Below, in pieces: positions 1 through 64,000 of a DNA stretch of 64,000 nt. This stretch comes from an uncultured Gammaproteobacteria bacterium (GTDB lineage Bacteria > Patescibacteriota > Microgenomatia > UBA8517): NCBI GenBank assembly GCA_964427735.1, contig CAYRUS010000002.1, positions 67,734 through 131,733 of the forward strand. The letters are read 5' to 3'. Below the pieces are notes generated by a model that searched no databases, had not been told where the DNA came from, and saw only the letters and a list, made by a program, of their open reading frames with translations. How positions within the stretch are numbered: position 1 is the stretch's first letter; every line of letters starts with the position of its first letter. The position numbers and the translations under genes were made by a program.

Positions 1-9477: not shown

Positions 9478-10428
9478 TTACCTGTAAGAATCCAAATAAA
9501 CAATATCCAGTAGGCTTTCTTGATCTTTAAAATACTTCTGAAGTATATTTATTCCTTTATTTAATTTTTTATGAGCCCATTGATGGGAAAATCCCAGTGC
9601 CTCACCTATTTCCCTTAAGGAACTAATTTTATGATCATTCAGTCCAAAACGCATTTCAATAACTATTCTACAATCTGGATCTTCCTCTTCTAAAAGCACA
9701 ATAGCTTTTTTTAATTCATCAAATATAATTTTCCTGTCTGCTTCTTGTTGAGTAAAACTTCTTCCAGATACTATTTCTTCTAGGACTCTTCCATCACCAT
9801 CATTTTTAACAGGATCATTTAATGACATAACTACTCCCGTTCTATGTGCATTTTTATACCTTCTAATTGTTTCTGGTTTTAAACCTAATTCTTCTGCTAA
9901 TTCATAAACTTCTGGCATTCTTTTGTTTTTTTGAAGAAATTTATCTTCAGCATCTCTAACTAATCTAATATTGGCTAATACTCTTTCATTCAATCGAATT
10001 ATCCTAGATGAATTATTTACTGCTTTACTAATTTCTTGTCTAATCCAATAAAACACATAAGTACTAAACTCGTTATTAGTTGTGATTTCAAACTTTATAA
10101 CTCCTTTATACAGACCTACAGTACCTGCATTTATTAATTCTTCACGAGTCAGTGTACCTGTATATTTTTTTGCTATTGATACAATAAGCCCTTTGTTATT
10201 AGTAGCAATTTCTAAAAATGCTTTTCTTCCTGCTTCGTATTGCATTTCTAGCCTTTCATGCTCATTGCTGTCTAAATTTAATTTACGTTCATTTAGTATT
10301 TGCTGTGCTTTGTGTCCTTCTTGCACTAAAACCATTAATTCATATATTTTCTCCTTTGGGAGTAGTTCACTTTTGAGATGATGGCTACTCGGCAAAAATC
10401 TATCTCGGCTTTCTTTGCTCATTGTCAT
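9478..10428 (-). CDS. RNA polymerase sigma-70 family factor (regions 1.2/2/3/4)
   Basis: Region 2 IAKKYTGTLTREELINAGTVGLYKGVIKFEITTNNEFSTYVFYWIRQEI and region 4 HTH ISSLREIGEALGFSHQWAHKKLNKGINIL. Confidence 0.8.
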   Translation of the reverse strand: MTMSKESRDRFLPSSHHLKSELLPKEKIYELMVLVQEGHKAQQILNERKLNLDSNEHERLEMQYEAGRKAFLEIATNNKGLIVSIAKKYTGTLTREELINAGTVGLYKGVIKFEITTNNEFSTYVFYWIRQEISKAVNNSSRIIRLNERVLANIRLVRDAEDKFLQKNKRMPEVYELAEELGLKPETIRRYKNAHRTGVVMSLNDPVKNDGDGRVLEEIVSGRSFTQQEADRKIIFDELKKAIVLLEEEDPDCRIVIEMRFGLNDHKISSLREIGEALGFSHQWAHKKLNKGINILQKYFKDQESLLDIVYLDSYR

Positions 10429-10555
10429 AAGTCTATATTTAAATTAGATTAATTATGGGAAGATTATATATAAATCCTACTATTTCTTCCAATAAATGTC
10501 GTTTTAGTTTTTAATTAACCTCAAAGATTAGGATCTTTCTTTACGAATATAGTAT

Positions 10556-11848
10556 TTAGTTCAAATCTTGGATACTCACCATTTCTGACGAAAGTAATTT
10601 GTTTTTCTTATGGTATTCCTCCAGCAAGAGTTCGGTTTCCCCACTCCAAGTCTTATCAAAACCTACAGGCTCACCGTTTACAATATACAGATTAACAATT
10701 CCGTCGATTGGCAACACCACATTTGTCAGATGCCCATACTGATCTTCCCTTGCTGTATGGTTGAAACCAAAATCATCAGGTATATCTTGATCTGCAAATC
10801 CAGATACAACATTTATATATGAATCTAGTACCCTAAATTCTTTGTTTTCTGTGTCATATTCTGGTCTTACTAACGCAATTTGTGCAGAATCTCCTAAAAT
10901 AGAGAGTATCCACGCCTTTCTACTTATATCCAGTTTTTTGTCTCCTTTTGTCGAATTAAATATCTCAACTGTTTCTTGAATTGCATTAAGCAAATGAAAA
11001 TTTGCAGCAACAATAAGCGCTCTATTTTCCCTTTTCTTTTGAATTTTCTTAGGATCGTCACCAAGTACCTGTTCTATTATTTTTCTACCAGAATCATTAA
11101 TATCCGGCTTTAATATCAGCATTTGGTTGGTGTCTATAGACACCACTTCTATATCGTCAATTCTGGCAGGGCAACGTTTTCTAAACAAAAATTCGGGGAG
11201 GTTAGCGGCCTCTAGTTCTTCTTGTGTAGGCCAATCAAATTGAGCTTCTGATAAATTCACTTTTTTAAGCTGTGTCTGTTTATCTGCTATAACAGTTTTC
11301 TCGTCTCTTGTAGACAATTCGTAGACAGATATCTTTCCACTCGAAGAAACTTTTTCTTTCTCTCCTCTAGTGAGCGCTAGGATGCTTGAACCATATGTTG
11401 TGAATACCCTCCCATTTCTAGAAACTGTAATGTTTTGTTCATCACCTGCCTCTGGTGTGCTTATTGCTACATCTGCATTAATTTTTCCTGAATCAACTAG
11501 ATCTATAAATCTTTTCAATGCTGTCTCATTCAAAAACACACCAGTTACGTTATAACTATTAGCTTCACGGTGATATTGGATAACTGCACCCTTATCCTCA
11601 CCCATTATTGCATCTCCTATTTGTAGTGCTTTAAAAATATCTTCTTTCGAAAATCTATTATTAGAACTTGGCTTAAATTCAATAACAAAAGCTGGTGCTC
11701 TTCCAACACTTCTTACCATTTCTAAGTATCTTTTTCTTTCAGCTTCTAATATGTTGAATTGCTCTGCACTGCTATGATTAAGATCTTTACGAGAGGACTC
11801 CTGAGGTTTACTTTCATCAGGTGTGAATTTAGGATCAAAATCTTCCAT
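10556..11848 (-). CDS. Hypothetical protein (430 aa)
   Basis: ORF track. No motifs recognised. Confidence 0.4.
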   Translation of the reverse strand: MEDFDPKFTPDESKPQESSRKDLNHSSAEQFNILEAERKRYLEMVRSVGRAPAFVIEFKPSSNNRFSKEDIFKALQIGDAIMGEDKGAVIQYHREANSYNVTGVFLNETALKRFIDLVDSGKINADVAISTPEAGDEQNITVSRNGRVFTTYGSSILALTRGEKEKVSSSGKISVYELSTRDEKTVIADKQTQLKKVNLSEAQFDWPTQEELEAANLPEFLFRKRCPARIDDIEVVSIDTNQMLILKPDINDSGRKIIEQVLGDDPKKIQKKRENRALIVAANFHLLNAIQETVEIFNSTKGDKKLDISRKAWILSILGDSAQIALVRPEYDTENKEFRVLDSYINVVSGFADQDIPDDFGFNHTAREDQYGHLTNVVLPIDGIVNLYIVNGEPVGFDKTWSGETELLLEEYHKKNKLLSSEMVSIQDLN

Positions 11849-11972
11849 ACGCTGTTAATTCTATCTCAAGCACGACAATAAGACCAATATTATCTAAAAA
11901 GATGATCATATGATAAAAAGGTAGAAAATAAGATGAGTCCAGTTCAGATTTAATCTGATAAGGTTTTTAAGG

Positions 11973-11978
11973 TATAAT
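11973..11978 (+). promoter_or_regulatory. TATAAT -10 candidate upstream of tRNA-Trp.
   Basis: ggTATAATat 20 nt upstream of the tRNA start. No clear -35. Confidence 0.25.
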
Positions 11979-11998
11979 ATACATGTATTGAAAATTTT

Positions 11999-12074
11999 AG
12001 GGGTGTAGCTTAGTTGGTAGAGCGTCGGTCTCCAAAACCGAAGGTCGCAGGTTCGAATCCTGCCACCCCTGCCA
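11999..12074 (+). tRNA. tRNA-Trp (anticodon CCA), 3' CCA encoded
   Basis: Acceptor AGGGGTG/CACCCCT, anticodon stem TCGGT/ACCGA with loop CTCCAAA, T-arm GCAGG-TTCGAAT-CCTGC, discriminator G plus CCA. Confidence 0.85.
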
Positions 12075-12132
12075 GTTTTTATATTGTAATAACGGCCTTT
12101 TTTCTACCATCTCATTTATAATTTCTATTAAT

Positions 12133-13965
12133 TTAATTATTCCGAAGGATATTATTCACTTGAATGAGTGCAATCCTTAGGTCACTTAAAGCTTGAGTGT
12201 GTTTACCAGAACTTAGGTAGTAGTCATTATTGACGGAATAAATAAATTTTAGATAACACAAAAAGGATAAGGATTTTAAGGCCGATAATTTTAAAAAGAA
12301 TATGCTATCGAGTAAGGTAGGATTGTTTATTTCATTACGACCCGATGTTAAAATTTTCTCAGAAATCTTTAAAGCTTCTTTTTGAAGGCTATCAGGATCA
12401 AAAATTGCACCACCATACATCTTAATTTCTGCTTCCATATCAGCAGAGTGCTTTAGCAAACTTGCGGCTCTTTTAATTGCTGTTTCATAATTACTTATGC
12501 CAGTAAGCCCAAGTCCCTGTATAATATCTCCTCCCAGTTTGCCACCAAGGCTAAAAGTATTGTTTGCAAAGTCTTTAATCAAAGATTCATCTGGCATCGG
12601 TGTAAATGCTTTAACAGGACCTTTGAAATCTGGTCTTGAATATAGGTTATCGATAATACCTACATCTAATAAATTAGTAAGATATTCCTCCATTTGTACC
12701 ATTTCTTCATTAGTTGTGTCACCAAATCCTCTTAAATAGCGTGGATGAACTGAATCAGCGATATCAAAAATCCCTCTAAATTGAGTATACAGATATCTTG
12801 TTACTTTATTAATTCTTAGCTTCTCCATTGCCTGTCTTTCCCATTCTTTGAGATCTCTGTAGCTTGTATAATTTGTTGTGCTAATTTCTAATTTACTATA
12901 ATCCTCTTCTCTTCCAGGTCTATAGTTTCTTGGTTGATAATTATCGCTGGATGCAATCTTATCTAATCGCCTATTAATTTTCTGAACTTCATCTTCTGTT
13001 ACAGCAATCACCTTTGCTTTCTCTCTTTGATAAAGAAGCACCTTCCAGTCATCTTCTGTTAATAGTTTCTCACCATAATTAAGAAACCCCCATAAATTAG
13101 ATGCACTTTTATTTAGCCAAGGAACTAATTTCAACATATTAGGGTTCTTTTTTATCTCATTAAGTTTATATCCTTGAAGCTCAAGATGATGTGCTTCAAC
13201 TATAGCTTGTAACTCCCAGAGCTGCCTAAGTAAACTTGAAAATGATATTCCTTCAGCACTATTATCATAAGGAGTAACAATTTTATTCTTATTTTTATCT
13301 ACTACTTTTGAGATAAGCTGGATTGCCGGAGATGGGTTTTTCAACAACTCTTTTTCAATTCTATAAAGTAATTCATATAGACCTAAATGAGAAGTTGCTA
13401 GATCTTTTGAGCCTGGAAAATCTTCCCCAGATGGTTGAACAAACCAAATTGTAATTTCACCATTATCAACTAATTTTATTCCTGCTATAGAGGACTGTCT
13501 TTTTGGGTTAAAAACTACAAAATCAGCCTGATCTTTGTCTCCTACACTTTGTGGTAGTACAAGCTGATGCAAAAACCCAAAAGTCATACTGTCAGTATTT
13601 AAGCGTGAAGTATCGTGGTCATAAATACTTCTTGCAAAAAAGTTCAAATGTCTTTCACTAAAAGGACTAAATCTATGGTAAGTCTTAACATCGGAATTCC
13701 CTAGATACACTTGCCTTAAATAAAGGTTACCTGTCGATATCTTGTCTAATTCTAATACAGCCTCAGACCCTACTTCATTAATTCGCTTGTCAGCTTCTGC
13801 AATTGGAGTTTCAGTGGCATAAATGTGTTTATTTGGATCTGTTCTAAGGGTAATCGTTCCATAATCAATTATGATAGCACCAAATGGTTTTAAATCACGG
13901 TCTTTGACCTCAGAATCTGGTATTACTCTAAAATTTGTATGATGATTATTCTCTGACTCCAACAC
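12133..13965 (-). CDS. Hypothetical protein (610 aa)
   Basis: Long ORF. No motifs recognised. Confidence 0.45.
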   Translation of the reverse strand: MLESENNHHTNFRVIPDSEVKDRDLKPFGAIIIDYGTITLRTDPNKHIYATETPIAEADKRINEVGSEAVLELDKISTGNLYLRQVYLGNSDVKTYHRFSPFSERHLNFFARSIYDHDTSRLNTDSMTFGFLHQLVLPQSVGDKDQADFVVFNPKRQSSIAGIKLVDNGEITIWFVQPSGEDFPGSKDLATSHLGLYELLYRIEKELLKNPSPAIQLISKVVDKNKNKIVTPYDNSAEGISFSSLLRQLWELQAIVEAHHLELQGYKLNEIKKNPNMLKLVPWLNKSASNLWGFLNYGEKLLTEDDWKVLLYQREKAKVIAVTEDEVQKINRRLDKIASSDNYQPRNYRPGREEDYSKLEISTTNYTSYRDLKEWERQAMEKLRINKVTRYLYTQFRGIFDIADSVHPRYLRGFGDTTNEEMVQMEEYLTNLLDVGIIDNLYSRPDFKGPVKAFTPMPDESLIKDFANNTFSLGGKLGGDIIQGLGLTGISNYETAIKRAASLLKHSADMEAEIKMYGGAIFDPDSLQKEALKISEKILTSGRNEINNPTLLDSIFFLKLSALKSLSFLCYLKFIYSVNNDYYLSSGKHTQALSDLRIALIQVNNILRNN

Positions 13966-14103
13966 ATCCTATATTATAGGATACCACTGTTTTAAAAGCC
14001 ACTAACAACATGGTATATTATAGGAATTGAGACAGAAAATTTAGACGATGTATGGTCTCAAACTGAAACTACAGAAAAAAATGACCAAGAATTAAAAAAT
14101 TTC

Positions 14104-14652
14104 TTGGAACATCTTGAAGAGGAAAACAGAAGATATGATCAACTGTTGGCGGAAAGATTGGGAGTAAAAACTTCAAAAGACATTAAACGAAGTGATATAG
14201 AAAGAGCTGAAATCGAATATCCAATTCTATTGCGGACATGCTTAGATATTAGAAGATTAGTATATAAAATAAGAGGTTTTAAATGGTCAAATGATAATGA
14301 AAAGCACATTGAATTTGGATATTGGGTTCCCGACCTCAATGATGAAAAAAACCAAGAGTCTCAAACACCAGAAAGTACCACCGCTACAGAAGTAATGAAT
14401 AATATTCTTAAAACCCTCGGTGTAGAACCTTCAAACATAGTTACACTACTACATCAACCTGATGTAAGAATTCAAGAAGGAAACCTACTCAAAGTTCTCC
14501 CTAACAGCAAATCAGAAGAAAGAATACTAGAAAGTATACCAACAAAATTCCCTTCACTCACTACAAATGTATCCTCATATAAAACAGATTTTGGCAATGG
14601 TCGTGTTTCTGATAGTAAAACATTGATTATCAAACTTACTTCAAAAGTCTGA
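14104..14652 (+). CDS. Hypothetical protein
   Basis: ORF track. Confidence 0.35.
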   Translation: MEHLEEENRRYDQLLAERLGVKTSKDIKRSDIERAEIEYPILLRTCLDIRRLVYKIRGFKWSNDNEKHIEFGYWVPDLNDEKNQESQTPESTTATEVMNNILKTLGVEPSNIVTLLHQPDVRIQEGNLLKVLPNSKSEERILESIPTKFPSLTTNVSSYKTDFGNGRVSDSKTLIIKLTSKV

Positions 14653-14891
14653 TAAGAAAATTCTTCAATAATCTTTCCTATTTCATTATAATTTTAGACT
14701 AGATATAGCCACCTAAATACAAACCCGCAAGGATGGTTACAACTACAAAAAAGGTGAATATAAAAATAAATAGCAAAAATAGAAAAAATACAACCAAGTT
14801 ATAAGTAAATATTTTACCTTTCAAAGTATTATGATTCCAAATTTTAATTTACACCATAATAACAATTCTGTTATCATAAAAACTGTAAACA

Positions 14892-15452
14892 ATGATGAGA
14901 CTGCCTATAATTACAATTATCCTCCTTTTCTTCGTTGCTTTTATTCCCATTAAAATCACTAAAGGTCACTTTGTTCAATCAGAAGACGAAATAGAAGTTA
15001 CACTTCATATTAATCCAGATGATAACCCAATCATCGGAGAACCTGCAAAAATATATTTTCAATTCGACGATCCCGAAAACATTATAGCCCCCCAAACGTG
15101 CAACTGTATGGTTTCTATATTTCTTAATAACGAGGAACTTATTTCACAATCTCTTTTTTTAGAAAACGAACAAACGGGATTTGATACTCCAAGCTTGACT
15201 TTTGTGTTTCCTGAAAAAGGTCTTTACCAAATAAAAGTTACCGGAAGTCCAATAAATAACGAAGACTTTAGCGGATTTGCATCAGAGTATAGTTTGAGAA
15301 TTTCCCGCGAACCAGAAAACTCCATCCCCTTCTTAAACACTATTAGTGACACCAAATCCTTAAAAACCATTGTTGTTTATCTTTTTACCATTATGATTGT
15401 TATTTTAATTGCAAATAAAATGATTAATAAAAAAAGAAATATCAATGAATAA
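14892..15452 (+). CDS. Secreted, C-terminally TM-anchored protein. The predicted mature N-terminus begins with His (ITKG|HFVQ), so it may be a CopC-like Cu-binding protein.
   Basis: Signal peptide MMRLPIITIILLFFVAFIPIKI and C-terminal TM IVVYLFTIMIVILIAN. The N-terminal His of the mature protein is an inference. An AGGAGG-type RBS for the next gene overlaps its end. Confidence 0.4.
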   Translation: MMRLPIITIILLFFVAFIPIKITKGHFVQSEDEIEVTLHINPDDNPIIGEPAKIYFQFDDPENIIAPQTCNCMVSIFLNNEELISQSLFLENEQTGFDTPSLTFVFPEKGLYQIKVTGSPINNEDFSGFASEYSLRISREPENSIPFLNTISDTKSLKTIVVYLFTIMIVILIANKMINKKRNINE

Positions 15453-15457
15453 AGGAG

Positions 15458-16081
15458 GTGAATGTTATTAAAAAATTTATTGTAATTTTATTTACTGCTT
15501 TATTTTTTGTTACTGCAACTACTGCTTCAGCACATGTTGTAGTCAAACCTGATAGTGTTGGAGTCGCTCAAAGAGTAAATTTTACAGTCAGTGTCCCTAC
15601 TGAAAAAGAAATACCAACCGTAAAAGTAAGACTGTTAATCCCAGAAGGTCTAAGAAATGTAAGACCTTTAGTAAAACCAGACTGGGACATTGAATTGGTA
15701 AAAGAAGAGACTGAAGTTGGTTCAGAAGAAAGTGGAGTTGTTACTGAAATAATTTGGACAGGAGGTTCGATTCCACTAGATCACAAAGATGAATTTGCTT
15801 TTAGTGCTCAAGCACCTGACACAGAAGATCAGTTAATATGGAAAGCCTATCAAACATATTCAGATGGCACTGTTGTAGCTTGGGAAATCAACCCAAATGA
15901 AAATCTGACAGATTTTTCAGAATCTGGACCTTATTCAACAACTACAGTGGTTGATGATCTAACGAATAAAGGCACATTTTCAACTTGGTTAACATCTGAA
16001 AAAGCATTTTCATTTTCTTTAGCATCTTTAGTAATTTCAACAATATCACTAGTTTTAGTGCTTTCAAGAAAAAGAAAGTAA
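15458..16081 (+). CDS. YcnI/DUF1775-family extracytoplasmic (copper-binding type) protein with a C-terminal TM anchor
   Basis: RBS aaaGGAGGTGaATG. Signal peptide ending ASA, then mature HVVVKPDSVGVAQRVNFTV as in B. subtilis YcnI (AHVSVKP...). C-terminal TM LASLVISTISLVLVL. Confidence 0.65.
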   Translation: MNVIKKFIVILFTALFFVTATTASAHVVVKPDSVGVAQRVNFTVSVPTEKEIPTVKVRLLIPEGLRNVRPLVKPDWDIELVKEETEVGSEESGVVTEIIWTGGSIPLDHKDEFAFSAQAPDTEDQLIWKAYQTYSDGTVVAWEINPNENLTDFSESGPYSTTTVVDDLTNKGTFSTWLTSEKAFSFSLASLVISTISLVLVLSRKRK

Positions 16082-16132
16082 ACAGACTTAGAGTAGATAA
16101 ATAGACTGCTCTATCAATCAAAGAAAAAACCT

Positions 16133-16585
16133 ATGGAAACTTTAAAGAAAATAATTATTTCAATGGTGCTTTTTGTTGTTTACGGATATTATGTATCTAG
16201 ATCTAAATTGGATTTGCCAAAAAACACAAACCCATTATTTCTTAATGCAGAAAGTACTAGTACAAATTTAAACAATTCTTATATTGTTCATGATAGTTTT
16301 ACTTATAATGACGGTGAATACCTAGGCAAAGTAGTTGATGCATTGTATGGTCAAGTTCAAGTAAAGGTTGATATAAGTGGCGGCAAAATTGAAAACATTG
16401 AATTTTTAAAATATCCAGACCACCATTCATACTCAAGACAAATAAACCCTGAAGCCACCTCAATATTGACGACAGAAGCACTAGAAATTCAAAGTGCAGA
16501 AGTTGATATAGTAACTGGTGCCACACAAACTAGTAAAGGCTTTATCGAGTCGATGCAATCTGCTTTAGATGAAGCAAAATCCTAA
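16133..16585 (+). CDS. FMN-binding domain protein with an N-terminal TM anchor and an intact flavinylation motif
   Basis: C-terminal EVDIVTGATQTSKGF matches the Dxx(S/T)GA(T/S) FMN-attachment motif of FMN_bind domains. Confidence 0.7.
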   Translation: METLKKIIISMVLFVVYGYYVSRSKLDLPKNTNPLFLNAESTSTNLNNSYIVHDSFTYNDGEYLGKVVDALYGQVQVKVDISGGKIENIEFLKYPDHHSYSRQINPEATSILTTEALEIQSAEVDIVTGATQTSKGFIESMQSALDEAKS

Positions 16586-17324
16586 CATGAAACTTACAAA
16601 ATTATTAATGGGAATGCCAATTACAATTGAAATTCAGGAGGAAAGCGTTGATAAGAAAATCTTTGACAAGGTTTTTGACTACTTCAAATGGGTAGACAAG
16701 ACTTTTAGCCCATACAAAGACTCAAGCGAGGTTAGTAAATTAAACAACAATCCAGGCTTTAAAATTAGTAGCCATATGGAAGAAATCCTAAACTTATCTA
16801 ACATTACTTTTAACCAAACAAATGGATACTTTCGCGTACATATAAATGGTAAATTTGATCCATCTGGAATCGTTAAGGGTTGGTCTATCCAAAATGCTGC
16901 AAAAATATTATTAAATAAAGGTTATAAAAATTTTTACGTAGATGCAGGTGGCGACATTCAGACATCAGGTTTTAACCACTCAGGTTCAAAATGGAAAGTA
17001 GGTATTAGAAACCCATTTGACACAAAGACGATTGTAAAGATCGTTCATTTGCATGATTCAGCGGTAGCCACATCTGGAAATTACTTTCGCGGAGAACATA
17101 TATTTAATCCCTATTCTCGTAAAAACGACAACAACAATCTGGTAAGTTTAACCGTAGTAGGTCCGAATATTTTTGATGCTGATCGTTTTGCAACCGCAGC
17201 ATATGCCATGGGTAAAGAGTCACTTAATTTTATAGATCGTATCTCTGATTACGAAGCTTTTGCAATATTTGAAGATAGAAAAGTTTTGTACACTAATGGA
17301 TTCAAAAAATACACAACCTCATGA
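16569..17324 (+). CDS. apbE: FAD:protein FMN transferase (ApbE family). An alternative ATG at 16587 is possible.
   Basis: SGIVKGWS and VDAGGDI motifs. AVATSGNYFRGEHIFNP. Overlaps the previous gene end and the next gene start (ATGA), so it is translationally coupled. Confidence 0.8.
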   Translation: MKQNPNMKLTKLLMGMPITIEIQEESVDKKIFDKVFDYFKWVDKTFSPYKDSSEVSKLNNNPGFKISSHMEEILNLSNITFNQTNGYFRVHINGKFDPSGIVKGWSIQNAAKILLNKGYKNFYVDAGGDIQTSGFNHSGSKWKVGIRNPFDTKTIVKIVHLHDSAVATSGNYFRGEHIFNPYSRKNDNNNLVSLTVVGPNIFDADRFATAAYAMGKESLNFIDRISDYEAFAIFEDRKVLYTNGFKKYTTS

Positions 17325-18838
17325 TAAAAATTATTGATGATTTTCTTAATAATATAACCATGTACAGACTGACTCTGTACGGACTAGGTTTACTTGCTGT
17401 TCTTTCTATTGTCTTTGGATTTTTAAACATTCTTCCCTATCCAGGCTTTTTGCTTATGTTTTCCCTTTTTTATATTCTTGTAGTATGTTGGCTTTCTAAC
17501 ATCTTTTTTTCAGAAGCTTTTGGTGTACCAACAAACCGCGAGTCAGTATATATAACTTCCTTAATATTATTTTTGATAATCACTCCTCCTTCTAATGTTT
17601 ATCAACTAACAGTACTGTATTGGGCGGGGATATTAGCAATAGCTTCAAAATTTATATTTGTAATTAATAAAAAACATATTTTTAATCCAGTTGCAATTTC
17701 GTTGTTTATTTTAGGCATCACTATTAATTATGGCGTCAGTTGGTGGATTGGAAATCCAGTTATGTTCCCTGCACTTTTTGTAGTGGGTCTATTGATTGTA
17801 AGAAAGATTAGAAGATTTCATCTTGTAGCCGCGTTTTTTTGTGTAGCACTTCTAACAATAAGCATATTTACAATCAGATCTGGAACACAAAGTATTGATG
17901 TCCTGACAAGGACGATTTTGTCATCTTCGCTTGTTTTTGTTGGGTTTATAATGCTTACAGAACCACTTACCACTCCTCCGACTAAGCATGAACAAATCGT
18001 TTATGGCATATTAGTGGGTCTTCTTTTTGCACCTCGCATACATATTGGTAGTTTTTACTTTACTCCAGAAACTGCTTTAGTTTTTGGAAATATCTTTTCC
18101 TATTTAGTAAGCCCTAAAAAAAGACTTGTATTAAATTTAAAGGAAAAAATAAAACTATCAGATGAGATATATGATTTTTCTTTTGTACCGGATAGCAAGC
18201 TAAATTTTAAAGCTGGTCAGTATTTAGAATGGACTCTACCGCACAAAAACTCGGACGATAGAGGTTTAAGAAGGTATTTAACAATTGCCAGTTCGCCTTC
18301 GGAAGAGATCATGACTTTTGGTATTAAGATACCTAAAAATCCAAGCAGCTTCAAGAAGAAGCTTCTGGAATTGCAAGAAGGAGAAAAAATTTATGCAGGG
18401 CAATTGTCGGGAGATTTTACCTTACCCAAAAACAAAAGTGAAAAGCTTGTGTTTATAGCAGGTGGAATCGGAATTACTCCGTTTAGATCAATCTTGAAGC
18501 ATCTGATAAATACAAATGAAACAAGGGACATTATACTTTTTTATACTTGCTCTGAGGCAGATAGTTTTGTATACCTTGATATTTTTAACCAAGCAAAAGA
18601 AAAGCTAGGAATTAAAACAGTACTTGTACTAACACACAAAGAAAATCTCCCTCAAGATTGGAATGGTGAAACTGGACACCTAACAGCTGAAATTATTCAA
18701 AAACACGCAAATGATTTTGATAAAAGAAAGTACTACATATCCGGACCACACAGCATGGTGGATTCATACAAGAGTTTACTACGTAAAATGAAAATACCTG
18801 GAAAAAATATAATCACTGATTATTTCCCGGGATATTAA
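17321..18838 (+). CDS. Polytopic membrane domain (at least 7 predicted TM helices) fused to a ferredoxin-NADP+ reductase-type FAD/NAD(P)-binding oxidoreductase domain
   Basis: C-terminal RRYLTIASSP (RxYS FAD motif), GQLSGDF and LVFIAGGIGITPFRSIL (NAD(P) GxGxxP). N-terminal half is all hydrophobic helices with an FNP motif. Confidence 0.65.
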   Translation: MIKIIDDFLNNITMYRLTLYGLGLLAVLSIVFGFLNILPYPGFLLMFSLFYILVVCWLSNIFFSEAFGVPTNRESVYITSLILFLIITPPSNVYQLTVLYWAGILAIASKFIFVINKKHIFNPVAISLFILGITINYGVSWWIGNPVMFPALFVVGLLIVRKIRRFHLVAAFFCVALLTISIFTIRSGTQSIDVLTRTILSSSLVFVGFIMLTEPLTTPPTKHEQIVYGILVGLLFAPRIHIGSFYFTPETALVFGNIFSYLVSPKKRLVLNLKEKIKLSDEIYDFSFVPDSKLNFKAGQYLEWTLPHKNSDDRGLRRYLTIASSPSEEIMTFGIKIPKNPSSFKKKLLELQEGEKIYAGQLSGDFTLPKNKSEKLVFIAGGIGITPFRSILKHLINTNETRDIILFYTCSEADSFVYLDIFNQAKEKLGIKTVLVLTHKENLPQDWNGETGHLTAEIIQKHANDFDKRKYYISGPHSMVDSYKSLLRKMKIPGKNIITDYFPGY

Positions 18839-18884
18839 GGTATGAGTAATTATCTAAGCTATTTCATTTCATCAACCTAAAATA

Positions 18885-19709
18885 CTATTTGTTACTTGAA
18901 AGATCTCCTGAAACTACAAAATAATCAATTATCCATTGCTTTATCCTATGGTGTTTTGATTTAATCCCGCCTACTGTGTTCTCTAGTACATATGCAATCT
19001 CTTTATCTGGCAAACCTGCAAAATATTTTAAAAATATTAGAGTCTTCTCATCCTCCTCTAAAGAATTAATAGCACTAATTAGTGTATTAAGATATTTCTC
19101 TTTGTCTACACCTGAATCTTTACTACTAACTTTAAATAAGTTTTGGACACTAGGATCATCGATATCAACACTCATCAAATATCTGTCACTTCTTTCTTGA
19201 TCCCTATAATACCTAGAAATTTTGCTTTTAGCTATTTTGTACAACCACGCCCTTCTTAAAATATTTTCATCGTATCCTGGATTAGGAACAAAATTTCCAT
19301 ATGTATTATATGCAGACTCAAAAACCTGACTTGTAACATCTTCTGCATCTTGACTATTAGGAAGATGAAATCGAACATAATTAAGAATTCTCTGATGATA
19401 TTGATCAAATATTTCTTCAAACTCCCTTTCCTTTTCTCCTTGTAGTTCTGGATAAACTCTTCTTGTTTCAATTTTCTTTTTTACTGCGTAACCTACTCCT
19501 ACTGCTGCTAGTGTAAAAACAATTGCACCTGCTATTTTTTTTGGGGTTAATTTAAGATGATATTTTTCTAAGACTTTGGTGATTTTATTGTATTGTTCAT
19601 TATCTACACGCAGCTCAACTGGTGTAGAAATTCCATTCTCCTCAAAAAAGATATTTATGGTTACAAAATCTTCTTTTAAGTTATCTGTCTCTTTATAGGA
19701 TTCTTTCAT
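18885..19709 (-). CDS. ECF-type sigma-70 factor (regions 2 and 4) preceded by an ~80-aa N-terminal extension containing a TM helix
   Basis: Region 2 EFEEIFDQYHQRILNYVRFHLPNSQDAEDVTSQVFESAYN. Region 4 LEEDEKTLIFLKYFAGLPDKEIAYVLENTVGGIKSKHHRIKQWI. TM KKIAGAIVFTLAAVGVGYAVKKK. No internal ATG/GTG/TTG between the TM helix and the sigma domain. Confidence 0.6.
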   Translation of the reverse strand: MKESYKETDNLKEDFVTINIFFEENGISTPVELRVDNEQYNKITKVLEKYHLKLTPKKIAGAIVFTLAAVGVGYAVKKKIETRRVYPELQGEKEREFEEIFDQYHQRILNYVRFHLPNSQDAEDVTSQVFESAYNTYGNFVPNPGYDENILRRAWLYKIAKSKISRYYRDQERSDRYLMSVDIDDPSVQNLFKVSSKDSGVDKEKYLNTLISAINSLEEDEKTLIFLKYFAGLPDKEIAYVLENTVGGIKSKHHRIKQWIIDYFVVSGDLSSNK

Positions 19710-19826
19710 TAGTTTTGTTCTTTTAGCAAAGGCAGTATATCCTAATAATGCTTTTATTTGAACAAGCTCAAGTTTGAAGTTTTTTGTGCTGGAACGTAAA
19801 AGTCTTGATTTAATACTTAAATTTTC

Positions 19827-22800
19827 TTAATTGCTTTTAAGACCGGCTACAAACATATGCATTTTACCGCTAACCGCCTGACCGTTTGTTGTCCCCAAAA
19901 ATCCATTGGAACCGTCTTTTAAGACAGAGCCACAAGAAACGCCTTTAGCACAATGACCAATTTCTCCTCCGCCTTCGTGTCCAAAAATAACGGTATTGTT
20001 GTCCAAAACACTAGTAACTGCGTCTCGAACCTGTGAATATCTGGACTGATCTGGATGACCAGGGACATAAAATAAAACTTCCGGTGATCCACCTAACTCC
20101 GAAACAGTTTCTTGCACAATACGCTTGGATGCATTTACATCTCCTTCAGAGCCAAAAGTTTCACCAATACCTCTTGTCGCAATACTAAAGGATCCCTGTA
20201 CTAAAACTGCAGTTATTGTTCCGGAATTGAAATTTTTGTTGGTTAGGCTTCCGCCATTTATATATGCACCTGATCCAATAATTTTAATTGAATCGGGAAC
20301 TGGATCTCCAAAGGATTGCTTAAGTTCTGGCAAAATCCCTAAAAGGGTTAGTGAGTTGTCATCATAATGACCGGGACCAAATAAATGAATCAAATTTTTC
20401 TTGTTTTTATCTATATGCGGAACCAATAAATTAGCTAAATTCTTTCCTGCACCCAAATAATCCACTACATTATTTGAGTTTCTAATACTAGTACTTACAA
20501 CCTGAACATTTTCTATATTTGTACCTCCGAAAGCAAATATGGAAATTGATCGATTATCATGAGGAACAAATTGCTCTCTTGTAAGTGAATTATAATTTGT
20601 ACTGTTTGTTCCTGCACCTGCAAGCGGTATGCCTGATCCGAATGCGGCCTCAATCTTTTGTACTACTTCATTCCATGATCCGATATTATTATTTACTAAT
20701 ATAATTTTTGGAACTCCTTGCCCATAGGACGTTTTTGCTTCATTAATTGCTTCATCAATCATAGATGTTATTTTTTCGGACGACGGAAGTGTAGCTCCTG
20801 CACTTACAGCATGACCAGAAGACGCTTTTAATTTTGGATTGTCACTACTAGGTGACGAAGTTACTACTGGGGTCGGGTTAGGAGAATCAATAACGTAATT
20901 ATTTAACCAAATTACATAATCAATCCCATCGACTTTACCATTTCCATCAAAATCACCTTTAGATGAACCAGCTGTTGTGTTTGTATCATAATTGACAAGC
21001 CAAACTACATAATCCAAACCGTCCACTATTTCATCTCCATTTGCATCACCTGGAATAGATGGAGTTGATGAAGGCGCTTGAGTTGGAACAGGTGTAGCAT
21101 TTGGATCTGAAGGCTTGGCTTCAATAGCAGCTACAACGTTATCAATATAGTATAAATCACCAACAGGATATACAGGTGAGTCGAGGTACTTAACTAACTC
21201 TTCTCTAGATGCGTTTAAGATTTGTGCTTTTGCCTGAAATAAAGCATGAGTTTGTTGATACGCAGTCATGCCGCCTTCTCCTTGTTGTTCTCTATTTTGA
21301 CCAACAAACCACAAAGGAGCTATTGATTCGTATTTGTTTACAGCTTCTTGAACTTTTGGTAAAGCATTTGTTCTCAAGTGATTTGAAAGTTCAGGAGATA
21401 GTTCCATAAAATTGTACGCAGTGACAAGTGACCAAAAATATCTATCTCCGACACTATTCCCTGTATTTGGTCTTAAATCATAGGTAAATGTTTGAGCTCT
21501 TAAGTTAAGCAGTCTATTTAATTCTGCTTGATGTGCTGAATAAGAACTGCTCGGCTCGCCCGCTAATTTTGCAAGTTCTATGTACCCTTTGTAACCGGTT
21601 ATATAAGCATTGAATGCATGCGGGAAGGACTGTAGATCTGCGTCCGACATTGGAGTTGTTGATTTTAATTTGCTTTTTGCTGCAGCAAATATTTGCTTCG
21701 GATCACCTAATCCCGCCTCTGCATATTTCCACATAGCATAAAAATTTTGAGGTGGAATGACGTACCCTTTGAATGAAGAGTTAGTCGAAGGTCCAAGATT
21801 TTTAATCTTTTCGTACGTCAAAGGTAGAAAATCAAAACCTTCCCTGAATTTTCCATCTTTCCATCCAATATGTGAATATGTGTATGGTGGGAATTGATTG
21901 AACTCGCTTTGAATATAACTTTTTAACTGAGATTGCAGATTCGATGGCAGATAAGGTAACGCTTTGAGCAAAATATAAATCGTGTCACCGGGATTATGCC
22001 AATAATCTAATAAATTATCTCCCAACCAATTTCTTTGCGGGGAATCCAGGCTTCCTGAAATTCCATAGCCGGGTTTTAGATGGCCAGTAGCAATCATTTT
22101 TTGTACTTCCTCAGCAAGAATTGACTTTAGGGTGGACTCAGGAATTATATTTGATGAGGTAACAGGGTTTTTTATTGAACTTGATGATAAAACAGGTGCA
22201 TTAGACCCCGCACCTCCAACTCCAAAAGCTACAAGTGCATTTGACCTAATAACATACATTTTGCCTTTATAAATTGCCGGTCCAACATTGTCACCGTGTT
22301 CATAGTACCAGACTCCGTGCTGTCCGTTAGAAAAATCCCATATGAATTTATAATGTTCTTTTTCATATCCTGAAGGCATTGATGGCGCAGGAGGATTTCC
22401 AACACCATGGACAAACCTCCATTGTCTTGTATTGTCTAAACTGGGGAAAGTTGTATTTGGTTTTGAAATATCCACAGCACCAATAAACCTGTCACAGCAA
22501 AGGTTCCAGTAAACATATCTACCTGCTCCTGAAATTCCTGCTGGTTCATCAGCAGGAAAATGACCGCTTTGCTGAGACATTCTTGAAAAAGGCAAACTAA
22601 TATGAGGCGTACCAACCTTCCAGCCGACCGGAACCGTTGATGCAAAGGTGCTTGTATTTACCATAATCATATTCCTGAAATATGGAACTTGGTCAAATCC
22701 ACTAACAACAGGAGGATAAATTGTTCCATGATCCTGAGTTGCACGAGCTATAGGTGCTGCATCTGGTCTTCCGTCATTGTCCAGATCATAATTTTCCTCA

Positions 22801-23798
22801 CTACCACTGGCTTGGTTTAACACAAAAACAGTTCTAGTATCTCTATTTTCTTCATAATAGTCTAATATACTCTTACCCAGAGGGTTGTTTCGCAAATCTG
22901 CTGTAATTGTTCCATTCACCCAATCACCAGATTCTGTTCCCAACGTTCCTGCAACATATCCTGAACGGTCAGGATTTGTAAAAAGCCATTCATTTTCTAA
23001 ATAAATATTACTATCACCAGAAAAATCAGTACTTGTATTCCTCTCATATTCGGTTTTTGTGAAGATTACTTTGTCCTTATAAACCACCGGCCACCATGAA
23101 TACCAACCCATTGTTGGTAATTTTGTTTTCCAGGCAAGAGATCCGTTCGTATTTAAAGCATAAGCATGACCATCATTAGAACCAAAATATATTTTGCCGT
23201 TAGCGTACGCGGCAGAATGAAGAATCTGTCCCCCGGTTTTGTATTTCCACGCGAGGCTGCCGTTAGTATTTAGTGCATACATATGCTTATCGCGGCTGCC
23301 GATAAAAATTTTGTTTTCTGCAAATAATGGGCTTGTTTCGAATCCCCCATCTGCTGCAAATTCCCAAATTTTGTTCCCATTGCTCGCATTTACTGCATAC
23401 ACCTTTCTATCAAGACCACCAACATACAGCACTCCATTTGCATATGTCGGTGAATGACCCAATGGTAATTCTGTAGGAAACACCCACTTTTCGCTTCCAT
23501 TTTCTGCGTCATAAGCATAAAGTCCTCGTGAAGTTGATACATAAACTTTACCTTCGGCTCCAACCACTTGTACTTTTTGCGGAATGTATGGAACAATTGG
23601 TCTCACCCATAGCTCGTCTAAATTTCCTGCTGAAGGTTCTTCTGATATCCAGCTTGTCCTTTGTGGATTAGCACCTGCTGTTGACCAAGGAGTGTCTTGA
23701 GATTGTGCAGAAACAGAAACTTGGTATTTAATATATATTCCATAAATTAATCCAGACAATACAAAAACAGAAATTATCAGTAAAATTAATTTTCTCAT
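19827..23798 (-). CDS. Very large secreted protein (1323 aa) with an N-terminal PQQ-type beta-propeller, a central domain of unknown fold, an internal type-I dockerin and a C-terminal possible metallophosphatase-like domain
   Basis: Signal peptide. PQQ repeats (GKVYVSTSRGLYAYDAENGSEKW, VLYVGGLDRKVYAVNASNGNKIW, KIFIGSRDKHMYALNTNGSLAW, KIYFGSNDGHAYALNTNGSLAW). Dockerin GDANGDEIVDGLDYVVWLVNYD...GDFDGNGKVDGIDYVIWLNNY. C-terminal VIFGHEGGGEIGH. Confidence 0.55.
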   Translation of the reverse strand: MRKLILLIISVFVLSGLIYGIYIKYQVSVSAQSQDTPWSTAGANPQRTSWISEEPSAGNLDELWVRPIVPYIPQKVQVVGAEGKVYVSTSRGLYAYDAENGSEKWVFPTELPLGHSPTYANGVLYVGGLDRKVYAVNASNGNKIWEFAADGGFETSPLFAENKIFIGSRDKHMYALNTNGSLAWKYKTGGQILHSAAYANGKIYFGSNDGHAYALNTNGSLAWKTKLPTMGWYSWWPVVYKDKVIFTKTEYERNTSTDFSGDSNIYLENEWLFTNPDRSGYVAGTLGTESGDWVNGTITADLRNNPLGKSILDYYEENRDTRTVFVLNQASGSEENYDLDNDGRPDAAPIARATQDHGTIYPPVVSGFDQVPYFRNMIMVNTSTFASTVPVGWKVGTPHISLPFSRMSQQSGHFPADEPAGISGAGRYVYWNLCCDRFIGAVDISKPNTTFPSLDNTRQWRFVHGVGNPPAPSMPSGYEKEHYKFIWDFSNGQHGVWYYEHGDNVGPAIYKGKMYVIRSNALVAFGVGGAGSNAPVLSSSSIKNPVTSSNIIPESTLKSILAEEVQKMIATGHLKPGYGISGSLDSPQRNWLGDNLLDYWHNPGDTIYILLKALPYLPSNLQSQLKSYIQSEFNQFPPYTYSHIGWKDGKFREGFDFLPLTYEKIKNLGPSTNSSFKGYVIPPQNFYAMWKYAEAGLGDPKQIFAAAKSKLKSTTPMSDADLQSFPHAFNAYITGYKGYIELAKLAGEPSSSYSAHQAELNRLLNLRAQTFTYDLRPNTGNSVGDRYFWSLVTAYNFMELSPELSNHLRTNALPKVQEAVNKYESIAPLWFVGQNREQQGEGGMTAYQQTHALFQAKAQILNASREELVKYLDSPVYPVGDLYYIDNVVAAIEAKPSDPNATPVPTQAPSSTPSIPGDANGDEIVDGLDYVVWLVNYDTNTTAGSSKGDFDGNGKVDGIDYVIWLNNYVIDSPNPTPVVTSSPSSDNPKLKASSGHAVSAGATLPSSEKITSMIDEAINEAKTSYGQGVPKIILVNNNIGSWNEVVQKIEAAFGSGIPLAGAGTNSTNYNSLTREQFVPHDNRSISIFAFGGTNIENVQVVSTSIRNSNNVVDYLGAGKNLANLLVPHIDKNKKNLIHLFGPGHYDDNSLTLLGILPELKQSFGDPVPDSIKIIGSGAYINGGSLTNKNFNSGTITAVLVQGSFSIATRGIGETFGSEGDVNASKRIVQETVSELGGSPEVLFYVPGHPDQSRYSQVRDAVTSVLDNNTVIFGHEGGGEIGHCAKGVSCGSVLKDGSNGFLGTTNGQAVSGKMHMFVAGLKSN

Positions 23799-26581
23799 TA
23801 TATAGAGTAGTTATTTAACCATATCACATAGTCTATTCCATCAACGTGTCCATTATTATTGAAGTCTCCTTTTGAAGCCCCATTTTGAGTATCAGTATCG
23901 TAATTAATTAACCATATCACATAGTCCAAACCATCTACAATTCCGTCTGCATTTGCATCTCCAGGAACAGATGGGATTGATGTCGGAGTAACTACATCAT
24001 AATCTCCAATTCTGAATGCAGTATCAGTAGATAAGTTATTTACAAACACTGCTATTTGACCATTACTATCGCTAGTAATATTTTTTGTTGAAGAAATTGT
24101 GCCTGAATTTGTGTCCCATTCCTCTATTTTATAAGTTGAGTTAGGGGAAAAACCAGAAATTTTTACCTCTGAAGATTGAGGATTTATATTCACTCCATCT
24201 ACTACGTTTTTCCAAGTATGGTCAATATTTTGCACCCAAATATGTGCTTTCTGATTTATCATATCTTTTTGCCCCCACACTCTTATATTTGCATTAGAAG
24301 AGATTGCTTCTGCATCTACATAATTACCGTTGTTTAGTGGTATGTCCTTTATAAAACGATAATAATTTCCGAATTTTGGTCTGTGATCATGAGATAATAT
24401 CTCGTTTTTACCTTTTTTGTATATTTGATTCGTAAAACTTCCTCCTGCAAAAAAATGTTCAATCAATCCATTAGGGTTAATACCTCCCCAAATAAAATTA
24501 TGCAGCCATACACCACTATCTTGATTAGAGGCAAAAGGATCGGATCCGGAGAATTGCCAGGCAACTTCACCACGAATAATTGGTTTTCCAGCACCGGTAT
24601 TAAGCTTAGCTCCACGCAAATCACTTAATGTCTTTGTAAACAAAGCAGAATCAAAATATCCTTCTTCTCCCTCGTCTGCATATTCATGGATATCAGCATA
24701 ATCAATATTTGGGTAATTCCCTGATGTATTCCTCCAAAAATGGTAAGGATATCCTCCACTAAAAAACGACGTTGTGACTAAGTGATCATTTGGATGATCA
24801 TAATCGCACGCATTACTTGAATTAATCTCAAATACTCCACAGTGCATAAATTTTCCAAATTCATCAGCTAGAATCCAGTGAGGTCCATCTGTTGGTCCAG
24901 GAGGTCCTTCATTTAAAAGTTCCCATGAATGCACATTTTCTGAATATCCCCATCTTCCCTGCATGTATCTCCACCATGCCTTTTGCAACCAACGAACCTT
25001 TGTTTCTCCTGCCAACTCTCTACCGTTTCCATAAAAATAATTACTATCTTTTACATAAGCGAGTGTTCCGTCGCTTTTTATAGTTGTAAATATATAGTCA
25101 TTTTTTTCTAGCATTACCATTTTTAGATAAACATCATGTTCTCCCGCTAATTCCAAAACTTTATCTAAGGCATATGCATCGCGCTGACTTACATAAGTAT
25201 GGTGATCCAAATCAGGCTTGTAAATAATATTTGGTCCATAATTCCCTCCACCTAAATCTTCCTCCATCCAAATATTTTCAACAAATACATGTCCGCTTGA
25301 TTGATTCTGAGGAGAATTTGATAGATTCTCTAAACTCAAATAAAGAAATTGGATAAAATCTTTGTCACCACTATTATAATACCCTTCCAGAATTCTCCAT
25401 CCAGGATTTTCAGGGTCGGAATAATCGGTCCATGGATCGTTAGAAGTTCTTTGATACGTAGCAGCTAAAACAGTACCCATCCCTGGATAGTCGCATCTTT
25501 TTGTCTCATCTGTATCATGCCAAAGCCATCCACCTTCCTTCACAGTAAAACCATAGGGTTGCCCTGATACTTTTGGTCCTACAAATCCTTGTGCATTGTA
25601 ACGAACTCTAATTCTATAATTTGTGTTTCTTTTGACAGTAACTGGCGCATTATTAAAACCTAATAATCTACATGGTGTAAATTTATACATCTGTCCATCT
25701 CCCGCAACAGTAGTATCGTAATTAAGCCACATAAAATAATCAGAACCGAAAATATCAGGGGGTGACGTTAAATTTGCATATGCCGTAAGCTGAGCATCGT
25801 TTCTTTGGATCAATCCCATTATTGCTTCATTTTTTATATGGGCACGATTTGGGGAAAACCAAGCACCGTATGCAGATCCATAAATTGATTTTTGTGAAAT
25901 CCAAACTCTCGATAATTGAATACCATTTTCCCCCATCGCAGAGAATTCCTCGACATTACCCAATAATGGATTTATAAAATCAAGATTTCCTGCATTAAGA
26001 TTAAAACCTAATGCAGGAAAGTAAGTTCCATCTTCGTGCTCAAAATACCTTACATCCTGTGAGCTTACTTTGACTGGACCATGATGCGAGGATTCAACCA
26101 CATTAAAATTTACTTCAGAAGTTTGTACTGTTCCTTCATCATCCTCGGCATAAAGTTGGTATTTCCAACTACCTGTTTTGTTAGGTGAAAATCTTACTTT
26201 CCATTTATAAATTGCGGTTGGATAAAGCCAATCATTATTATTTTTTACCTCTCTCTCAAATTCTTGATAATAAAAAGCGGGCTGAATATGAGTTTTACCA
26301 TCTGGATCTGTGAATTTAGCATTTACTGTTATACCCTGACCTGATTCCAATCCTAAAGGAGGATCTGGATCATATGGGAAAAACATGTTAGTTGCAACAG
26401 AATTTTCTATATCAAAAGTAATTTCTATTTTCTCAAATTTTGGTACTGATGAATTTGTGTAATCAGTCTTGTTATCTGTTATATTTTGTATTTCAAGCTG
26501 ACCAGTTTGAGCTTTTGTCTGTTTTGTAATAAACAAGACTGGAAAGACTAACACTATAGCAACAAGAACAAATTTTTTCAT
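23798..26581 (-). CDS. Secreted putative glycoside hydrolase (GH-A clan TIM-barrel, GH5-like) with an N-terminal Ig-like domain and a C-terminal type-I dockerin
   Basis: Signal peptide. VHSWELLNEGP matches the NEP acid/base strand of clan GH-A. C-terminal GDANADGIVDGLDYVIWLINYD...GDFNNNGHVDGIDYVIWLNNY dockerin. Confidence 0.5.
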   Translation of the reverse strand: MKKFVLVAIVLVFPVLFITKQTKAQTGQLEIQNITDNKTDYTNSSVPKFEKIEITFDIENSVATNMFFPYDPDPPLGLESGQGITVNAKFTDPDGKTHIQPAFYYQEFEREVKNNNDWLYPTAIYKWKVRFSPNKTGSWKYQLYAEDDEGTVQTSEVNFNVVESSHHGPVKVSSQDVRYFEHEDGTYFPALGFNLNAGNLDFINPLLGNVEEFSAMGENGIQLSRVWISQKSIYGSAYGAWFSPNRAHIKNEAIMGLIQRNDAQLTAYANLTSPPDIFGSDYFMWLNYDTTVAGDGQMYKFTPCRLLGFNNAPVTVKRNTNYRIRVRYNAQGFVGPKVSGQPYGFTVKEGGWLWHDTDETKRCDYPGMGTVLAATYQRTSNDPWTDYSDPENPGWRILEGYYNSGDKDFIQFLYLSLENLSNSPQNQSSGHVFVENIWMEEDLGGGNYGPNIIYKPDLDHHTYVSQRDAYALDKVLELAGEHDVYLKMVMLEKNDYIFTTIKSDGTLAYVKDSNYFYGNGRELAGETKVRWLQKAWWRYMQGRWGYSENVHSWELLNEGPPGPTDGPHWILADEFGKFMHCGVFEINSSNACDYDHPNDHLVTTSFFSGGYPYHFWRNTSGNYPNIDYADIHEYADEGEEGYFDSALFTKTLSDLRGAKLNTGAGKPIIRGEVAWQFSGSDPFASNQDSGVWLHNFIWGGINPNGLIEHFFAGGSFTNQIYKKGKNEILSHDHRPKFGNYYRFIKDIPLNNGNYVDAEAISSNANIRVWGQKDMINQKAHIWVQNIDHTWKNVVDGVNINPQSSEVKISGFSPNSTYKIEEWDTNSGTISSTKNITSDSNGQIAVFVNNLSTDTAFRIGDYDVVTPTSIPSVPGDANADGIVDGLDYVIWLINYDTDTQNGASKGDFNNNGHVDGIDYVIWLNNYSI

Positions 26582-26653
26582 TAATATAATTCATATTATT
26601 ACTTTACAAACTAAAAGCAAAGTAGTTTGAAAATGAGTGAAACAAATTAAAAC

Positions 26654-26682
26654 TTGACAACGATTTAACTCTTCAGTAGAGT
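26654..26682 (+). promoter_or_regulatory. Candidate sigma-70 promoter TTGACA-17 bp-TAGAGT upstream of the CAP-domain gene, with a very short leader
   Basis: TTGACA at 26654-26659 and TAGAGT at 26677-26682. ATG at 26695. Confidence 0.3.
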
Positions 26683-26694
26683 GTTGGCTTATAA

Positions 26695-27354
26695 ATGCTA
26701 AAAAAGCCTGCCATAGCATTAAGTGTTTTTTTAATACTCTTGTTTTTAGTTGCAAGCCCGGCTAAAGCTAGCCTTTTTGACTTTTCAGATTCTTCTTTTG
26801 TGACTTCAATAATTAATTCAATCAAAAGCAGGCTTACAAATATCTCTATAGACTCCATTAATAAAGAAAACTTTTCAACCACACCACCTAAGATTTTATC
26901 GGAAGCTAGTCCTCCAATCGCTACTCCATCGCAATCATCTTCCCCTGCTCCAGGTCCAAAACCAACTACTACTCCTACAATTAATCCTTCGACTAACCCA
27001 GCAACCAGTGCAAAAACATATATCATGCTTGCAATTAACAATTACAGACTCTCTCGAGGATTGAGCGAAGTGCAAATAGACCCTTATACTTGTGCTCTTG
27101 CTAAAACAAGAGCCCAAGAGATCTCACGTGAGTTTAACCATGATGGGTTCAAAAATAGGATTAATAATAATTTGCTTCCTTACCCAACTTATTCTGAGGT
27201 GACAGAAAACATTGCCTCTACTTCTGATTTCAAAAGAGTAGTTGATTTGTGGATTAATTCACCAGGGCATGCAGAAAATATGAGAAAAAATACTCCTTAT
27301 GTCTGTGTTGAAAACTATGGAATGTATTACGTATACGAAGGATGGAGACCATAG
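26695..27354 (+). CDS. Secreted CAP/SCP/PR-1-like domain protein with a Pro/Thr/Ser-rich linker
   Basis: Signal peptide. YIMLAINNYRLSRGLSEV...HDGF...INSPGHAENM pattern of CAP domains. Confidence 0.6.
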   Translation: MLKKPAIALSVFLILLFLVASPAKASLFDFSDSSFVTSIINSIKSRLTNISIDSINKENFSTTPPKILSEASPPIATPSQSSSPAPGPKPTTTPTINPSTNPATSAKTYIMLAINNYRLSRGLSEVQIDPYTCALAKTRAQEISREFNHDGFKNRINNNLLPYPTYSEVTENIASTSDFKRVVDLWINSPGHAENMRKNTPYVCVENYGMYYVYEGWRP

Positions 27355-27359
27355 ATAAT

Positions 27360-28019
27360 TTATTTTTTCACTTTAACAAAATAAATTAACCAAGTAGTTC
27401 TTTCACTCGTTGGTCTTTCTTTAAAATCTAAAATCTCAAAATTATTTCTCTTTAATACATCTCTGAACTCTTCATCACTATAATAAGTAAATAATCTAGT
27501 CTGTGTCCCTTCCATCTCAGGTTCATCTTTTTCTATTCTCTCACCTTGACCTTTTTTAATTGATATAAATCCTATGCCATCCTCCTTTACTACTGTATAT
27601 ATATTATTCAAAGCTTCATCAATTCTGTTTTTAGGAATATGAAGGAGTGTTGCTGAAGACCAAAAACCCTCAAAATTATTTTCGGGGAAATTTAATTCGT
27701 ATAAAGACATTTTGATAAACTCAGCATTGGGGTTTACTTTTCTAGCTTCTCTCAGAAGTCCATCCGAAACATCTATACCTGTATAATCATAACCCAACTC
27801 CATTAATTCTTTCGCATCTCTTCCACTACCAGAACCAATTTCAAGTATCTTACCTGAAGGTAAAAGTTTATTAAAATTGCCCATTTCTTCCACCCAAAAA
27901 CGAGGCGAAGAGTGCTCAGTTGCCCATTTTTCTGCATTTGTATTATATGTTTCTACTGTAATTTCTTCCTCTTTTGTTAACTTCATGTTATACAGTATAC
28001 AACAAGCAAACATTCTCAA
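27360..28019 (-). CDS. Class I SAM-dependent methyltransferase
   Basis: Motif I ILEIGSGSGRDAKEL. Acidic motif II GIDVSDGLL. Confidence 0.8.
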   Translation of the reverse strand: MRMFACCILYNMKLTKEEEITVETYNTNAEKWATEHSSPRFWVEEMGNFNKLLPSGKILEIGSGSGRDAKELMELGYDYTGIDVSDGLLREARKVNPNAEFIKMSLYELNFPENNFEGFWSSATLLHIPKNRIDEALNNIYTVVKEDGIGFISIKKGQGERIEKDEPEMEGTQTRLFTYYSDEEFRDVLKRNNFEILDFKERPTSERTTWLIYFVKVKK

Positions 28020-28157
28020 ACTATATGAAAGTGAAATTTCAAACCTTTTCCTTACACAAGTCTTTCACAATTCTCAAAATTGATAACTTATAGTATAGGT
28101 GACGTGTTATGTATAATTATAGAATTACCTTTTTGAATATAACACTCCATATTAATC

Positions 28158-30227
28158 GTGGCCAAAATAGCAGAAGATATTAAGACTGATATCCAGATTT
28201 ACAAGTCTTTGTTTGAAAACGTGGGTGAGCTTTGCCCGGACGTGATTTATATGCTTTCCAAAACCGGCCGTATAAACTATTTATCTCCATCCTTCGAGAA
28301 AGTAACTGGATGGAAATCACAAAAATGGATTGGAAAACATTTTAGGACGCTTGTACATCCCCATGACTTACCTAAGGCTCTAACTCATTTTATGTACAAC
28401 CTGGCAGGGAAACCATCTTCGCCATATATTTTAAGAATAAAAAGCAAAAATGAAGGGTATCTACTTATTGAATTTAACAGTACTTTTATCAAAAAAAACG
28501 GACAAGTAGCAGGCACTGTGGGATTTGCTAAGAATCTAACAAAAGAAATAAAAACAGATGAAAGAAAAAAATCTTTAGCAGAAGCATCAAAACTCCTATC
28601 CTCTTCATTGGATTATGAGAAAACCCTAGGAAGTGCAGCAAAGCTAATAGTGCCACGATTAGCTAACTGGTGCACAATCTATCTTCTAGAAGATAATAAA
28701 CTAAAAAAAATTGTAACTAAGACCTCTCATTCTAAGCTAAACAAGGACTTAGAAAAAATAATCTCAACACAAAAAAATATAGAAAAAAATATGAAATTCG
28801 GATCTTACCATGTAATAAAAACAAAAGAACCTCAGCTATACAAAAACCTCACACCACAACTAATCAAAGAAATGACAGGTATAAAAGAGTTTGGCAAATT
28901 AGTTAAAAAATACAATATCAAGTCTGCTATAGCAGTACCAATCATTTCCAGAAAAAAGGTTTTAGGAACAATCACATTTGCTTCGTTTCAAACTACTTAT
29001 GAAGAGAATGATCTGGAATTTGCTATAGAAATAGGAAAACGTGCAGGTCACGCAATTGATAATTCTCAACTTTATAAAAACGCACAAGAAGAAATTGAAG
29101 CAAGAAAATTAATCACTAAAGAGCTAGAACAGTCAAAAGAACAACTAGAAGTAATCATAGAAAATATTGCTGATGGAATCACAGTTCAAAATAATAAAGG
29201 TGAATTAATTCTGGCAAATAAAGCAGCCGCAGAAATCAGCGGCTACTCTTCTGCTGAAAAAATGATCGAAAAACCCAATCAATGGCTCAAAAATTTCAAA
29301 CTCAGAGACAGGAATGAGAAACCATATAACCTTAAGAATCTCCCGGAAAAAAGAGCTTTAAAAAAAGCCCTACCACAAGAAGATTTGATTCACTTAATCG
29401 ATAAAAAAGGCCAGAAAGAAAATTGGTTGCATATAAAAGCAATGCCTGTGTACACAAGTAATGGGAAGATAAGAATGGTGGTAAACATCATTAGAGATGT
29501 TACAGAGGCAAAAATCATTGAAAAACAAAAAGATATTTTTATAAGCATGGCTAGTCATGAATTAAGAACCCCACTAACAAGTGTTAAGCTCTACTCCCAA
29601 GCACTTAAAGGAAAAATGGAAAAAAATAAAGATCTTAAACCTCTTTTTGAAAACATGAATTTACAGTTAAACAAAATAAACATTTTAATAGAAGATTTGT
29701 TAAATGTTTCTCGAATGAAAACAGGAAAACTTGAAATTAGAAAAAGACGATTTAATTTTGATAAGTTTGTAAGAACACTTGTAAATAATTTACAAGTAGT
29801 TAAAAAAACACATAAGTTTAAACTTGACAGTAACTACAAAGGAATGGTTTCTGCAGATAAAGATAGAATTGAGCAAGTTCTAGTAAATTTTATTACAAAT
29901 GCAATTAAATACTCCCCTATAGAAAGTACAATTCATATTAAATCTGTAAAGGTAGGAGATAAACTAGTGGTATCTGTAAAGGATGTTGGATCAGGAATTG
30001 CCAAAAAGCACCAAGAGAAAATCTTTGAACAGTTTTATAGAGTAGATAATAATCATACTGCTACTTCTGGTTTAGGATTAGGACTTTTTATATCTAAAAA
30101 AATTATTGAAAAACACAAAGGGAAAATTTGGCTAAAAAGCAAACCCAGGGAAGGATCGACATTTTACTTCTCTTTACCAATTAAAAGTGAGTTGCCAGAA
30201 AATAATAATCTGTATATTAATAGCTGA
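28158..30227 (+). CDS. Sensor histidine kinase with PAS–GAF–PAS sensory domains and a HisKA+HATPase core. GTG start. Cytoplasmic with no TM segment. No adjacent response regulator.
   Basis: H-box MASHELRTPLTSV. N-box/G-box VNFITNAIKYSP...VKDVGSGIAKKHQEKIFEQFYR...GLGLGLFISKKIIEKHKGKIWLKS. Confidence 0.8.
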   Translation: MAKIAEDIKTDIQIYKSLFENVGELCPDVIYMLSKTGRINYLSPSFEKVTGWKSQKWIGKHFRTLVHPHDLPKALTHFMYNLAGKPSSPYILRIKSKNEGYLLIEFNSTFIKKNGQVAGTVGFAKNLTKEIKTDERKKSLAEASKLLSSSLDYEKTLGSAAKLIVPRLANWCTIYLLEDNKLKKIVTKTSHSKLNKDLEKIISTQKNIEKNMKFGSYHVIKTKEPQLYKNLTPQLIKEMTGIKEFGKLVKKYNIKSAIAVPIISRKKVLGTITFASFQTTYEENDLEFAIEIGKRAGHAIDNSQLYKNAQEEIEARKLITKELEQSKEQLEVIIENIADGITVQNNKGELILANKAAAEISGYSSAEKMIEKPNQWLKNFKLRDRNEKPYNLKNLPEKRALKKALPQEDLIHLIDKKGQKENWLHIKAMPVYTSNGKIRMVVNIIRDVTEAKIIEKQKDIFISMASHELRTPLTSVKLYSQALKGKMEKNKDLKPLFENMNLQLNKINILIEDLLNVSRMKTGKLEIRKRRFNFDKFVRTLVNNLQVVKKTHKFKLDSNYKGMVSADKDRIEQVLVNFITNAIKYSPIESTIHIKSVKVGDKLVVSVKDVGSGIAKKHQEKIFEQFYRVDNNHTATSGLGLGLFISKKIIEKHKGKIWLKSKPREGSTFYFSLPIKSELPENNNLYINS

Positions 30228-30270
30228 TACTAAATTTTTTTGTTTTGACAAAAAAGATTTTAACTGGATC

Positions 30271-30942
30271 TCAACTCTTCATAACTGCATAAACCACAAG
30301 TCTGTGAGAATAATCATTTAATTCAGGAATGTAATTCCCTGTACATGTAATTAGATTTAGCCGTTTCACATCTTTTTGACTGTAAACTTTTTGTATAGGA
30401 AAGTCTTTTTCTGGATAAACTTCTCTTTCTACAATTTCGAAAATCTTTATTTGACCTTTTGAATCAACTATTTTTATTTCATCTCCTAATTTGACATCAC
30501 TTAATCTATAAAAAACACCAGGACTTCCATCCTCAATTTTATAATGACCTGCTAAAACTGCACTTCCTAATTCTCCAGGAGATGTACCGAACTTCCACCA
30601 ACCTACGGTTGAATTATCAGATGGCACACCCATCCTGCCATCAGAAGTTTTCCCCTCTTCAATAACAGGGGCATTAAGCCCAATCTGTTCAATGATAACT
30701 TTTACAGGTATTTCTCTAGTTTTTTCTATTTCTTGAGATTCACTTGTGGCATCACTTGCTTTTACTTCCAAGTTATCAATATTCTTTTCTACAAATTCCG
30801 AAGTGTTGTTTTCTTTTATTTGTTTTTGTTCTTGATCTAAAAAATTATATGAAGTATTTGCCTGGACTTTTAAAAGCAGGACAGGTATCAAAAAAGCTAA
30901 TGGCAGTACTTTAGCAAGTCTCACGGAAATGCATTGTACCAC
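30271..30942 (-). CDS. Sortase family transpeptidase with an N-terminal TM anchor
   Basis: His LAGHY, LNLITCTGN (TLxTC catalytic Cys) and RLVVYA (conserved Arg). Confidence 0.75.
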   Translation of the reverse strand: MVQCISVRLAKVLPLAFLIPVLLLKVQANTSYNFLDQEQKQIKENNTSEFVEKNIDNLEVKASDATSESQEIEKTREIPVKVIIEQIGLNAPVIEEGKTSDGRMGVPSDNSTVGWWKFGTSPGELGSAVLAGHYKIEDGSPGVFYRLSDVKLGDEIKIVDSKGQIKIFEIVEREVYPEKDFPIQKVYSQKDVKRLNLITCTGNYIPELNDYSHRLVVYAVMKS

Positions 30943-31008
30943 AAATTAAAATATATTCACTAAATACAATTTTAGTAAAAGGCTTTTGAAATTTAGAGAA
31001 TAAATATC

Positions 31009-31611
31009 TCAACTAGAATCGATGATCTCCTCTAGCTCTGTATAAACTACTAACCTATCAACATAATTTTCTTCAGTCCGATCAAAAAAACCGCTACATG
31101 TAATGAGGTTTAAGCGACTTTTGTCTTTTTGAGCAAATACCTTCTCTATAGGAAAATTTTCATCGTTATAGATTGTTTTATCAGTTACTTTATATACATA
31201 AACTCGACCTTTTTTGTCTCTCACTCTTATTTCGTCACCAGTATTAAGATCTCTTAAATTAAAAAATATTCCGGCTCCACCTTCTCTTCTATCAATGTGT
31301 CCTGCCAAGACCATACTTCCCAACTCCCCCGGCTTTGCCCCATGTGTCCACCAGCCTGCTTTGTTTTCATCCTGAGGAACATCCATTCTGCCATCATCTG
31401 CTTTTCCAACATTTTCTATATCAACTACCAGAGATAGGGCTGGTATAAAAACTTGTTCTGGATGGTTTTGTTTTGTAGTGGTTTCAACGGCATTAACAGC
31501 ATTTACATAAAAATTAGAAACTTTTATTTTTGCCTTTTGCCCGGCATTAAATCCAATAATAATTGAAATAACTATTACAATTATTGGAATTATATGAAGC
31601 AATTTTTTCAT
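31009..31611 (-). CDS. Sortase family transpeptidase (second paralog) with an N-terminal TM anchor
   Basis: VLAGHID, LNLITCSGF and RLVVYT. Confidence 0.75.
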   Translation of the reverse strand: MKKLLHIIPIIVIVISIIIGFNAGQKAKIKVSNFYVNAVNAVETTTKQNHPEQVFIPALSLVVDIENVGKADDGRMDVPQDENKAGWWTHGAKPGELGSMVLAGHIDRREGGAGIFFNLRDLNTGDEIRVRDKKGRVYVYKVTDKTIYNDENFPIEKVFAQKDKSRLNLITCSGFFDRTEENYVDRLVVYTELEEIIDSS

Positions 31612-31627
31612 ATTTTTAACTCTTGTT

Positions 31628-31656
31628 GGAAGGCGTCTTTTTTAAAGACGCCTTCC
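31628..31656. promoter_or_regulatory. Perfect 29-bp palindrome GGAAGGCGTCTTTTTTAAAGACGCCTTCC between the small secreted-protein gene and the sortase gene. Hairpin or protein-binding site. No U-tract, so not a classic intrinsic terminator.
   Basis: Read directly from the sequence. Confidence 0.4.
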
Positions 31657-31672
31657 GTGATCTAAACTAGGT

Positions 31673-31897
31673 TTACAATGTACCAAAACCAGTTCTTGGT
31701 GCTGCATCTGGTACTTCATCGTCGTCTACTATAATCGTCGTATCGTCATCATCGTCATCTATTGTTGATGTTGGTGTCGATGTTGGTGTAGGAGAAGGAG
31801 TTGCTGTTTGTGCAAAAGCTACTCCAAAGGAAGCAACCAGAGCAAACATGGCAAGTGCTAGAACTGTTACTATATATTTTTTCATATTCTTCATCAC
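31673..31897 (-). CDS. Small secreted acidic protein (74 aa): signal peptide, TPSPTPTSTPTST linker, poly-Asp, C-terminal ...PRTGFGTL
   Basis: ORF track. Signal peptide MMKNMKKYIVTVLALAMFALVASFGVAFA. Sits immediately upstream of two sortase genes on the same strand. Confidence 0.45.
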   Translation of the reverse strand: MMKNMKKYIVTVLALAMFALVASFGVAFAQTATPSPTPTSTPTSTIDDDDDDTTIIVDDDEVPDAAPRTGFGTL

Positions 31898-32011
31898 CTC
31901 CTTTCAATTACATATTGGAGTATTTCAATCTAATGTAGGAGATTATGTTGCATGAAGTAAGAAACTAGTAAATGGCATGGATTATGTAATCTGGGCAAGG
32001 AATTATATCTT

Positions 32012-32608
32012 TTAACCTAAACTCTTCCAAAGATATCTTGAAGCGATTGTTCTATAAGGACTCCAGTTAGATGAAATTTTATTTATTACGTCTAAGTCTT
32101 CTCTTTCAACTTTATAATGCTTTGCCACAGCAGTTCTTAAACCCAAATCCCCAACCGAGAATATATCCTGACGATTAAGTGCATGCATTAAAAACATCTC
32201 TGCTGTCCATCTTCCCACACCTTTAATCTCAACAAGCTTTTTTATAGCATCTTCATCACTCATTTCTCTCATCTCTTCAAAGTCCAAATCTCCTTTTAAA
32301 ACTGCATCTGAGATTCCTTTAATATATGCTATTTTGGAAAAGGAGAGACCACATTTTCTTAATTCCTCATCAGATAATGCCAAAATTGATCCAGGTTTAA
32401 TGGGTTTTATCTGAACAAGGTCTATCACTCTTGAATAAATAGTATCAGCTGCTTTAGTAGACAATTGTTGACTAATAATTGATGATATTAAATCTTCATA
32501 AGGATCTACACTAGAATAACTCGCTAACGGATGGTTGGCTTTTATTATTTTAGCCATAATAGGATCTTTTTTTAAATGAATTTCAGCGTCAGCGTACAAA
32601 TATTTCAT
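32012..32608 (-). CDS. alkA: DNA-3-methyladenine glycosylase II (AlkA-like, HhH-GPD superfamily)
   Basis: HhH-GPD EIKGVGRWTAEMFLMHALNRQDIFSVGDLGL with a catalytic Asp. Confidence 0.8.
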   Translation of the reverse strand: MKYLYADAEIHLKKDPIMAKIIKANHPLASYSSVDPYEDLISSIISQQLSTKAADTIYSRVIDLVQIKPIKPGSILALSDEELRKCGLSFSKIAYIKGISDAVLKGDLDFEEMREMSDEDAIKKLVEIKGVGRWTAEMFLMHALNRQDIFSVGDLGLRTAVAKHYKVEREDLDVINKISSNWSPYRTIASRYLWKSLG

Positions 32609-33068
32609 AAAACTGATTATACTTTAAATTTAATTGAACATAACTATATTTATTCCCAAGTCTTTATCTCGGTCTGTGGTGATCTTAATTTTTTTGGAGT
32701 TAAAATTAACAGTAGAAAATTTAAGAACTTGAGGAAGAATTAAATCGGCAATCAACCCAATTACTGATGAAAAACTCATAATAATTCCCATAAAGGCTGC
32801 ACTACCAAGAGAGGTTTGGATAAAATCCAGAACCCAGAAACTCAAGATTGCATCAGGAAGTAATACAAAAAAAGCACTAATGAGTATGTAACAATCCCAT
32901 ACCAACCAGTTAAACCAACTTTCCGAATATGGTTTCTAAGAATCATCATTAAATTTTATCTACTTTTAAGTAAACTTGCTATTTGTATCTCTCATAAAAT
33001 ACTTACACCTGCCTAACTCTTACTTAACTGATGTTATTTATAGTGATAACAGAAAGGAGGTGAAATTA

Positions 33069-33638
33069 ATGGCAGATAAAAAATACGCAGTCGGACTTTT
33101 CAGTAATTACAAAGGTGCAAATAAAGCTGTAACGAAGTTAATTGATGAAATTGGTTATGAGGCAGATGATATTAGCATTTTTGGAAGAGAAGTTGAGATA
33201 TCTGAATACACTACAAATACAAAAAACACAGAAGATGTGTCCGACGGAGCAGCTACAGGTGCAGCTATCGGTGGTATCGGAGGATTACTTGCTGGAATAG
33301 GTGCAATAACTATCCCCGGTATTGGTCCTGTGATCACTGCAGGTACTTTGGCTGCGGCTCTTGGAGCCACAGCACTAGGAGCAGCCGGTGGAGGTATAAT
33401 CGGTGCTTTAGTTGATGCCGGCATACCCGACGACGATGCTCAATATTATGCAGAAGGCGTAAAACGAGGCGGCATCCTTGTAGCAGTAAAAGCTAACGGA
33501 AACACTGATGAAATTAACGAGATATTTAGGAAAAGCGGTGCTGTTGATATCGACAATTTCAGATCAGAACTTAAAGAGGGTGACTGGGAAGGATTTGACG
33601 AAGACACAGTACCAGATGCTAAATACCCGTCTTTATAA
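33069..33638 (+). CDS. YflT/DUF1269-like general stress protein with a Gly-zipper membrane segment
   Basis: RBS AGGAGGTGaaattaATG (start moved from the ORF-track start 32976). KKYAVGLFSNYKGANKAVTKLIDEIGYEADDISIFGRE. Central GAAIGGIGGLLAGIGAITIPGIGPVITAGTLAAALGA. Confidence 0.6.
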   Translation: MADKKYAVGLFSNYKGANKAVTKLIDEIGYEADDISIFGREVEISEYTTNTKNTEDVSDGAATGAAIGGIGGLLAGIGAITIPGIGPVITAGTLAAALGATALGAAGGGIIGALVDAGIPDDDAQYYAEGVKRGGILVAVKANGNTDEINEIFRKSGAVDIDNFRSELKEGDWEGFDEDTVPDAKYPSL

Positions 33639-33653
33639 CTTTAGTTGAACAAT

Positions 33654-33686
33654 ATCAGCCTGAGTATGACTCAGGCTGATTATTTA
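33654..33686. terminator. Bidirectional intrinsic terminator hairpin (12-bp perfect stem ATCAGCCTGAGT/ACTCAGGCTGAT) between convergent genes
   Basis: Seen in sequence. Followed by T-rich tatttag on + and an A/T-rich run on the opposite side. Confidence 0.55.
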
Positions 33687-33693
33687 GAGATCA

Positions 33694-34539
33694 TTAATTA
33701 TCGTAATAACCGTTTCCATTACCGTTGTTTTCGATTCTAATTTCTAATACTTCCTCGGCTTTACTGATTGCCTCTTTATTATCCCCTAAATCAGGAATTA
33801 CGTGATCTTTAATGTACATATCAACTAAATAAGGTCCGTTTGAATAATTCTTTTTAAATTCTTTTAATACGGTTATTAATGACTCAATAACTGTATCATC
33901 CACTTTTTCAGAATCTTTGATTACTTTTACTAAATCTGCCAAAAAATCTTCACGTAACGCAGGCTTTCCATATTCTGTCTTCCTACCCACGTAAGCTTGT
34001 AATGTCTCAAAACCCAAGACAGCAGCATTCATCGTTCTTCTGTTACCATCGTGTAACACAAACGCACTACCCTCTGAATCATCCTCGTGTACAAGTATTG
34101 GATAATTGTCGCGATTAAAATCTATTGGATCATACAAGTATTCTTTTCTTTCTTCGCTGTCCAATTCTTTTAAAATTTTCCCTGCTTCCACTGGTTTATA
34201 ATCCACACTTTCTAATAACTCACCGATTTTCCCTCCAAACATCTTCACTCTTAGCCCTTCCAGGGGTACTTCTTCTAAACTCCACCTATATGCGTTTCCT
34301 CTTAGCATTCTGTAGTGTCCTTTAAGCATATATCCAGAAGATAAGCCTGCAATTAGTCTCCAAAATCTGTCTGCGTTGTACTGATTTCTGTATTGCCGCA
34401 CATAATAACGTATATGATCATAAAACTCCTGTCTTGCTTCAGGAAACATTTTTATCATCTCTCTGATGACAAATTCTTCTGCAATATCAGCCGGATCCAC
34501 ATTTTCGCGAATTACCTTTGTTTGTACGGCAGCTGCCAT
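33694..34539 (-). CDS. Hypothetical protein. A VLHDGNRR motif weakly recalls ParB/Srx-type nuclease folds.
   Basis: ORF track. Weak motif only. Confidence 0.35.
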   Translation of the reverse strand: MAAAVQTKVIRENVDPADIAEEFVIREMIKMFPEARQEFYDHIRYYVRQYRNQYNADRFWRLIAGLSSGYMLKGHYRMLRGNAYRWSLEEVPLEGLRVKMFGGKIGELLESVDYKPVEAGKILKELDSEERKEYLYDPIDFNRDNYPILVHEDDSEGSAFVLHDGNRRTMNAAVLGFETLQAYVGRKTEYGKPALREDFLADLVKVIKDSEKVDDTVIESLITVLKEFKKNYSNGPYLVDMYIKDHVIPDLGDNKEAISKAEEVLEIRIENNGNGNGYYDN

Positions 34540-34666
34540 ATATACAAAGATACAATTAACCCGTAAGAGAACAGTAAATTTTAAGCTAAGAAGAAGTAAT
34601 ACACCACTTACATAATTTTTAGCAAAATTTCATCTTATTGTAAGTCTTATCATTTATTTTTATTTA

Positions 34667-35527
34667 ATGGATAGTCTCTCTGCTATAGCCACGATAAATT
34701 TGTGGGAAGATAATATTTGGCTAGAAAGACGAGGATATTTATTTGACACTTTAAAAGAAAATGATTTAACCGCTGAAAAAGGAGTTATTTTATCACTTCA
34801 AGAGGTAAAACGAGTGAGTCACGACCCTTTACTTGAATTAGCTGAAGCACTTAATTTTAACAACAGTCATGTTTATTATTTCCCTACTATGGAGTCAGGT
34901 AACTATGGACTTGGTGTAATTTCCAATTTACCTGTAATAAGAGAAGAATTTCAAGCATTTAGTTTTGACATAAATGATCCTTATGAATTTGGACAACGTG
35001 GCATAGGAATGCTGGAATTTGAACTTAAACAGGGTAGAATGCACTTTGGAGTTACTCATCTATCTGTGAGTAGAAGAATGCAGTACATTCAGGGTCGTGA
35101 GTGCATAATTCAGTTAAAAAATTTTGCAGTGGATGGGATAAATGTAAGCGAGGACACAAAAGAAAAACTTAAAAATCTAAGATTGATAGACCTTTGTTCA
35201 TACACAGATATGGCTTTAACTGGCGACTTTAATGCAAGTCCAGATACACCTCTCTATGAACTTTACACTAAAACAGGATTGCATGATCTGACCAAAAATA
35301 TACAGAAAACCTGCCACTACACTTGGCCTTCTAGTATTGACTGGTTTATTGAAGTGCACAAAAAACATTGGGGTTCAGAACCTCCATATAATGTAAAGAG
35401 ACTGCAAAGATGGATGGATTATATTTGGACATGTAAATTTGATCCTAAGGAAGTACGTTTACTAGGACAAAAACCAAGAAATAAGACCTATGTCTCAGAT
35501 CATCTAATTCCTGTTGCCTATTTTTAG
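34667..35527 (+). CDS. Endonuclease/exonuclease/phosphatase (EEP) family protein
   Basis: VILSLQEV, TGDFNASPDT and C-terminal VSDHLIP motifs. Confidence 0.6.
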   Translation: MDSLSAIATINLWEDNIWLERRGYLFDTLKENDLTAEKGVILSLQEVKRVSHDPLLELAEALNFNNSHVYYFPTMESGNYGLGVISNLPVIREEFQAFSFDINDPYEFGQRGIGMLEFELKQGRMHFGVTHLSVSRRMQYIQGRECIIQLKNFAVDGINVSEDTKEKLKNLRLIDLCSYTDMALTGDFNASPDTPLYELYTKTGLHDLTKNIQKTCHYTWPSSIDWFIEVHKKHWGSEPPYNVKRLQRWMDYIWTCKFDPKEVRLLGQKPRNKTYVSDHLIPVAYF

Positions 35528-35557
35528 TCTTAATTTATTTATTACTAAATATAGTAT

Positions 35558-36535
35558 ATGGAAACATTTTTAGATATATTTATTTTAATGAAAGAAATAA
35601 AACAAAAAAATTTAGATCAGATACTAACGTACAATTTAATGGAAAACGGTATAGTTCCTGAGAGAATCCAAACAATAATCGATAATTTGGTAGAAGCACG
35701 CTTTACACCAAACAGAAATGTAGTTATGTCGTTTCAAGAAGTAAGAAAAGAAAAGTGGTTTGTGATGTGGCAAGTTGCACGAGCTTTGGGATTTGGTATT
35801 AAAAATAATCTTAGATTTTACCCTTCTAGAGGTCAAAATTATGGAAATGGTTTTATTACAAATATGGAAATATTAAGAGATAAAAACACCTTACTATCAC
35901 CAGGAAACCCAGAAGCGATGGAACAAGGTGCAGCAATATTAGAAATTAATACACCAAATACTCCTACAATAATAGTCAATTTACACCTTACTTTTAGAAA
36001 AAATTATCAAATAGAGCAAGCAATGCAAGCAATTACTAGCCTGAAACAATTTATTATTGATAGTCTTTCTCCTCAAACAAGATGGGAAAACCAACATTTA
36101 GATCTTCTAACAACTGCTCAACTTTCTTTTGACAGTAATAGAAAAATATTACTTGTCGGCGATACAAACGGCTATGAAGATACTAAGGTTTTTCAATATT
36201 TTGAAAGCGAAGGCTTCGAAGATCTAACGAAACCACTAGAAAATGAAAGCAACCCTTCATGGCCTGTGGATATTAATTGGTATTTAGAAATAAATAAAAA
36301 CCACTGGAAAAAGAATTCAGATGATCTTGGTTATGATATCTATGGTGAGGCAAGAAATGTCGATAAAATTTATGCTTTTGGGATAATCCCACTATCCATT
36401 GCCCGATTTGGAGATAAACCAGGTAAAAACGGATATTTTGGTTCAGATCATTTTGGTTATAAGGCTTTTTTTACTCAAAAACAAAACAGTAACATCAGCA
36501 TTCCACATCCAAAAATTAGTCTTAAATACTTCTGA
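35558..36535 (+). CDS. EEP family protein, divergent tandem paralog of the previous gene
   Basis: VVMSFQEV, LLVGDTNGYED and GSDHFGY motifs. Confidence 0.55.
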   Translation: METFLDIFILMKEIKQKNLDQILTYNLMENGIVPERIQTIIDNLVEARFTPNRNVVMSFQEVRKEKWFVMWQVARALGFGIKNNLRFYPSRGQNYGNGFITNMEILRDKNTLLSPGNPEAMEQGAAILEINTPNTPTIIVNLHLTFRKNYQIEQAMQAITSLKQFIIDSLSPQTRWENQHLDLLTTAQLSFDSNRKILLVGDTNGYEDTKVFQYFESEGFEDLTKPLENESNPSWPVDINWYLEINKNHWKKNSDDLGYDIYGEARNVDKIYAFGIIPLSIARFGDKPGKNGYFGSDHFGYKAFFTQKQNSNISIPHPKISLKYF

Positions 36536-36856
36536 GTATTTTTAGAAAAAAGTTAACTTTTCCAAAAAATATGCTTCTGGTTTTTTATAAAGATCAGTGG
36601 TTTTGTAACAATTACTAATTTACGCAATCTTTGCAGAATAATTATTTGGGTTTTGTTCGCGCTTGGTGCTGTAAAGTTTTTCCACCACTATATACTTGTG
36701 ATATTTGTTCATTTAAGTATTTTCATACCTTAAGATAGCTTGGTGTCATACAACCTAATTATTGAATTTATGAAGCAGTTTAGTAATATTTTCCATTTAT
36801 GGATGAATATTTATAGTTTATATAATATTTTGAATCTAATTGTAATTTTTATTGCT

Positions 36857-37414
36857 TTAAGATTGAAACCGAAGAGCATAATCTCCTCCAAAAACTTCTT
36901 TCATCTCAGAAGCATATTTATGATCTACTGATACATTGGAAAATATATCATCAACCCCTAACATAAATTCAAAGGGTAACCGTGCCTCTATATATCCATT
37001 GTTTCTAACAAACATAATACTTGAATATTTTTGTTCTTCAGTACCCTTGTATACTGTTAATACAATGCGTTGACTCTCAATGTTTCTATCCCTCTCATCT
37101 AAGCGATTAAGTTGGTGCCAGGATTGATAAGAACGAATTAATAACTCTTGATTTTTTTCAAGTAAGTTAATTAATTCTAAAGTAGGTTTATCTAAATCAG
37201 CTTCGCAATTAAGGAAAAATGAGCATGCAGCTTGTAAAAACATTTTTTGATTGTCCTCTGTAGGATCCTTTTTTAAAACCTCAATAAGAGTATTTAATCT
37301 TTGTTTCCGCTCTTTAATAGATATTTCTTCTTTCCTTGAAGTTTGCAGTCTAGTAAAATCAGTTGAAGTAGCATAAACTGATTTTCCTCCGGCTTCTGTA
37401 TTCCTCAAAGCCAT
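36857..37414 (-). CDS. Hypothetical protein
   Basis: ORF track. Confidence 0.35.
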   Translation of the reverse strand: MALRNTEAGGKSVYATSTDFTRLQTSRKEEISIKERKQRLNTLIEVLKKDPTEDNQKMFLQAACSFFLNCEADLDKPTLELINLLEKNQELLIRSYQSWHQLNRLDERDRNIESQRIVLTVYKGTEEQKYSSIMFVRNNGYIEARLPFEFMLGVDDIFSNVSVDHKYASEMKEVFGGDYALRFQS

Positions 37415-37533
37415 ACTCCACTATACATTAAGACTTTACCCACTGCAAGTTAATTTTACGACTGCCCCTTTTTACTATAGATACAATTTGATAAAATACA
37501 TTTAATTAGTGTATTTGGAAGGAGGCGAAATTA

Positions 37534-37740
37534 ATGGTTGTAGTCAAAAAGAAAAAAGGAGAATCAGTAGATAGATTAATATCAAGATTCAAGAAAAAAG
37601 TCCTCAATTCAGGGATTTTGTTTGAAGCTCGAGAAAGAGAGCGTCATACCAAAAAATCCGAAGAAAGAAAGGAAAGAAAAATGCGTCTTAAACATGAGCA
37701 TGAACTAGAAAGACGCCGTGCAAAAAGAGAGCAACTATAA
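37534..37740 (+). CDS. rpsU: 30S ribosomal protein S21
   Basis: RBS GGAAGGAGGcgaaattaATG. KGESVDRLISRFKKKVLNSGILFEARERERHTKKSEERKERK, with S21 spacing and a basic tail. Confidence 0.75.
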   Translation: MVVVKKKKGESVDRLISRFKKKVLNSGILFEARERERHTKKSEERKERKMRLKHEHELERRRAKREQL

Positions 37741-37757
37741 GGATTTCTTATTCAGTT

Positions 37758-38429
37758 TTACCTCACGTATTTTGATATAAATTGCAGTCTATGATATTTC
37801 GTTGGTCCATATTGCAAAAGGGCTTGACGGTGTTTTTTTGTGCCATAACCTTTGTTGTTATGCCAGTCAAAATGACTGCATCCGGATAATTTTGACAGCT
37901 CTATCATTTTTTGATCCCTTGTGACTTTTGCTATTATAGAAGCTGCTGCTATAGAAAAACTTTTCCCATCTCCCTTTGAGATTGGTGATTGCGTTATAGT
38001 AACAAGATTTGCATACCTGCTAAGAATTGTGTCAGATATTTCGAAGGCGTCTAAAAGCAGGTGGTCTGGGCGGATTTTATATGTATCGAGTAATTTTTGC
38101 ACTGATCTTGCAAAAGCAGTCTGTGTGGATTTTGTTATTCCGATATTATTAATTTCCTCAGCACTCACCACTCCTACTGCATATCCCAATGCATGATTTT
38201 TTATCCATTCAAAGGCAATATTTCTTTTCTTCTCTGAAAGTTTTTTAGAATCATTAATTAATAATTTTGCATTTACATCAAAAATTGTGTGTGGAGCAAA
38301 AATAACACAACCTGCATATAGTGGTCCTGCAAAACAACCTCTTCCTACTTCATCTATTCCTGCAACTAATAGAGTACCTTTCTTCCAAAGTTGGTATTCC
38401 AAACTCAAATCAGGAAAACTCATATCCAC
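37758..38429 (-). CDS. rnhB: Ribonuclease HII
   Basis: GIDEVGRGCFAGPL...DSKKLSEKKR...SIIAKVTRD. Confidence 0.85.
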   Translation of the reverse strand: MDMSFPDLSLEYQLWKKGTLLVAGIDEVGRGCFAGPLYAGCVIFAPHTIFDVNAKLLINDSKKLSEKKRNIAFEWIKNHALGYAVGVVSAEEINNIGITKSTQTAFARSVQKLLDTYKIRPDHLLLDAFEISDTILSRYANLVTITQSPISKGDGKSFSIAAASIIAKVTRDQKMIELSKLSGCSHFDWHNNKGYGTKKHRQALLQYGPTKYHRLQFISKYVR

Positions 38430-38449
38430 TATCTTACCAAAATTTATTT

Positions 38450-38887
38450 TTATATACCTCTCTCAAGCGAGATTAGCTCAAAAGTGTTAAAAACCTTAGA
38501 CTTTTCTAATTGATCACCTAATTTATAAAAATCCTGATCTATATCTATAATATTTTTGCAAATTATCATAAGCTCTAACCATAAATTGCTTTTACAATAT
38601 TTTCTTATGTTGTCAAATAACAAAGTTCTATCTCTCTGAAAATAAACATTTGATTCTAATCCTAAAATCTCTGAGAAAAACGGATTATCAAACGAAAGTC
38701 TCCTTAGAGTTCCTATATTTCCTGGTGTAATGGAAAAATGATAATAAGGAAAAATTTCAAAAGCTTCCCTACTAAGGTTTTGTTTTCCTTCAATAGCATT
38801 CCAATAAATACTAGAAATCAGCATCTTGAATGTAAGAATTTGAGGTTCTAACTCTGCTAAAGGAGAAATCTTAAAAGAAGACCTCAT
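38450..38887 (-). CDS. Hypothetical protein
   Basis: ORF track. Confidence 0.35.
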   Translation of the reverse strand: MRSSFKISPLAELEPQILTFKMLISSIYWNAIEGKQNLSREAFEIFPYYHFSITPGNIGTLRRLSFDNPFFSEILGLESNVYFQRDRTLLFDNIRKYCKSNLWLELMIICKNIIDIDQDFYKLGDQLEKSKVFNTFELISLERGI

Positions 38888-39149
38888 TTCTAATAGAAGA
38901 ATTCTATCGTTCTCTAGTACTTGCTTTGCATGTTTTATAAAATTTTCAGAATCTACTTTCTAAGCCTGCATTGAATACATAGTACAAATTACTAAAAAAA
39001 TTCTTAATAAGAATAGCAGGGTTATTTGCCATCATAAGAAATCTCATATATATATGCTGATTAACATTTCACTTATAGAAATTTTTCTACTAAAAGGATT
39101 CCTTTCGACCTTAAAACCAGTCATCTTATGGGGTAAAATACCACATCAA

Positions 39150-39707
39150 TTACACCAATTCAATTTCCTGAAGCAACTTGTCTTGATCTTCAAAAGGGAA
39201 ACTTTCTGGATAATACTCAATTAACTTTTGAGCTATCACATACAAATACTGACTTGCTGTATGCCTATCTAGCATTCCAAGGACAATTGCAGATCTCCAG
39301 CGTTGATTTCTGCTAACTAATAAATTAGCAGCATCAACCGGCTGCCATCCCGCTTCAGCAAATTCTTCTACTGCTAATCTATACTGCTCATTTTGATCAA
39401 GCTTTGGATCGTCGTATTCTTTTTCAATTTCAACCAAATAACCAGATTCTCCTACTCCTCTTACATTTTCAATTTTAGATATTGCTTCAAGAACTAATGT
39501 ATGGAGATATTTATAAGCTTTTTCAGATACAGGCTTCGGTTTTCTTTTTTCATCATTCTGATCAACTAGCTGATTGCCTGTTTCTTGTCGTCTTTTTGAA
39601 GGTTTTTGTATTGGCAGATCAATGTCTTCTGCGTCTTCCTCCACAGATCTTATACTAACTTTTGCTTCAATTGTTATTATATATGTTTTACTCTCTGCTG
39701 ATGGCAT
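39150..39707 (-). CDS. Hypothetical protein
   Basis: ORF track. Confidence 0.35.
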   Translation of the reverse strand: MPSAESKTYIITIEAKVSIRSVEEDAEDIDLPIQKPSKRRQETGNQLVDQNDEKRKPKPVSEKAYKYLHTLVLEAISKIENVRGVGESGYLVEIEKEYDDPKLDQNEQYRLAVEEFAEAGWQPVDAANLLVSRNQRWRSAIVLGMLDRHTASQYLYVIAQKLIEYYPESFPFEDQDKLLQEIELV

Positions 39708-39784
39708 AATATCTATAATATCACAAAAGGGGGTGTCCTTTAACCTAAATCTTTTCCATCTTTAAATAAAAATTAAATTTTCAA

Positions 39785-39813
39785 TTGTAAAATTCCCATC
39801 TATCTGGTACAAT
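39785..39813 (+). promoter_or_regulatory. Candidate promoter TTGTAA-17 bp-TGgTACAAT (extended -10) directly upstream of secE. Implies a leaderless or near-leaderless GTG-start transcript.
   Basis: TTGTAA at 39785-39790 and TACAAT at 39808-39813. secE GTG at 39821. Confidence 0.35.
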
Positions 39814-39820
39814 TTGCTGT

Positions 39821-40006
39821 GTGGATAAAGTATTTAATTATCTCACAGATGTTAGATTAGAACTCTCCAAGGTTGTCTGGCCAAGCAAAGAAGAAGTTGT
39901 TAGGCTAACCTTGACAGTTATAATCGTTACAGCAATAGTATCAGGATATATTGGTGCATTGGACTATATATTTGTTAGATTGCTCGAACTGTTTATTTCA
40001 GCTTAA
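39821..40006 (+). CDS. secE: Preprotein translocase subunit SecE (61 aa, single TM)
   Basis: FNYLTDVRLELSKVVWPSKEEVVRLTLTVIIVTAIVSGYIGALD. Canonical position before nusG. Confidence 0.8.
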   Translation: MDKVFNYLTDVRLELSKVVWPSKEEVVRLTLTVIIVTAIVSGYIGALDYIFVRLLELFISA

Positions 40007-40036
40007 CAAAATTTGTCCGAATATAATTAATTTAAA

Positions 40037-40666
40037 ATGGCAGACGAAAACCAAATACAAACTAACCAAGCTGACATATCAGAAAAAGGTACAGGAGGCA
40101 AAAAAGTACAAGGTCATATTGTCATTAATGACAAAAATGACCCAAAAGCAAAATGGTATGTTGTTCATACAATGAGCGGTCACGAAGGTCGTGTTGCCTC
40201 TACTCTAAAACAGAGAGTTGAAACATCTGGATTTGAGGATAGAGTTTTTGAAATTTTAGTTCCTACACAAGATAGAGTGGTAATTCGTGGTGGTAAAAAA
40301 GCTACAGTAAAAGAAAAGATTTTGCCAGGATACATTTTGGTTAAAGCAATTTTAGATGATCAAACATATACAACAGTCCGAACAACTCCAGGGATAACAG
40401 CATTTGCAGGTATCGGTAATAAACCTTCTCCTTTAAACGAAAAGGAAGTTGAAAATATAATGAATTTTATTTCCACTCCTGCAAAGAGATTTAAAACTAA
40501 ATTCTCTATTGGTGAGGCAGTTAAAATTGTAGACGGTCCATTCTCAGACTTCTTGGGTACAATTAATGAATTAGACGAAGAGAAAGGAAAAGTTAAGGTA
40601 CTTGTTTCTATTTTTGGAAGAGAAACCCCTGTAGAATTAGACTTCCTCCAGATACAAAAGGTTTAA
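40037..40666 (+). CDS. nusG: Transcription termination/antitermination factor NusG with an ~35-aa N-terminal extension
   Basis: NGN WYVVHTMSGHEGRVASTLKQR and KOW GEAVKIVDGPFSDFLGTINELDEEKGKVKVLVSIFGRETPVELDFLQIQKV. Confidence 0.85.
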   Translation: MADENQIQTNQADISEKGTGGKKVQGHIVINDKNDPKAKWYVVHTMSGHEGRVASTLKQRVETSGFEDRVFEILVPTQDRVVIRGGKKATVKEKILPGYILVKAILDDQTYTTVRTTPGITAFAGIGNKPSPLNEKEVENIMNFISTPAKRFKTKFSIGEAVKIVDGPFSDFLGTINELDEEKGKVKVLVSIFGRETPVELDFLQIQKV

Positions 40667-40742
40667 AATTAAAAACTAAAAAGACCTGAATTATTGAAAG
40701 GAACTATCCTTAATTCTAAAATTTATTCTATTATTATACTTT

Positions 40743-41240
40743 TTATACCTTATTTTGAAGAACTCCATCTACCACCAATAGGAGTTCTTTGAGGAGTCTT
40801 ACCGGACTTGTATTAACTTCCCAAGCAAGTCCTTCATTATTAGTTCTCTCTAAGATTCTTCTTCCTTCAACTTTTGAAGCTTCCTCCAAAGCCTTTCTTT
40901 CATACTCTCCTAATAACAGTGGATACACATACTCTTCCACACTTTTTCCAAAATAATGATCAAATTCGTGTGGTGGAATATATCTACCTTGAGTTCTTTC
41001 CTCTGCCTCTCTTCTTGCCTCCATAGCACAAAGCCTCAATTTATTGGCAAGCATTTGCCGTCTGTTTTGTGCGTAATCCGGCAGTGTATTGAGTAATTTA
41101 GTGTATGCAGGACCAAGCACTCTCACAACTGTGTTATTTCCTCCTGCTTCTGCATTTGTTTCATTATTTATAGCTGTATCAAGTGCTAAAATAATCTCTT
41201 GTGCTGTTTCGATTGGTGGTTTTTCTGCTTGAGAATCCAT
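40743..41240 (-). CDS. Hypothetical protein
   Basis: ORF track. Confidence 0.35.
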   Translation of the reverse strand: MDSQAEKPPIETAQEIILALDTAINNETNAEAGGNNTVVRVLGPAYTKLLNTLPDYAQNRRQMLANKLRLCAMEARREAEERTQGRYIPPHEFDHYFGKSVEEYVYPLLLGEYERKALEEASKVEGRRILERTNNEGLAWEVNTSPVRLLKELLLVVDGVLQNKV

Positions 41241-41400
41241 AATATGTTATTTTAGCATATTTATTTTTTACTTAAATGTTAGGAGTTTTCCTCTGATATA
41301 GAAAGGTTGTTCCCTTTACTAAAAGTACTTATAATCCTTGATTCTTTACAGTTTTATTTTCTATTACCAACTATCTTCAGAGAAACCTAGTAGAAAAAGA

Positions 41401-42405
41401 TTAAAAACCAAAAAAACCTGAATTATTAAGCCATTCTAAATCAGGATGATCTGGTTTTTTATCTTTAGCTCGGTTGTAAGAATTGTTTAACTCTCTAATT
41501 TGCCCCACATCCGTAACAGCAGGATATTCAATGTTTACATTTTCTTTAGAAAACTGTGCTGCAAATTCACTAGCTATTACTCTGCTAGCTTCAAGAAATA
41601 ACTTCAATTTTTCTTTTAGATGGGGGTCCTCTGTCGACAAATAAAGACGATCCGTCTCATTAGTTACGTTTATAAACATCCCTGGCTTACCGGGAAAATA
41701 TCCGCCTCCAAAAAAATCACCTTCTTCAGAAAAATACTCACTGTTTGATTGAAGTACTGTTTCCCACTGATTATCAGGACCCAAATCTAATTCAAGGTCT
41801 AATTCTACCCCATTTGAAGTTAGCTTAAATGGTAATACTTTTCTATTAATATTTGTTTCTTTGTCAAGAACATCAGTCATGCCTTCCATTTTTATAGATA
41901 TATTCTCTTCCTCAAGTTTTTTAGCAACTTTGGCAAAAGCATTTGGAACATCTTCATCTAGGTTAAAATATCCAGCTTTTGTACTATCAAAAAGGAAAAA
42001 CATCGGTAACAGTAATCTTTTATTTTGTAAAACCTCATCTAGATGCATCCTTCCAACAGTAAAATATCCACCCCAGCTCTTAGGAGCAGGCACTCTTTCT
42101 TCCATAGGACCAAACAAAACGTTTTCCAAAGAAAATATATAACCAGGATAACGAAAATTTCCTGTGGCTCCAGACGCAATCAAATAATCACCAGTACCAG
42201 AGAGCATTGTCAAAATATATTTATCATCATCGTCCACAAAATCGTCTTCTTCAGATTCTTCATACAAATCCTCAATTGCTTCCCTTACAAGCTCATCAGC
42301 AAACTCCAACAAGGTATCTATGGTAGAACCAAGTGAATCCTCATTCTCTTTATCACCATCTTCTACTATCGGTTGGTTTTTTGAAATTTCAGAGTTACTA
42401 TCCAT
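41401..42405 (-). CDS. Hypothetical acidic protein
   Basis: ORF track. Confidence 0.4.
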   Translation of the reverse strand: MDSNSEISKNQPIVEDGDKENEDSLGSTIDTLLEFADELVREAIEDLYEESEEDDFVDDDDKYILTMLSGTGDYLIASGATGNFRYPGYIFSLENVLFGPMEERVPAPKSWGGYFTVGRMHLDEVLQNKRLLLPMFFLFDSTKAGYFNLDEDVPNAFAKVAKKLEEENISIKMEGMTDVLDKETNINRKVLPFKLTSNGVELDLELDLGPDNQWETVLQSNSEYFSEEGDFFGGGYFPGKPGMFINVTNETDRLYLSTEDPHLKEKLKLFLEASRVIASEFAAQFSKENVNIEYPAVTDVGQIRELNNSYNRAKDKKPDHPDLEWLNNSGFFGF

Positions 42406-42465
42406 GATTATATTTTATACCCTATCTTGAAAAAATTTACCATCAAAAGAAGATCCTTGAGCCGG

Positions 42466-42786
42466 TCAATTATTATCAATATCGTCTTTTTTTTGTAATT
42501 CTGACCAAATACCCAAAAGTAAACTTTGTGCAGCGTGATCCACATTGTCATCTTTTACATATTCTGGTCTGAATGCAGCTTCTGATAATACTCGTAGCAG
42601 TTTATCTGGATCATGTAAAATTTCATTAATCGTCCACTTTCTTCCCCCTTCTTGAGGAGTATTTACTCTTCTTTTTATTTCTTGTAGAAATATCAAAAAT
42701 GCAGCAGTAGTTACTTCTCTTTGCCTTAGATATTCCTCATCAGTTGGAAATCTTTCTTTTCTTTTAAAAATTCTTTCTAACATCAT
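42466..42786 (-). CDS. Hypothetical protein
   Basis: ORF track. Confidence 0.3.
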   Translation of the reverse strand: MMLERIFKRKERFPTDEEYLRQREVTTAAFLIFLQEIKRRVNTPQEGGRKWTINEILHDPDKLLRVLSEAAFRPEYVKDDNVDHAAQSLLLGIWSELQKKDDIDNN

Positions 42787-42803
42787 TATCCCTTTTTAGA
42801 TAT

Positions 42804-43490
42804 TTATATTTGAATACTATATGTATTGTTCTCAATAAGCTCAGCTGCGAAATCTCTATACATAGGTCCGGGATTTGTGTTTGTAATTAAATTTAAAGTC
42901 TTATTCTGAGTAACAAAATACATAACAACAGGGAAACGTGGCATTTCTGCCTTTGCACTTATGATTTCAGAAAAAAACGATGGTGGATATTTCCCTTTCC
43001 GACCAATACTAAATAGTTCACAAAGTCTCTTCTTGGCTTTTTCGGTACAATCGTCCTCCGGATAGTCAACTCGCACAACAACAGAAGCAGTCATATGAGG
43101 AAATACTCCTCTTGAAAGATTATAAACTTCTGCAGAAAGTAAGTGAGTCAAATTTTCCGGATATTTATCTGCCGATGGTATATACAGTCTTTGTTTATCG
43201 TTTAAGCTACTTGAGTATTGGTCAACAAACTGAGTATAGCTATCAACACCACGACCTTCGAGTAAATTCCTTTTAGATAACAACAAAATGTCATGTGCTA
43301 TAGTATCAATATAGCCTTCCTCAGCAGTGTTTGGATTTGGTAACAAATAATCACCAACTATAGCTTTTTTCCTTTTTAAAAAATTTAAAACATGCTTCTC
43401 AGCTTTAAAAAGCGTCAAACTACTTGACTTTGACAAACGTACACAGACATTTAAAGGATACGAGCTCATCCATAAAGAAGTCACGACCAT
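42804..43490 (-). CDS. Hypothetical protein
   Basis: ORF track. Confidence 0.35.
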   Translation of the reverse strand: MVVTSLWMSSYPLNVCVRLSKSSSLTLFKAEKHVLNFLKRKKAIVGDYLLPNPNTAEEGYIDTIAHDILLLSKRNLLEGRGVDSYTQFVDQYSSSLNDKQRLYIPSADKYPENLTHLLSAEVYNLSRGVFPHMTASVVVRVDYPEDDCTEKAKKRLCELFSIGRKGKYPPSFFSEIISAKAEMPRFPVVMYFVTQNKTLNLITNTNPGPMYRDFAAELIENNTYSIQI

Positions 43491-43616
43491 AGTCTGTCTG
43501 GCGTTCCAAACTCGAATAAAAGCGAGTTAATTCAGAATCTAAGTAGGACAACTCCCTCTCAACACCAATGTTATTTATTATATCTTTCTTCATAAGTTTG
43601 TTTCATTACTTTTATT

Positions 43617-44258
43617 TTACTCAGATAAGTTCCAGCCTAATGAGTGTACTTTTTTAATTCGTCCTTCCCGCCATTGACAAGTAATTGCGGGTATAAAGTT
43701 GCTTCCTACTCCGACAAACACAGGAATAACTGGAAATTCAGGAAAATTTTTAGTCCAATAAAGTATCGAATCTTTAGGGCTGTAATCAGAATAAAAACCA
43801 ATATTTAAATAATGTTCTAAATCCTGCTGTCGACTTACTCCTTCTCCATTGTCTGTGAGGTTTATAATTGCGTAAGGGACTACTTTTGGCAACATAGCTT
43901 GTGATAAATCAAATACTTTTCTTGATAGTGTTGGCTTAGGGCGGGTTCTCCCTGTTTCTGCTTCAATTTTACGTATCAGTTCCTCCCTGCTTTTTAAATC
44001 GTTGCTTAAACTAATAAGTTCTGCACAGTATTCCTCATATGATTTTTGATTTCTACGTTTCAACAACCTTGCCTCTGCTTCTAGCAGCAGTTGTATAGCA
44101 GGTTTTTCAGCTGTTAAGTTGTTGTCTGGAATTTCAAATCGAAACGCTTCTATAGATTTATTTTCATTAAGAGAGTAAATTATTTGGTCAATTACAATTT
44201 GTTGCCATTCTCCTCTAAATCGCTCTGGTAAACTAAGTATTAAACCTGCTCCATCCAC
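43617..44258 (-). CDS. Hypothetical protein with a GTG start
   Basis: ORF track. Confidence 0.35.
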   Translation of the reverse strand: MDGAGLILSLPERFRGEWQQIVIDQIIYSLNENKSIEAFRFEIPDNNLTAEKPAIQLLLEAEARLLKRRNQKSYEEYCAELISLSNDLKSREELIRKIEAETGRTRPKPTLSRKVFDLSQAMLPKVVPYAIINLTDNGEGVSRQQDLEHYLNIGFYSDYSPKDSILYWTKNFPEFPVIPVFVGVGSNFIPAITCQWREGRIKKVHSLGWNLSE

Positions 44259-44505
44259 TCCACCAAAATAATTTGGATTAGCAGCATCTGAGGCTTAATG
44301 AACTATTCTGCCGACAGATAGCGATATTTCACTATCATCTTTTTCTGACCATGGATGGTTATACCTTTCTTCTATCATAATTCATTAGATTCTCATAAAT
44401 AAGACAGTTCATTTCTATTTTTTAGCTCTTTACTCATAATTACAGTATTTTTATCTTTGATAATATCTATATCTATCAATAAAATTGACAAATTGAATCA
44501 ATTAT

Positions 44506-44859
44506 TTATTTTTGCTCGGCTTGTATCCTTTCTAAATCTTGTCTAAGTTGTCTGATTTGCTTAGCTGCCCCAAGCTGATCAACCCCTGAATTTAACAGTT
44601 GTAGGTTTAACTCATATAATTGTTCTTCTGGTTTTATATACTCATACATCCCCTTACTAGTATTATAAGTTATTCCTGATAGCTTCATAGCCAACTCCTT
44701 TTTCATAACTTGTGCCCAAGGGGGTAATTGATTTATTTCTTTCTGGTCTCTGAACACCACGGTAGTTCCCCCATCATTATTTGTTACAAGTTCTGCAGCT
44801 GGTTCAACTTCCCTCATATAGAGAGAGATTAAGTCAGGATCACAAGATCGTCGTTCCAT
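44506..44859 (-). CDS. Hypothetical protein
   Basis: ORF track. Confidence 0.3.
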   Translation of the reverse strand: MERRSCDPDLISLYMREVEPAAELVTNNDGGTTVVFRDQKEINQLPPWAQVMKKELAMKLSGITYNTSKGMYEYIKPEEQLYELNLQLLNSGVDQLGAAKQIRQLRQDLERIQAEQK

Positions 44860-44904
44860 CTTTTATCCCCCTCCTTTTGACAATTCTATTAGCAATAATT
44901 ACAT

Positions 44905-45705
44905 TCAATCTTTGTTCACAACAAATTCGCTATCAATCACAATCGAACCAGGTGCGCATAGACTAAATTTGGCCAACATCCAATTCATTAATTCTTCCGC
45001 TTCCTGACGTTCAAATCCAGTCATTTCCATTAGATCTTCTACTTCGAAATGATCACTAGAATTTCCTTCTTCATCAGGAAAACTTCTGGATACAATATCC
45101 CTTACAACATTCTTTACTCGGGGATCGGCAGAAGAATCTTTCATCATCCATACCAACGAAAAGCAAACTTGATCACCAAATTCAATAATTGGATCGAGAT
45201 CTCTAATTGCATTTTCTACACCCTCTGGATTATTTCTACAATCTCTTTCTATTTCTAACATTTTGTCACGAATTGGAAATTCTGTTGGTGGTGAAGTCTC
45301 GTAACGAAAACAGTGAAGGATCGTCCCCATACGTTTCTGTGCTCTTGCTGAGCGTAGTGGGTCACCACTTATGTTTGCCTCCGTTAACCAGCGATCAAAA
45401 AATTTCATCAGAGTCGGAATAACTCTTCTGGGTGGGTCTCCTCTCTCACCAGTTACCCATTGTGCGAAATTTTGTAAATTTTTATAACTTCCAGATTGAG
45501 ATGCGTTTGACCCCATGACTTCAACTATGTTATTAATGTGTGCAGCAAACCTTTTTTCAGGAGAAACGTCTGTCTGTAATTCTACTTGCGGATAATTCAC
45601 ACGAATGAACGGAGCCAAATGATCCATCATTGCTCCTTTAAACCCTTCTACAGTCAAAATTACTTCTTGTCCTTCTTCGGAATCTTGTCTTTCTGCTTTT
45701 GACAT
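44905..45705 (-). CDS. Hypothetical protein
   Basis: ORF track. Confidence 0.4.
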   Translation of the reverse strand: MSKAERQDSEEGQEVILTVEGFKGAMMDHLAPFIRVNYPQVELQTDVSPEKRFAAHINNIVEVMGSNASQSGSYKNLQNFAQWVTGERGDPPRRVIPTLMKFFDRWLTEANISGDPLRSARAQKRMGTILHCFRYETSPPTEFPIRDKMLEIERDCRNNPEGVENAIRDLDPIIEFGDQVCFSLVWMMKDSSADPRVKNVVRDIVSRSFPDEEGNSSDHFEVEDLMEMTGFERQEAEELMNWMLAKFSLCAPGSIVIDSEFVVNKD

Positions 45706-45877
45706 ATTTTTAACTTAAAAAAACAACCTGATATTCTGAGTTATCTCGCATGATTTTCTTCATCAGTAGTGAAAGAATCGGCAGTGTTGGCAAAAGATAC
45801 TTCAACACGCTCTGTATCTTTTCGTCTTTCCATATTCAACATTATAGGGCAATGGTGATATAATATCTGGACGTTAA

Positions 45878-46900
45878 ATGGACAAAATACCCACAACTAC
45901 ATTCACCTGGAGTCCAGATACAGAAGTAGACAGAGTGCTGGTTACAGCACGGTCAATTTACAATAATTTCTATCCGGACAATAAATTTGTCATTCTTCCC
46001 AATCTAGATAGCCCGGGAGATGCTTCACGAGTAGTATTTCCGGATCTTGAGTACAGCAAAATCGACAATTTCTGGGAAAATATCGGAATACTTAAAAATG
46101 ATATCCCAATAAAAGCCCCACCAGATCTTTTTCGTAAACTTAATAAACTTCTTAAACCACAAATTAAAAATATAGATAATAAACTCGTTAAATCAAAAAA
46201 TACTCAATGGAATAAAAAGCACTATGAATATTGGCAATTTATCGAAAGTATTTTCCCAAATGAAATTAAGATTATCGAGAGCATCGAAGTAAGAATGACA
46301 AATTACGGTACTATATCATCAATATCCTTGATCAAAGGTGACAAACCGCAAAAGCTGGTGGTTTATCTCAGGCAGGATGCAAATATCTCCCACATTGCCT
46401 CCTCTATAATAATTAAAATTTTACTTCATCACACTTCTTTTGAAAAATACAGTTGGCGAGAAAGAATGGGAATTGCAGACTTTCTTATGAACAACACAAA
46501 ACTAAAAGACCTATTTCCAGATCATCAACATATTATAAATGCTCTTGATAATGTCAAAGATAATAATTTCAACAAAAGCAAAGTATATTTAAACAAACTT
46601 AACGTTAAATTCAAAGTAAAGCCTCTAGGACTAATTGATAATAAAATTTATAGTAACGGAGCCAACATCGAGTCAATTTTTACAAAAAGAGAAAAAAGAA
46701 TAATGAAAGAGCTATTGCATCATCAAAAAATAATTGGCTTTGATGAGGTTGCAGATATTCTATGGAGAAACGAAGAAGACTACTCTCTCTGGGCAATGAA
46801 TAAGGCAATGCAAAGAATCAGAAAAAAATTAGTAGAGATAGGTTTACCTGAAAATTCACTCGTAACAAAAAGAAAACAAGGTTATTATTTAAACATTTGA
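45878..46900 (+). CDS. Putative transcriptional regulator with a C-terminal OmpR/PhoB-type winged-helix DNA-binding domain, an N-terminal ~230-aa domain of unknown function, and no receiver domain
   Basis: C-terminal FTKREKRIMKELLHHQKIIGFDEVADILWRNEEDYSLWAMNKAMQRIRKKLVEIGLPENSLVTKRKQGYYL matches the trans_reg_C pattern (LT.KEF.LL..L..........E.L...W.........AL...I.RLRKKL......I.TVRG.GY.L). Confidence 0.6.
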   Translation: MDKIPTTTFTWSPDTEVDRVLVTARSIYNNFYPDNKFVILPNLDSPGDASRVVFPDLEYSKIDNFWENIGILKNDIPIKAPPDLFRKLNKLLKPQIKNIDNKLVKSKNTQWNKKHYEYWQFIESIFPNEIKIIESIEVRMTNYGTISSISLIKGDKPQKLVVYLRQDANISHIASSIIIKILLHHTSFEKYSWRERMGIADFLMNNTKLKDLFPDHQHIINALDNVKDNNFNKSKVYLNKLNVKFKVKPLGLIDNKIYSNGANIESIFTKREKRIMKELLHHQKIIGFDEVADILWRNEEDYSLWAMNKAMQRIRKKLVEIGLPENSLVTKRKQGYYLNI

Positions 46901-47463
46901 TATTTTGTTACAATTACTTTGCTTTCTTCTGTGAGTGATACTTTTCTAGGAGACATAGATCTAATAAAATCAAGTTGCTGAGAATTTGTTTGTAATTTGC
47001 CGGAAAAAGTAATTTGGGCAACAGGAGCAGTTTTACAGTTTAATACAACTTTTCCATCTTCTTTTTTGGAAACCTCTTCAACTCTGGCTATTTCTATCAA
47101 AGCCGGTACATAGCCTTTACTATTAAAGCTAGATGCTTCATATAACCATAAAAGAAACATATATTGATCTTCTCTGAATCTTTCATCAGCACCCTTAATC
47201 ACTAATTCTTCAACCAAAGGTTTAAATAACTCAGATTTTGGTCTATCCCAAAAATCATATTCTTTAACTTGCTTTTCAATGTCATTTTCACTGTAAAATT
47301 TGGCTACTTTAGAAGCAATCTCCAAACCTTCATCTTGCATTCTGTTAACATCATTAGAAACAAGCTGATTATCCAAATAAACAAAGGCTGTAATTACGTT
47401 TAAATTAAATGCAATACGATTTTGCTCTGTGATCTTTTGTCTATTTATTCTTTTCTCAACCAT
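46885..47463 (-). CDS. Hypothetical protein
   Basis: ORF track. Overlaps the upstream gene by 8 nt, so it is translationally coupled. Confidence 0.4.
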   Translation of the reverse strand: MVEKRINRQKITEQNRIAFNLNVITAFVYLDNQLVSNDVNRMQDEGLEIASKVAKFYSENDIEKQVKEYDFWDRPKSELFKPLVEELVIKGADERFREDQYMFLLWLYEASSFNSKGYVPALIEIARVEEVSKKEDGKVVLNCKTAPVAQITFSGKLQTNSQQLDFIRSMSPRKVSLTEESKVIVTKYQMFK

Positions 47464-48265
47464 TGATTTTTACAGGCACTTCTATGTACCATTCCTCTTT
47501 ATCAGACTCATACGAAAGTTTATATTGTTTTTGTTCTCTTTGTAACGAAAACCCCAATCCTTCTACATATTCTTTGTTACCAAAATAACTTTTACGCGTT
47601 GGTTTTACTATTAGTGCCCTGGTCACGCTCAGATCCTTCGTAAATTTTTCAAGCATTTTACTAGTTGTAGATCCTGCAAATTCTTCTCCATATAAATAAA
47701 GATGAGGCATTATTTTTGTACTCTGGGTATACGCATATGCTGTTGAAGTACTTTCTTTGTAATTTCCAATATCTGATAGTTCTTCTGTAGTTACTGCCAC
47801 ATCAAATCCCACTGTTGTGCCAATCATATTAAATCTAACACTTATTGGACGAGAAAACTTTTTTGAATCTTTTACTACTCCTGAATAGCTTACGCTCATT
47901 GGTTTAGCTAATAATACTCCGTCAAGTTTTTCAAGTTTTCTTTCAACAACTATCAGACCTAATGAATTGGAAAGATCTTGTTTTAATCTATCTGCTTCTG
48001 ATACATAACCTGCGAATACAATGGGGAGTACATCTCTATGCATAACTGCCTGCCAATGCAAGCTTGTGAATTTCATCCTGTTAGCTAATTCCCTACTTAA
48101 AGGCTTTGATGTTATTTGGTAGAGCTCTTCTGACAGTTCATCCGTTGTTAGGTTTACACGCGTAAACTCTGCAAGGCCTTCAAATTCACGGTAATGAATA
48201 TTTATGAATTGCTCGACTTCACTTCCTGCCCTAAACCGATTTCTAATATCAAGTCTTTCTGTCAC
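47456..48265 (-). CDS. Hypothetical protein
   Basis: ORF track. Confidence 0.4.
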   Translation of the reverse strand: MTERLDIRNRFRAGSEVEQFINIHYREFEGLAEFTRVNLTTDELSEELYQITSKPLSRELANRMKFTSLHWQAVMHRDVLPIVFAGYVSEADRLKQDLSNSLGLIVVERKLEKLDGVLLAKPMSVSYSGVVKDSKKFSRPISVRFNMIGTTVGFDVAVTTEELSDIGNYKESTSTAYAYTQSTKIMPHLYLYGEEFAGSTTSKMLEKFTKDLSVTRALIVKPTRKSYFGNKEYVEGLGFSLQREQKQYKLSYESDKEEWYIEVPVKING

Positions 48266-48310
48266 AGAAGCTAGGATAGCTCAACCCTTTTGATTAAGTC
48301 AAGCTAATTA

Positions 48311-48619
48311 CTATTCTTCTGGCAAAAACGGAGACAATAAAGGTTCTTCCATTATTTTTTCCTCTAAGACTCCCTTGTAATTACTAAATACTTCCCCCAA
48401 TCGAAGAACAGCATCTTTTGCATTTTCTTCTATAATTTTCTGATCAATCTCTAGTTTTCTCATTATCTCAAGCCTAGTTTTAGTTAGTGCTATTTTATTT
48501 GCAATCTCAAATGGAGCTTTTTCTGGATCCAAAGTCAGTTCATCAACCGGGGTTAGATTTCCTTCTTCATCTTCCGGATTTATTGCATGACCGTAAGATA
48601 TCTTAGATAAAGACTTCAA
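48311..48619 (-). CDS. Hypothetical protein
   Basis: ORF track. Confidence 0.3.
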   Translation of the reverse strand: MKSLSKISYGHAINPEDEEGNLTPVDELTLDPEKAPFEIANKIALTKTRLEIMRKLEIDQKIIEENAKDAVLRLGEVFSNYKGVLEEKIMEEPLLSPFLPEE

Positions 48620-48833
48620 AAATTCCGGCTTATTGTTAGTGTATTTTTCTCTTAATGGATTAAATTATCTTTCTGGTTCAGCCATTAGCTTTACTATACA
48701 GTAAAAATAGAATATAATACCAGTACCTCATTAATCCAAGAGATTATTTGAGGGAGGTGCTGAAGGCATCGAATAGCTTACTTTTCTAGCTTCCTATGTC
48801 TTCATTCATCCAATAAAATATCTAATAAAAATC

Positions 48834-49268
48834 ATGGCAGCAAAAAAAGTCAAAACAGTAGTAAAAGTTAATTTACCTGCGGGTGAAGCATCACCTGCTC
48901 CTCCACTTGGTCCAATTTTAGGACAGCATGGTCTTAACATCATGGATTTTGTTAAAGCTTACAATGACGCAACTTCTGATAAGCGAGGAAATATTGTACC
49001 TGCTGTTATAACAATTTATGAAGACAGAACTTTTGATTTTGTTACAAAGTTAGCCCCTGTAACTGACCTAATAAAGAAAAAATTAAATATCGAAAAGGGC
49101 TCAGGGGAAGTACCAAAGAAAATGGTTGGCAAGCTAACCCAAGCACAACTAACCGAAATTGCTCAGGAAAAAATGGAAGACCTTAATGCAAATGACATTG
49201 AAGCTGCCAAAAAGATAGTAGCTGGAAGTGCTAAAAGCATGGGTGTAGATGTGGAGGAAAATAAATAA
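48834..49268 (+). CDS. rplK: 50S ribosomal protein L11
   Basis: [47 protein letters not shown]. Confidence 0.9.
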
Positions 49269-49280
49269 ACTATAACTAAA

Positions 49281-50063
49281 ATGGGTAAAACAAAAACAGC
49301 AGTCATATCAGCAACCGAAGACAAAACCTCCGGCAAAGAGGCTTATGAAAAAAAGAAACAGGCTCAAAAAACAAAAGTCCCAGGCATGGGTGGTGGAGAA
49401 AGAATTAAATCAGTAGAAGGAGAAATCACAACTGACAGAGAAGCTATTGAACAAGTCGTAAGAAAAAAAGGACAAGATGGTCGAGGTAAAGCTTACAAGA
49501 ATGCCAAGAAAAAATTAGATAAAGACAAACTCTATAAACCTGCGGAGGCAGTTAAAGCAATCAAAGAAGTTTCATACACTAAATTCAAAGGCACTATGGA
49601 ACTTCATATGGTAGTTAAAAAGGAAGGAATGAGTGAACAAGTCACACTACCCCATTCTACAGGAAAAGAAAAAAGGATAGAGCTAGCTGATGAAAAAACA
49701 ATTGAAAAACTTAAAAAAGGCAAGGTTGATTTTGATATCCTTTTGGCTACAGCAGACATGATGCCAAAACTAGTACCTTTCGCCAAAATATTAGGACCAA
49801 AAGGACTCATGCCAAATCCCAAAGCCGGAACACTACTAAAAGATAAGAAGGATGCAGATAAGTTTAATACAAATAAAATCACTGTTAAAACAGAAAGAAA
49901 AGCTCCTTTAATGCACGTAGCTTTTGGGAAAATGGATCAAGACGACAAAAAATTAACTGAAAATCTCAATGCTATTTTGGATACTATTGGACGACGAAGA
50001 ATACTGAAAGCCTATGTTACCGGCTCCATGACCCCTTCAGTGAAGCTTGATGTAAATGGATAG
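49281..50063 (+). CDS. rplA: 50S ribosomal protein L1 with an ~60-aa Lys-rich N-terminal extension
   Basis: ILGPKGLMPNPKAGT signature and KLYKPAEAVKAIKE. The extension is MGKTKTAVISATEDKTSGKEAYEKKKQAQKTKVPGMGGGERIKSVEGEITTDREAIEQVVRKKGQDGRGKAYKNAKKKLDKD. Confidence 0.85.
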   Translation: MGKTKTAVISATEDKTSGKEAYEKKKQAQKTKVPGMGGGERIKSVEGEITTDREAIEQVVRKKGQDGRGKAYKNAKKKLDKDKLYKPAEAVKAIKEVSYTKFKGTMELHMVVKKEGMSEQVTLPHSTGKEKRIELADEKTIEKLKKGKVDFDILLATADMMPKLVPFAKILGPKGLMPNPKAGTLLKDKKDADKFNTNKITVKTERKAPLMHVAFGKMDQDDKKLTENLNAILDTIGRRRILKAYVTGSMTPSVKLDVNG

Positions 50064-50242
50064 ATAACCCTAATTTTTAATATATATTGATAGGCTTTTT
50101 ATTTTATCTTATAATATATTCTGTTATTTATACTATAGCTTAAAACCATGAAAGAAACCTTTAGTAAAATTAACAAAAGAAGGAAGGTGGATTTCAAAAA
50201 CCCCCCTATAATCTTGAAGATAGATATCATATATCAGACCCA

Positions 50243-50650
50243 GTGACTAGAGATAACGTAGTCGCTTTTTTTATATCCAGTTTTGTATATTCGAGAGGGT
50301 CCATTCAACTACAAAAAACTTTTTTAGAGTGGATGAGAATTAAACATAAAGTCCCATACAAAAAAATCATAAGAAATCTACTCAAGTCAGGTGGTGTCTT
50401 AAATCTACCTCATGAAGAACAGTGCTTACTCTTGAACAATTATTATAAATATAAAAATCACCATCATCGGGAAGATTATGGTAGTAAAGATGACGAAGAA
50501 TATATTTTGGACATGATCAATTCTTTCTTAGCTAGAGTGTTACTTCATGAGCCTTACTTATCCCTAAAACAATTGAAAAGGATAACATCTGCACAAGAGT
50601 TTATACAAAAAACTGAGGACTATTTTACAAAACGCACTGAAAAATCATAG
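50243..50650 (+). CDS. Hypothetical protein
   Basis: ORF track. Confidence 0.3.
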   Translation: MTRDNVVAFFISSFVYSRGSIQLQKTFLEWMRIKHKVPYKKIIRNLLKSGGVLNLPHEEQCLLLNNYYKYKNHHHREDYGSKDDEEYILDMINSFLARVLLHEPYLSLKQLKRITSAQEFIQKTEDYFTKRTEKS

Positions 50651-50698
50651 TTTGTTAATATGTGTAAAGCTGGATGTAAGCTCCTGATTTTAGGCTTA

Positions 50699-51498
50699 TT
50701 ATTTTAAACTCTCACCTAGTTGAATTAATCTATCTATATTTCTCTCTGATGGATCATATTCCGGTAAATGGCTATTTTCTTTTAAAAATTTATCCAATGC
50801 TCTTTGCGATGCTTGAATCTTTTCTCTTGATGCATTTAGCATAAGTTTATTCATAGGATCTTCATTCGATATTGGTTTGATTCCACCATTAACAATACGG
50901 TATCCAGAGGTACTTGGGAAATCGACAAATAAACCTTCAGTTAAGTGAATCAACCGATGATCATTTCCAGAAGGACGTCTAACTGCTATTACTTCTCCAC
51001 CTTTGTAATTTATTAATTGCTCTACTTCATACTTTTCATTGATAAACTCTAATAAGCTTAAGTTATGTTTGGCTCTATTAATAAGCCGATTATCTGAAAA
51101 TCCTGCTCTTTCTATGACTTCACTTTGTAATGACCCATAAACTCCTGTGTCAACATGCCAAAGAGTAACCGAATCTGCCCGAGAACCAACTGCAGAACCT
51201 ACTTCTTGAGCAAGATAATCTATTAATAACGGATGATTCCTGACCGAACTAGAAATATATAGCTGAATAATATTTTTTTCTCAATTCCATAATCTTCAGA
51301 ATACTGCCGAGCCATTCTATAAAAAGGATAAGCATCTCGCATATAGCATAGAATAAGATTGTTCTCTGGACCTCTTTTATGTACCTCTCTTAATGTTTTA
51401 TCAACCCACATACCAATTAGAGGGATCGCTACTTGCTCTACAAACTGTGGAAGTTTTTCAATTTTTGCAGAACTATTCTCTTGCTGTGGTCCTTCCAT
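50699..51498 (-). pseudogene. Single gene split by a -1 frameshift at an A7 homopolymer (coding strand; T7 at 51273-51279 on +). Frame A runs 51498..51223. Frame B is open from 51280 to 50699 with no start codon until the TTG at 50953.
   Basis: Hand translation. Frame B is open upstream of the ORF-track start for about 109 codons (about 194 codons open in total) but contains no ATG/GTG/TTG there. Frames A and B overlap exactly at GAGAAAAAAATATT. Adding one A restores a single ~280-aa ORF. Confidence 0.55.
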
Positions 51499-51523
51499 TA
51501 TAAATTTATAAATATCAAAAATA

Positions 51524-52198
51524 TTATTTTTTAAGTTGATCTTTAAGAAGAGTTAGTGTTTTAGATATATCTTCGATCAATGCCAATTGATCTTGAGGCA
51601 TACCACTATTTCTCCAAGAATCAGGGTGCCAAAATCTCAGACGTTTAACGACAATTTTTTTGTTCCTTAATTCTGTTGGGACGCTTGCTAAAGATGGGTT
51701 GCGAGAACTAGTCAAATCCCCTTGGTTTATTTTCATTATAAGTGGAAAATATTCTCTTTCTTCTAATCGGACTCGTGTGGCTTTAATTTCTTCTTCATCT
51801 AGAATTACACCTTGTTCTCTTAACGCATTTCTAAGTGAGGAATTATCTGATTCTGGTGTCCTCCTTAAAGCACCTGCAACTCTATCATCTAATCTTTTGA
51901 ATCTGTCTGCTTCGTCTCCATATATTAACTCATAGAACGACAATTCTTGAGGTTGCTTTCTTTGTTCTGGAAAAGATGATCCTGCGTCGACGCCTTCCCC
52001 ATACCAAGAATTTCCTCTTGCCTTTTTGTTATAATAATATTCATTTTTCCACCCTTTAAAAAAAGCATTAATATTTTCACCCGGATTTTCACTAAATTGT
52101 AAATCTTGATGAATTATTGAATTAAGTTCTGGAGCTGGAATAGAATCTACCATCACATATATTATAAATGACTTATTTACACACCGCAAATTTCCCAA
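51524..52198 (-). CDS. Hypothetical protein
   Basis: ORF track. Confidence 0.35.
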   Translation of the reverse strand: MGNLRCVNKSFIIYVMVDSIPAPELNSIIHQDLQFSENPGENINAFFKGWKNEYYYNKKARGNSWYGEGVDAGSSFPEQRKQPQELSFYELIYGDEADRFKRLDDRVAGALRRTPESDNSSLRNALREQGVILDEEEIKATRVRLEEREYFPLIMKINQGDLTSSRNPSLASVPTELRNKKIVVKRLRFWHPDSWRNSGMPQDQLALIEDISKTLTLLKDQLKK

Positions 52199-52215
52199 AC
52201 TATAAGTCCTAAAGA

Positions 52216-52923
52216 TTACTTATTTAATAACGGAAGACTGACATTTAAATCATGAGGTAGTTTGCCTTTATACACATTCTCATCTTCTGAAACTTTAATT
52301 ACCAAACTTGTATGATCCATACTAAATAATTTCATACTTGAGATATAAGATACCTCTTCTCTCCAATCAGTTCTTTCTCTCAAACAAAGAAAAACCTCTA
52401 GCAGTTTTGGCTTCAAAATACCATTTTCTTTAGTTCTATGCATGCCTGTGGCATTAGTAAAAACTAAAAACACAGGAAATTTATTCTCTCGCACAGGAGT
52501 TAAGAGGCTATCTATTCCTGCTTGAACCGCAGAAGCAGCTCTCCTTATTTTGTTATTTGGTATTAATGTTTTTTGGCCACTTTCACTATCAAAACTAATG
52601 TCATAGTTTCCTTTATTATCAGCCAAATAATGGTGATCTAGAATATTTGGATTAACTGTGTTGAGATATACATCAAAAAATTTCGTTATACGCTCACCTG
52701 TTAAGCCTCCTGAATATGTATCTCTAATTCCGATTTTTTCAGATACATGGAAGGCTCTTTGCTGAATTTTATCAATAATTGCAGTTCTCGATTCAGCTAA
52801 TCTTAGAACTTCAGTTTCTCTTGCCATCTCCGATAGTATATCAATTATTTCCCAAAAATAAATATGGGGTTGATTGCAATTCTTAAGATAATTTGTTAAG
52901 ATACTTTTGTCCGAAGAAAACAC
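52216..52923 (-). CDS. Hypothetical protein
   Basis: ORF track. Confidence 0.35.
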   Translation of the reverse strand: MFSSDKSILTNYLKNCNQPHIYFWEIIDILSEMARETEVLRLAESRTAIIDKIQQRAFHVSEKIGIRDTYSGGLTGERITKFFDVYLNTVNPNILDHHYLADNKGNYDISFDSESGQKTLIPNNKIRRAASAVQAGIDSLLTPVRENKFPVFLVFTNATGMHRTKENGILKPKLLEVFLCLRERTDWREEVSYISSMKLFSMDHTSLVIKVSEDENVYKGKLPHDLNVSLPLLNK

Positions 52924-52982
52924 GCGTAAAAGTAAGCCGTGTCGAGGAGTAAAAAATACTAACTAGGTATTTTAATGTATTA

Positions 52983-53004
52983 ACTCTCTTCGGAGAGTTT
53001 TTTT
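52983..53004 (+). terminator. Intrinsic terminator/attenuator hairpin (ACTCTC-TTCG-GAGAGT plus T7) in the rplJ leader, 33 nt upstream of the rplJ start
   Basis: Seen in sequence. GC-poor but perfect 6-bp stem with a UUCG tetraloop and a U7 tract. L10-leader attenuators are established in other bacteria. Confidence 0.45.
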
Positions 53005-53036
53005 GATTGACATCAATTATTTACAAATAACAATTT

Positions 53037-53558
53037 ATGCTAACCAAACAAGACAAAAAAGAACTAGTATCAAATTTAACTGACACATTTAAACAGTCAA
53101 GTGCTGTTATTTTAGTTGACTATTCCGGACTTAGTGTCTCTATGCAGCAAGAGCTAAAATCAAGATTAGCTGAGGCTGACGCTAAAATGGTTGTTGTTAA
53201 AAACACCTTGATTAAGTTAGCAGGAAAAAAGGCAGAAATTAATGACGATGCAGTCAGTGATGAAGTGCTAGCTGGTCAAACAGCTGTCATTTATACAGAC
53301 AGCGATCCTATTTCCCCACTCCAAATTCTTGCTAAATTTGCAAAAGAATTCGAAGTACCACAAATGAAAGTAGGAATTGTAGAAGGAAAATTTCAAAGCA
53401 AAGAAAATTTAACAGCTTTATCCAAACTTCCAGGAAAAGACGTTCTTTCAGCACAAGCTGTTGGAGCAATTGGAGCTCCACTTTATGGTCTTGTTAGTAC
53501 ATTACAAGGAAATTTACAAAAACTTGTGTTTATTTTAAGTGAGGCTAGTAAAAAGTAA
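53037..53558 (+). CDS. rplJ: 50S ribosomal protein L10
   Basis: MLTKQDKKELVSNLTDTFKQSSAVILVDYSGLSVSMQQELKSRLAEADAKMVVVKNTL. Confidence 0.85.
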   Translation: MLTKQDKKELVSNLTDTFKQSSAVILVDYSGLSVSMQQELKSRLAEADAKMVVVKNTLIKLAGKKAEINDDAVSDEVLAGQTAVIYTDSDPISPLQILAKFAKEFEVPQMKVGIVEGKFQSKENLTALSKLPGKDVLSAQAVGAIGAPLYGLVSTLQGNLQKLVFILSEASKK

Positions 53559-53640
53559 TTTAGAAATTAAACATCAAAGATCAAACTGGAATTTGATTTC
53601 TGATTTTTGAGTTTTATATTACCTAGCCTACCGAAAGGAG

Positions 53641-54084
53641 GTGTTCAAAATGGCAGCAGACGAAACAAAAAAAGAAGAAAAGAAAGACGTAAGTAAAAAC
53701 GTTGCAAAAATTGTTGAGGACGTAAAAGGTCTAAGCGTTCTTGAACTTTCTGAGTTAGTTAATACACTTCAGGAAGAATTAGGAGTAACAGCAGCACCTA
53801 TGGCAGCAGCACCTGTAGCAGCAGGAGCAGCAGCAGGTGGTGATGAAGCCGCAGCTGGTGATGAAGCATCTGGAGGCGGAACAGTAGTCTTGACAGACGC
53901 AGGAAGTCAAAAGATCCAAGTCATTAAAGCTCTTAGAGAAATCAATCAAAATTGGGGTCTTAAAGAAGCAAAAGAAATGACTGAAAGCACACCTGTTGAA
54001 GTTCTTAAGGATGCAAAACCTGAAGAAGCAAAAGAAGCCGCTGAGAAGCTTAAAGCAGCAGGTGCGACAGTTGAACTTAAGTAA
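53641..54084 (+). CDS. rplL: 50S ribosomal protein L7/L12
   Basis: RBS GAAAGGAGGTG. Ala-rich hinge. C-terminal KIQVIKALREINQNWGLKEAKEMTESTPVEVLKDAKPEEAKEAAEKLKAAGATVELK. Confidence 0.9.
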   Translation: MFKMAADETKKEEKKDVSKNVAKIVEDVKGLSVLELSELVNTLQEELGVTAAPMAAAPVAAGAAAGGDEAAAGDEASGGGTVVLTDAGSQKIQVIKALREINQNWGLKEAKEMTESTPVEVLKDAKPEEAKEAAEKLKAAGATVELK

Positions 54085-54108
54085 AAGTTTGACTAATTAA
54101 TAAAGAAA

Positions 54109-54134
54109 AGCTCTCTTTTTGAGAGCTTTTTTTA
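54109..54134. terminator. Intrinsic terminator after rplL (stem AGCTCTC/GAGAGCT, loop TTTTT, followed by T7). Also serves the convergent minus-strand gene.
   Basis: Seen in sequence. Confidence 0.6.
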
Positions 54135-54157
54135 TTGCTTAATTATTTAGTAATCAC

Positions 54158-54517
54158 TTATTTCGACGTTTCTTCAATAACATACATAATATCAGCTTGA
54201 AGCTGTGGCATTAAACCATTAAATTCTTCAGAATCCAAAAAACCATCTACAATTGGTTCATTTTCATTTGAATCTTCTAATTCTTCAAGTTCTTCAAGTT
54301 CATTACCCATTCTGTTTGCATTTTGTTCTTCTACTAGGTTATTTCTAAGCTCGATAAACAAATTTTTAACTGTGACAGGTAGACTGGCAAACTGTTCTCT
54401 GTATAATCTCTGTTCATCAATGGGAATATCGTTTTGTGCGTTATAAAATGCCCAATTGATTGCCTCTCTCCAGATTGAATTTAAATCAGCTAGACTTTTA
54501 CTATTTCCTTCCGGCAT
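54158..54517 (-). CDS. Hypothetical acidic protein
   Basis: ORF track. Confidence 0.35.
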   Translation of the reverse strand: MPEGNSKSLADLNSIWREAINWAFYNAQNDIPIDEQRLYREQFASLPVTVKNLFIELRNNLVEEQNANRMGNELEELEELEDSNENEPIVDGFLDSEEFNGLMPQLQADIMYVIEETSK

Positions 54518-54604
54518 TTAATATTATCTCCTTTTGGTTTAGTAATAATATTATACTACAAATATATTTCCTCCTCATTCCTTATATCAGAAATTACAAA
54601 TTTT

Positions 54605-56032
54605 TTAATTTATTAATTCTTCCAGATCAGTATCAGTAATTCCTAATTGATCTAGTATCCAAATATGTCTTGGGTTCGAGGGGTCATATTTCCCAACGCT
54701 AAATCGCATCATCTCTTCAGGGTTTTTTTTAACAATATTCCAAACGGCAATATTTCCTTCTCGATAAACAATATCTTTAGTAAAAGCTACTCCAGGTGTG
54801 GCAGAATCTGTTCCTCTAAATGTTCTCACAGTCCTGTTCCAGGCATTCAAATCGGCATACCTCTCAGCCTTTTCTTTAGTTTTACCTGCCAATAAACCTT
54901 TCATTTTGTAATACAGCTTTGTAATTTCAAATACTTGCCTAAAATCGCGCGGGGACCCATCTAATCCATATGCTAAACCTATTGAGAGATGACCAACAAA
55001 ACCAGCAAATTCATCCACTTTTCCTACAATAGTTTGTTCCCTCATCGTTGCAACTCCCTCTTCTCCACCTTCATAACGGTCAAGCCCCAATCCCAAAAGC
55101 ATTAGCCGACTTCTTTCTCCTCTATCTCTTCTTTTCGCATGCGTTCCAAGCTCGTGAACAATGAGCTGCTGGACTTTTAAGCTATCGAAACTCCTATCTG
55201 ATCGGGGGACTTTCACTTCTTTGCTCTCTTGCGAAGCTCTTATAGCTGTTGCACTAGAATCATCCTCTATTACTGTCCATCCTTGCAATTCCATTTCTTC
55301 GATAGCCTCACTAAATACATTCAATAGATCTTCAGGTTTATAAGTAGTATCAGCTTCAGGTAGAGTAATTATATTTCCAAACTCGTTTAAAGTAGTTTCT
55401 TTGGCTGTTTGAATTGTTTTATCATCGGGTAATTCAGCAATTGTAACTTCAGGCATATCAGGTAGAATCCTGATAAGCTCTTCAGCTGTACTGGATAATT
55501 CTTGATAATCTATTCCCATCTCTTCATAACTTTTATTGCTAGCTTCTTCAATAACATTGTTTGCCTGCTTTTTTAATTCATTAACTGTATAAGCAAAAAC
55601 ATTATTCGATGGTTTTCCGTATATAAACTCGGAATATCTACGAAATCGCCTCATATCACCAATTGATGCAGCTTGAAGCATTCGAAGTTCTGCAATCTTT
55701 TCATTCAATTTGGGGCGGTAGGCTTCTCTAACTATTTTATTTGTTTCCTTCATTAATAAATCCCTTTTAAGTCTAAGTAATTCTGATTCACGCTCTTGCA
55801 ACTTAGCTATATCAAGTTTTGGATAGTCCAAGGTTGGATTTTCAATTTCACCTCTGAAAAAAACTTCTCTGTGTGCATTTCTATAATCTTTATCACCATC
55901 AAAATATTCATAAGCCTCGAATCTTCCATGCTCAGAAAATCTTTCGTACCATTCGCTATCCAAGTCATTGACCTTACTAATCTGTTCTACGTTACTATCA
56001 CCATCATGATTTATTACACCTTCTGATTCCAT
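54605..56032 (-). CDS. DUF1704-like protein (flavohemoglobin expression-modulating QEGLA-motif family), putative zincin-type metallopeptidase
   Basis: LIVHELGTHAKRRDRGE (HExxxH-like) and EEGVATMREQ (QEGLA-like). Gene neighbourhood with a RimK-like ATP-grasp as described for this family. Confidence 0.45.
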   Translation of the reverse strand: MESEGVINHDGDSNVEQISKVNDLDSEWYERFSEHGRFEAYEYFDGDKDYRNAHREVFFRGEIENPTLDYPKLDIAKLQERESELLRLKRDLLMKETNKIVREAYRPKLNEKIAELRMLQAASIGDMRRFRRYSEFIYGKPSNNVFAYTVNELKKQANNVIEEASNKSYEEMGIDYQELSSTAEELIRILPDMPEVTIAELPDDKTIQTAKETTLNEFGNIITLPEADTTYKPEDLLNVFSEAIEEMELQGWTVIEDDSSATAIRASQESKEVKVPRSDRSFDSLKVQQLIVHELGTHAKRRDRGERSRLMLLGLGLDRYEGGEEGVATMREQTIVGKVDEFAGFVGHLSIGLAYGLDGSPRDFRQVFEITKLYYKMKGLLAGKTKEKAERYADLNAWNRTVRTFRGTDSATPGVAFTKDIVYREGNIAVWNIVKKNPEEMMRFSVGKYDPSNPRHIWILDQLGITDTDLEELIN

Positions 56033-56047
56033 AATATTTAGATATTT

Positions 56048-57346
56048 TTACTCACTCTTTTTAATTGGATCTACCAGAAACCCTGCTAAGTCACGTCTAC
56101 CAATTATTAAATCGTATTTTAGCCTTTTTCTGTTTGCAACACCTGCTGTTGTATTAATTTTTTTACCTTTTAACCAAAATGTAATATCAATAATTGGCCT
56201 TTTTTGTATTCCCAATGAGCTTTTAACTTTCTTGTGCCATAAAACATTATCTTCTTCCAATAATCCCAATTCCCTAGCAAGGCTCCTGTCGATCGAAGAC
56301 CTCCACGCTCCTGTATCTATTTTTGCTTTTATTTTTACCTTTTTACCCGTTTTCTTGTTTCTAACCTTAACTTCTTCAAAAATTCTTAAGGTTTTTACTC
56401 CCTCTTCAGCTCTTACCTTGTCAGCAAAAGGACCGGAAAACAATGCCTTGGAAACTTTTATTCCATGATCGGCATCAATTATTTCAAGATCTTCAATTCT
56501 CTCTAGTCTTCGCCTTAATCCTGCAGAATTGGCTAGCTGAATAGATAAACCTGGCTGGTTATTAATTTCCAGTACCATTGGACCTTTACTAGGATGCAAA
56601 ACAATATCTGCTCCTAAATATCCAAGTCCTGTAACGTCCTGACATCTTATGGCTATTTCTAAGATTTTGTTCCAATGAGGAATCTTAATTCCATGTAGTT
56701 TTCTTTTTGTCCCTGGTTTGTATTTTATATATTCACCATGCAAAATTGCTTTTGTAGTAATTCCAGTAGCAATATCAATACCGGCTGCTATTGCCCCTTG
56801 ATGCAAATTTGCTCTACCACCTGATTCTTTTGTAGGCAACCTAAGCATAGCCATGACAGGTACTTTATTAAAGACAATTACACGGATGTCAGGAGTTCCT
56901 CGATAAGAATACTTAATTAATGATTTATGCCTGCCTACAAATTCCTGAAAAATAGCAATATCCGGAACATTATTAACAGAATGAGCTCCTTCCATTATGT
57001 CTAAAATATGCAGCTTAAGATCTTCAATTGTTATTCGTCTTCGCTGAGTTGTTATCCACCCCTCTCCTTTTTCTGCTTTTTTCTTTACTACAATAATCCC
57101 TTCTCCTCCAAGACTTTTGCTTGGTTTGAGTACAAACGACCCAGGGAGATGTTCCCAATCAAATTTTTCAATATCTCTAGGCTCTTTTAAAGTCGCATAA
57201 ATTTCAGGCGTTGGTATTCCTGCCTTTTTTAGATATTTGTAGGTCAAAATCTTTGACTGTGCGATCCTTTTGCCTTTTGCACTATTGTATTCAGATGTAT
57301 ACAGAAATGAACGTGCATTTAACCCTAGTATTGAAGATGCTTTCAT
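56048..57346 (-). CDS. RimK-like ATP-grasp peptide ligase fused to a C-terminal retropepsin-like (DUF785-type) aspartic peptidase domain
   Basis: ATP-grasp motifs VLKPSKSLGGEGI, DIRVIVFN and GADIVLHPSKGPMVLEINNQPGL. C-terminal AKIDTGAWRSSID (DTG). Confidence 0.75.
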   Translation of the reverse strand: MKASSILGLNARSFLYTSEYNSAKGKRIAQSKILTYKYLKKAGIPTPEIYATLKEPRDIEKFDWEHLPGSFVLKPSKSLGGEGIIVVKKKAEKGEGWITTQRRRITIEDLKLHILDIMEGAHSVNNVPDIAIFQEFVGRHKSLIKYSYRGTPDIRVIVFNKVPVMAMLRLPTKESGGRANLHQGAIAAGIDIATGITTKAILHGEYIKYKPGTKRKLHGIKIPHWNKILEIAIRCQDVTGLGYLGADIVLHPSKGPMVLEINNQPGLSIQLANSAGLRRRLERIEDLEIIDADHGIKVSKALFSGPFADKVRAEEGVKTLRIFEEVKVRNKKTGKKVKIKAKIDTGAWRSSIDRSLARELGLLEEDNVLWHKKVKSSLGIQKRPIIDITFWLKGKKINTTAGVANRKRLKYDLIIGRRDLAGFLVDPIKKSE

Positions 57347-57352
57347 ATCCCT

Positions 57353-58276
57353 TTACCCAGAAATCAACTTCCTGAATCTCCATAATTCTATAAATCTCAA
57401 ACCTACATATTTGCCAACTAGTATATCAAACACAGCAACAGACATTATTAATGCCTCTGGATGTAGTAAGGCAAACTCCTGCAAAGGTTCTAATGTCAAG
57501 AAAATATAGGAAACCAAGGCCAATATTAAGGTCTCTGTTGTAATGTTTATTGCTGTCTTTGCACTTTTACCTAATTGAACTTTTGTAAAGTCCTCCCCTA
57601 AAAGCACTAAAATCAAAACAGGGAAAATTGATACATTGGTAAGATTTTGAGATTGGAATAGTGGCGCAGCAAACAATACTCCTAAAACTCCAAGTACAAC
57701 AAACAGCAACAGCAAAGCCATTCTAGGCAAATACTGCAGCTTTACTTTAAGTTTCCTGAGCACAAACCTCATAGAAATGATAACAGTAACAATCACCAAA
57801 AATATACCTATACCAACAACAGGTCCTGTAGCAACAAATACAACAGAAAGTGCTGCAGGCAAAAATATGCCAAAACCACGAAGTCCAATTACATGCCTGG
57901 CTGCAGCAATCACAGCAGCAACAACTGGTAACAAAAGCAGTAATACTATTGTATTGGGGGGCACACCTGCAGCTACAGATTGGCGTATAGCATACTTTAT
58001 TGGATTATATGGAAAAACTCTATCTATTTTTTGCTCCTCTAAAAGCTTAGTCAATGGGTTTGTAGAATCTTCCGAGCGCTGAGTTATATCCGGTCTTGGT
58101 GTTGGTGTAGGTGTCGGCTCAGGAGATGGGCTAGGACTTGGGCTTGGAGATGGTGATGCAATAATTACAGATCTTGTCTGAGCCGAAGACTGAGAAGGTA
58201 AAATCAAATTTGCGGCAAAAAGAAATAACAAGAAAAATACAACTAATTTCTTAAACATACTCTTTCTATTATACAA
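57353..58276 (-). CDS. Signal peptide, extracellular (SP)n-rich segment and a 7-TM domain. The 7-TM module type is found with RimK-like ATP-grasp systems. No transglutaminase domain.
   Basis: PSPSPSPSPSPEPTPTPTPRP followed by seven hydrophobic helices. 6-nt gap to the ATP-grasp gene on the same strand. Confidence 0.5.
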   Translation of the reverse strand: MYNRKSMFKKLVVFFLLFLFAANLILPSQSSAQTRSVIIASPSPSPSPSPSPEPTPTPTPRPDITQRSEDSTNPLTKLLEEQKIDRVFPYNPIKYAIRQSVAAGVPPNTIVLLLLLPVVAAVIAAARHVIGLRGFGIFLPAALSVVFVATGPVVGIGIFLVIVTVIISMRFVLRKLKVKLQYLPRMALLLLFVVLGVLGVLFAAPLFQSQNLTNVSIFPVLILVLLGEDFTKVQLGKSAKTAINITTETLILALVSYIFLTLEPLQEFALLHPEALIMSVAVFDILVGKYVGLRFIELWRFRKLISG

Positions 58277-58305
58277 AGCTGTGTAGGTAATTGTAAAACT
58301 AAATC

Positions 58306-58632
58306 CTATTCTTGAAGTCCTTCATTTTCAATAATCCAAGCTCGTACATCGTCTGGTAATTCGTCTAACGAGTCAATGTCTAATAATGAAGCTACTAATT
58401 CTATACCTGTATCTCCTCCAGAAGTGATTTTATATTGTACTCTAGATTCTGCTATCAGACCCAAAATTAAAGCTTCTTTAATAGTGTGTTTAAGATGCTC
58501 TTCGTCTTCTCCGAAATATTTTCTATACAATTTTGAGTAATTCAGCGCAAATTCTTTTGCATTAGAAAGATTAGCAGCTAAAACAGGGCTCTGGGCAAGT
58601 ACCTTCTCTGCATCATTTGGTATTTCATTCAT
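58306..58632 (-). CDS. Hypothetical protein
   Basis: ORF track. Confidence 0.3.
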   Translation of the reverse strand: MNEIPNDAEKVLAQSPVLAANLSNAKEFALNYSKLYRKYFGEDEEHLKHTIKEALILGLIAESRVQYKITSGGDTGIELVASLLDIDSLDELPDDVRAWIIENEGLQE

Positions 58633-58762
58633 AACTGGAGTGATTATAATATGTCATCCTATATTTGGCGAGCCTTACTGATCTTAGGCTTAATTTCTAA
58701 ATTAAATACCCCCCCTACTTACCTATATTTTTAATTCAAAATGAAAGTGATATAATATAGCT

Positions 58763-59236
58763 ATGGCAGATTCAGAAAAGGACCATAAGCAAATACCGCC
58801 TATCAAACCCTTTATCCCTAATTTGGATAAGTATATTGAAGAACTTCTTGGGAAAACACCTGATCCTAAAAACAGGGCCATCGACAATGACACAAGTGAA
58901 GATGAGTCTTCTTCTTCTACTTGGGACTCATTAGATAAAGAAATTAATCTCTTAATTGAAAAAGAGAAACTAGCACTTCAAGCTTACAATAAATATCATA
59001 ACGATACAAAGCTTACGGATCCTGACCCTAACCGTCAGCAGGAAGTTTATCAAAATCTTCAAGAAATTCGATATAAAATAACTGAGTTAAGAAATGAACG
59101 AGATAGACTGTTTAAAAAGGCGTTTAGTCATGAGGATGCATATCGTTTCGAGTTGAGAAGAATTTTGGGTAGAAAACCAACAGAAGAAGAGCTGGAAAAC
59201 TTTATGAATAGCCCTGACAGACCTATTTTCCGCTAA
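58763..59236 (+). CDS. Hypothetical protein
   Basis: ORF track. Confidence 0.3.
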   Translation: MADSEKDHKQIPPIKPFIPNLDKYIEELLGKTPDPKNRAIDNDTSEDESSSSTWDSLDKEINLLIEKEKLALQAYNKYHNDTKLTDPDPNRQQEVYQNLQEIRYKITELRNERDRLFKKAFSHEDAYRFELRRILGRKPTEEELENFMNSPDRPIFR

Positions 59237-59245
59237 AGTAAATTA

Positions 59246-59902
59246 TCACGAATTAAATATCCTTCTGGCGTATACATCAAGACTTGTAATACCTTTCATC
59301 TTAAATATTTCATCACTAACAAAAGTGTCATAAACATCTTTATTCAACTCCCAATGGCATAATATTTCCCCTCTGTCCCAAACTTTTTTAATTACACCTA
59401 TATTTTCGAGATGCTCCCATTCTCTTTTGATACCTTTAGATTTTCCATGTCTATTAAAAAGAAATTGGTATGGTGGATAAATTAACTTTTCATCTCTCCT
59501 GACTTTTGCTAGTTCAAATTGGTCCGTCTTAAAAGCTGCAAAGAAAGGAAAAAGTACGTAACCAAAGGTTGTTGGGCTGCTTATTTGTCTCGCAAAACTA
59601 TGTTTGATAGCCTCCCAATAATCAGTTCCATTTTCACTTTGACTATATTGAATATCAGATCTGTCTAGATAAAGTGACATAACGCTGGCTAATTTTAAAA
59701 GTGTATAAGATGAATTAGATTCTAGTACTTCATCCGGTACAGATAACGCAAGTGCCTTTCTGTCTTCAAATGCTCTAGAAACATACCTTTTGTGGCTCTC
59801 CAGATCAAAAATCTGGTAGGCTAATCTTCTCAATGGAGGCAGTGATTCTAGTATTTCAGCTTCTTCTTCGTTTATTGTTTTCTTAACTCGCTCCATACTC
59901 AA
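59246..59902 (-). CDS. Hypothetical protein
   Basis: ORF track. Confidence 0.35.
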   Translation of the reverse strand: MSMERVKKTINEEEAEILESLPPLRRLAYQIFDLESHKRYVSRAFEDRKALALSVPDEVLESNSSYTLLKLASVMSLYLDRSDIQYSQSENGTDYWEAIKHSFARQISSPTTFGYVLFPFFAAFKTDQFELAKVRRDEKLIYPPYQFLFNRHGKSKGIKREWEHLENIGVIKKVWDRGEILCHWELNKDVYDTFVSDEIFKMKGITSLDVYARRIFNS

Positions 59903-60074
59903 TAGTTACAGGATATTATAGAAAATTAGAATTATATGGTCAAACTAAAAAATTTTTCTACAAATCTAAAATCTTGCTATAAATACCAAGATAGATTTCA
60001 TCTTTCATTTCATCTCCTTGTCAATAAAAGCTAAATCGAGTCTTTCGAGATACTCGCCTGCATATACCAAATTG

Positions 60075-60842
60075 TTACTCAAAGTTACACCATTCTAAAC
60101 CAGAATATACAACCATATATTCAATGAATTCCTTTTTGATTTCATCTTTATTTTGCCCCAAACTAATAGCCAATGTCTGAAGTCCTTCTTCTGGCAGAAG
60201 ACCATTTAACTTTAATTTACCAGTCACTTCTTCTATATTTAGTCCTTTTTTCTCCAATGCAAAGTATGCAACTCCCAAAATTAAATTATTTAAATCTGGC
60301 TTGAAATTTATCCTAAAAGTTTCTTTGTCTGTTTGTGTTAATATCTCCCTGCCTATACCCAAAATTCGTTTCACTTCCTCTTTTGTAAATCCTTCTCCTT
60401 CTTTATCCACTGCCGCACGTAATCCTCTTGCTACCCTTCCGTTCCCTTCTCTAAATTTATGTAAAAGCACATTGGCAAAATACACTCCATTTGCAAATCT
60501 GTTTCTATCAATCTCACCTGCTAGAAATCTTTCGGATAGCTTATTTAATATTGTATACTCAACACTTCTTGCGTTCTTAGGCTTCACCCAAATTGGACCT
60601 ACGGCATGCATCACAGCTGTCTCAGGAGTGGAGTAAATTAAGTCATCCGGATGAGCATCTACAACAGACCTATTTAATCTCTTTGAAGCAGCAACCAACA
60701 CATCAGCTAGGTTCTTTGAATCACCCCTCTTAATTACTTGTTCAATATTAACTAAAACTCCATTTAAACTTTCTGTAACTTTTGGAATTGTGTACTCCTT
60801 GAAGGAATCACTGTTTTTATCATTAGTGTTCTCCATATACAA
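60075..60842 (-). CDS. Fic/Doc family protein (AMPylation-type fold)
   Basis: Fic motif LLHKFREGNGRVARGL (HxFx[D/E]GNGRxxR). Confidence 0.75.
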   Translation of the reverse strand: MYMENTNDKNSDSFKEYTIPKVTESLNGVLVNIEQVIKRGDSKNLADVLVAASKRLNRSVVDAHPDDLIYSTPETAVMHAVGPIWVKPKNARSVEYTILNKLSERFLAGEIDRNRFANGVYFANVLLHKFREGNGRVARGLRAAVDKEGEGFTKEEVKRILGIGREILTQTDKETFRINFKPDLNNLILGVAYFALEKKGLNIEEVTGKLKLNGLLPEEGLQTLAISLGQNKDEIKKEFIEYMVVYSGLEWCNFE

Positions 60843-60844
60843 AT

Positions 60845-62197
60845 TTACGCCACTTTATCCTTTAAAGCTGAATAAAACTTTTCGAGGTAGTCTTCTGCGT
60901 TATCCCAGTGGTAATCACCAAAGCCAGCCTCTGCCATTTTTCTTTCATAAGCAGCCATAACTCTTAAATGGGCGAGGTTTGCAGCTTGAAATGCAGATAT
61001 TCTATAAACCTCAGCATAAAGCTGTCTTGCTGACTCCTCCACCTCACCTCTCGGAATACTATCAGATTCTATGTCTTTCCAAAATTTTACTTCTAAGTTG
61101 GCTACGATAGATGGCTCAAAAGCTAACTTTACCTCTTCTTTTATAATTTCATAAAAACCCACTAAGTGCTTTTTGGCTTTTCCCCATTTACTTCTTTTTC
61201 TTTCAGTAATTGCCTCAATCATGTACTTTGCAGCCATAGATGCGTGGTTTTTAGAAAGGCCGTATTGTTCTTTTAAGTGCATTACTGTATATTCGCTGAA
61301 TTTTGTACCTTCCGGAATCTTTGACAATCTCCACCAAGCTACTTCAAACTTTGCAGCTAACTCAGGAGTGAATTTAAATTGCTTTACTTCATCATTTCCG
61401 CCAAATCTTCTTCTTCTTCTGGAGTAATCTAAAATAGCTTCTTTTAATTTGTTTGGTGTAAATGCAGGAAAATTCAATGGCTCAAAGTACATTTCAGCAT
61501 AAATAGACTGCCAAGCAAGTACTCCGCTTGTCCTTTGTTCCCCGCTTGTTCTAATGATTAAATCAGGATATGGATAAGGTTGTCCGGATGTGTCCATGTA
61601 ACTGTCGATGAGTTTTGCATTAATCTTACTTGGATTAACTTTGTCCTCAAGCATCCTTTTGACGGCTCTCTCAAGCTCGTCTTGTCCATTGTAATCCAAA
61701 GCAAGGTTAAGAATGTGAGACTTATTGTCTTGAGTTTTTTCTTCTATCTCAGCAAGTTTATTTAAAAGTACTTTAGGAAGTCTATCTTTTCTTCCTAGAT
61801 GAATCACCTTTACATCATTTTCCATTGCTTCTTGGAAATACATGCCTAGTTCTCTGGAAATAAGCTTCATCAAAAATTTAACCTCGTTCTCTGGTCTTTC
61901 AATCCAGTTTTCCGTTGATAGACCCCAAGCAGTAGCTGTATGTATCCCCCATTTTCTAGCTGCTTCAAGCAGTTGAATCATGTTTTTGGTTCCTGCCCTA
62001 TGCCCCTCAATTGCAGTCAACCCTCTTGCTCTCGCCCAACGCCTATTTCCATCTGGAATTATGACTACATGGTTAGGAACTTTAGTGCCTTGTGGAAGCG
62101 AAAGATCAATATTCTTTTTAATCCTGGCCATAGACTCTAAAATTATACCACAAGAATTACTGAATACTGTCAAATATATTAGACCTCCCACCGTCAA
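60845..62197 (-). CDS. uppS: Undecaprenyl-diphosphate synthase (cis-prenyltransferase) with an unusual ~200-aa C-terminal extension. The likely start is the internal MARIKK at 62131.
   Basis: VVIIPDGNRRWARARGL, GHRAG, IIRTSGEQRTSG and RRRRFGG. Confidence 0.8.
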   Translation of the reverse strand: MTVGGLIYLTVFSNSCGIILESMARIKKNIDLSLPQGTKVPNHVVIIPDGNRRWARARGLTAIEGHRAGTKNMIQLLEAARKWGIHTATAWGLSTENWIERPENEVKFLMKLISRELGMYFQEAMENDVKVIHLGRKDRLPKVLLNKLAEIEEKTQDNKSHILNLALDYNGQDELERAVKRMLEDKVNPSKINAKLIDSYMDTSGQPYPYPDLIIRTSGEQRTSGVLAWQSIYAEMYFEPLNFPAFTPNKLKEAILDYSRRRRRFGGNDEVKQFKFTPELAAKFEVAWWRLSKIPEGTKFSEYTVMHLKEQYGLSKNHASMAAKYMIEAITERKRSKWGKAKKHLVGFYEIIKEEVKLAFEPSIVANLEVKFWKDIESDSIPRGEVEESARQLYAEVYRISAFQAANLAHLRVMAAYERKMAEAGFGDYHWDNAEDYLEKFYSALKDKVA

Positions 62198-62265
62198 TTA
62201 ATTACAATCAAATATTTATCCATTTTGAATATCTACAGGAGTACAGTCGTGTATAATATTCATCT

Positions 62266-63402
62266 ATGCCTACAGTAAAAAAAGTAATCACAGGGACAAA
62301 AAGCAAAGAGGCAAAAGAAGCAAAAAAAAACTTACTCAAATTTGTTGAAGTAATAAATAAAGAACTTGAAAATTACTTTGATGAGGAACTCAAATCCCCT
62401 TTTGGAATAGGTAAAGAAGAAAAGAAACTTACCACACAAATCTTTAAGCACATTAAAGAACACAATCTTCGCCCGGCAAAACGATTGAGAGCTTCTCTTG
62501 TTTATTATGGCTACAAACTATTTAATGGAAAAGACAAAAAAAACATTTTAAAGGCAGCTATGAGCATTGAGCTTGTCCACACAGCCCTGCTTATGCACGA
62601 TGATTTTATGGATAAAGATGAAACTAGGCGAGGAAAACCAACCACACACACTCTTTTTAGAGATTTGCACAAAAAAAACAAATTTAGAGGAGACCCTATC
62701 CATTATGGTGAAAGCATGGCTGTTGACGTAGGTGATGTGGCACTTTGTCTTGGATTTGAACTTTTAGCTAATTCTAAATTTTCTGATGATTATAAAATTA
62801 AGGCACTAGCACGTCTACACAGAGGAATAGCAAATACAGCAGTCGGTCAGGCTTATGACATTACTCTGGAAAGCCTTGGAAAGGCAAAAGAAAAAGATAT
62901 TCTTAATCTCCACCTAGCCAAAACAGCCATTTATACTTACGAGAATCCATTAAATATCGGTGCAACGCTAGCAGGAGCAACACATAAAGATTTACAACTA
63001 TTGACAGATTACTCATATCCGGCCGGTATTGCATTTCAGCTTCAGGATGATGTTTTGGGTCTTTTTGGAAATCCCGAAAAGACTGGTAAACCAGACAATT
63101 CTGATTTAAAACAAGGTAAGATGACACTGTTAATAATCAAAGCTTTAGAAACTGCTGATAAAAAGCAAAAACAAGCTCTTCTAAAGTACTGGGGAAAAGA
63201 AAATATAACAAAAAAAGAAGCAAATATCGTAAGAAAAATTGTTATTGATACCGGATCGTATGATTACTCCAAAAAGATCTCAAGAAAGTGGGCAAAAAAA
63301 GCTCAAGAAGTTATACCTGAGATGGAAAAAAGAAAATGGAACAAGGAAGCTATAAATTATCTAAACGGTATTGCTCAATATATGGTTGAAAGAGATATAT
63401 AG
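62266..63402 (+). CDS. trans-Polyprenyl diphosphate synthase (FPP/GGPP/longer-chain synthase family)
   Basis: FARM LLMHDDFMDKDETRRGKPTTH and SARM GIAFQLQDDVLG. Confidence 0.8.
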   Translation: MPTVKKVITGTKSKEAKEAKKNLLKFVEVINKELENYFDEELKSPFGIGKEEKKLTTQIFKHIKEHNLRPAKRLRASLVYYGYKLFNGKDKKNILKAAMSIELVHTALLMHDDFMDKDETRRGKPTTHTLFRDLHKKNKFRGDPIHYGESMAVDVGDVALCLGFELLANSKFSDDYKIKALARLHRGIANTAVGQAYDITLESLGKAKEKDILNLHLAKTAIYTYENPLNIGATLAGATHKDLQLLTDYSYPAGIAFQLQDDVLGLFGNPEKTGKPDNSDLKQGKMTLLIIKALETADKKQKQALLKYWGKENITKKEANIVRKIVIDTGSYDYSKKISRKWAKKAQEVIPEMEKRKWNKEAINYLNGIAQYMVERDI

Positions 63403-63406
63403 TTAC

Positions 63407-63847
63407 CTACTTTCCTTGAATTTGCTTTAGTACCTTAAACGGAAAATCTGTAAACTTCCCAATAAAAAGAGCACATGCGGAAAAGAGCGATCCCTTAAGC
63501 AAGGTCTCATATAGCATTAATTCGTCTTCTTTTGGATACCTTATGTAACTATAAATAATGCTACCTTCATTAATTTTTCTCTCTTCATATCCCTGTTTAG
63601 GCAAGGTAACTGATACCAAATCTACACCTCCGTAGTAGTCATTAATCTCAAGTGCCGATACTTCTAAAGTATCTCGATTTTTTTCCGGATTTCCCAATGC
63701 TACATAATACGTTGTCTCCGTTAGAGTCGTTGGAATTGTTTTGCATAATACAAATTTTTGACCAAATTTAATCTCAGCAAGAGACATACACCCCTCTTTG
63801 TGGCCTTTAGAAGCCTCCCTATTATGTCGTGGGTTTTCGGGACTCAT
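63407..63847 (-). CDS. Hypothetical protein
   Basis: ORF track. Confidence 0.3.
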   Translation of the reverse strand: MSPENPRHNREASKGHKEGCMSLAEIKFGQKFVLCKTIPTTLTETTYYVALGNPEKNRDTLEVSALEINDYYGGVDLVSVTLPKQGYEERKINEGSIIYSYIRYPKEDELMLYETLLKGSLFSACALFIGKFTDFPFKVLKQIQGK

Positions 63848-64000
63848 TAAAAGATCTTTTATATTATATCACTAAAATTAATGAATATTAACTTATTTAT
63901 TTTTCAAGATGCATCCTATATAATTTAACAAGGTTAACTTATAATAAAAATATGCAGGAAAGTAATCCAGATAAACTAAGAAGTGCAGAAACAAAAACAA

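What the first reader, a model, noticed from the sequence alone, without database searches (positions are those of the whole stretch)
14892..18838. Putative extracytosolic Cu/flavin redox module: His-N-terminal secreted protein, YcnI, flavinylation-target FMN-binding protein, ApbE and a membrane FAD/NAD oxidoreductase
Five co-directional, tightly packed genes (RBS-linked or overlapping). Two are exported proteins whose predicted mature N-terminus is His. One is a clear YcnI/DUF1775 homolog (mature HVVVKP…), a family reported to bind Cu(II). One is an FMN-binding-domain protein with the DxxTGAT flavinylation motif. One is the ApbE flavin transferase that installs FMN on such motifs outside the cytoplasm. 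The last is a polytopic membrane protein fused to an FNR-type FAD/NAD(P)H domain (RxYS, GGIGITP) that could feed electrons from cytoplasmic NAD(P)H across the membrane. Together they look like a minimal trans-membrane electron conduit ending at a copper-binding protein, for example a cupric reductase or Cu-handling system. The NQR/RNF-like and flavinylation parts are known individually. Their pairing with YcnI here is the interesting point.
Basis: partly seen in the sequence, partly recalled or inferred. Interest (0 to 1): 0.65.

Follow-up and report, generated by a model that had tools for sequence, protein, structure and literature searches.

The report
Copper-binding pair beside flavin electron conduit
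Two membrane-anchored, probably copper-binding surface proteins sit directly next to an already described three-gene module predicted to carry electrons from NAD(P)H across the membrane, and because relatives of the pair in other tiny uncultured bacteria sit next to a different membrane reductase, this may be a dedicated bacterial copper reductase, which has not been linked to this copper-binding family before.

Summary

The last three genes are the published "NQR/RNF-like" flavinylation system (Meheust 2021, Huang 2024). That system has never been tested experimentally and has no known acceptor.

The first two genes form a separate conserved unit. Gene 1 belongs to a large unannotated family (1231 cluster representatives). 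It has an invariant mature N-terminal His, a second His, an Asp and a CxC motif. It lies directly upstream of YcnI in 10 of 11 informative loci from candidate phyla radiation (CPR) bacteria.

NQR/RNF-like modules rarely neighbour YcnI (1 of 80 other loci, 6.7 kb away). The five-gene order recurs only in the closest relative (L089). However, in 6 of 12 YcnI loci the pair follows a ferric-reductase-type membrane protein, and the two reductase types never co-occur.

This pattern supports, but does not prove, electron delivery to a copper site, that is, a cupric reductase. One caveat: ApbE here and in every related cluster lacks an export signal.

Verdict: a new variant of a known kind, of moderate to high interest.

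The parts
14848..14877 (+). Best sigma-70-like promoter match of the region (TTTACA-18-TATCAT, TG-extended). It lies 15 nt upstream of gene 1 and is a possible promoter for all five genes.
   Evidence: 10 of 12 matches, the top-ranked site. The total number of sites in the region is no higher than in shuffles (27 vs 26.3), so this is weak evidence. No promoter-like or terminator-like site on the + strand lies between YcnI and FMN_bind.
14892..15452 (+). Gene 1 ('g1'), 186 aa. Leader peptide, predicted mature N-terminal His26 (codon 14967-14969), a beta-sandwich ectodomain, and a C-terminal membrane anchor with a basic tail. It belongs to a large unannotated family.
   Evidence: No Pfam, NCBIfam or PDB sequence match. 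1231 cluster representatives at E<=1e-3. Invariant H26, H39, P42, D44, C72, F106, F126 and F129; near-invariant A25, P46, D60, C70. AF2 model pLDDT 86. The Foldseek top 6 include the Cu proteins PmoD and CrdA among generic Ig-like folds. Directly upstream of YcnI in 10 of 11 informative loci.
15458..16081 (+). YcnI/DUF1775 protein, 207 aa. Leader ASA|H26 (codon 15533-15535), a cupredoxin-like ectodomain with the monohistidine-brace residues, and a C-terminal membrane anchor.
   Evidence: PF07987 E=1.9e-24. Matches B. subtilis YcnI structures 7ME6/7MEK at E=1.4e-12. His26 aligns to Bs His27, Glu49 to Glu50 and Trp142 to Trp137. All three residues are invariant in 30 CPR homologues. Topology.
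16133..16585 (+). NqrC/RnfG-like FMN_bind protein, 150 aa. N-terminal hydrophobic anchor (residues 7-21) and flavinylation motif D125-I-V-T-G-A-T131 (Thr131 codon 16523-16525).
   Evidence: PF04205 E=3.9e-10. Motif. Across 49 family members the anchor is flanked by more Lys/Arg on the N side (2.24 vs 1.02; 31 cases against 4), which predicts N-in/C-out.
16569..17324 (+). Short ApbE-type FAD:protein FMN transferase, 251 aa, with no signal peptide, lipobox or membrane helix.
   Evidence: PF02424 E=7.2e-41. No hydrophobic N-terminus here or in about 45 ApbEs of related clusters, which start directly at the conserved MGMP motif.
17321..18838 (+). Fusion protein, 505 aa. An NqrB/RnfD-like polytopic membrane domain (about residues 1-265) lacks the NqrB/RnfD flavinylation Thr. 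It is fused to a cytoplasmic FNR-type FAD/NAD(P)H domain (about residues 272-505; RYLTIAS at 318, GGIGITP at 381).
   Evidence: PF03116 2.2e-8, PF00175 1.5e-17, PF00970 0.024. NCBIfam hits to flavin reductases and NqrF. No [ST]GA[ST] in the membrane domain in 75 of 77 homologues. More than 7600 homologues, mostly named Patescibacteria.

Best explanation
The cluster is two conserved units placed side by side.

Unit A (g1 + YcnI) is a pair of membrane-tethered, outward-facing proteins. Each begins, after leader cleavage, with a histidine. YcnI carries the complete His/Glu/Trp Cu(II) site of B. subtilis YcnI. g1 has its own invariant His-His-Asp-CxC set.

Unit B (FMN_bind + ApbE + NqrB/RnfD-FNR fusion) is the published NQR/RNF-like system. 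Its proposed steps are:
1. The cytoplasmic FNR domain oxidises NAD(P)H.
2. Electrons cross the membrane through the NqrB-like domain.
3. They reach the FMN that ApbE attaches covalently to Thr131 of the small NqrC-like subunit on the outer face.

My proposal is that in this organism the outer FMN reduces Cu(II) held by YcnI and/or g1 to Cu(I). The five genes would then be an NAD(P)H-driven cupric reductase serving copper capture or hand-off at the cell surface. In most other CPR lineages a haem-type ferric-reductase-domain protein would do the same job for the same pair.

Shown: gene order, domain identities, conserved residues, the conserved g1-YcnI pairing, and the alternative reductase neighbours.

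Inferred: Cu binding by these two proteins, the outward location of the FMN domain, electron transfer from FMN to Cu, and the physiological purpose.
For: 1. All domains and motifs are present.
2. Unit B meets the published definition of the NQR/RNF-like system, whose authors proposed one-way NAD(P)H-to-outside transfer.
3. g1 is directly upstream of YcnI in 10 of 11 informative independent CPR loci.
4. Of 12 independent YcnI loci, 9 have a transmembrane redox module close by. Six have a Ferric_reduct-type protein directly upstream of g1 (L090, L092, L094, L099, L100, L102). Two have the NQR/RNF-like trio directly downstream (window, L089). One has it 6.7 kb away (L025). The two module types never co-occur.
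5. The five-gene order is retained in L089 although the proteins have diverged to 51-67% identity.
6. The FRD-type partners carry extracytoplasmic His-rich motifs and two Ig-like repeats with H..HxHP motifs. Long g1 forms carry a C-terminal His/Cys-Cys tail. Both fit metal handling.
7. An orthologous RR-HK-HlyD-ABC-FtsX block flanks the fusion gene in L001, the trio in L025 and the FRD-g1-YcnI cluster in L099.
8. Topology estimates put both Cu-site ectodomains and the FMN domain outside and the FNR domain inside.
9. The best promoter-like site precedes g1, and no terminator-like site separates the units.
10. The copper field states that no reductase is known to be associated with the Ycn system (PMC13344008).
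Against: - Among 80 other NQR/RNF-like loci only one (L025) has g1-YcnI within 10 kb, and unrelated genes lie between them. YcnI is therefore not the general partner of this module.
- The window and L089 belong to one clade, so the direct adjacency counts as one evolutionary event.
- L089 has a 200-nt gap with a good promoter-like TTGACA-N18-TATGTT before FMN_bind. The units may be transcribed separately.
- ApbE lacks any export signal in every cluster examined. How an outward-facing FMN domain becomes flavinylated is unexplained.
- The 47 window ORFs scanned include no copper importer (CopC/CopD, MFS) and no cuproenzyme.
- Three YcnI loci (L095, L096, L097) have no recognisable reductase nearby.
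- g1 has no detectable sequence homology to any known Cu protein, and its structural matches are to a generic fold.
- No experiment exists for any NQR/RNF-like system.
Confidence: 0.4

Rival explanations
1. Two unrelated modules happen to be neighbours. The NQR/RNF-like trio passes electrons to some other acceptor that is not encoded nearby, such as Fe(III), a soluble oxidant, a thiol or methionine-sulfoxide repair system, or general NAD(P)+ regeneration. The g1-YcnI pair handles Cu(II) without any dedicated electron input from the trio.
For: - The trio is the conserved unit, and it stands without YcnI in 79 of 80 other loci.
- Its most frequent neighbours are a two-component system and an efflux pump, not a metal-binding protein.
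- L025 keeps the two units 6.7 kb apart.
- L089 has a promoter-like site between them.
- The published work links some NQR/RNF-like clusters to the iron transporter VIT1.
- B. subtilis YcnI works by Cu(II) exchange with YcnJ, with no reductase known.
Against: - The five-gene order is retained in L089 despite 33-49% protein divergence.
- The gap in the window is only 51 nt, with no terminator-like site.
- g1-YcnI independently recruits another type of transmembrane electron carrier in six lineages and is never seen with both types. That is hard to explain if the pair needs no electrons.
Confidence: 0.3
2. The units are coupled, but the copper site is catalytic rather than cargo. g1 and/or YcnI would act as a histidine-brace copper enzyme kept reduced by the conduit. 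It could reduce O2 or H2O2 as a minimal surface NAD(P)H oxidase that regenerates NAD(P)+ or removes oxygen. Alternatively it could act like a lytic polysaccharide monooxygenase on host or own envelope polymers.
For: - g1 has a mature N-terminal His and an invariant His39. From the model's strand positions I infer that His39 lies opposite His26 on the neighbouring strand of a beta-hairpin (secondary structure; inference).
- Histidine-brace proteins need an external reductant (PMC10952591, listed).
- PKD-domain proteins, often polymer-binding, follow YcnI in L094, L100 and L102, and one precedes the reductase in L092.
- The window encodes no recognisable cuproenzyme that would justify a copper import route.
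Against: - There is no sequence or significant structural match to any LPMO or oxidase.
- YcnI's characterised role is Cu(II) binding and exchange.
- The invariant CxC and the Cys-Cys tails look more like Cu(I) or thiol chemistry than an oxygenase site.
- No substrate-binding module is present in g1 or YcnI.
Confidence: 0.15
3. The flavin module is not extracytoplasmic at all. Because ApbE has no export signal, the FMN_bind domain is flavinylated and stays on the cytoplasmic face. The fusion protein would then work as a membrane-bound cytoplasmic NAD(P)H oxidoreductase with no access to the exported YcnI and g1.
For: - None of about 45 ApbEs in these clusters has a signal peptide or lipobox.
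- Signal-less ApbE in Klebsiella pneumoniae is cytosolic and flavinylates a cytoplasmic enzyme (PMC12052999).
- The window's own FMN_bind anchor is short (15 residues), and its flanking charges are nearly balanced.
Against: - Across 49 family members the anchor shows a clear positive-inside bias for N-in/C-out (31 against 4).
- The architecture matches NqrC/RnfG, whose FMN domain is periplasmic (established knowledge of NQR and RNF).
- The published AlphaFold-multimer model docks the subunit at the site that holds the outer-face FMN in NqrB.
Confidence: 0.1

Closest known systems
NQR/RNF-like flavinylation-associated system (Meheust et al. 2021 eLife, PMC8238504; Huang et al. 2024 mSystems, PMC11334425)
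   Same: - An NqrB/RnfD-like membrane domain fused to an NqrF-like NAD-binding domain.
- An adjacent NqrC/RnfG-like FMN_bind subunit carrying the flavinylation motif.
- An adjacent ApbE.
- The membrane domain lacks the NqrB/RnfD flavinylation Thr.
- Found mainly in CPR and Actinobacteria.
- The same FMN_bind-ApbE-fusion gene order occurs in most of the 80 loci examined.
   Different: The published description names no acceptor beyond a VIT1 iron transporter in 6 clusters. Its main text does not mention DUF1775, YcnI or copper. Here the module directly follows a g1-YcnI pair. I also find that the ApbEs of these clusters lack export signals; I did not see this discussed in the passages I read.
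Bacillus subtilis ycnKJI copper acquisition system (YcnI + YcnJ CopC-CopD-YtkA)
   Same: The YcnI homologue has the same architecture: a leader, N-terminal His, Glu, Trp, and a C-terminal membrane anchor. It matches the solved YcnI structure. As in B. subtilis, it is paired with a second extracytoplasmic protein that starts with His after leader cleavage (g1 here, the CopC domain of YcnJ there).
   Different: - No CopC, CopD or YcnK homologue is present in the window.
- g1 is not detectably homologous to CopC.
- In B. subtilis no reductase is associated with the system, whereas here and in relatives a transmembrane reductase is adjacent.
Ferric reductase domain (FRD) superfamily: MsrQ/YedZ, eukaryotic FRE/STEAP/NOX metalloreductases, and the 'MsrQ-like' flavinylation-associated systems
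   Same: These proteins carry electrons across a membrane to an outside acceptor, including Cu(II) and Fe(III) in eukaryotes. In six CPR lineages an FRD-type protein sits directly upstream of g1-YcnI, the pair that the NQR/RNF-like trio directly follows in this window.
   Different: The window itself has no FRD protein. Its carrier is flavin-based and brings its own NAD(P)H domain. The CPR FRD proteins have no NAD(P)H domain. Instead they have two C-terminal Ig-like repeats.
CcoG, the only characterised dedicated bacterial cupric reductase (Marckmann et al. 2019, cited in PMC13344008)
   Same: The proposed activity is the same: membrane-bound Cu(II) to Cu(I) reduction serving copper trafficking.
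   Different: CcoG is an Fe-S protein acting on the cytoplasmic side for cbb3 oxidase assembly (my recollection of the cited work, not tested here). It shares no domain with the genes here.

Membership tests
NQR/RNF-like system (Meheust 2021 definition) | One protein with an N-terminal PF03116 (NqrB/RnfD) membrane domain and a C-terminal PF00175 NAD-binding domain | tested here: met
   PF03116 E=2.2e-8 (34.3 bits, cut-off 27.7) at residues 152-259. PF00175 E=1.5e-17 at residues 378-483.
NQR/RNF-like system (Meheust 2021 definition) | Lies in a flavinylation-associated cluster (ApbE and/or FMN_bind within five genes) | tested here: met
   FMN_bind and ApbE are the two genes immediately upstream and overlap one another.
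NQR/RNF-like system (Meheust 2021 definition) | [quoted passage not shown] | tested here: inconclusive
   SignalP was not available. FMN_bind has an N-terminal hydrophobic anchor with a family-wide positive-inside bias. ApbE has none.
NQR/RNF-like system (Huang 2024) | Membrane domain lacks the flavinylated Thr of NqrB/RnfD | tested here: met
   no [ST]GA[ST] in the window protein's membrane domain. It is absent in 75 of 77 homologues.
YcnI / DUF1775 | PF07987 domain above the gathering score | tested here: met
   87.2 bits against a cut-off of 25.
YcnI / DUF1775 | Monohistidine brace: mature N-terminal His, Glu50-equivalent and Trp137-equivalent | tested here: met
   the alignment to 7ME6 gives His26, Glu49 and Trp142. 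All three are invariant in 30 CPR homologues. Leader cleavage at ASA|H is predicted, not shown.
YcnI / DUF1775 | C-terminal membrane anchor | tested here: met
   hydrophobic segment at residues 184-202 followed by RKRK.
YcnI / DUF1775 | Binds Cu(II) 1:1 | not testable with these tools
   Needs protein biochemistry.
ycnKJI-type operon | Neighbouring CopC-CopD (YcnJ) and YcnK repressor | tested here: not met
   No CopC, CopD or YcnK hit among the 47 window ORFs scanned.
ApbE flavin transferase, extracytosolic type | PF02424 domain | tested here: met
   E=7.2e-41.
ApbE flavin transferase, extracytosolic type | N-terminal lipoprotein or secretion signal | tested here: not met
   there is no hydrophobic N-terminus. 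The protein starts 13 residues before the conserved MGMP motif. The same holds in about 45 related clusters.
ApbE substrate (FMN_bind) | PF04205 domain with the D-x-x-[ST]-G-A-[ST] motif | tested here: met
   E=3.9e-10, with DIVTGAT at residues 125-131.
Histidine-brace copper proteins (CopC, LPMO, PmoF-type), considered for g1 | Mature N-terminal His plus a second conserved His positioned to chelate Cu | tested here: inconclusive
   H26 follows a conserved Ala/Gly at -1, and H39 is invariant. Their juxtaposition is only inferred from the strand positions in the model.
Histidine-brace copper proteins (CopC, LPMO, PmoF-type), considered for g1 | Sequence or clear structural homology to a known member | tested here: not met
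   No Pfam or PDB sequence hit. Foldseek hits to PmoD and CrdA have E about 5e-4 and TM 0.59-0.69 normalised by target, among generic Ig-like folds.

The most novel reading that the evidence does not exclude
The g1-YcnI pair plus a dedicated transmembrane reductase (flavin-based here, haem-based elsewhere) is a previously unrecognised, widespread surface copper redox machine of CPR bacteria. Its copper centre would be catalytic. It could be a minimal terminal oxidase or NAD(P)H oxidase that lets these fermentative, respiratory-chain-poor episymbionts dispose of electrons or oxygen. Alternatively it could be an LPMO-like oxidative tool used on the host envelope.
Probability: 0.12. Interest if true: 0.85.

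Novelty: new variant of a known kind. Interest (0 to 1): 0.6.

Why it matters
The NQR/RNF-like system is known only from bioinformatics. It has no experimentally tested function and no known acceptor. This locus and its close relative offer a concrete candidate acceptor.

For copper biology, the step that turns Cu(II) captured by YcnI/CopC-type proteins into usable Cu(I) is openly acknowledged as unknown. [quoted passage not shown] Finding YcnI, together with a new N-terminal-His partner family, repeatedly beside two unrelated kinds of transmembrane reductase would make that question directly testable with a handful of small recombinant proteins.

It would also assign a role to a family of more than 1000 sequence clusters that currently has no annotation, in a bacterial radiation whose surface biochemistry is almost unexplored.

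Tried and rejected
- **Word-indexed homologue search for g1.** It found only the protein itself. The exhaustive HMMER search was needed.
- **Single-sequence AF2 model of g1.** Confidence was poor (pLDDT 64) and its Foldseek matches were meaningless. The MSA-based model replaced it.
- **g1 as a diverged DUF1775 paralogue.** Rejected. hhalign aligns only the leader and the Ala-His junction.
- **g1 as a homologue of the Ig-like repeats of the FRD-type proteins.** Not supported (probability 23%).
- **Sequence matches for g1.** Profile against PDB sequences gave none. Pfam on 56 family members gave only sub-threshold Ig-like or PKD hits.
- **A Rosetta-stone fusion of g1 to a reductase.** Not found. 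The one long fusion (P0300) is to an acyltransferase.
- **Recurrent extracytoplasmic neighbours of the 80 NQR/RNF-like loci.** None was found, only a two-component system, an efflux pump, an MFS transporter and MsrB.
- **Copper genes in the window.** None among the 47 ORFs scanned.
- **Supplementary file 1 of the eLife paper.** It lists the neighbours of all 127 published clusters, but it was cut when stored, so I could not check it for PF07987.
- **Organism name.** The cluster look-up gave no name for the source organism.

Full report
**1. The observation**

The region 14892-18838 holds five co-directional ORFs exactly as described.
- Gene 1 (g1) ends 5 nt before the GTG start of the second gene, which is preceded by AGGAGG.
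- The second and third genes are 51 nt apart, with no hairpin between them.
- The third and fourth genes overlap by 17 nt. The fourth and fifth overlap by 4 nt.

The Pfam hits are all well above the curated cut-offs:
- DUF1775, E=1.9e-24.
- FMN_bind, 3.9e-10.
- ApbE, 7.2e-41.
- Last protein: NQR2_RnfD_RnfE 2.2e-8 plus NAD_binding_1 1.5e-17, with a weak FAD_binding_6 hit.

NCBIfam places the C-terminal half of the last protein with NAD(P)H-flavin reductases and NqrF. The flavinylation motif is DIVTGAT at residues 125-131. The FNR motifs are RYLTIAS (318) and GGIGITP (381).

The window has low G+C (about 34%). The best homologues are named Patescibacteria/CPR. The rest of the window carries housekeeping genes such as NusG, L1, RNase HII and UppS, along with many ORFs that match no family. 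It is therefore chromosomal DNA of a CPR-like bacterium. The source organism carries no name in the collection.

**2. The last three genes are a known system**

Meheust et al. 2021 (PMC8238504) defined the 'NQR/RNF-like system'. Its marker is a protein with an N-terminal NqrB/RnfD domain and a C-terminal NqrF-like NAD-binding domain, sitting in a cluster with FMN_bind and/or ApbE. [quoted passage not shown] They proposed one-way electron flow from NAD(P)H to the extracytosolic FMN domain.

Huang et al. 2024 (PMC11334425) added two points. The membrane domain lacks the Thr that is flavinylated in NqrB/RnfD. An AlphaFold-multimer model docks the small subunit's flavinylation site next to the flavin pocket of the membrane domain.

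The window meets these criteria. I confirmed the missing Thr motif here and in 75 of 77 homologues. In 80 metagenome loci retrieved with an alignment of the fusion protein, FMN_bind-ApbE-fusion is plainly the conserved unit. The family is very large, with more than 7600 proteins at E<=1e-10. No experimental study of it was found.

**3. The first two genes are a separate conserved unit**

YcnI:
- The YcnI homologue aligns to the solved B. subtilis YcnI (7ME6/7MEK, E=1.4e-12).
- His26 aligns to His27, Glu49 to Glu50 and Trp142 to Trp137.
- These are the residues of the monohistidine brace that binds Cu(II) (PMC12362106).
- All three, and the Ala at position -1, are invariant in 30 CPR homologues.
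- The protein also has the C-terminal anchor that YcnI function requires.

g1:
- It has no Pfam, NCBIfam or PDB sequence match.
- The word-indexed search found nothing, but an exhaustive HMMER search found 1231 cluster representatives at E<=1e-3.
- Family members come in a short form (about 180 aa) and a long form (about 275 aa).
- The family has an almost invariant Ala|His leader junction. It also has an invariant His39, Pro42, Asp44, Cys72 (with Cys70 in over 90%), Phe106, Phe126 and Phe129.
- With the family alignment, AlphaFold gives a confident model (pLDDT 86) of a beta-sandwich followed by the anchor helix.
- Foldseek finds mostly generic Ig-like domains. However, two of the six best matches are extracytoplasmic copper proteins: PmoD (6CPD) and H. 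pylori CrdA (9LL2/9LL4). E is about 5e-4, which is suggestive only.
- Long-form members add a second membrane helix and a tail with His-rich and Cys-Cys motifs.
- g1 is not a diverged DUF1775. Only the leader and the Ala-His junction align.

**4. How the two units relate across genomes**

Starting from the fusion protein:
- Only 1 of 80 other loci (L025) contains g1-YcnI.
- There the pair lies 6.7 kb upstream of the trio, with unrelated genes in between.

Starting from YcnI, I examined 12 independent loci including the window:
- g1 lies directly upstream of YcnI in 10 of 11 informative loci.
- The NQR/RNF-like trio directly follows YcnI in the window and in L089.
- L089 is the closest relative available (fusion 67%, ApbE 62%, YcnI 55%, FMN_bind 51% identity). 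This is conserved synteny within one clade, not a second independent event.
- L089 also has a 200-nt gap with a promoter-like TTGACA-N18-TATGTT before FMN_bind.
- In six other lineages (L090, L092, L094, L099, L100, L102) the gene directly upstream of g1 encodes a Ferric_reduct-type membrane protein.
- The Pfam evidence for this is E=7.7e-8 for L092, precomputed hits for L099 and L100, and full-length homology of the others.
- The roughly 520-aa form adds a seventh helix, a conserved extracytoplasmic H-x-Q-H motif and two Ig-like repeats with an 'H..I.VD....F.H.HP' motif. It has a weak YtkA-like hit.
- The FRD-type and NQR/RNF-like modules never occur together next to the pair.
- Three loci (L095, L096, L097) have neither module.

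There is one further link. An orthologous RR-HK-HlyD-ABC-FtsX block lies next to the fusion gene in L001, flanks the trio in L025, and follows FRD-g1-YcnI in L099. The histidine kinases are 39-44% identical over their full length.

**5. Interpretation**

The g1-YcnI pair looks like an extracytoplasmic metal (most likely copper) handling unit. It is repeatedly encoded with a device that brings electrons across the membrane. In most lineages that device is a haem-type FRD protein. In the window's clade it is the flavin-based NQR/RNF-like module, which carries its own NAD(P)H domain.

This pattern of alternative, mutually exclusive partners is the best evidence that the pair receives electrons. 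The simplest chemistry is reduction of bound Cu(II) to Cu(I). This is thermodynamically easy for a reduced flavin (general knowledge). It is also the step the copper field says is missing for the Ycn pathway (PMC13344008).

The numbers are small, however. The NQR/RNF-like link rests on one clade plus one 6.7-kb proximity. If a single-copy module were placed at random in a 1-Mb genome, the chance of lying within 7 kb is about 1.4% per locus. One hit among ten independent other loci is therefore not by itself significant. The FRD association (6 of 12, always in the same position) is the robust part.

**6. An unresolved problem**

ApbE here has no signal peptide, lipobox or membrane helix. The same is true of about 45 ApbEs in related clusters, which start directly at the conserved MGMP motif.

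Characterised extracytosolic ApbEs are lipoproteins. Signal-less ApbE in Klebsiella is cytosolic (PMC12052999).

Yet the FMN_bind subunits have an N-terminal anchor with a clear positive-inside bias (Lys+Arg 2.24 on the N side against 1.02; 31 cases against 4). They also share the architecture of NqrC/RnfG, which argues for an outward-facing FMN domain.

Either flavinylation precedes membrane insertion, or ApbE reaches the outside by an unrecognised route, or the FMN domain is cytoplasmic. The last option would break the proposed link to YcnI. I rate it at about 10%.

**7. Surroundings**

The gene upstream (14104-14652) matches no family. Downstream, in convergent orientation, lies an ECF-type sigma factor with an N-terminal extension that contains a membrane helix. 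Beyond it are very large surface proteins.

None of the 47 window ORFs scanned is a copper transporter or a cuproenzyme. The destination of any Cu(I) produced is therefore unknown. This keeps open the more adventurous reading that the copper site is catalytic.

**8. Verdict**

- The conduit is already known.
- Its juxtaposition with a conserved g1-YcnI pair is a new variant that I could not find described.
- The wider association of that pair with transmembrane reductases appears to be new and is testable.
- Interest: 0.6.

Noticed in passing
window 16569-17324; ApbE genes of L006, L010-L088: Every ApbE encoded in an NQR/RNF-like cluster that I examined (about 45) lacks a signal peptide or lipobox and starts directly at the conserved MGMP or E-A-I-G-T motif. 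The partner FMN_bind subunits look outward-facing. Where flavinylation takes place in these systems is unexplained.
   Followed up: partly
L092 3553-5109, L094 3879-5450, L100 4915-6465, L102 2565-4130 (also L099 5380-6456, L090 4754-5437): A CPR protein family of about 520 aa combines a Ferric_reduct-type membrane domain, a seventh helix, an extracytoplasmic H-x-Q-H motif and two Ig-like repeats with an H..HxHP motif. It always lies directly upstream of g1-YcnI. It has no NAD(P)H domain, so its electron donor is unknown.
   Followed up: partly
L001 7694-12709; L025 6581-8252 and 11560-13800; L099 7658-12617: An orthologous block (OmpR-type response regulator, histidine kinase, HlyD-like adaptor, ABC ATPase, FtsX/MacB permease) lies beside the NQR/RNF-like genes in two loci and beside FRD-g1-YcnI in a third. 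A two-component system is the most frequent neighbour of NQR/RNF-like loci (9 loci). This may point to a shared regulon.
   Followed up: partly
P0242, P0249, P0356 (long-form g1 family members): Long-form g1 proteins (about 275 aa) add a second membrane helix and a C-terminal tail with His-rich and Cys-Cys motifs (for example HDHNHHTSEHACCMP). These look like an extra metal-binding site.
   Followed up: no
L002, L045, L053, L064, L068, L071, L076, L080, L085, L087, L088: A second subfamily of NQR/RNF-like clusters, mostly with ApbEs of about 290 aa, has FMN_bind-like subunits with V-[AS]-G-S-S-L-T in place of the canonical [ST]-G-A-[ST] motif. The modified residue would be a Ser if these subunits are flavinylated at all.
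   Followed up: no
L094 6695-7561, L100 7648-8481, L102 5740-6654, L092 2675-3556: A PKD-domain protein of about 280-300 aa follows YcnI in L094, L100 and L102. In L092 one lies upstream of the reductase. The commonest CPR arrangement is therefore a four-gene cluster. The window lacks this gene.
   Followed up: no
window 18885-19709 (- strand): An ECF-type sigma factor (274 aa) has a roughly 90-residue N-terminal extension containing a predicted membrane helix. It is convergent with the fusion gene. The actinobacterial locus L002 also has a sigma-70-family gene inside its NQR/RNF-like cluster (L002 4628-5296).
   Followed up: no
L002 2752-4275 and 5974-7494: A Mycobacteriales MAG carries two paralogous NqrB/RnfD-FNR fusion genes 1.7 kb apart, with a single ApbE.
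   Followed up: no
L029 9203-9595 and two other loci: A methionine-R-sulfoxide reductase (MsrB-like) gene neighbours the NQR/RNF-like fusion gene in three loci.
   Followed up: no
window 19827-26581 (- strand): Two very large predicted surface proteins lie here. One is 1323 aa with PQQ-like beta-propeller repeats and a dockerin-like Asp-rich segment. The other is 927 aa with a weak DUF5060 hit. Two sortase genes sit at 30271-31611.
   Followed up: no
window 10556-13965 (- strand): Two long ORFs (430 and 610 aa) just upstream of the cluster have no family match at all.
   Followed up: no

What the first reader, a model, noticed from the sequence alone, without database searches (positions are those of the whole stretch)
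19827..26581. Two giant dockerin-tagged secreted proteins, a PQQ beta-propeller protein with an internal dockerin and a GH-A-like hydrolase
19827..23798 (1323 aa) has an N-terminal PQQ-repeat beta-propeller, a large unknown central domain and a type-I dockerin embedded about 400 aa from the C-terminus. A possible metallophosphatase-like domain (IFGHEGGGEIGH) follows. Internal dockerins are unusual. 23798..26581 (927 aa) carries a WELLNEG strand diagnostic of clan GH-A glycosidases plus a C-terminal dockerin. The two dockerins are ~80% identical to each other (…GDANxDxIVDGLDYViWLiNYD…GDFxxNGxVDGIDYVIWLNNY). They differ from those of the 1–7.5 kb paralogs, suggesting two dockerin specificity classes. 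These would be the 'cargo' for the cohesin proteins at 1–7.5 kb. The stop of one gene overlaps the start of the other at 23798.
Basis: partly seen in the sequence, partly recalled or inferred. Interest (0 to 1): 0.6.

Follow-up and report, generated by a model that had tools for sequence, protein, structure and literature searches.

The report
Dockerin-tagged glycanase pair in a CPR bacterium
Two overlapping genes encode secreted, dockerin-tagged proteins: a distant GH5-type sugar-chain-cutting enzyme and an uncharacterised propeller-plus-helical-barrel protein. In other microbes the two are repeatedly neighbours or fused into one protein, so they most likely work together on the cell surface of a tiny, probably CPR, bacterium.

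Summary
Both ORFs are real, lie on the minus strand, overlap by one base (TAATG) and start with signal peptides.

Protein A (927 aa) is a clan GH-A (beta/alpha)8 glycosidase. Its family profile matches ManDH5, a Dictyoglomus GH5 beta-mannanase, end to end (E 3e-44; Foldseek E 5e-35). Glu558 aligns with ManDH5's mutated Glu303, and Glu672 is the predicted nucleophile. A also carries a family-specific ~235-aa beta-rich insertion in the barrel.

Protein B (1323 aa) has four parts:
- a PQQ/BamB-like propeller;
- a confident all-alpha domain that only weakly resembles (alpha/alpha)6 toroids;
- a dockerin;
- a rare FIST-like tail, not a metallophosphatase.

The dockerins are divergent. They score below Pfam's cut-off, but the family profile hits solved dockerins almost exclusively. 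They are 76% identical to each other.

New findings:
- A and B families are adjacent in at least 12 other contigs across phyla.
- They are naturally fused in two proteins, B-A and B-A-B.
- B's dockerin is internal only because the FIST-like module, a separate dockerin-bearing gene in an Amesbacteria operon, became fused to it.

The 1-7.5 kb genes carry cohesin-like modules with borderline support and a second dockerin class.

Verdict: a new variant of a known kind, of moderate interest. Substrate and B's activity are unknown.

The parts
23798..26581 (-). Gene A, 927 aa: a secreted GH5-like (clan GH-A) glycosidase with a C-terminal dockerin. It is the upstream gene of the pair.
   Evidence: ORF. 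Family of at least 147 homologues. Profile vs ManDH5 E 3e-44. AF2 model pLDDT 93. Foldseek E 5e-35.
26510..26581 (-). A signal peptide, residues 1-24 (MKKFVLVAIVLVFPVLFITKQTKA | QT).
   Evidence: Read from the sequence. Low pLDDT N-terminal helix in the model. The cleavage site is inferred.
26087..26500 (-). A N-terminal Ig-like beta-sandwich (DUF5060), residues ~28-165.
   Evidence: Pfam DUF5060 25.8 bits against a cut-off of 27.2. Aligned to ManDH5 residues 45-159. All-beta in the model.
25886..26074 (-). A barrel part 1 (beta1-alpha1-beta2), residues ~170-232, with invariant Arg225.
25187..25885 (-). A family-specific beta-rich insertion (~233-465) in the beta2-alpha2 loop of the barrel. 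It is absent from ManDH5.
   Evidence: Gap in the alignments to ManDH5. About 10 strands in the model. Conserved in 124 fetched homologues. No Pfam hit.
24347..25186 (-). A barrel part 2 (alpha2 to beta8), residues 466-745. It contains WELLNEG (553-559; acid/base Glu558 at 24908..24910), His632-x-Tyr634, and Arg-Gly-Glu672 (nucleophile, 24566..24568).
   Evidence: Invariant columns. Glu558 aligns with ManDH5 Glu303, which is mutated to Gln in the substrate complexes. Strand positions. Coordinates.
24002..24346 (-). A C-terminal beta-sandwich, residues 746-860.
   Evidence: Aligned to ManDH5 residues ~450-561. Strands in the model.
23801..23971 (-). A dockerin, residues 871-927, with two DxNxDxxVDGxDY Ca-loop/helix repeats.
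   Evidence: Pfam Dockerin_1 18.4 bits, below the cut-off of 22.9. Family profile hits solved dockerins. Local HMM 96.5 bits.
19827..23798 (-). Gene B, 1323 aa: secreted propeller + all-alpha domain + dockerin + FIST-like tail. It overlaps gene A by 1 nt (TAATG).
23706..23798 (-). B signal peptide or signal anchor, residues 1-31 (...SVSA | QS).
   Evidence: Read from the sequence; inferred.
22155..23687 (-). B beta-propeller, residues ~38-548. Canonical PQQ/BamB-like blades lie at ~75-230. The degenerate half carries a DxDxDG loop (338-343) and near-invariant vicinal Cys434-Cys435.
   Evidence: PQQ_2 81 bits. PDB hits cover the blades only. Conservation. This part was not modelled.
21099..22133 (-). 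B central all-alpha domain, residues 556-900. It is (alpha/alpha)-toroid-like, with many invariant polar and aromatic residues (R652, Y687, W690, N730, R767, N796, W830, E841, D873, D881).
   Evidence: AF2 pLDDT > 90 with ~14 helices. Weak Foldseek hits to GH81, C4Adg, PL8, GH76 and GH125. No Pfam or PDB sequence hit. Conservation.
20889..21056 (-). B dockerin, residues 915-970, flanked by Pro/Thr/Ser linkers.
   Evidence: Pfam 20.3 bits, below the cut-off. Profile. 76% identical to A's dockerin. Local HMM 94.1 bits.
19830..20801 (-). B FIST-like C-terminal domain, residues ~1000-1323.
   Evidence: Rare family, 30 clusters among 1.84e9 representatives. FIST_N passes Pfam in P0249, P0251 and P0255 and is near the cut-off in P0191. 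Foldseek FBXO22 E 0.011. The model is only moderately confident and poor after residue ~1210.
3038..3988 (-). Candidate anchoring partner: 316-aa protein with a signal peptide, one cohesin-like module and a C-terminal TM helix.
   Evidence: tblastn and jackhmmer from the near-threshold cohesin L003_190. Sequence. Profile vs PDB cohesins E 0.012. Binding is inferred.
3975..7535 (-). Two paralogous candidate adaptor proteins (557 and 573 aa). Each has an N-terminal TM helix, two cohesin-like modules and a second-class dockerin.
   Evidence: The homologue L002_569 scores Cohesin 23.7 and Dockerin 24.9 bits.

Best explanation
The locus is a translationally coupled two-gene operon from a low-GC bacterium. 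The organism is probably CPR/Microgenomates-type; that is inferred from the nearest named homologues. Both products are secreted, dockerin-tagged components of a cell-surface glycan-degrading assembly.

Protein A is a retaining beta-glycanase of clan GH-A and a distant relative of GH5. Its layout is: Ig-like DUF5060 domain, (beta/alpha)8 barrel, C-terminal beta-sandwich, dockerin. Glu558 is the acid/base on strand 4 and Glu672 the nucleophile on strand 7. A ~235-aa beta-rich domain is inserted on the catalytic face of the barrel and probably shapes the substrate cleft.

Protein B is an uncharacterised but widespread 'propeller + alpha-toroid' core. It most likely binds or cleaves the same polysaccharide as A. 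The evidence is that the two families recur as neighbours in several phyla and are fused in natural B-A and B-A-B proteins.

In this lineage B has additionally captured a FIST-like module. That module is a separate dockerin-bearing gene of the same operon in an Amesbacteria MAG. The capture left B's dockerin internal.

Both dockerins belong to one sequence class. They presumably plug into the cohesin-like modules of the membrane-anchored proteins at 1-7.5 kb, which carry a second dockerin class. This would be a minimal two-tier cellulosome-like scaffold.

Shown: domain architecture, catalytic residues, family linkage and fusions, and the dockerin identity of the modules.

Inferred: substrate, B's activity, the role of the FIST-like tail, actual cohesin-dockerin pairing, and taxonomy.
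For: Protein A:
- Profile vs ManDH5 is full length at E 3e-44, with WEFWNE/WELLNE and GEFG/RGE aligned.
- Invariant residues are R225, N557-E558, H632, Y634 and E672.
- The AF2 model has pLDDT 93 and pTM 0.88, with E558 just after strand 550-557 and E672 inside strand 668-673.
- Foldseek's top hits are ManDH5 (GH5 mannanase, E303Q-mannotetraose complexes) at 5e-35. They are followed by BVU_0362 and by GH140, GH5 and GH30 barrels.

A-B linkage:
- Adjacent in L001, L002 and L003 in three different arrangements.
- Adjacent in 9 of 79 reference loci spanning Amesbacteria, Gottesmanbacteria, WWE3, Paceibacterota, Micrarchaeota, Anaerolineae, Bryobacterales and Pseudomonadales.
- Fused in P0185 (B-A, 1713 aa) and in the L018 3262-aa ORF (B-A-B).
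- 1-nt TAATG overlap in the window.

Dockerins.

FIST-like tail and its fusion origin:
- Most B homologues end at the dockerin.
- Tail family and FIST support.
- The L007 operon is B, 456-aa protein, 407-aa protein, FIST-like protein, A, all with the same dockerin class.

Cohesin context:
- Pfam-level cohesin genes lie next to the pair in L001 and L003.
- Seven cohesin-like modules lie in the window.

B central domain: confident all-alpha fold with weak (alpha/alpha)6 GH and PL neighbours. Other B-family members carry Polysacc_lyase or CHB_HEX_C/Fn3_assoc domains.
Against: - No Pfam GH family and no CAZy/dbCAN assignment could be obtained for A. Structure-based identity to ManDH5 is only ~16%, so the substrate cannot be transferred.
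- Both window dockerins and all window cohesin-like modules are below Pfam gathering scores. The best cohesin profile hit in the PDB is only E 0.012.
- Bona fide cohesins from L001 and L003 do not retrieve the window modules.
- The cohesin-like genes are ~12 kb away from the pair.
- A-B adjacency is a minority state for B loci (9 of 79). It was absent in 3 of 6 A loci examined, all of them non-CPR.
- B's central domain has no significant structural neighbour, and its propeller was not modelled. Nothing shows that B is catalytic.
- The FIST-like tail model is weak (pLDDT < 50 for the last ~110 aa).
- Taxonomy is inferred only from the nearest named homologues (48-49% identity).
Confidence: 0.62

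Rival explanations
1. The dockerin-like modules do not assemble a cohesin scaffold. They would be non-cellulosomal double EF-hand modules serving another role, such as Ca-dependent stabilisation, attachment to the cell envelope, or attachment to a host cell. A and B would then act as free or directly wall-bound exoenzymes.
For: The window dockerins are below Pfam's threshold. No window ORF passes Pfam Cohesin, and the cohesin profile hit is marginal. The putative partners are 12 kb away. Dockerin-like modules outside cellulosomes are widespread; this last point is from established knowledge and was not tested here.
Against: In L001 and L003 the same gene pair sits next to genes that pass Pfam Cohesin at 34-61 bits. 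The window encodes 7 cohesin-like modules and two distinct dockerin classes, arranged as in adaptor and anchor scaffoldins. All five genes of the L007 operon carry the same dockerin class, which is typical of cargo for a common receptor.
Confidence: 0.25
2. B is a PQQ-dependent quinoprotein dehydrogenase, for example a sugar or alcohol oxidoreductase. It would oxidise products released by A rather than being a glycan-binding or glycan-cleaving partner.
For: PQQ-family Pfam hits. PDB hits include PQQ alcohol and methanol dehydrogenases at E 1e-16 to 1e-8. There is a near-invariant vicinal Cys-Cys (res 434-435), which recalls the vicinal disulfide of methanol dehydrogenases (from memory).
Against: The matches cover only ~4 generic blades (profile positions 75-260). 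Scores against curated PQQ-enzyme models are far below their cut-offs (TIGR03075 46.9 vs 480; TIGR03074 14.3 vs 833). BamB and designed propellers score higher than the dehydrogenases. No PQQ-binding residues were demonstrated. The additional alpha-toroid domain and the fusions to a GH are not features of quinoproteins.
Confidence: 0.07
3. B is non-catalytic. It would be a large substrate-targeting, adhesion or sensor component: the propeller and toroid as lectin-like binders and the FIST-like tail as a small-ligand sensor. Its job would be to position the A glycanase on its polysaccharide or on a host cell.
For: There is no detectable homology to any enzyme family. BamB-like propellers are typically scaffolds. 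FIST domains are regarded as ligand-binding or sensor modules (established knowledge). The thioester-domain proteins C3d and C4Adg are as good structural neighbours as the GHs.
Against: The central domain has many invariant acidic, polar and aromatic residues (E841, D873, D881, R652, R767, W690, W830), which looks like an active site or sugar-binding site. The family is conserved at 40-50% identity across phyla, including free-living Chloroflexota and Planctomycetota, and often occurs without A. That suggests an autonomous function.
Confidence: 0.3

Closest known systems
ManDH5, the GH5 beta-D-mannanase of Dictyoglomus thermophilum (PDB 9GMJ, 9GPA, 9GPC-G, 9HHJ, 9HIM; deposited as 'DUF5060 domain-containing protein')
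   Same: Same three-part layout: DUF5060 Ig-like domain, (beta/alpha)8 barrel and C-terminal beta-sandwich. The N-E acid/base motif (E303 = A E558), the G-E nucleophile motif and the H-x-Y motif are all aligned. Profile E 3e-44; Foldseek E 5e-35 with TM 0.77 normalised to the target.
   Different: Only ~16% identity. A's family has a ~235-aa beta-rich domain inserted after barrel strand 2, plus a Pro/Thr linker and a dockerin. The length is 927 vs 568 aa. The substrate is unknown, and mannanase activity cannot be assumed.
Cellulosomal dockerin-bearing enzymes and cohesin scaffoldins of Clostridia and Ruminococcus (type I dockerin, Pfam PF00404; cohesin, PF00963)
   Same: Duplicated 22-residue Ca-loop/helix dockerin after a Pro/Thr linker. 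The profile hits solved dockerins (2Y3N, 4FL4, 1DAQ, 8X39). Several enzymes share one dockerin class. Nearby genes have cohesin-like modules, membrane anchors and a second dockerin class, an adaptor/anchor logic. Internal dockerins also occur in classical systems (PMC11445354).
   Different: The dockerin consensus is divergent (DYVIWLNNY helices) and below Pfam's threshold in the window. The cohesin-like modules are borderline. Anchoring is by TM helices rather than SLH domains or sortase. The cargo is a propeller-toroid protein, a FIST-like module and a GH5-like enzyme with an insertion. The host is probably a small-genome CPR bacterium.
BamB / PQQ-like beta-propeller repeat proteins (Pfam PQQ_2, PF13360) and PQQ-dependent alcohol dehydrogenases
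   Same: About four canonical 'AxDxxtGxxxW' blades at residues 75-230.
   Different: It fails the curated BamB and PQQ-enzyme models by large margins. The rest of the propeller is degenerate and carries large inserts. It is fused to an all-alpha domain and is secreted with a dockerin.
FIST domain proteins (Pfam FIST_N, PF08495; for example human FBXO22, PDB 8S7E)
   Same: Relatives of B's tail pass FIST_N (24.6-25.5 vs 23.2 bits). There is a weak Foldseek match to FBXO22 (E 0.011, probability 0.99). A conserved C-terminal GxExG motif is present.
   Different: The window sequence itself has no Pfam hit. The family is very rare (30 clusters). It is extracellular and combined with dockerin, PKD or CHB_HEX_C modules, rather than with cytoplasmic signalling domains.
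Two-domain propeller + (alpha/alpha)6 glycosidases such as BT1020 (GH143-GH142) of the Bacteroides RG-II locus. Recalled from memory; a lead only.
   Same: The domain order, an N-terminal beta-propeller followed by an alpha/alpha toroid, in a secreted glycan-processing context.
   Different: No sequence or Foldseek match to GH142 or GH143 was seen among the top hits. Blade number and active sites were not tested.

Membership tests
Clan GH-A / GH5-like glycoside hydrolase (protein A) | (beta/alpha)8 TIM-barrel catalytic domain | tested here: met
   AF2 model pLDDT 93 with alternating strand/helix elements. Foldseek hits to GH5 (ManDH5, 4QFU, 3KZS), GH140 and GH30 barrels at probability 1.00.
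Clan GH-A / GH5-like glycoside hydrolase (protein A) | Acid/base Glu in an Asn-Glu motif at the end of strand 4, and a nucleophile Glu at the end of strand 7 | tested here: met
   N557-E558 follows strand 550-557, and E672 lies in strand 668-673. Both are invariant in 58 sequences. E558 aligns with ManDH5 E303, the residue mutated in the substrate complexes.
Clan GH-A / GH5-like glycoside hydrolase (protein A) | Match to a curated GH family model (Pfam Cellulase PF00150, or a dbCAN/CAZy GH5 HMM) | tested here: not met
   The window protein has no Pfam GH hit at E <= 1; only DUF5060 (25.8 vs 27.2 bits) and Dockerin_1 appear. One relative (P0086) carries a precomputed PF00150 hit. dbCAN is not available, so the CAZy family and subfamily are not testable here.
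Clan GH-A / GH5-like glycoside hydrolase (protein A) | Glycosidase activity with retention of configuration | not testable with these tools
   Requires enzymology.
Type I dockerin (Pfam PF00404) | Two tandem ~22-residue segments, each a Ca-binding loop (D-x-[ND]-x-[DN]-x3-D-x2-D) followed by a helix | tested here: met
   A: DANADGIVDGLD...DFNNNGHVDGID. B: DANGDEIVDGLD...DFDGNGKVDGID. Helices are predicted at A 884-892 and 915-923.
Type I dockerin (Pfam PF00404) | Score at or above the Pfam gathering threshold (22.9 bits) | tested here: not met
   A scores 18.4 and B 20.3 bits. Relatives at the same position pass: P0190 30.9, P0255 32.5, L003 467-aa protein 32.9 bits. The family profile hits solved dockerins at E 8e-6 to 1e-3.
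Type I dockerin (Pfam PF00404) | Ca-dependent binding to a cognate cohesin | not testable with these tools
   Candidate cohesin-like partners lie at 3..7562. Binding is inferred.
Cohesin (Pfam PF00963), for the 1-7.5 kb proteins | Recognisable cohesin module | tested here: inconclusive
   No window ORF hits PF00963 at E <= 5. Homologues score L003_190 22.5 and L002_569 23.7 against a cut-off of 24.1 bits. The module profile's top PDB hits are R. flavefaciens cohesins at E 0.012-0.017. Bona fide cohesins from L001 and L003 do not retrieve the modules.
PQQ-dependent dehydrogenase (protein B) | Full-length match to curated quinoprotein models | tested here: not met
   TIGR03075 46.9 bits vs cut-off 480, and TIGR03074 14.3 vs 833. 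PDB matches are limited to blades at positions 75-260.
BamB (protein B) | Equivalog-level match to BamB models | tested here: not met
   TIGR03300 81.6 bits vs cut-off 285, and NF008351 48.8 vs 423. The 'BamB' names in JGI annotations are generic.
FIST domain (B tail) | Match to the Pfam FIST_N or FIST_C models | tested here: inconclusive
   The window tail has no hit. Relatives P0249, P0251 and P0255 pass FIST_N (25.5, 24.6 and 24.6 vs 23.2 bits), and P0191 scores 21.7. No FIST_C hit appears in any member. Foldseek matches FBXO22 at E 0.011.
   There is no such Pfam hit at E <= 5. No metallophosphatase appears among the Foldseek hits or the profile-PDB hits.
(alpha/alpha)6-barrel glycosidase or lyase (B central domain) | Significant structural or sequence match to a known (alpha/alpha)6 CAZyme family | tested here: inconclusive

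The most novel reading that the evidence does not exclude
The B core (propeller + alpha-toroid) would be a new, widespread carbohydrate-active enzyme family, either a hydrolase or a lyase. It would act obligately with the insertion-bearing GH5-like family A, and with an extracellular FIST-like module, on one specific polysaccharide. In episymbiotic CPR bacteria, and in a DPANN archaeon, this three-part module would be displayed on a minimal, membrane-anchored, two-tier cohesin-dockerin scaffold. Its target would be host or biofilm glycans rather than plant biomass.
Probability: 0.2. Interest if true: 0.7.

Novelty: new variant of a known kind. Interest (0 to 1): 0.45.

Why it matters
If the reading is right, this locus provides three things.

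1. It is a concrete, testable example of a cellulosome-like surface assembly in an ultra-small, probably CPR, bacterium, with only a handful of parts. There are two dockerin classes, about seven cohesin-like modules and TM-helix anchors.
2. It offers guilt-by-association handles for two large uncharacterised protein families: adjacency in several phyla, two natural fusions and a shared operon. The propeller-toroid family has at least 285 relatives in reference genomes and at least 883 in metagenomes. It is usually mis-named 'BamB' or 'PQQ-like'.
3. It places a FIST-like domain, normally discussed as a cytoplasmic sensor, in a new extracellular context.

It could guide the discovery of a new CAZyme family and of the glycan on which these organisms feed.

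The GH5-like call for protein A and the presence of dockerins are in themselves ordinary.

Tried and rejected
- The metallophosphatase reading of IFGHEGGGEIGH is rejected. There is no Pfam or fold support, and the motif is the conserved GxExG of a FIST-like family.
- BamB and quinoprotein membership for B are rejected on curated cut-offs.
- The word-indexed homologue search with B's tail returned nothing, not even the parent protein. That looks like a tool quirk and wasted the search. The exhaustive HMMER search then worked.
- Literature searches for DUF5060, ManDH5 and the PDB codes found no describing paper. A's closest relative is therefore known here only from PDB titles.
- Searches for CPR plus cohesin/dockerin, and for FIST plus dockerin, found nothing that describes such a system. 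'PQQ' hits in PMC11445354 were accession prefixes.
- The source record of the window could not be retrieved, and the window's genome is not among the GTDB representatives searched.
- The promoter and terminator scan was uninformative: 29 promoter-like sites against 33.6 expected, and no terminator-like site between A and B or directly after B.
- Bona fide cohesins from L001 and L003 used as jackhmmer seeds did not retrieve the window modules.
- B's propeller (residues 1-555) was not modelled, because only two structure jobs were allowed.


Full report
**1. Observation**

The two ORFs exist as described, both on the minus strand: A = 26581..23798 (927 aa) and B = 23798..19827 (1323 aa). A is upstream. 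Its TAA stop and B's ATG share one base (TAATG), so the genes are very likely co-transcribed and translationally coupled. No terminator-like site lies between them. Both products begin with a basic-hydrophobic N-terminus followed by an AxA-like site (A...TKA|QT; B...SVSA|QS). The window has 32-40% GC. The nearest named homologues are from Candidatus Gottesmanbacteria and Amesbacteria at 48-49% identity. A CPR/Microgenomates-type origin is therefore inferred, not shown. The source record could not be retrieved.

**2. Protein A**

Pfam gives only a near-threshold DUF5060 (25.8 vs 27.2 bits) and a sub-threshold Dockerin_1 (18.4 vs 22.9), with no GH family. A nevertheless belongs to a well-populated family of 850-950-aa proteins, with at least 147 hits and the top ones at E = 0.

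- A 58-sequence profile matches the 568-aa 'DUF5060 domain-containing protein' 9GMJ/9GPC over its whole length (E 3e-44). WEFWNE aligns with WELLNE and GEFG with RGE.
- The AF2 model is confident (pLDDT 93, pTM 0.88).
- Foldseek identifies the 9G** entries as ManDH5, a GH5 beta-D-mannanase of Dictyoglomus thermophilum. The set includes E303Q mutants with bound mannotetraose (E 5e-35, TM 0.77 on the target).
- The next hits are a Bacteroides putative GH (4N0R) and GH66, GH140, GH5 and GH30 barrels.

A's Glu558 aligns with ManDH5 Glu303. R225, N557, E558, H632, Y634 and E672 are invariant in the family. They sit at the ends of barrel strands 2, 4, 6 and 7 in the model. This is the clan GH-A '4/7' arrangement.

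Formal CAZy assignment could not be tested.

It is absent from ManDH5 and conserved in all 124 fetched relatives. It has no Pfam hit. At ~16% identity and with this insertion, the mannanase specificity cannot be transferred.

**3. Protein B**

PQQ_2 (81 bits) covers residues 93-229. All PDB sequence matches, including those from a 51-sequence profile, are confined to the generic blades at positions ~75-260: designed propellers, BamB and PQQ dehydrogenases. Curated BamB and quinoprotein models are missed by large margins. B is therefore neither BamB nor a demonstrable quinoprotein.

The rest of the propeller region, to about residue 548, is degenerate. It carries a DxDxDG loop and a near-invariant vicinal Cys-Cys. 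It was not modelled.

Residues 556-900 fold confidently (pLDDT > 90) into an all-alpha domain of about 14 helices. Foldseek finds no neighbour at E < 1e-3. The weak hits are (alpha/alpha)6 toroids: GH81, PL8, GH76, GH125 and the thioester domains of C3, C4 and C5, with TM up to 0.48 on the target. The domain has many invariant acidic, basic and aromatic residues.

**4. Dockerins**

Both modules have the canonical duplicated Ca-loop/helix pattern. They are 76% identical to each other. As single sequences they fall below Pfam's threshold. However, a profile of 27 orthologous modules retrieves solved dockerins almost exclusively (8X39, 2Y3N, 4FL4, 1DAQ and others; E 8e-6 to 1e-2). Orthologous modules in relatives pass Pfam. 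I accept them as divergent dockerins.

In nearly all homologues the dockerin is C-terminal, and in two it is N-terminal. Most B homologues are 890-1000 aa and end at the dockerin.

**5. B's tail and why the dockerin is internal**

Residues ~1000-1323 belong to a very rare family: 30 clusters among 1.84 billion representatives.

- Members are stand-alone 360-450-aa proteins, or modules in PKD-, CHB_HEX_C- or dockerin-containing and giant proteins.
- Three members pass Pfam FIST_N and one is just below threshold.
- The model weakly matches the FIST protein FBXO22.
- Many stand-alone members carry their own dockerin.
- P0246, the closest at 47% identity, has the same dockerin-then-FIST-like order.
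- In an Amesbacteria MAG the operon reads B(dockerin), 456-aa protein(dockerin), 407-aa protein(dockerin), FIST-like(dockerin), A(dockerin).

B's architecture is thus a fusion of a normal B-dockerin protein with a neighbouring FIST-like component. The metallophosphatase suggestion has no support. Internal dockerins also occur in classical cellulosomal enzymes, for example GH11-CBM6-DocI-GH10 (PMC11445354).

**6. A and B are functionally linked**

The A and B hit lists share many contig lengths.

- Direct inspection shows adjacency in three further contigs, in three arrangements: B then A, A then B, and divergent.
- A scan of one genome per species with the B profile found 285 relatives. They come from CPR lineages, Planctomycetota, Verrucomicrobiota, Acidobacteriota, Chloroflexota, Gammaproteobacteria MAGs and a Micrarchaeota archaeon.
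- An A-family gene lies within 7 kb in 9 of the 79 loci kept, and these loci span very different phyla.
- Two natural fusions exist: P0185 (1713 aa, B core then A) and a 3262-aa Gottesmanbacteria ORF with B-A-B and a single C-terminal dockerin.

The link is not obligatory. Three non-CPR A loci lack B. One of them sits in an exopolysaccharide gene cluster with Wzz, GT4, a sulfotransferase and a sulfatase.

**7. Scaffold context**

Next to the pair in L001 and L003 are genes that pass Pfam Cohesin (34-61 bits), together with dockerin-bearing small proteins. In the window, the minus-strand ORFs 3..1196 (partial), 3038..3988, 3975..5648 and 5814..7535 together contain seven copies of a 115-150-aa module. 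That module is related to the near-threshold cohesin of L003.

- The 316-aa protein has a signal peptide, one module and a C-terminal TM helix.
- The 557- and 573-aa paralogues have an N-terminal TM helix, two modules and a dockerin of a second class. That class is 79% identical between the two and 32-36% identical to the A/B class.
- No window ORF passes Pfam Cohesin.
- The module profile's best PDB hits are Ruminococcus cohesins, at only E 0.012.

The 'cargo for cohesins' idea is therefore plausible but rests on borderline homology. Pairing is untested.

**8. Mechanism proposed**

The proposal is a small surface-displayed glycan-degrading assembly. A is a retaining GH-A beta-glycanase whose inserted beta-domain shapes its cleft. 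B is a co-acting binding or catalytic partner for the same polymer. The FIST-like module is an accessory ligand-binding unit. All three would be tethered through class-1 dockerins to cohesin-like modules on TM-anchored proteins.

Confidence is about 0.6 for the overall picture. It is high for the domain assignments and for the A-B linkage. It is moderate for scaffold assembly. It is low for any specific substrate.

The rivals, listed separately, are non-cohesin roles for the dockerins, B as a quinoprotein, and B as a purely non-catalytic adaptor.

**9. Novelty and score**

A is a distant, insertion-bearing relative of a solved GH5 enzyme, and dockerin-tagged enzymes are a known kind. What is new:

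- the recurrent A-B(-FIST-like) association, with natural fusions;
- the uncharacterised, widespread propeller-toroid family as dockerin cargo;
- an extracellular FIST-like dockerin module;
- the compact TM-anchored, two-class cohesin/dockerin set in a probable CPR genome.

I found no paper describing this in the searchable library.

Rating: new variant of a known kind. Interest: 0.45.

Noticed in passing
window 18885..19709 (-): A sigma-70 family gene (region 2 41.7 bits, region 4_2 28.9 bits) lies 117 nt downstream of B on the same strand. It has a ~95-aa N-terminal extension containing a hydrophobic helix (IAGAIVFTLAAVGVGYAV, residues ~60-77) before region 2. This may be a membrane-tethered sigma factor that regulates the locus.
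   Followed up: no
window 3975..5648 and 5814..7535 (-); also 3..1196 (-): The two cohesin-like/dockerin paralogues share an identical ~330-aa N-terminal half. Identical shadow ORFs lie at 5060..5335 and 6866..7141. This is either a very recent tandem duplication or an assembly artefact. A third paralogue runs off the window start.
   Followed up: partly
window 22485..22511 and 22767..22793 (-), B residues 430-438 and 336-344: There is a near-invariant vicinal Cys-Cys (YWNLCCDR) and a DxDxDG Ca-loop-like motif in the degenerate half of B's propeller. A vicinal disulfide is a hallmark of PQQ methanol dehydrogenases (from memory). Its significance here is untested.
   Followed up: no
window 25986..26020 (-): A 14-bp perfect inverted repeat, flagged as terminator-like, lies inside the coding region of A at the FPALGFNLNAGN segment, which is barrel strand 1.
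   Followed up: no
L007 7184..16906 (Candidatus Amesbacteria GW2011_GWC1_47_15): Five consecutive genes all end in the same dockerin class: B, a 456-aa protein with a TIM-like 'LEANEYW' motif, a 407-aa protein, a FIST-like protein and A. This would be a compact dockerin-cargo operon.
   Followed up: partly
L018 1004..10792 (Candidatus Gottesmanbacteria RIFCSPHIGHO2_01_FULL_40_15); P0185: A single 3262-aa ORF encodes B-A-B plus one C-terminal dockerin. P0185 (1713 aa) encodes B-A without a dockerin. Both are natural fusions of the two families.
   Followed up: yes
L023 (Candidatus Micrarchaeota archaeon RBG_16_49_10), 7034..13154: The B and A families are adjacent in a DPANN archaeal MAG at 44% and 53% identity to the window proteins. 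This suggests inter-domain transfer, or mis-binning, of the pair.
   Followed up: no
L006 (Acidobacteriota contig), 1..11822: An A-family gene without B sits within an exopolysaccharide-type cluster containing Wzz, GT4, a sulfotransferase, a sulfatase and ATP-sulfurylase/APS kinase. This hints that some family members act on (sulfated) microbial EPS rather than plant glycans.
   Followed up: no
window 26695..27354 (+) and 1972..3009 (-): A secreted CAP/SCP-domain protein is transcribed divergently from A. A PGA_cap (capsule synthesis / CapA-like) protein follows the cohesin-like genes. Both are further cell-surface functions in the neighbourhood.
   Followed up: no

What the first reader, a model, noticed from the sequence alone, without database searches (positions are those of the whole stretch)
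54605..58276. ATP-grasp/retropepsin + 7TM + DUF1704 cluster, a predicted peptide-ligase/peptidase system
Three co-directional genes form the cluster. The first is a signal-peptide 7-TM membrane protein with an extracellular (SP)n stalk. The second is a RimK-like ATP-grasp ligase fused in one polypeptide to a retropepsin-like DTG aspartic peptidase domain. The third is a DUF1704-like protein with a zincin-like HExxxH. This matches the comparative-genomics prediction (ATP-grasp amidoligase systems of the RimK clade) of operons that ligate amino acids onto protein or peptide tails and trim them. No experimentally defined function is known. The direct ATP-grasp–retropepsin fusion and the 7TM lacking its usual inactive-transglutaminase partner are variations worth noting. 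The cluster replaces rpoBC downstream of rplL.
Basis: partly seen in the sequence, partly recalled or inferred. Interest (0 to 1): 0.6.

Follow-up and report, generated by a model that had tools for sequence, protein, structure and literature searches.

The report
Membrane-linked peptide ligase with built-in trimming proteases
A candidate-phyla bacterium carries a compact three-gene operon (a membrane protein, an amino-acid ligase fused to a small protease, and a relative of the enzyme that trims tubulin tails), a stripped-down version of a bacterial stress-tolerance system whose chemistry is still unknown.

Summary
Three tightly packed minus-strand genes encode a signal-peptide 7TM protein (PF14402), an ATPgrasp_ST/RloC-type ligase fused C-terminally to an intact DTG retropepsin domain, and a MATCAP/DUF1704 metallopeptidase with HExxxH and EEG motifs.

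- It is a ligase plus trimming-peptidase system.
- "No experimental function" is outdated. Pseudomonas rloABC (2025), RimB/RimK and MATCAP have all been characterised.
- The fusion and the transglutaminase-less 7TM are not peculiar to this window. They are the standard Patescibacterial architecture: at least 579 matching stretches in species-representative genomes, and the 7TM gene lies directly upstream in 79 of 81 loci.
- The cluster does not "replace rpoBC". It lies convergent to rplJ-rplL, as in 38 related loci.

What is specific to this window is that MATCAP occupies the slot where its closest relatives carry RimK-like paralogues.

MATCAP-like genes recur with this module: 13 of 29 well-flanked loci, and one direct fusion. 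The residues RloA needs to cleave polyglutamate are invariant in the fused domain.

Best model: ATP-driven synthesis of an acidic, probably glutamyl, peptide at the membrane, trimmed by the two peptidases.

Verdict: new variant of a known kind, moderate interest.

The parts
58268..58297 (-). Sigma-70-like promoter (TTTACA-18-TATAAT, 11 of 12 matches) just upstream of ATG 58258
   Evidence: One search lists it as the best-scoring site in 53900-59400, and one search shows the sequence. The scan as a whole is not enriched over shuffles (14 found, 17.7 expected), so the support comes from position only.
57353..58258 (-). 7TM membrane protein, RloB-like but without the transglutaminase domain. It is 301 aa from ATG 58258, or 307 aa if the TTG at 58276 is used.
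   Evidence: Pfam PF14402 gives 2e-24. NCBIfam RloB matches model positions 313-506 of 508 only. Homologues of about 295-300 aa start at the MFK/MRK column. Hydropathy and the AF2 model give seven TM helices.
58181..58258 (-). Predicted cleavable signal peptide MFKKLVVFFLLFLFAANLILPSQSSA|QT
   Evidence: One search gives the translation and the hydrophobic segment. The consensus '..AQT' is conserved in A2. The cleavage site is inferred from the AXA rule and was not tested with a tool.
58091..58156 (-). Low-complexity Ser/Pro/Thr linker SPSPSPSPSPSPEPTPTPTPRP (extracytoplasmic stalk)
   Evidence: One search gives the translation. The linker is variable and P/S/T-rich in homologues. AF2 pLDDT is below 50 here. 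The DNA-level repeat is only weak.
57404..57958 (-). Seven-helix membrane core, with invariant R127/H128, E228/D229, K237, E248, E274 and the C-terminal motif E297-W-R-F-R302
   Evidence: Invariant columns are from A2, topology and the AF2 helices. Foldseek found no solved structural relative (best E = 1.5).
56048..57346 (-). ATP-grasp ligase / retropepsin fusion gene (432 aa)
56459..57346 (-). RloC-type ATP-grasp amino-acid ligase domain (aa 1-296). K74, E135, the R178-x-N180 loop 'GRANLHQGA', and the Mg ligands D247, E260 and N262 are all invariant.
   Evidence: ATPgrasp_ST 4.8e-70, TIGR02291 8.5e-78. The alignment to RimK 7QYS/7QYR covers the D-x..E-x-N and RxNLH motifs. The domain is 43-45% identical to the ligase of canonical rloABC loci L078, L080 and L081 (40% for L079). 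Foldseek hits ArgX, RimK and LysX.
56051..56395 (-). Retropepsin-like (RimB/RloA family, PF05618) aspartic peptidase domain (aa 318-432), net charge +17, no signal peptide
   Evidence: PF05618 scores 32.9 bits against a cutoff of 27, and RloA3 gives 2.8e-6. The best PDB sequence hits are RloA structures 9G59/9G58 and 2PMA. The AF2 beta-rich domain has pLDDT 80-92.
56309..56317 (-). Catalytic D344-T345-G346. The flanking residues K342 (56321-56323), R383 (56198-56200) and R406 (56129-56131) correspond to the RloA polyglutamate-binding residues K46, R114 and R137.
   Evidence: Coordinates are. Conservation is 55/55 for D, R383 and R406 among fused domains with D(T/S)GA. The mapping runs through the phmmer alignment to 9G59 and the residue list in PMC11957051. 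The 23-residue spacing between the two Arg residues is preserved.
54605..56032 (-). MATCAP/DUF1704-family gluzincin metallopeptidase (475 aa, cytoplasmic)
   Evidence: PF08014 9e-23 and TIGR02421 1.8e-18. A profile hit to human MATCAP 7Z5G aligns HEIGTH and EEG. There are 441 homologues; the best is about 54-56% identical.
55139..55156 (-). HExxxH metal-binding and catalytic motif H293-E294-L-G-T-H298. The EEG third-ligand motif E324-E325-G326 lies at 55055-55063.
   Evidence: One search gives the coordinates. H293, E294, H298, E325 and G326 are invariant in A3. The motif definition comes from PMC10499314.
54158..54517 (-). Acidic 119-aa ORF between MATCAP and the terminator. It may be co-transcribed; it is not conserved and its membership is doubtful.
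   Evidence: ORF. No homologue appears in 81 related loci. Only weak sub-threshold family hits. Net charge is -18.
54106..54130 (.). Terminator-like hairpin (10 pairs) between the convergent rplL and the cluster. It is reported on the minus strand with a T-tract; being palindromic, it may also serve rplL.

Best explanation
This is the Patescibacterial form of the RloBC/RloA (RimK-like) system.

The components are as follows.
- A 7TM membrane protein homologous to the membrane half of RloB. A signal peptide, a Ser/Pro stalk and a conserved ecto-segment of about 45 aa replace the inactive transglutaminase domain.
- A cytoplasmic RloC-type ATP-grasp amino-acid ligase, encoded in the same operon.
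- A catalytically competent retropepsin domain fused to the ligase's C-terminus.
- A MATCAP-family metallocarboxypeptidase, encoded by the third gene.

Proposed mechanism.
1. At the cytoplasmic face of the membrane the ligase uses ATP to add amino acids, most likely L-glutamate in alpha linkage. It adds them either to free glutamate, giving a short poly-acidic peptide, or to the carboxylate of an acceptor not encoded in the operon.
2. The fused retropepsin is strongly basic and carries the same Lys/Arg set that RloA uses to hold polyglutamate. It dimerises through the oligomeric ligase, cuts the acidic chain endoproteolytically, and probably also stimulates the ligase as RimB does for RimK.
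3. The MATCAP-like enzyme removes residues one at a time from the C-terminal end.
4. Together the two peptidases set the length and turnover of the product. The 7TM protein either exports or presents the product, or couples its synthesis to envelope state.

The likely physiological role is envelope or osmotic homeostasis.

Shown here: domain identities, intact catalytic residues, operon structure, and recurrent gene association. Inferred: amino-acid specificity, the product, physical coupling to the 7TM protein, and the physiological role.
For: Component identity.

The ligase is RloC-type.
- TIGR02291 scores 261 bits, against 63 bits for the RimK family model.
- The domain is 43-45% identical to the ligase of loci L078, L080 and L081 (40% for L079). 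L080 scored against the RloA, RloB and TIGR02291 models (only the last above its cut-off); L078, L079 and L081 share its gene order.

Obligate pairing with the 7TM gene.
- The 7TM gene is directly upstream in 79 of 81 loci.
- No third ORF is conserved across all loci. This argues that no dedicated protein substrate is encoded in the operon.

Acidic substrate.
- K342, R383 and R406, the equivalents of RloA K46, R114 and R137, are conserved in 54-55 of 55 active fused domains. They are lost together with the catalytic Asp in a clade of 18 loci.
- The active domains have a median net charge of +11, against +2 for the degenerate ones.
- RloA and RimB cleave polyglutamate, and RimB stimulates RimK polyglutamate synthesis.

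MATCAP linkage.
- The gap to the fusion gene is 15 nt on the same strand.
- A short MATCAP-like gene lies directly downstream in 13 loci and is fused to the ligase in L066.
- Among 29 loci anchored on the long MATCAP type with at least 3 kb of flank on each side, 13 carry the RloC-type ligase and 11 the 7TM gene. The order 7TM, fusion, RimK x1-3, MATCAP recurs.
- L159 has the same direct fusion-then-MATCAP junction as the window.
- MATCAP/TMCP enzymes trim acidic C-terminal tails.

Osmotic link.
- The rlo genetics: loss of the three RloA proteases is lethal in hypo-osmotic medium and is suppressed by deleting rloB or rloC.
- In Photobacterium at low salinity the QEGLA protein rises 27-fold, the adjacent ATP-grasp-annotated gene 38-fold and RimK 52-fold.
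Against: - No biochemical data exist for any RloC-type ligase, so glutamate specificity is only an analogy with RimK.
- The window ligase scores below the TIGR02291 equivalog cutoff (261 against 314 bits).
- In Pseudomonas the protease is periplasmic. Here both peptidases are cytoplasmic, so the logic of the system may differ.
- About half of the long MATCAP-like genes sit away from any ATP-grasp gene: after recR, or inside the dcw cluster. MATCAP may therefore have an independent role.
- The window's closest relatives (68-70% identity) carry RimK-like paralogues and no MATCAP.
- The 7TM fold has no solved relative, so export versus scaffold versus sensor cannot be distinguished.
- AF2 confidence is moderate (pLDDT 70-75).
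Confidence: 0.55

Rival explanations
1. A writer/eraser cycle on the C-terminal tail of one specific protein, analogous to RimK/RimB on ribosomal protein S6 or to TTL/MATCAP on tubulin. The ligase would extend the tail of a defined protein, and the retropepsin and MATCAP-like enzymes would remove the added residues. The 7TM protein would act as scaffold or as the target.
For: The nearest structural neighbours, ArgX/LysX and RimK, all modify protein C-termini. RimB removes Glu from glutamylated RpsF. MATCAP/TMCP act on protein tails. A ligase-MATCAP fusion exists in L066.
Against: No conserved third ORF could serve as substrate. The 7TM C-terminus is basic (…WRFRKLISG) and the fusion protein's C-terminus is not conserved. 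The flanking small acidic ORFs are not conserved. An unlinked substrate cannot be excluded.
Confidence: 0.2
2. Editing of a cell-envelope precursor. The ligase would add an amino acid to a peptidoglycan stem peptide or a lipid-linked intermediate at the membrane, and the carboxypeptidase would trim it. The 7TM protein would handle the lipid-linked substrate.
For: Pseudomonas rlo mutants show cell-shape defects and sensitivity to cell-wall antibiotics. A MATCAP-like gene lies between ftsW and murG in L086/L087. A class A PBP gene neighbours the module in L084. UppS and a polyprenyl synthase lie 2.5-4 kb upstream in the window, and UppS recurs upstream in 10 loci.
Against: The ATP-grasp domain scores far better with RimK-clade models than with Ddl-type models. 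The retropepsin keeps the polyglutamate-binding residues. The envelope-gene neighbours are not consistently present.
Confidence: 0.12
3. A ribosomal-protein modification system acting on L7/L12, L10 or S6, suggested by its position next to rplJ-rplL.
For: The ligase is related to RimK. The module lies convergent to rplJ-rplL in 38 of 81 loci.
Against: The orientation is convergent, with 1-7 kb of variable genes in between. The synteny is confined to the Woesebacteria-like clade, whereas other clades keep the 7TM-ligase pair in different contexts. A membrane partner is obligatory. The RimK equivalog model scores only 23.5 bits against a cutoff of 331. L12 ends in …ATVELK, not in Glu.
Confidence: 0.05
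4. The core system is only the 7TM protein plus the fusion protein. The MATCAP-like gene would be an independent housekeeping carboxypeptidase that happens to sit in the slot vacated by the RimK paralogues.
For: The closest relatives of the window's module lack MATCAP nearby. The closest MATCAP homologues (52-54% identity) lie after recR, with no ATP-grasp gene in the flank. Of 29 well-flanked loci, 16 lack an RloC-type gene within 6 kb.
Against: Having 13 of 29 loci with the ligase within 6 kb is far above chance for genomes of about 1 Mb. The operon order recurs on the same strand, and a direct fusion exists. The intergenic gap is 15 nt.
Confidence: 0.15

Closest known systems
Pseudomonas aeruginosa rloABC (RloA secreted retropepsins, RloB inactive-transglutaminase 7TM protein, RloC ATP-grasp; PMC11957051)
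   Same: The three domain families are the same: a TIGR02291/ATPgrasp_ST ligase, a PF14402 7TM domain and a PF05618 retropepsin carrying the polyglutamate-binding Lys/Arg set. The 7TM and ligase genes are adjacent and in the same order.
   Different: The 7TM protein lacks the transglutaminase domain. The retropepsin has no signal peptide and is fused to the ligase C-terminus, so it is cytoplasmic rather than periplasmic. There is an extra MATCAP-like gene. The host is a Patescibacterium, which on general knowledge is not expected to have an outer membrane or periplasm. The ligase scores below the equivalog cutoff.
RimBK hybrid and the RimABK system (Desulfotalea psychrophila DP2392; Pseudomonas RimB/RimK; PMC11957791)
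   Same: A retropepsin and a RimK-clade ATP-grasp ligase sit in one polypeptide. The protease cleaves polyglutamate tails and, in RimB/RimK, stimulates the ligase. The location is cytoplasmic.
   Different: The domain order is reversed: RimBK is protease-N and ligase-C, whereas here the ligase is N-terminal and the protease C-terminal. This indicates an independent fusion. The ligase is RloC-type, not RimK (23.5 bits against a cutoff of 331). There is an obligatory 7TM partner. Nothing here links the system to RpsF.
MATCAP/TMCP1-2 (KIAA0895L, KIAA0895), tubulin detyrosinase/deglutamylase; PDB 7Z5G
   Same: The Pfam family is the same (PF08014), with the HExxxH plus EEG gluzincin site. HEIGTH and EEG align. 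It is predicted to be a carboxypeptidase acting on acidic tails.
   Different: The relationship is distant (profile E = 1e-4 against PDB). The protein is bacterial and operon-linked to an ATP-grasp ligase. No microtubule-binding regions are expected. The substrate is unknown.
Proteobacterial QEGLA proteins (TIGR02421) next to ATP-grasp genes
   Same: The family and motif region are the same: EEGVA here against QEGLA. In Photobacterium the gene is adjacent to an ATP-grasp-annotated gene and co-induced with it at low salinity.
   Different: The score is 67 bits against a cutoff of 339, so this is not an equivalog. The N-terminal region is longer. That TIGR02421 genes neighbour TIGR02291 genes is recalled from the TIGRFAMs description and was not verified here.
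Eukaryotic tubulin tail code (TTL/TTLL ATP-grasp ligases with MATCAP, VASH and CCP peptidases)
   Same: It works in a similar way: an ATP-grasp ligase adds residues to an acidic C-terminal tail and a MATCAP-family enzyme removes them. That TTL enzymes have an ATP-grasp fold is established knowledge.
   Different: This is an analogy only. The ligase here belongs to the RimK/RloC clade, not the TTL clade, and no cytoskeletal substrate is indicated. The FtsZ tail in L086 ends with the ordinary DIPAFLRQGR.

Membership tests
RloABC system | RloC-type ATP-grasp ligase (TIGR02291 / PF14397) | tested here: inconclusive
   PF14397 scores 236 bits against a cutoff of 31 and passes. TIGR02291 scores 261.5 bits, below its cutoff of 314.2, whereas the RloC-position ligase of L080 scores 420. 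The window protein is a divergent relative, not an equivalog.
RloABC system | [quoted passage not shown] | tested here: not met
   Only model positions 313-506 of 508 of NF052267 match (67.9 bits against a cutoff of 900). After the signal peptide there are only about 75 residues before TM1, most of them low-complexity. The RloB-like protein of L080 matches positions 6-504.
RloABC system | Separate, secreted retropepsin with a signal peptide | tested here: not met
   The retropepsin domain is the C-terminal part of the cytoplasmic ligase polypeptide, and the N-terminus MKASSILGLNAR has no hydrophobic signal.
RloABC system | 7TM gene and ligase gene adjacent in one operon | tested here: met
   The gap is 6 nt in the window, and the genes are adjacent in 79 of 81 loci.
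RloABC system | Role in hypo-osmotic tolerance, with protease loss suppressed by loss of the ligase or the 7TM protein | not testable with these tools
   This needs genetics. The Pseudomonas data are in PMC11957051.
RimBK hybrid / RimK | RimK equivalog ligase (S6--L-glutamate ligase) | tested here: not met
   PRK10446 scores 23.5 bits against a cutoff of 331, and TIGR00768 scores 63 against 143.
RimBK hybrid / RimK | RimB domain N-terminal to the ligase | tested here: not met
   The order here is ligase (aa 1-296) then retropepsin (aa 318-432). RimBK has RimB at residues 1-163.
Retropepsin-like peptidases, RimB/RloA family (PF05618, clan AA) | Pfam score above the gathering threshold, with the catalytic D-T/S-G and the downstream G-R motif | tested here: met
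   PF05618 scores 32.9 bits against 27. D344-T-G and G416-R417 are invariant.
Retropepsin-like peptidases, RimB/RloA family (PF05618, clan AA) | Basic residues that coordinate polyglutamate (RloA K46, R114, R137) | tested here: met
   K342, R383 and R406 align to these residues, with the same 23-residue Arg-Arg spacing. They are conserved in 54-55 of 55 active fused domains. The mapping is by sequence alignment, not by structure.
Retropepsin-like peptidases, RimB/RloA family (PF05618, clan AA) | Homodimer forming the active site | not testable with these tools
   Only single-chain prediction is available. Dimerisation is inferred from retropepsin biology and from RimK being oligomeric.
MATCAP / DUF1704 (PF08014) | Pfam score above the gathering threshold | tested here: met
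   81.3 bits against 27.
MATCAP / DUF1704 (PF08014) | HExxxH motif plus EEG third metal ligand | tested here: met
   H293-E-L-G-T-H298 and E324-E-G326 are invariant in A3 and align to the HEIGTH and EEG of 7Z5G.
MATCAP / DUF1704 (PF08014) | Carboxypeptidase activity on acidic C-terminal tails | not testable with these tools
   This needs an enzyme assay.
QEGLA protein (TIGR02421 equivalog) | Score above the curated cutoff, and the QEGLA motif | tested here: not met
   67 bits against 338.65, and the motif reads EEGVA.
7TM_transglut (PF14402) | Pfam score above threshold, and seven TM helices | tested here: met
   86.9 bits against 25, matching model positions 58-247 of 248. Hydropathy and AF2 give seven helices with N-out, C-in topology.

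The most novel reading that the evidence does not exclude
The ligase and the MATCAP-like enzyme would form a bacterial, membrane-coupled "tail code". An ATP-grasp writer and a MATCAP eraser, with a retropepsin endo-eraser, would reversibly extend an acidic C-terminal tail or a free poly-alpha-glutamate. The 7TM protein would then export or sense this product.

On this reading the system is a prokaryotic antecedent of the eukaryotic tubulin tyrosination/glutamylation cycle. The 7TM protein, which has no solved structural relative, would be a new kind of peptide translocator or sensor.
Probability: 0.15. Interest if true: 0.8.

Novelty: new variant of a known kind. Interest (0 to 1): 0.5.

Why it matters
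The biochemical product of the RloBC-type system is unknown. In Pseudomonas the system affects osmotic tolerance, biofilm formation and sensitivity to cell-wall antibiotics.

The Patescibacterial version is a natural minimal form.
- It has no transglutaminase domain.
- The protease is tethered to the ligase.
- In this window there is only one ligase.

This makes it a convenient object for finding the product in vitro.

The repeated operon linkage, and one direct fusion, between the ligase and MATCAP-family peptidases gives a testable functional context for bacterial DUF1704/MATCAP proteins. It also hints that pairing a ligase with MATCAP predates eukaryotes.

The system is very common in candidate-phyla bacteria. 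More than 7,600 clusters at 90% identity were scored for the fusion protein. Knowing its role would annotate a sizeable piece of "dark matter" genomes.

Tried and rejected
- **Source contig.** The exact-sequence look-up of the window's fusion protein found no contig on record. The cluster look-up gave no names.
- **Literature.** Searches for the Pfam and TIGRFAM names found only one incidental paper.
- **Anti-phage defence.** PADLOC has no hit for any cluster gene.
- **Flanking small acidic ORFs as substrates** (58306-58632 and 54158-54517). They are not conserved in any of 81 related loci, so I rejected them as core parts.
- **rpoBC elsewhere in the window.** The 1323-aa and 927-aa ORFs at 19827-26581 are beta-propeller/dockerin and DUF5060 proteins.
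- **"MATCAP substitutes for a dead retropepsin."** This looked strong in the first 81 loci: 14 of 18 Asp-lost loci have MATCAP, against 2 of 54 active ones. It was weakened by the MATCAP-anchored sample, where the long type sits with active DTGA fusions in about 20 loci. It holds only for the short type in one clade, and the loci are not phylogenetically independent.
- **MATCAP acting on FtsZ**, suggested by the dcw-cluster position in L086. The FtsZ there ends with the ordinary DIPAFLRQGR peptide, so there is no support.
- **Recent horizontal transfer of MATCAP.** GC (0.369) and GC3 (0.258) match the neighbouring genes.
- **Remnant RimK paralogue in the window.** None was found among stop-to-stop ORFs of at least 60 aa.

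Full report
**What is there**

Three ORFs lie head to tail on the minus strand, at 58276..57353, 57346..56048 and 56032..54605. The gaps between them are 6 and 15 nt.

Pfam assigns them as follows.

| Gene | Family | Score (bits) | Cutoff (bits) |
|---|---|---|---|
| 1 | 7TM_transglut | 86.9 | 25 |
| 2 | ATPgrasp_ST | 236 | 31.4 |
| 2 | Zn_protease/RimB-like PF05618 | 32.9 | 27 |
| 3 | MATCAP PF08014 (formerly DUF1704) | 81.3 | 27 |

NCBIfam adds three matches.
- TIGR02291 "alpha-L-glutamate ligase-like" scores 261 bits.
- The RloB model matches only through model positions 313-506 of 508.
- The RloA3, RloA2 and RimB retropepsin models give weak hits, and TIGR02421 "QEGLA" scores 67 bits.

The best promoter-like site in the region (11 of 12 matches) lies at 58297-58268 and overlaps the TTG start. 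Homologues begin at the MFK column. The 7TM gene therefore most likely starts at ATG 58258. A hairpin terminator at 54130-54106 separates the cluster from the convergent rplL.

The window has about 35% GC. The best matches of all three proteins are from Candidatus Woesebacteria and other Patescibacteria MAGs.

**Catalytic competence**

In an alignment of 24 fusion proteins the ATP-grasp signature residues are invariant. These are K74, E135, the GRANLHQGA loop, and D247, E260 and N262. They align to the RxNLH and D..E.N motifs of RimK structures.

The retropepsin part has invariant D344-T-G and G416-R417. Its best PDB sequence matches are the RloA structures 9G59 and 9G58, and 2PMA.

The Rlo paper shows that RloA needs K46, R114 and R137 around the catalytic D48 to cleave polyglutamate. 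Through the 9G59 alignment these map to K342, R383 and R406, with the same 23-residue Arg-Arg spacing. They are conserved in 54-55 of 55 fused domains that keep D(T/S)GA.

The domain carries a net charge of +17. The median for active domains is +11.

The MATCAP-like protein has H293-E-L-G-T-H298 and E324-E-G326. These are invariant among 26 homologues and align to the HEIGTH and EEG of human MATCAP 7Z5G. This is the site defined for TMCP1/2.

The 7TM protein has, in order:
- a signal peptide;
- an (SP)6-(PT)3 stalk;
- a conserved ecto-segment of about 45 aa;
- seven helices with basic cytoplasmic loops;
- an invariant C-terminal E-x-W-R-F-R helix.

Its fold has no solved relative.

**How common the architecture is**

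The fusion protein has more than 7,600 scored relatives at 90% clustering. The best non-identical one is 70% identical.

In the 81 loci fetched:
- the 7TM gene is directly upstream in 79, and the other two contigs are cut at that end;
- 76 have the C-terminal retropepsin-like domain fused.

The 7TM proteins of this clade are about 295-300 aa long, without a transglutaminase domain.

The most distant loci, L078-L081 (Bacteriovoracaceae, Pseudomonadales, Verrucomicrobiota), show a different arrangement: a separate retropepsin, a 7TM protein of about 510-540 aa, and a ligase of about 315 aa. In L080 these score as RloA, full-length RloB and TIGR02291 at 420 bits.

They are the phylum-wide standard, not a peculiarity of this window.

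A RimB-RimK hybrid is already known and is active. However, its protease is N-terminal and its ligase is a true RimK. The Patescibacterial fusion has the opposite order on an RloC-type ligase, which implies an independent fusion.

**Accessory genes and what is specific to this window**

Downstream of the fusion gene, 52 of 81 loci carry one to three RimK-like ATP-grasp paralogues. Some add a methyltransferase or a roughly 790-aa ATP-grasp_3 protein.

The closest relatives of the window's fusion protein (70% and 68% identity) have the order 7TM, fusion, RimK(x1-2), then rplL and rplJ further on. They have no MATCAP gene.

The window has no RimK-like paralogue anywhere in its 64 kb. MATCAP sits in that slot, and its composition is native.

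In 38 loci the module is convergent with rplJ-rplL, at 1-7 kb. In other clades the context differs. The ribosomal neighbourhood is therefore inherited synteny, and "replaces rpoBC" is not an apt description. I found no rpoBC among the ORFs I scanned in the window.

**Is MATCAP part of the system?**

In a more distant clade a short MATCAP-like gene (315-340 aa) follows the fusion gene directly in 13 loci. In L066 it is fused to the ligase as ATPgrasp_ST, degenerate retropepsin, MATCAP; the MATCAP part scores 215 bits.

A metagenome scan anchored on the window's long MATCAP type gave 86 loci.
- Among the 29 with at least 3 kb on both sides, 13 carry the RloC-type ligase and 11 the 7TM gene within the flank.
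- The order 7TM, fusion (DTGA), RimK x1-3, MATCAP recurs.
- L159 has the same direct fusion-then-MATCAP junction as the window.

The rest lie elsewhere: after recR, or between ftsW and murG. Linkage is therefore frequent and far above chance, but not obligatory.

**A degenerate clade**

In 18 loci the fused domain reads NTGR, NTKR or HTGR instead of DTGA. It has also lost K342 and R383, and its charge is near neutral. It is a pseudo-protease that has nevertheless been retained.

This fits RimB's second, non-proteolytic role as a stimulator of the ligase.

Of these 18 loci, 14 have a MATCAP-like gene adjacent and one has a separate DTGA retropepsin. I first read this as functional substitution. 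The MATCAP-anchored sample shows the long type together with active DTGA domains. The substitution idea therefore holds at most for one clade.

**Mechanism**

The only universally conserved parts are the 7TM protein and the ligase-retropepsin. No dedicated substrate protein is encoded.

The ligase's structural neighbours are ArgX/LysX, RimK and the RiPP ligases PsnB and MdnC. All of them act on peptide or protein carboxylates.

The retropepsin is equipped for polyanionic substrates.

In Pseudomonas, loss of the RloA proteases is lethal in hypo-osmotic medium, and this is suppressed by deleting rloB or rloC. RloBC therefore make something that must be degraded.

RimK plus RimB makes free poly-alpha-glutamate.

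In Photobacterium at low salinity a QEGLA/MATCAP-family gene, its ATP-grasp-annotated neighbour and rimK are induced 27-, 38- and 52-fold.

The most economical model has three parts.
1. ATP-driven synthesis of an acidic, probably alpha-glutamyl, peptide at the membrane.
2. Endo-trimming by the tethered retropepsin and exo-trimming by MATCAP.
3. Export, presentation or sensing of the product by the 7TM protein, in envelope or osmotic homeostasis.

Domain identity, intact active sites, operon structure and gene association are shown. Amino-acid specificity, product, 7TM coupling and physiological role are inferred.

**Rivals**

- A protein-tail writer/eraser cycle on an unlinked substrate.
- Editing of a cell-wall precursor. 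This is suggested by the Pseudomonas cell-shape and beta-lactam phenotypes, and by occasional dcw, PBP and UppS neighbours.
- Ribosomal-protein modification, which is unlikely.
- MATCAP as an unrelated neighbour.

**Verdict**

This is a new variant of a known kind: the Patescibacterial, transglutaminase-less, ligase-retropepsin-fused form of the Rlo/RimK-like systems. Here it is in a minimal single-ligase version with a MATCAP-family peptidase.

Interest is moderate. The underlying chemistry is an open question, and this form is well suited to answering it. The gene families, their association and a related fusion are already described or predicted.

Noticed in passing
window 50243-52923: About 3 kb of ORFs with no Pfam match, on both strands (50243-50650 +, 50699-50953 -, 51223-51498 -, 51524-52198 -, 52216-52923 -), sit between rplA (49281-50063) and rplJ (53037-53558). 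They split the usually contiguous rplKAJL block. In relative L090, rplA and rplJ are separated by only two short ORFs.
   Followed up: partly
window 60075-60842 (-): This 255-aa ORF has no Pfam hit at E <= 0.001, yet it contains HKFREGNGRVAR, a match to the Fic-domain motif HxFx(D/E)GNGRxxR. Weak PADLOC PDC-S04 hits cover exactly that stretch (aa 125-141).
   Followed up: partly
window 60845-62197 (-) and 62266-63402 (+): An undecaprenyl-diphosphate synthase has a C-terminal extension of about 180 aa (450 aa in total, with the Prenyltransf match at residues 47-266). It is divergent from a polyprenyl synthetase gene. The extended UppS form recurs upstream of the module in 10 related loci (cluster c15).
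   Followed up: partly
L086/L087 6001-7335: A long MATCAP-like gene lies inside the division/cell-wall cluster between ftsW and murG, with mraY, a FemAB-like gene, ftsQ, ftsA and ftsZ around it. No ATP-grasp gene is nearby. The FtsZ C-terminus is ordinary (…DIPAFLRQGR).
   Followed up: partly
L066 6394-10367: This locus has a triple architecture, ATPgrasp_ST then degenerate retropepsin (NTNY) then MATCAP, in one 790-aa protein. It is preceded by a 532-aa 7TM protein whose ecto-domain is a PKD domain rather than a transglutaminase or a Ser/Pro stalk.
   Followed up: partly
L048, L052, L055-L066, L068-L077 (fusion genes): This clade's fused retropepsin-like domain has lost the catalytic Asp (NTGR, NTKR or HTGR) and the basic residues K342 and R383, yet the domain is retained. 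It is probably a pseudo-protease kept as a regulatory or structural module.
   Followed up: yes
L001 5553-5930: A gene for a 23S rRNA intervening-sequence protein (PF05635) is inserted between the 7TM and fusion genes in a complete Woesebacteria genome (CP065002.1). A Y1 transposase gene lies downstream of the RimK paralogues.
   Followed up: no
L017, L029, L030, L036, L037, L039, L040, L046 (gene downstream of the fusion): A protein of about 790 aa has an ATP-grasp_3 domain (residues ~190-340) and large regions with no Pfam match. In some Woesebacteria it takes the place of the RimK paralogues. Its shorter fragment (301 aa) has no Pfam hit at all.
   Followed up: partly
record titles (e.g. 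L004, L007, L009, L055): Many MAG records are titled "uncultured Gammaproteobacteria/Pseudomonadales bacterium" but carry the Woesebacteria-type module and rplJL synteny. The record titles look like mislabelled taxonomy.
   Followed up: no
window 19827-26581 (-): Two very large adjacent ORFs of 1323 and 927 aa. The first has PQQ-like beta-propeller and dockerin matches, and the second a sub-threshold DUF5060 match. They are probably surface proteins.
   Followed up: no
window 58306-58632 (-) and 54158-54517 (-): Two small, strongly acidic ORFs (net charge -11 and -18) flank the cluster on the same strand. The downstream one contains ELEELEELEDSNENE. Neither is conserved in related loci.
   Followed up: partly
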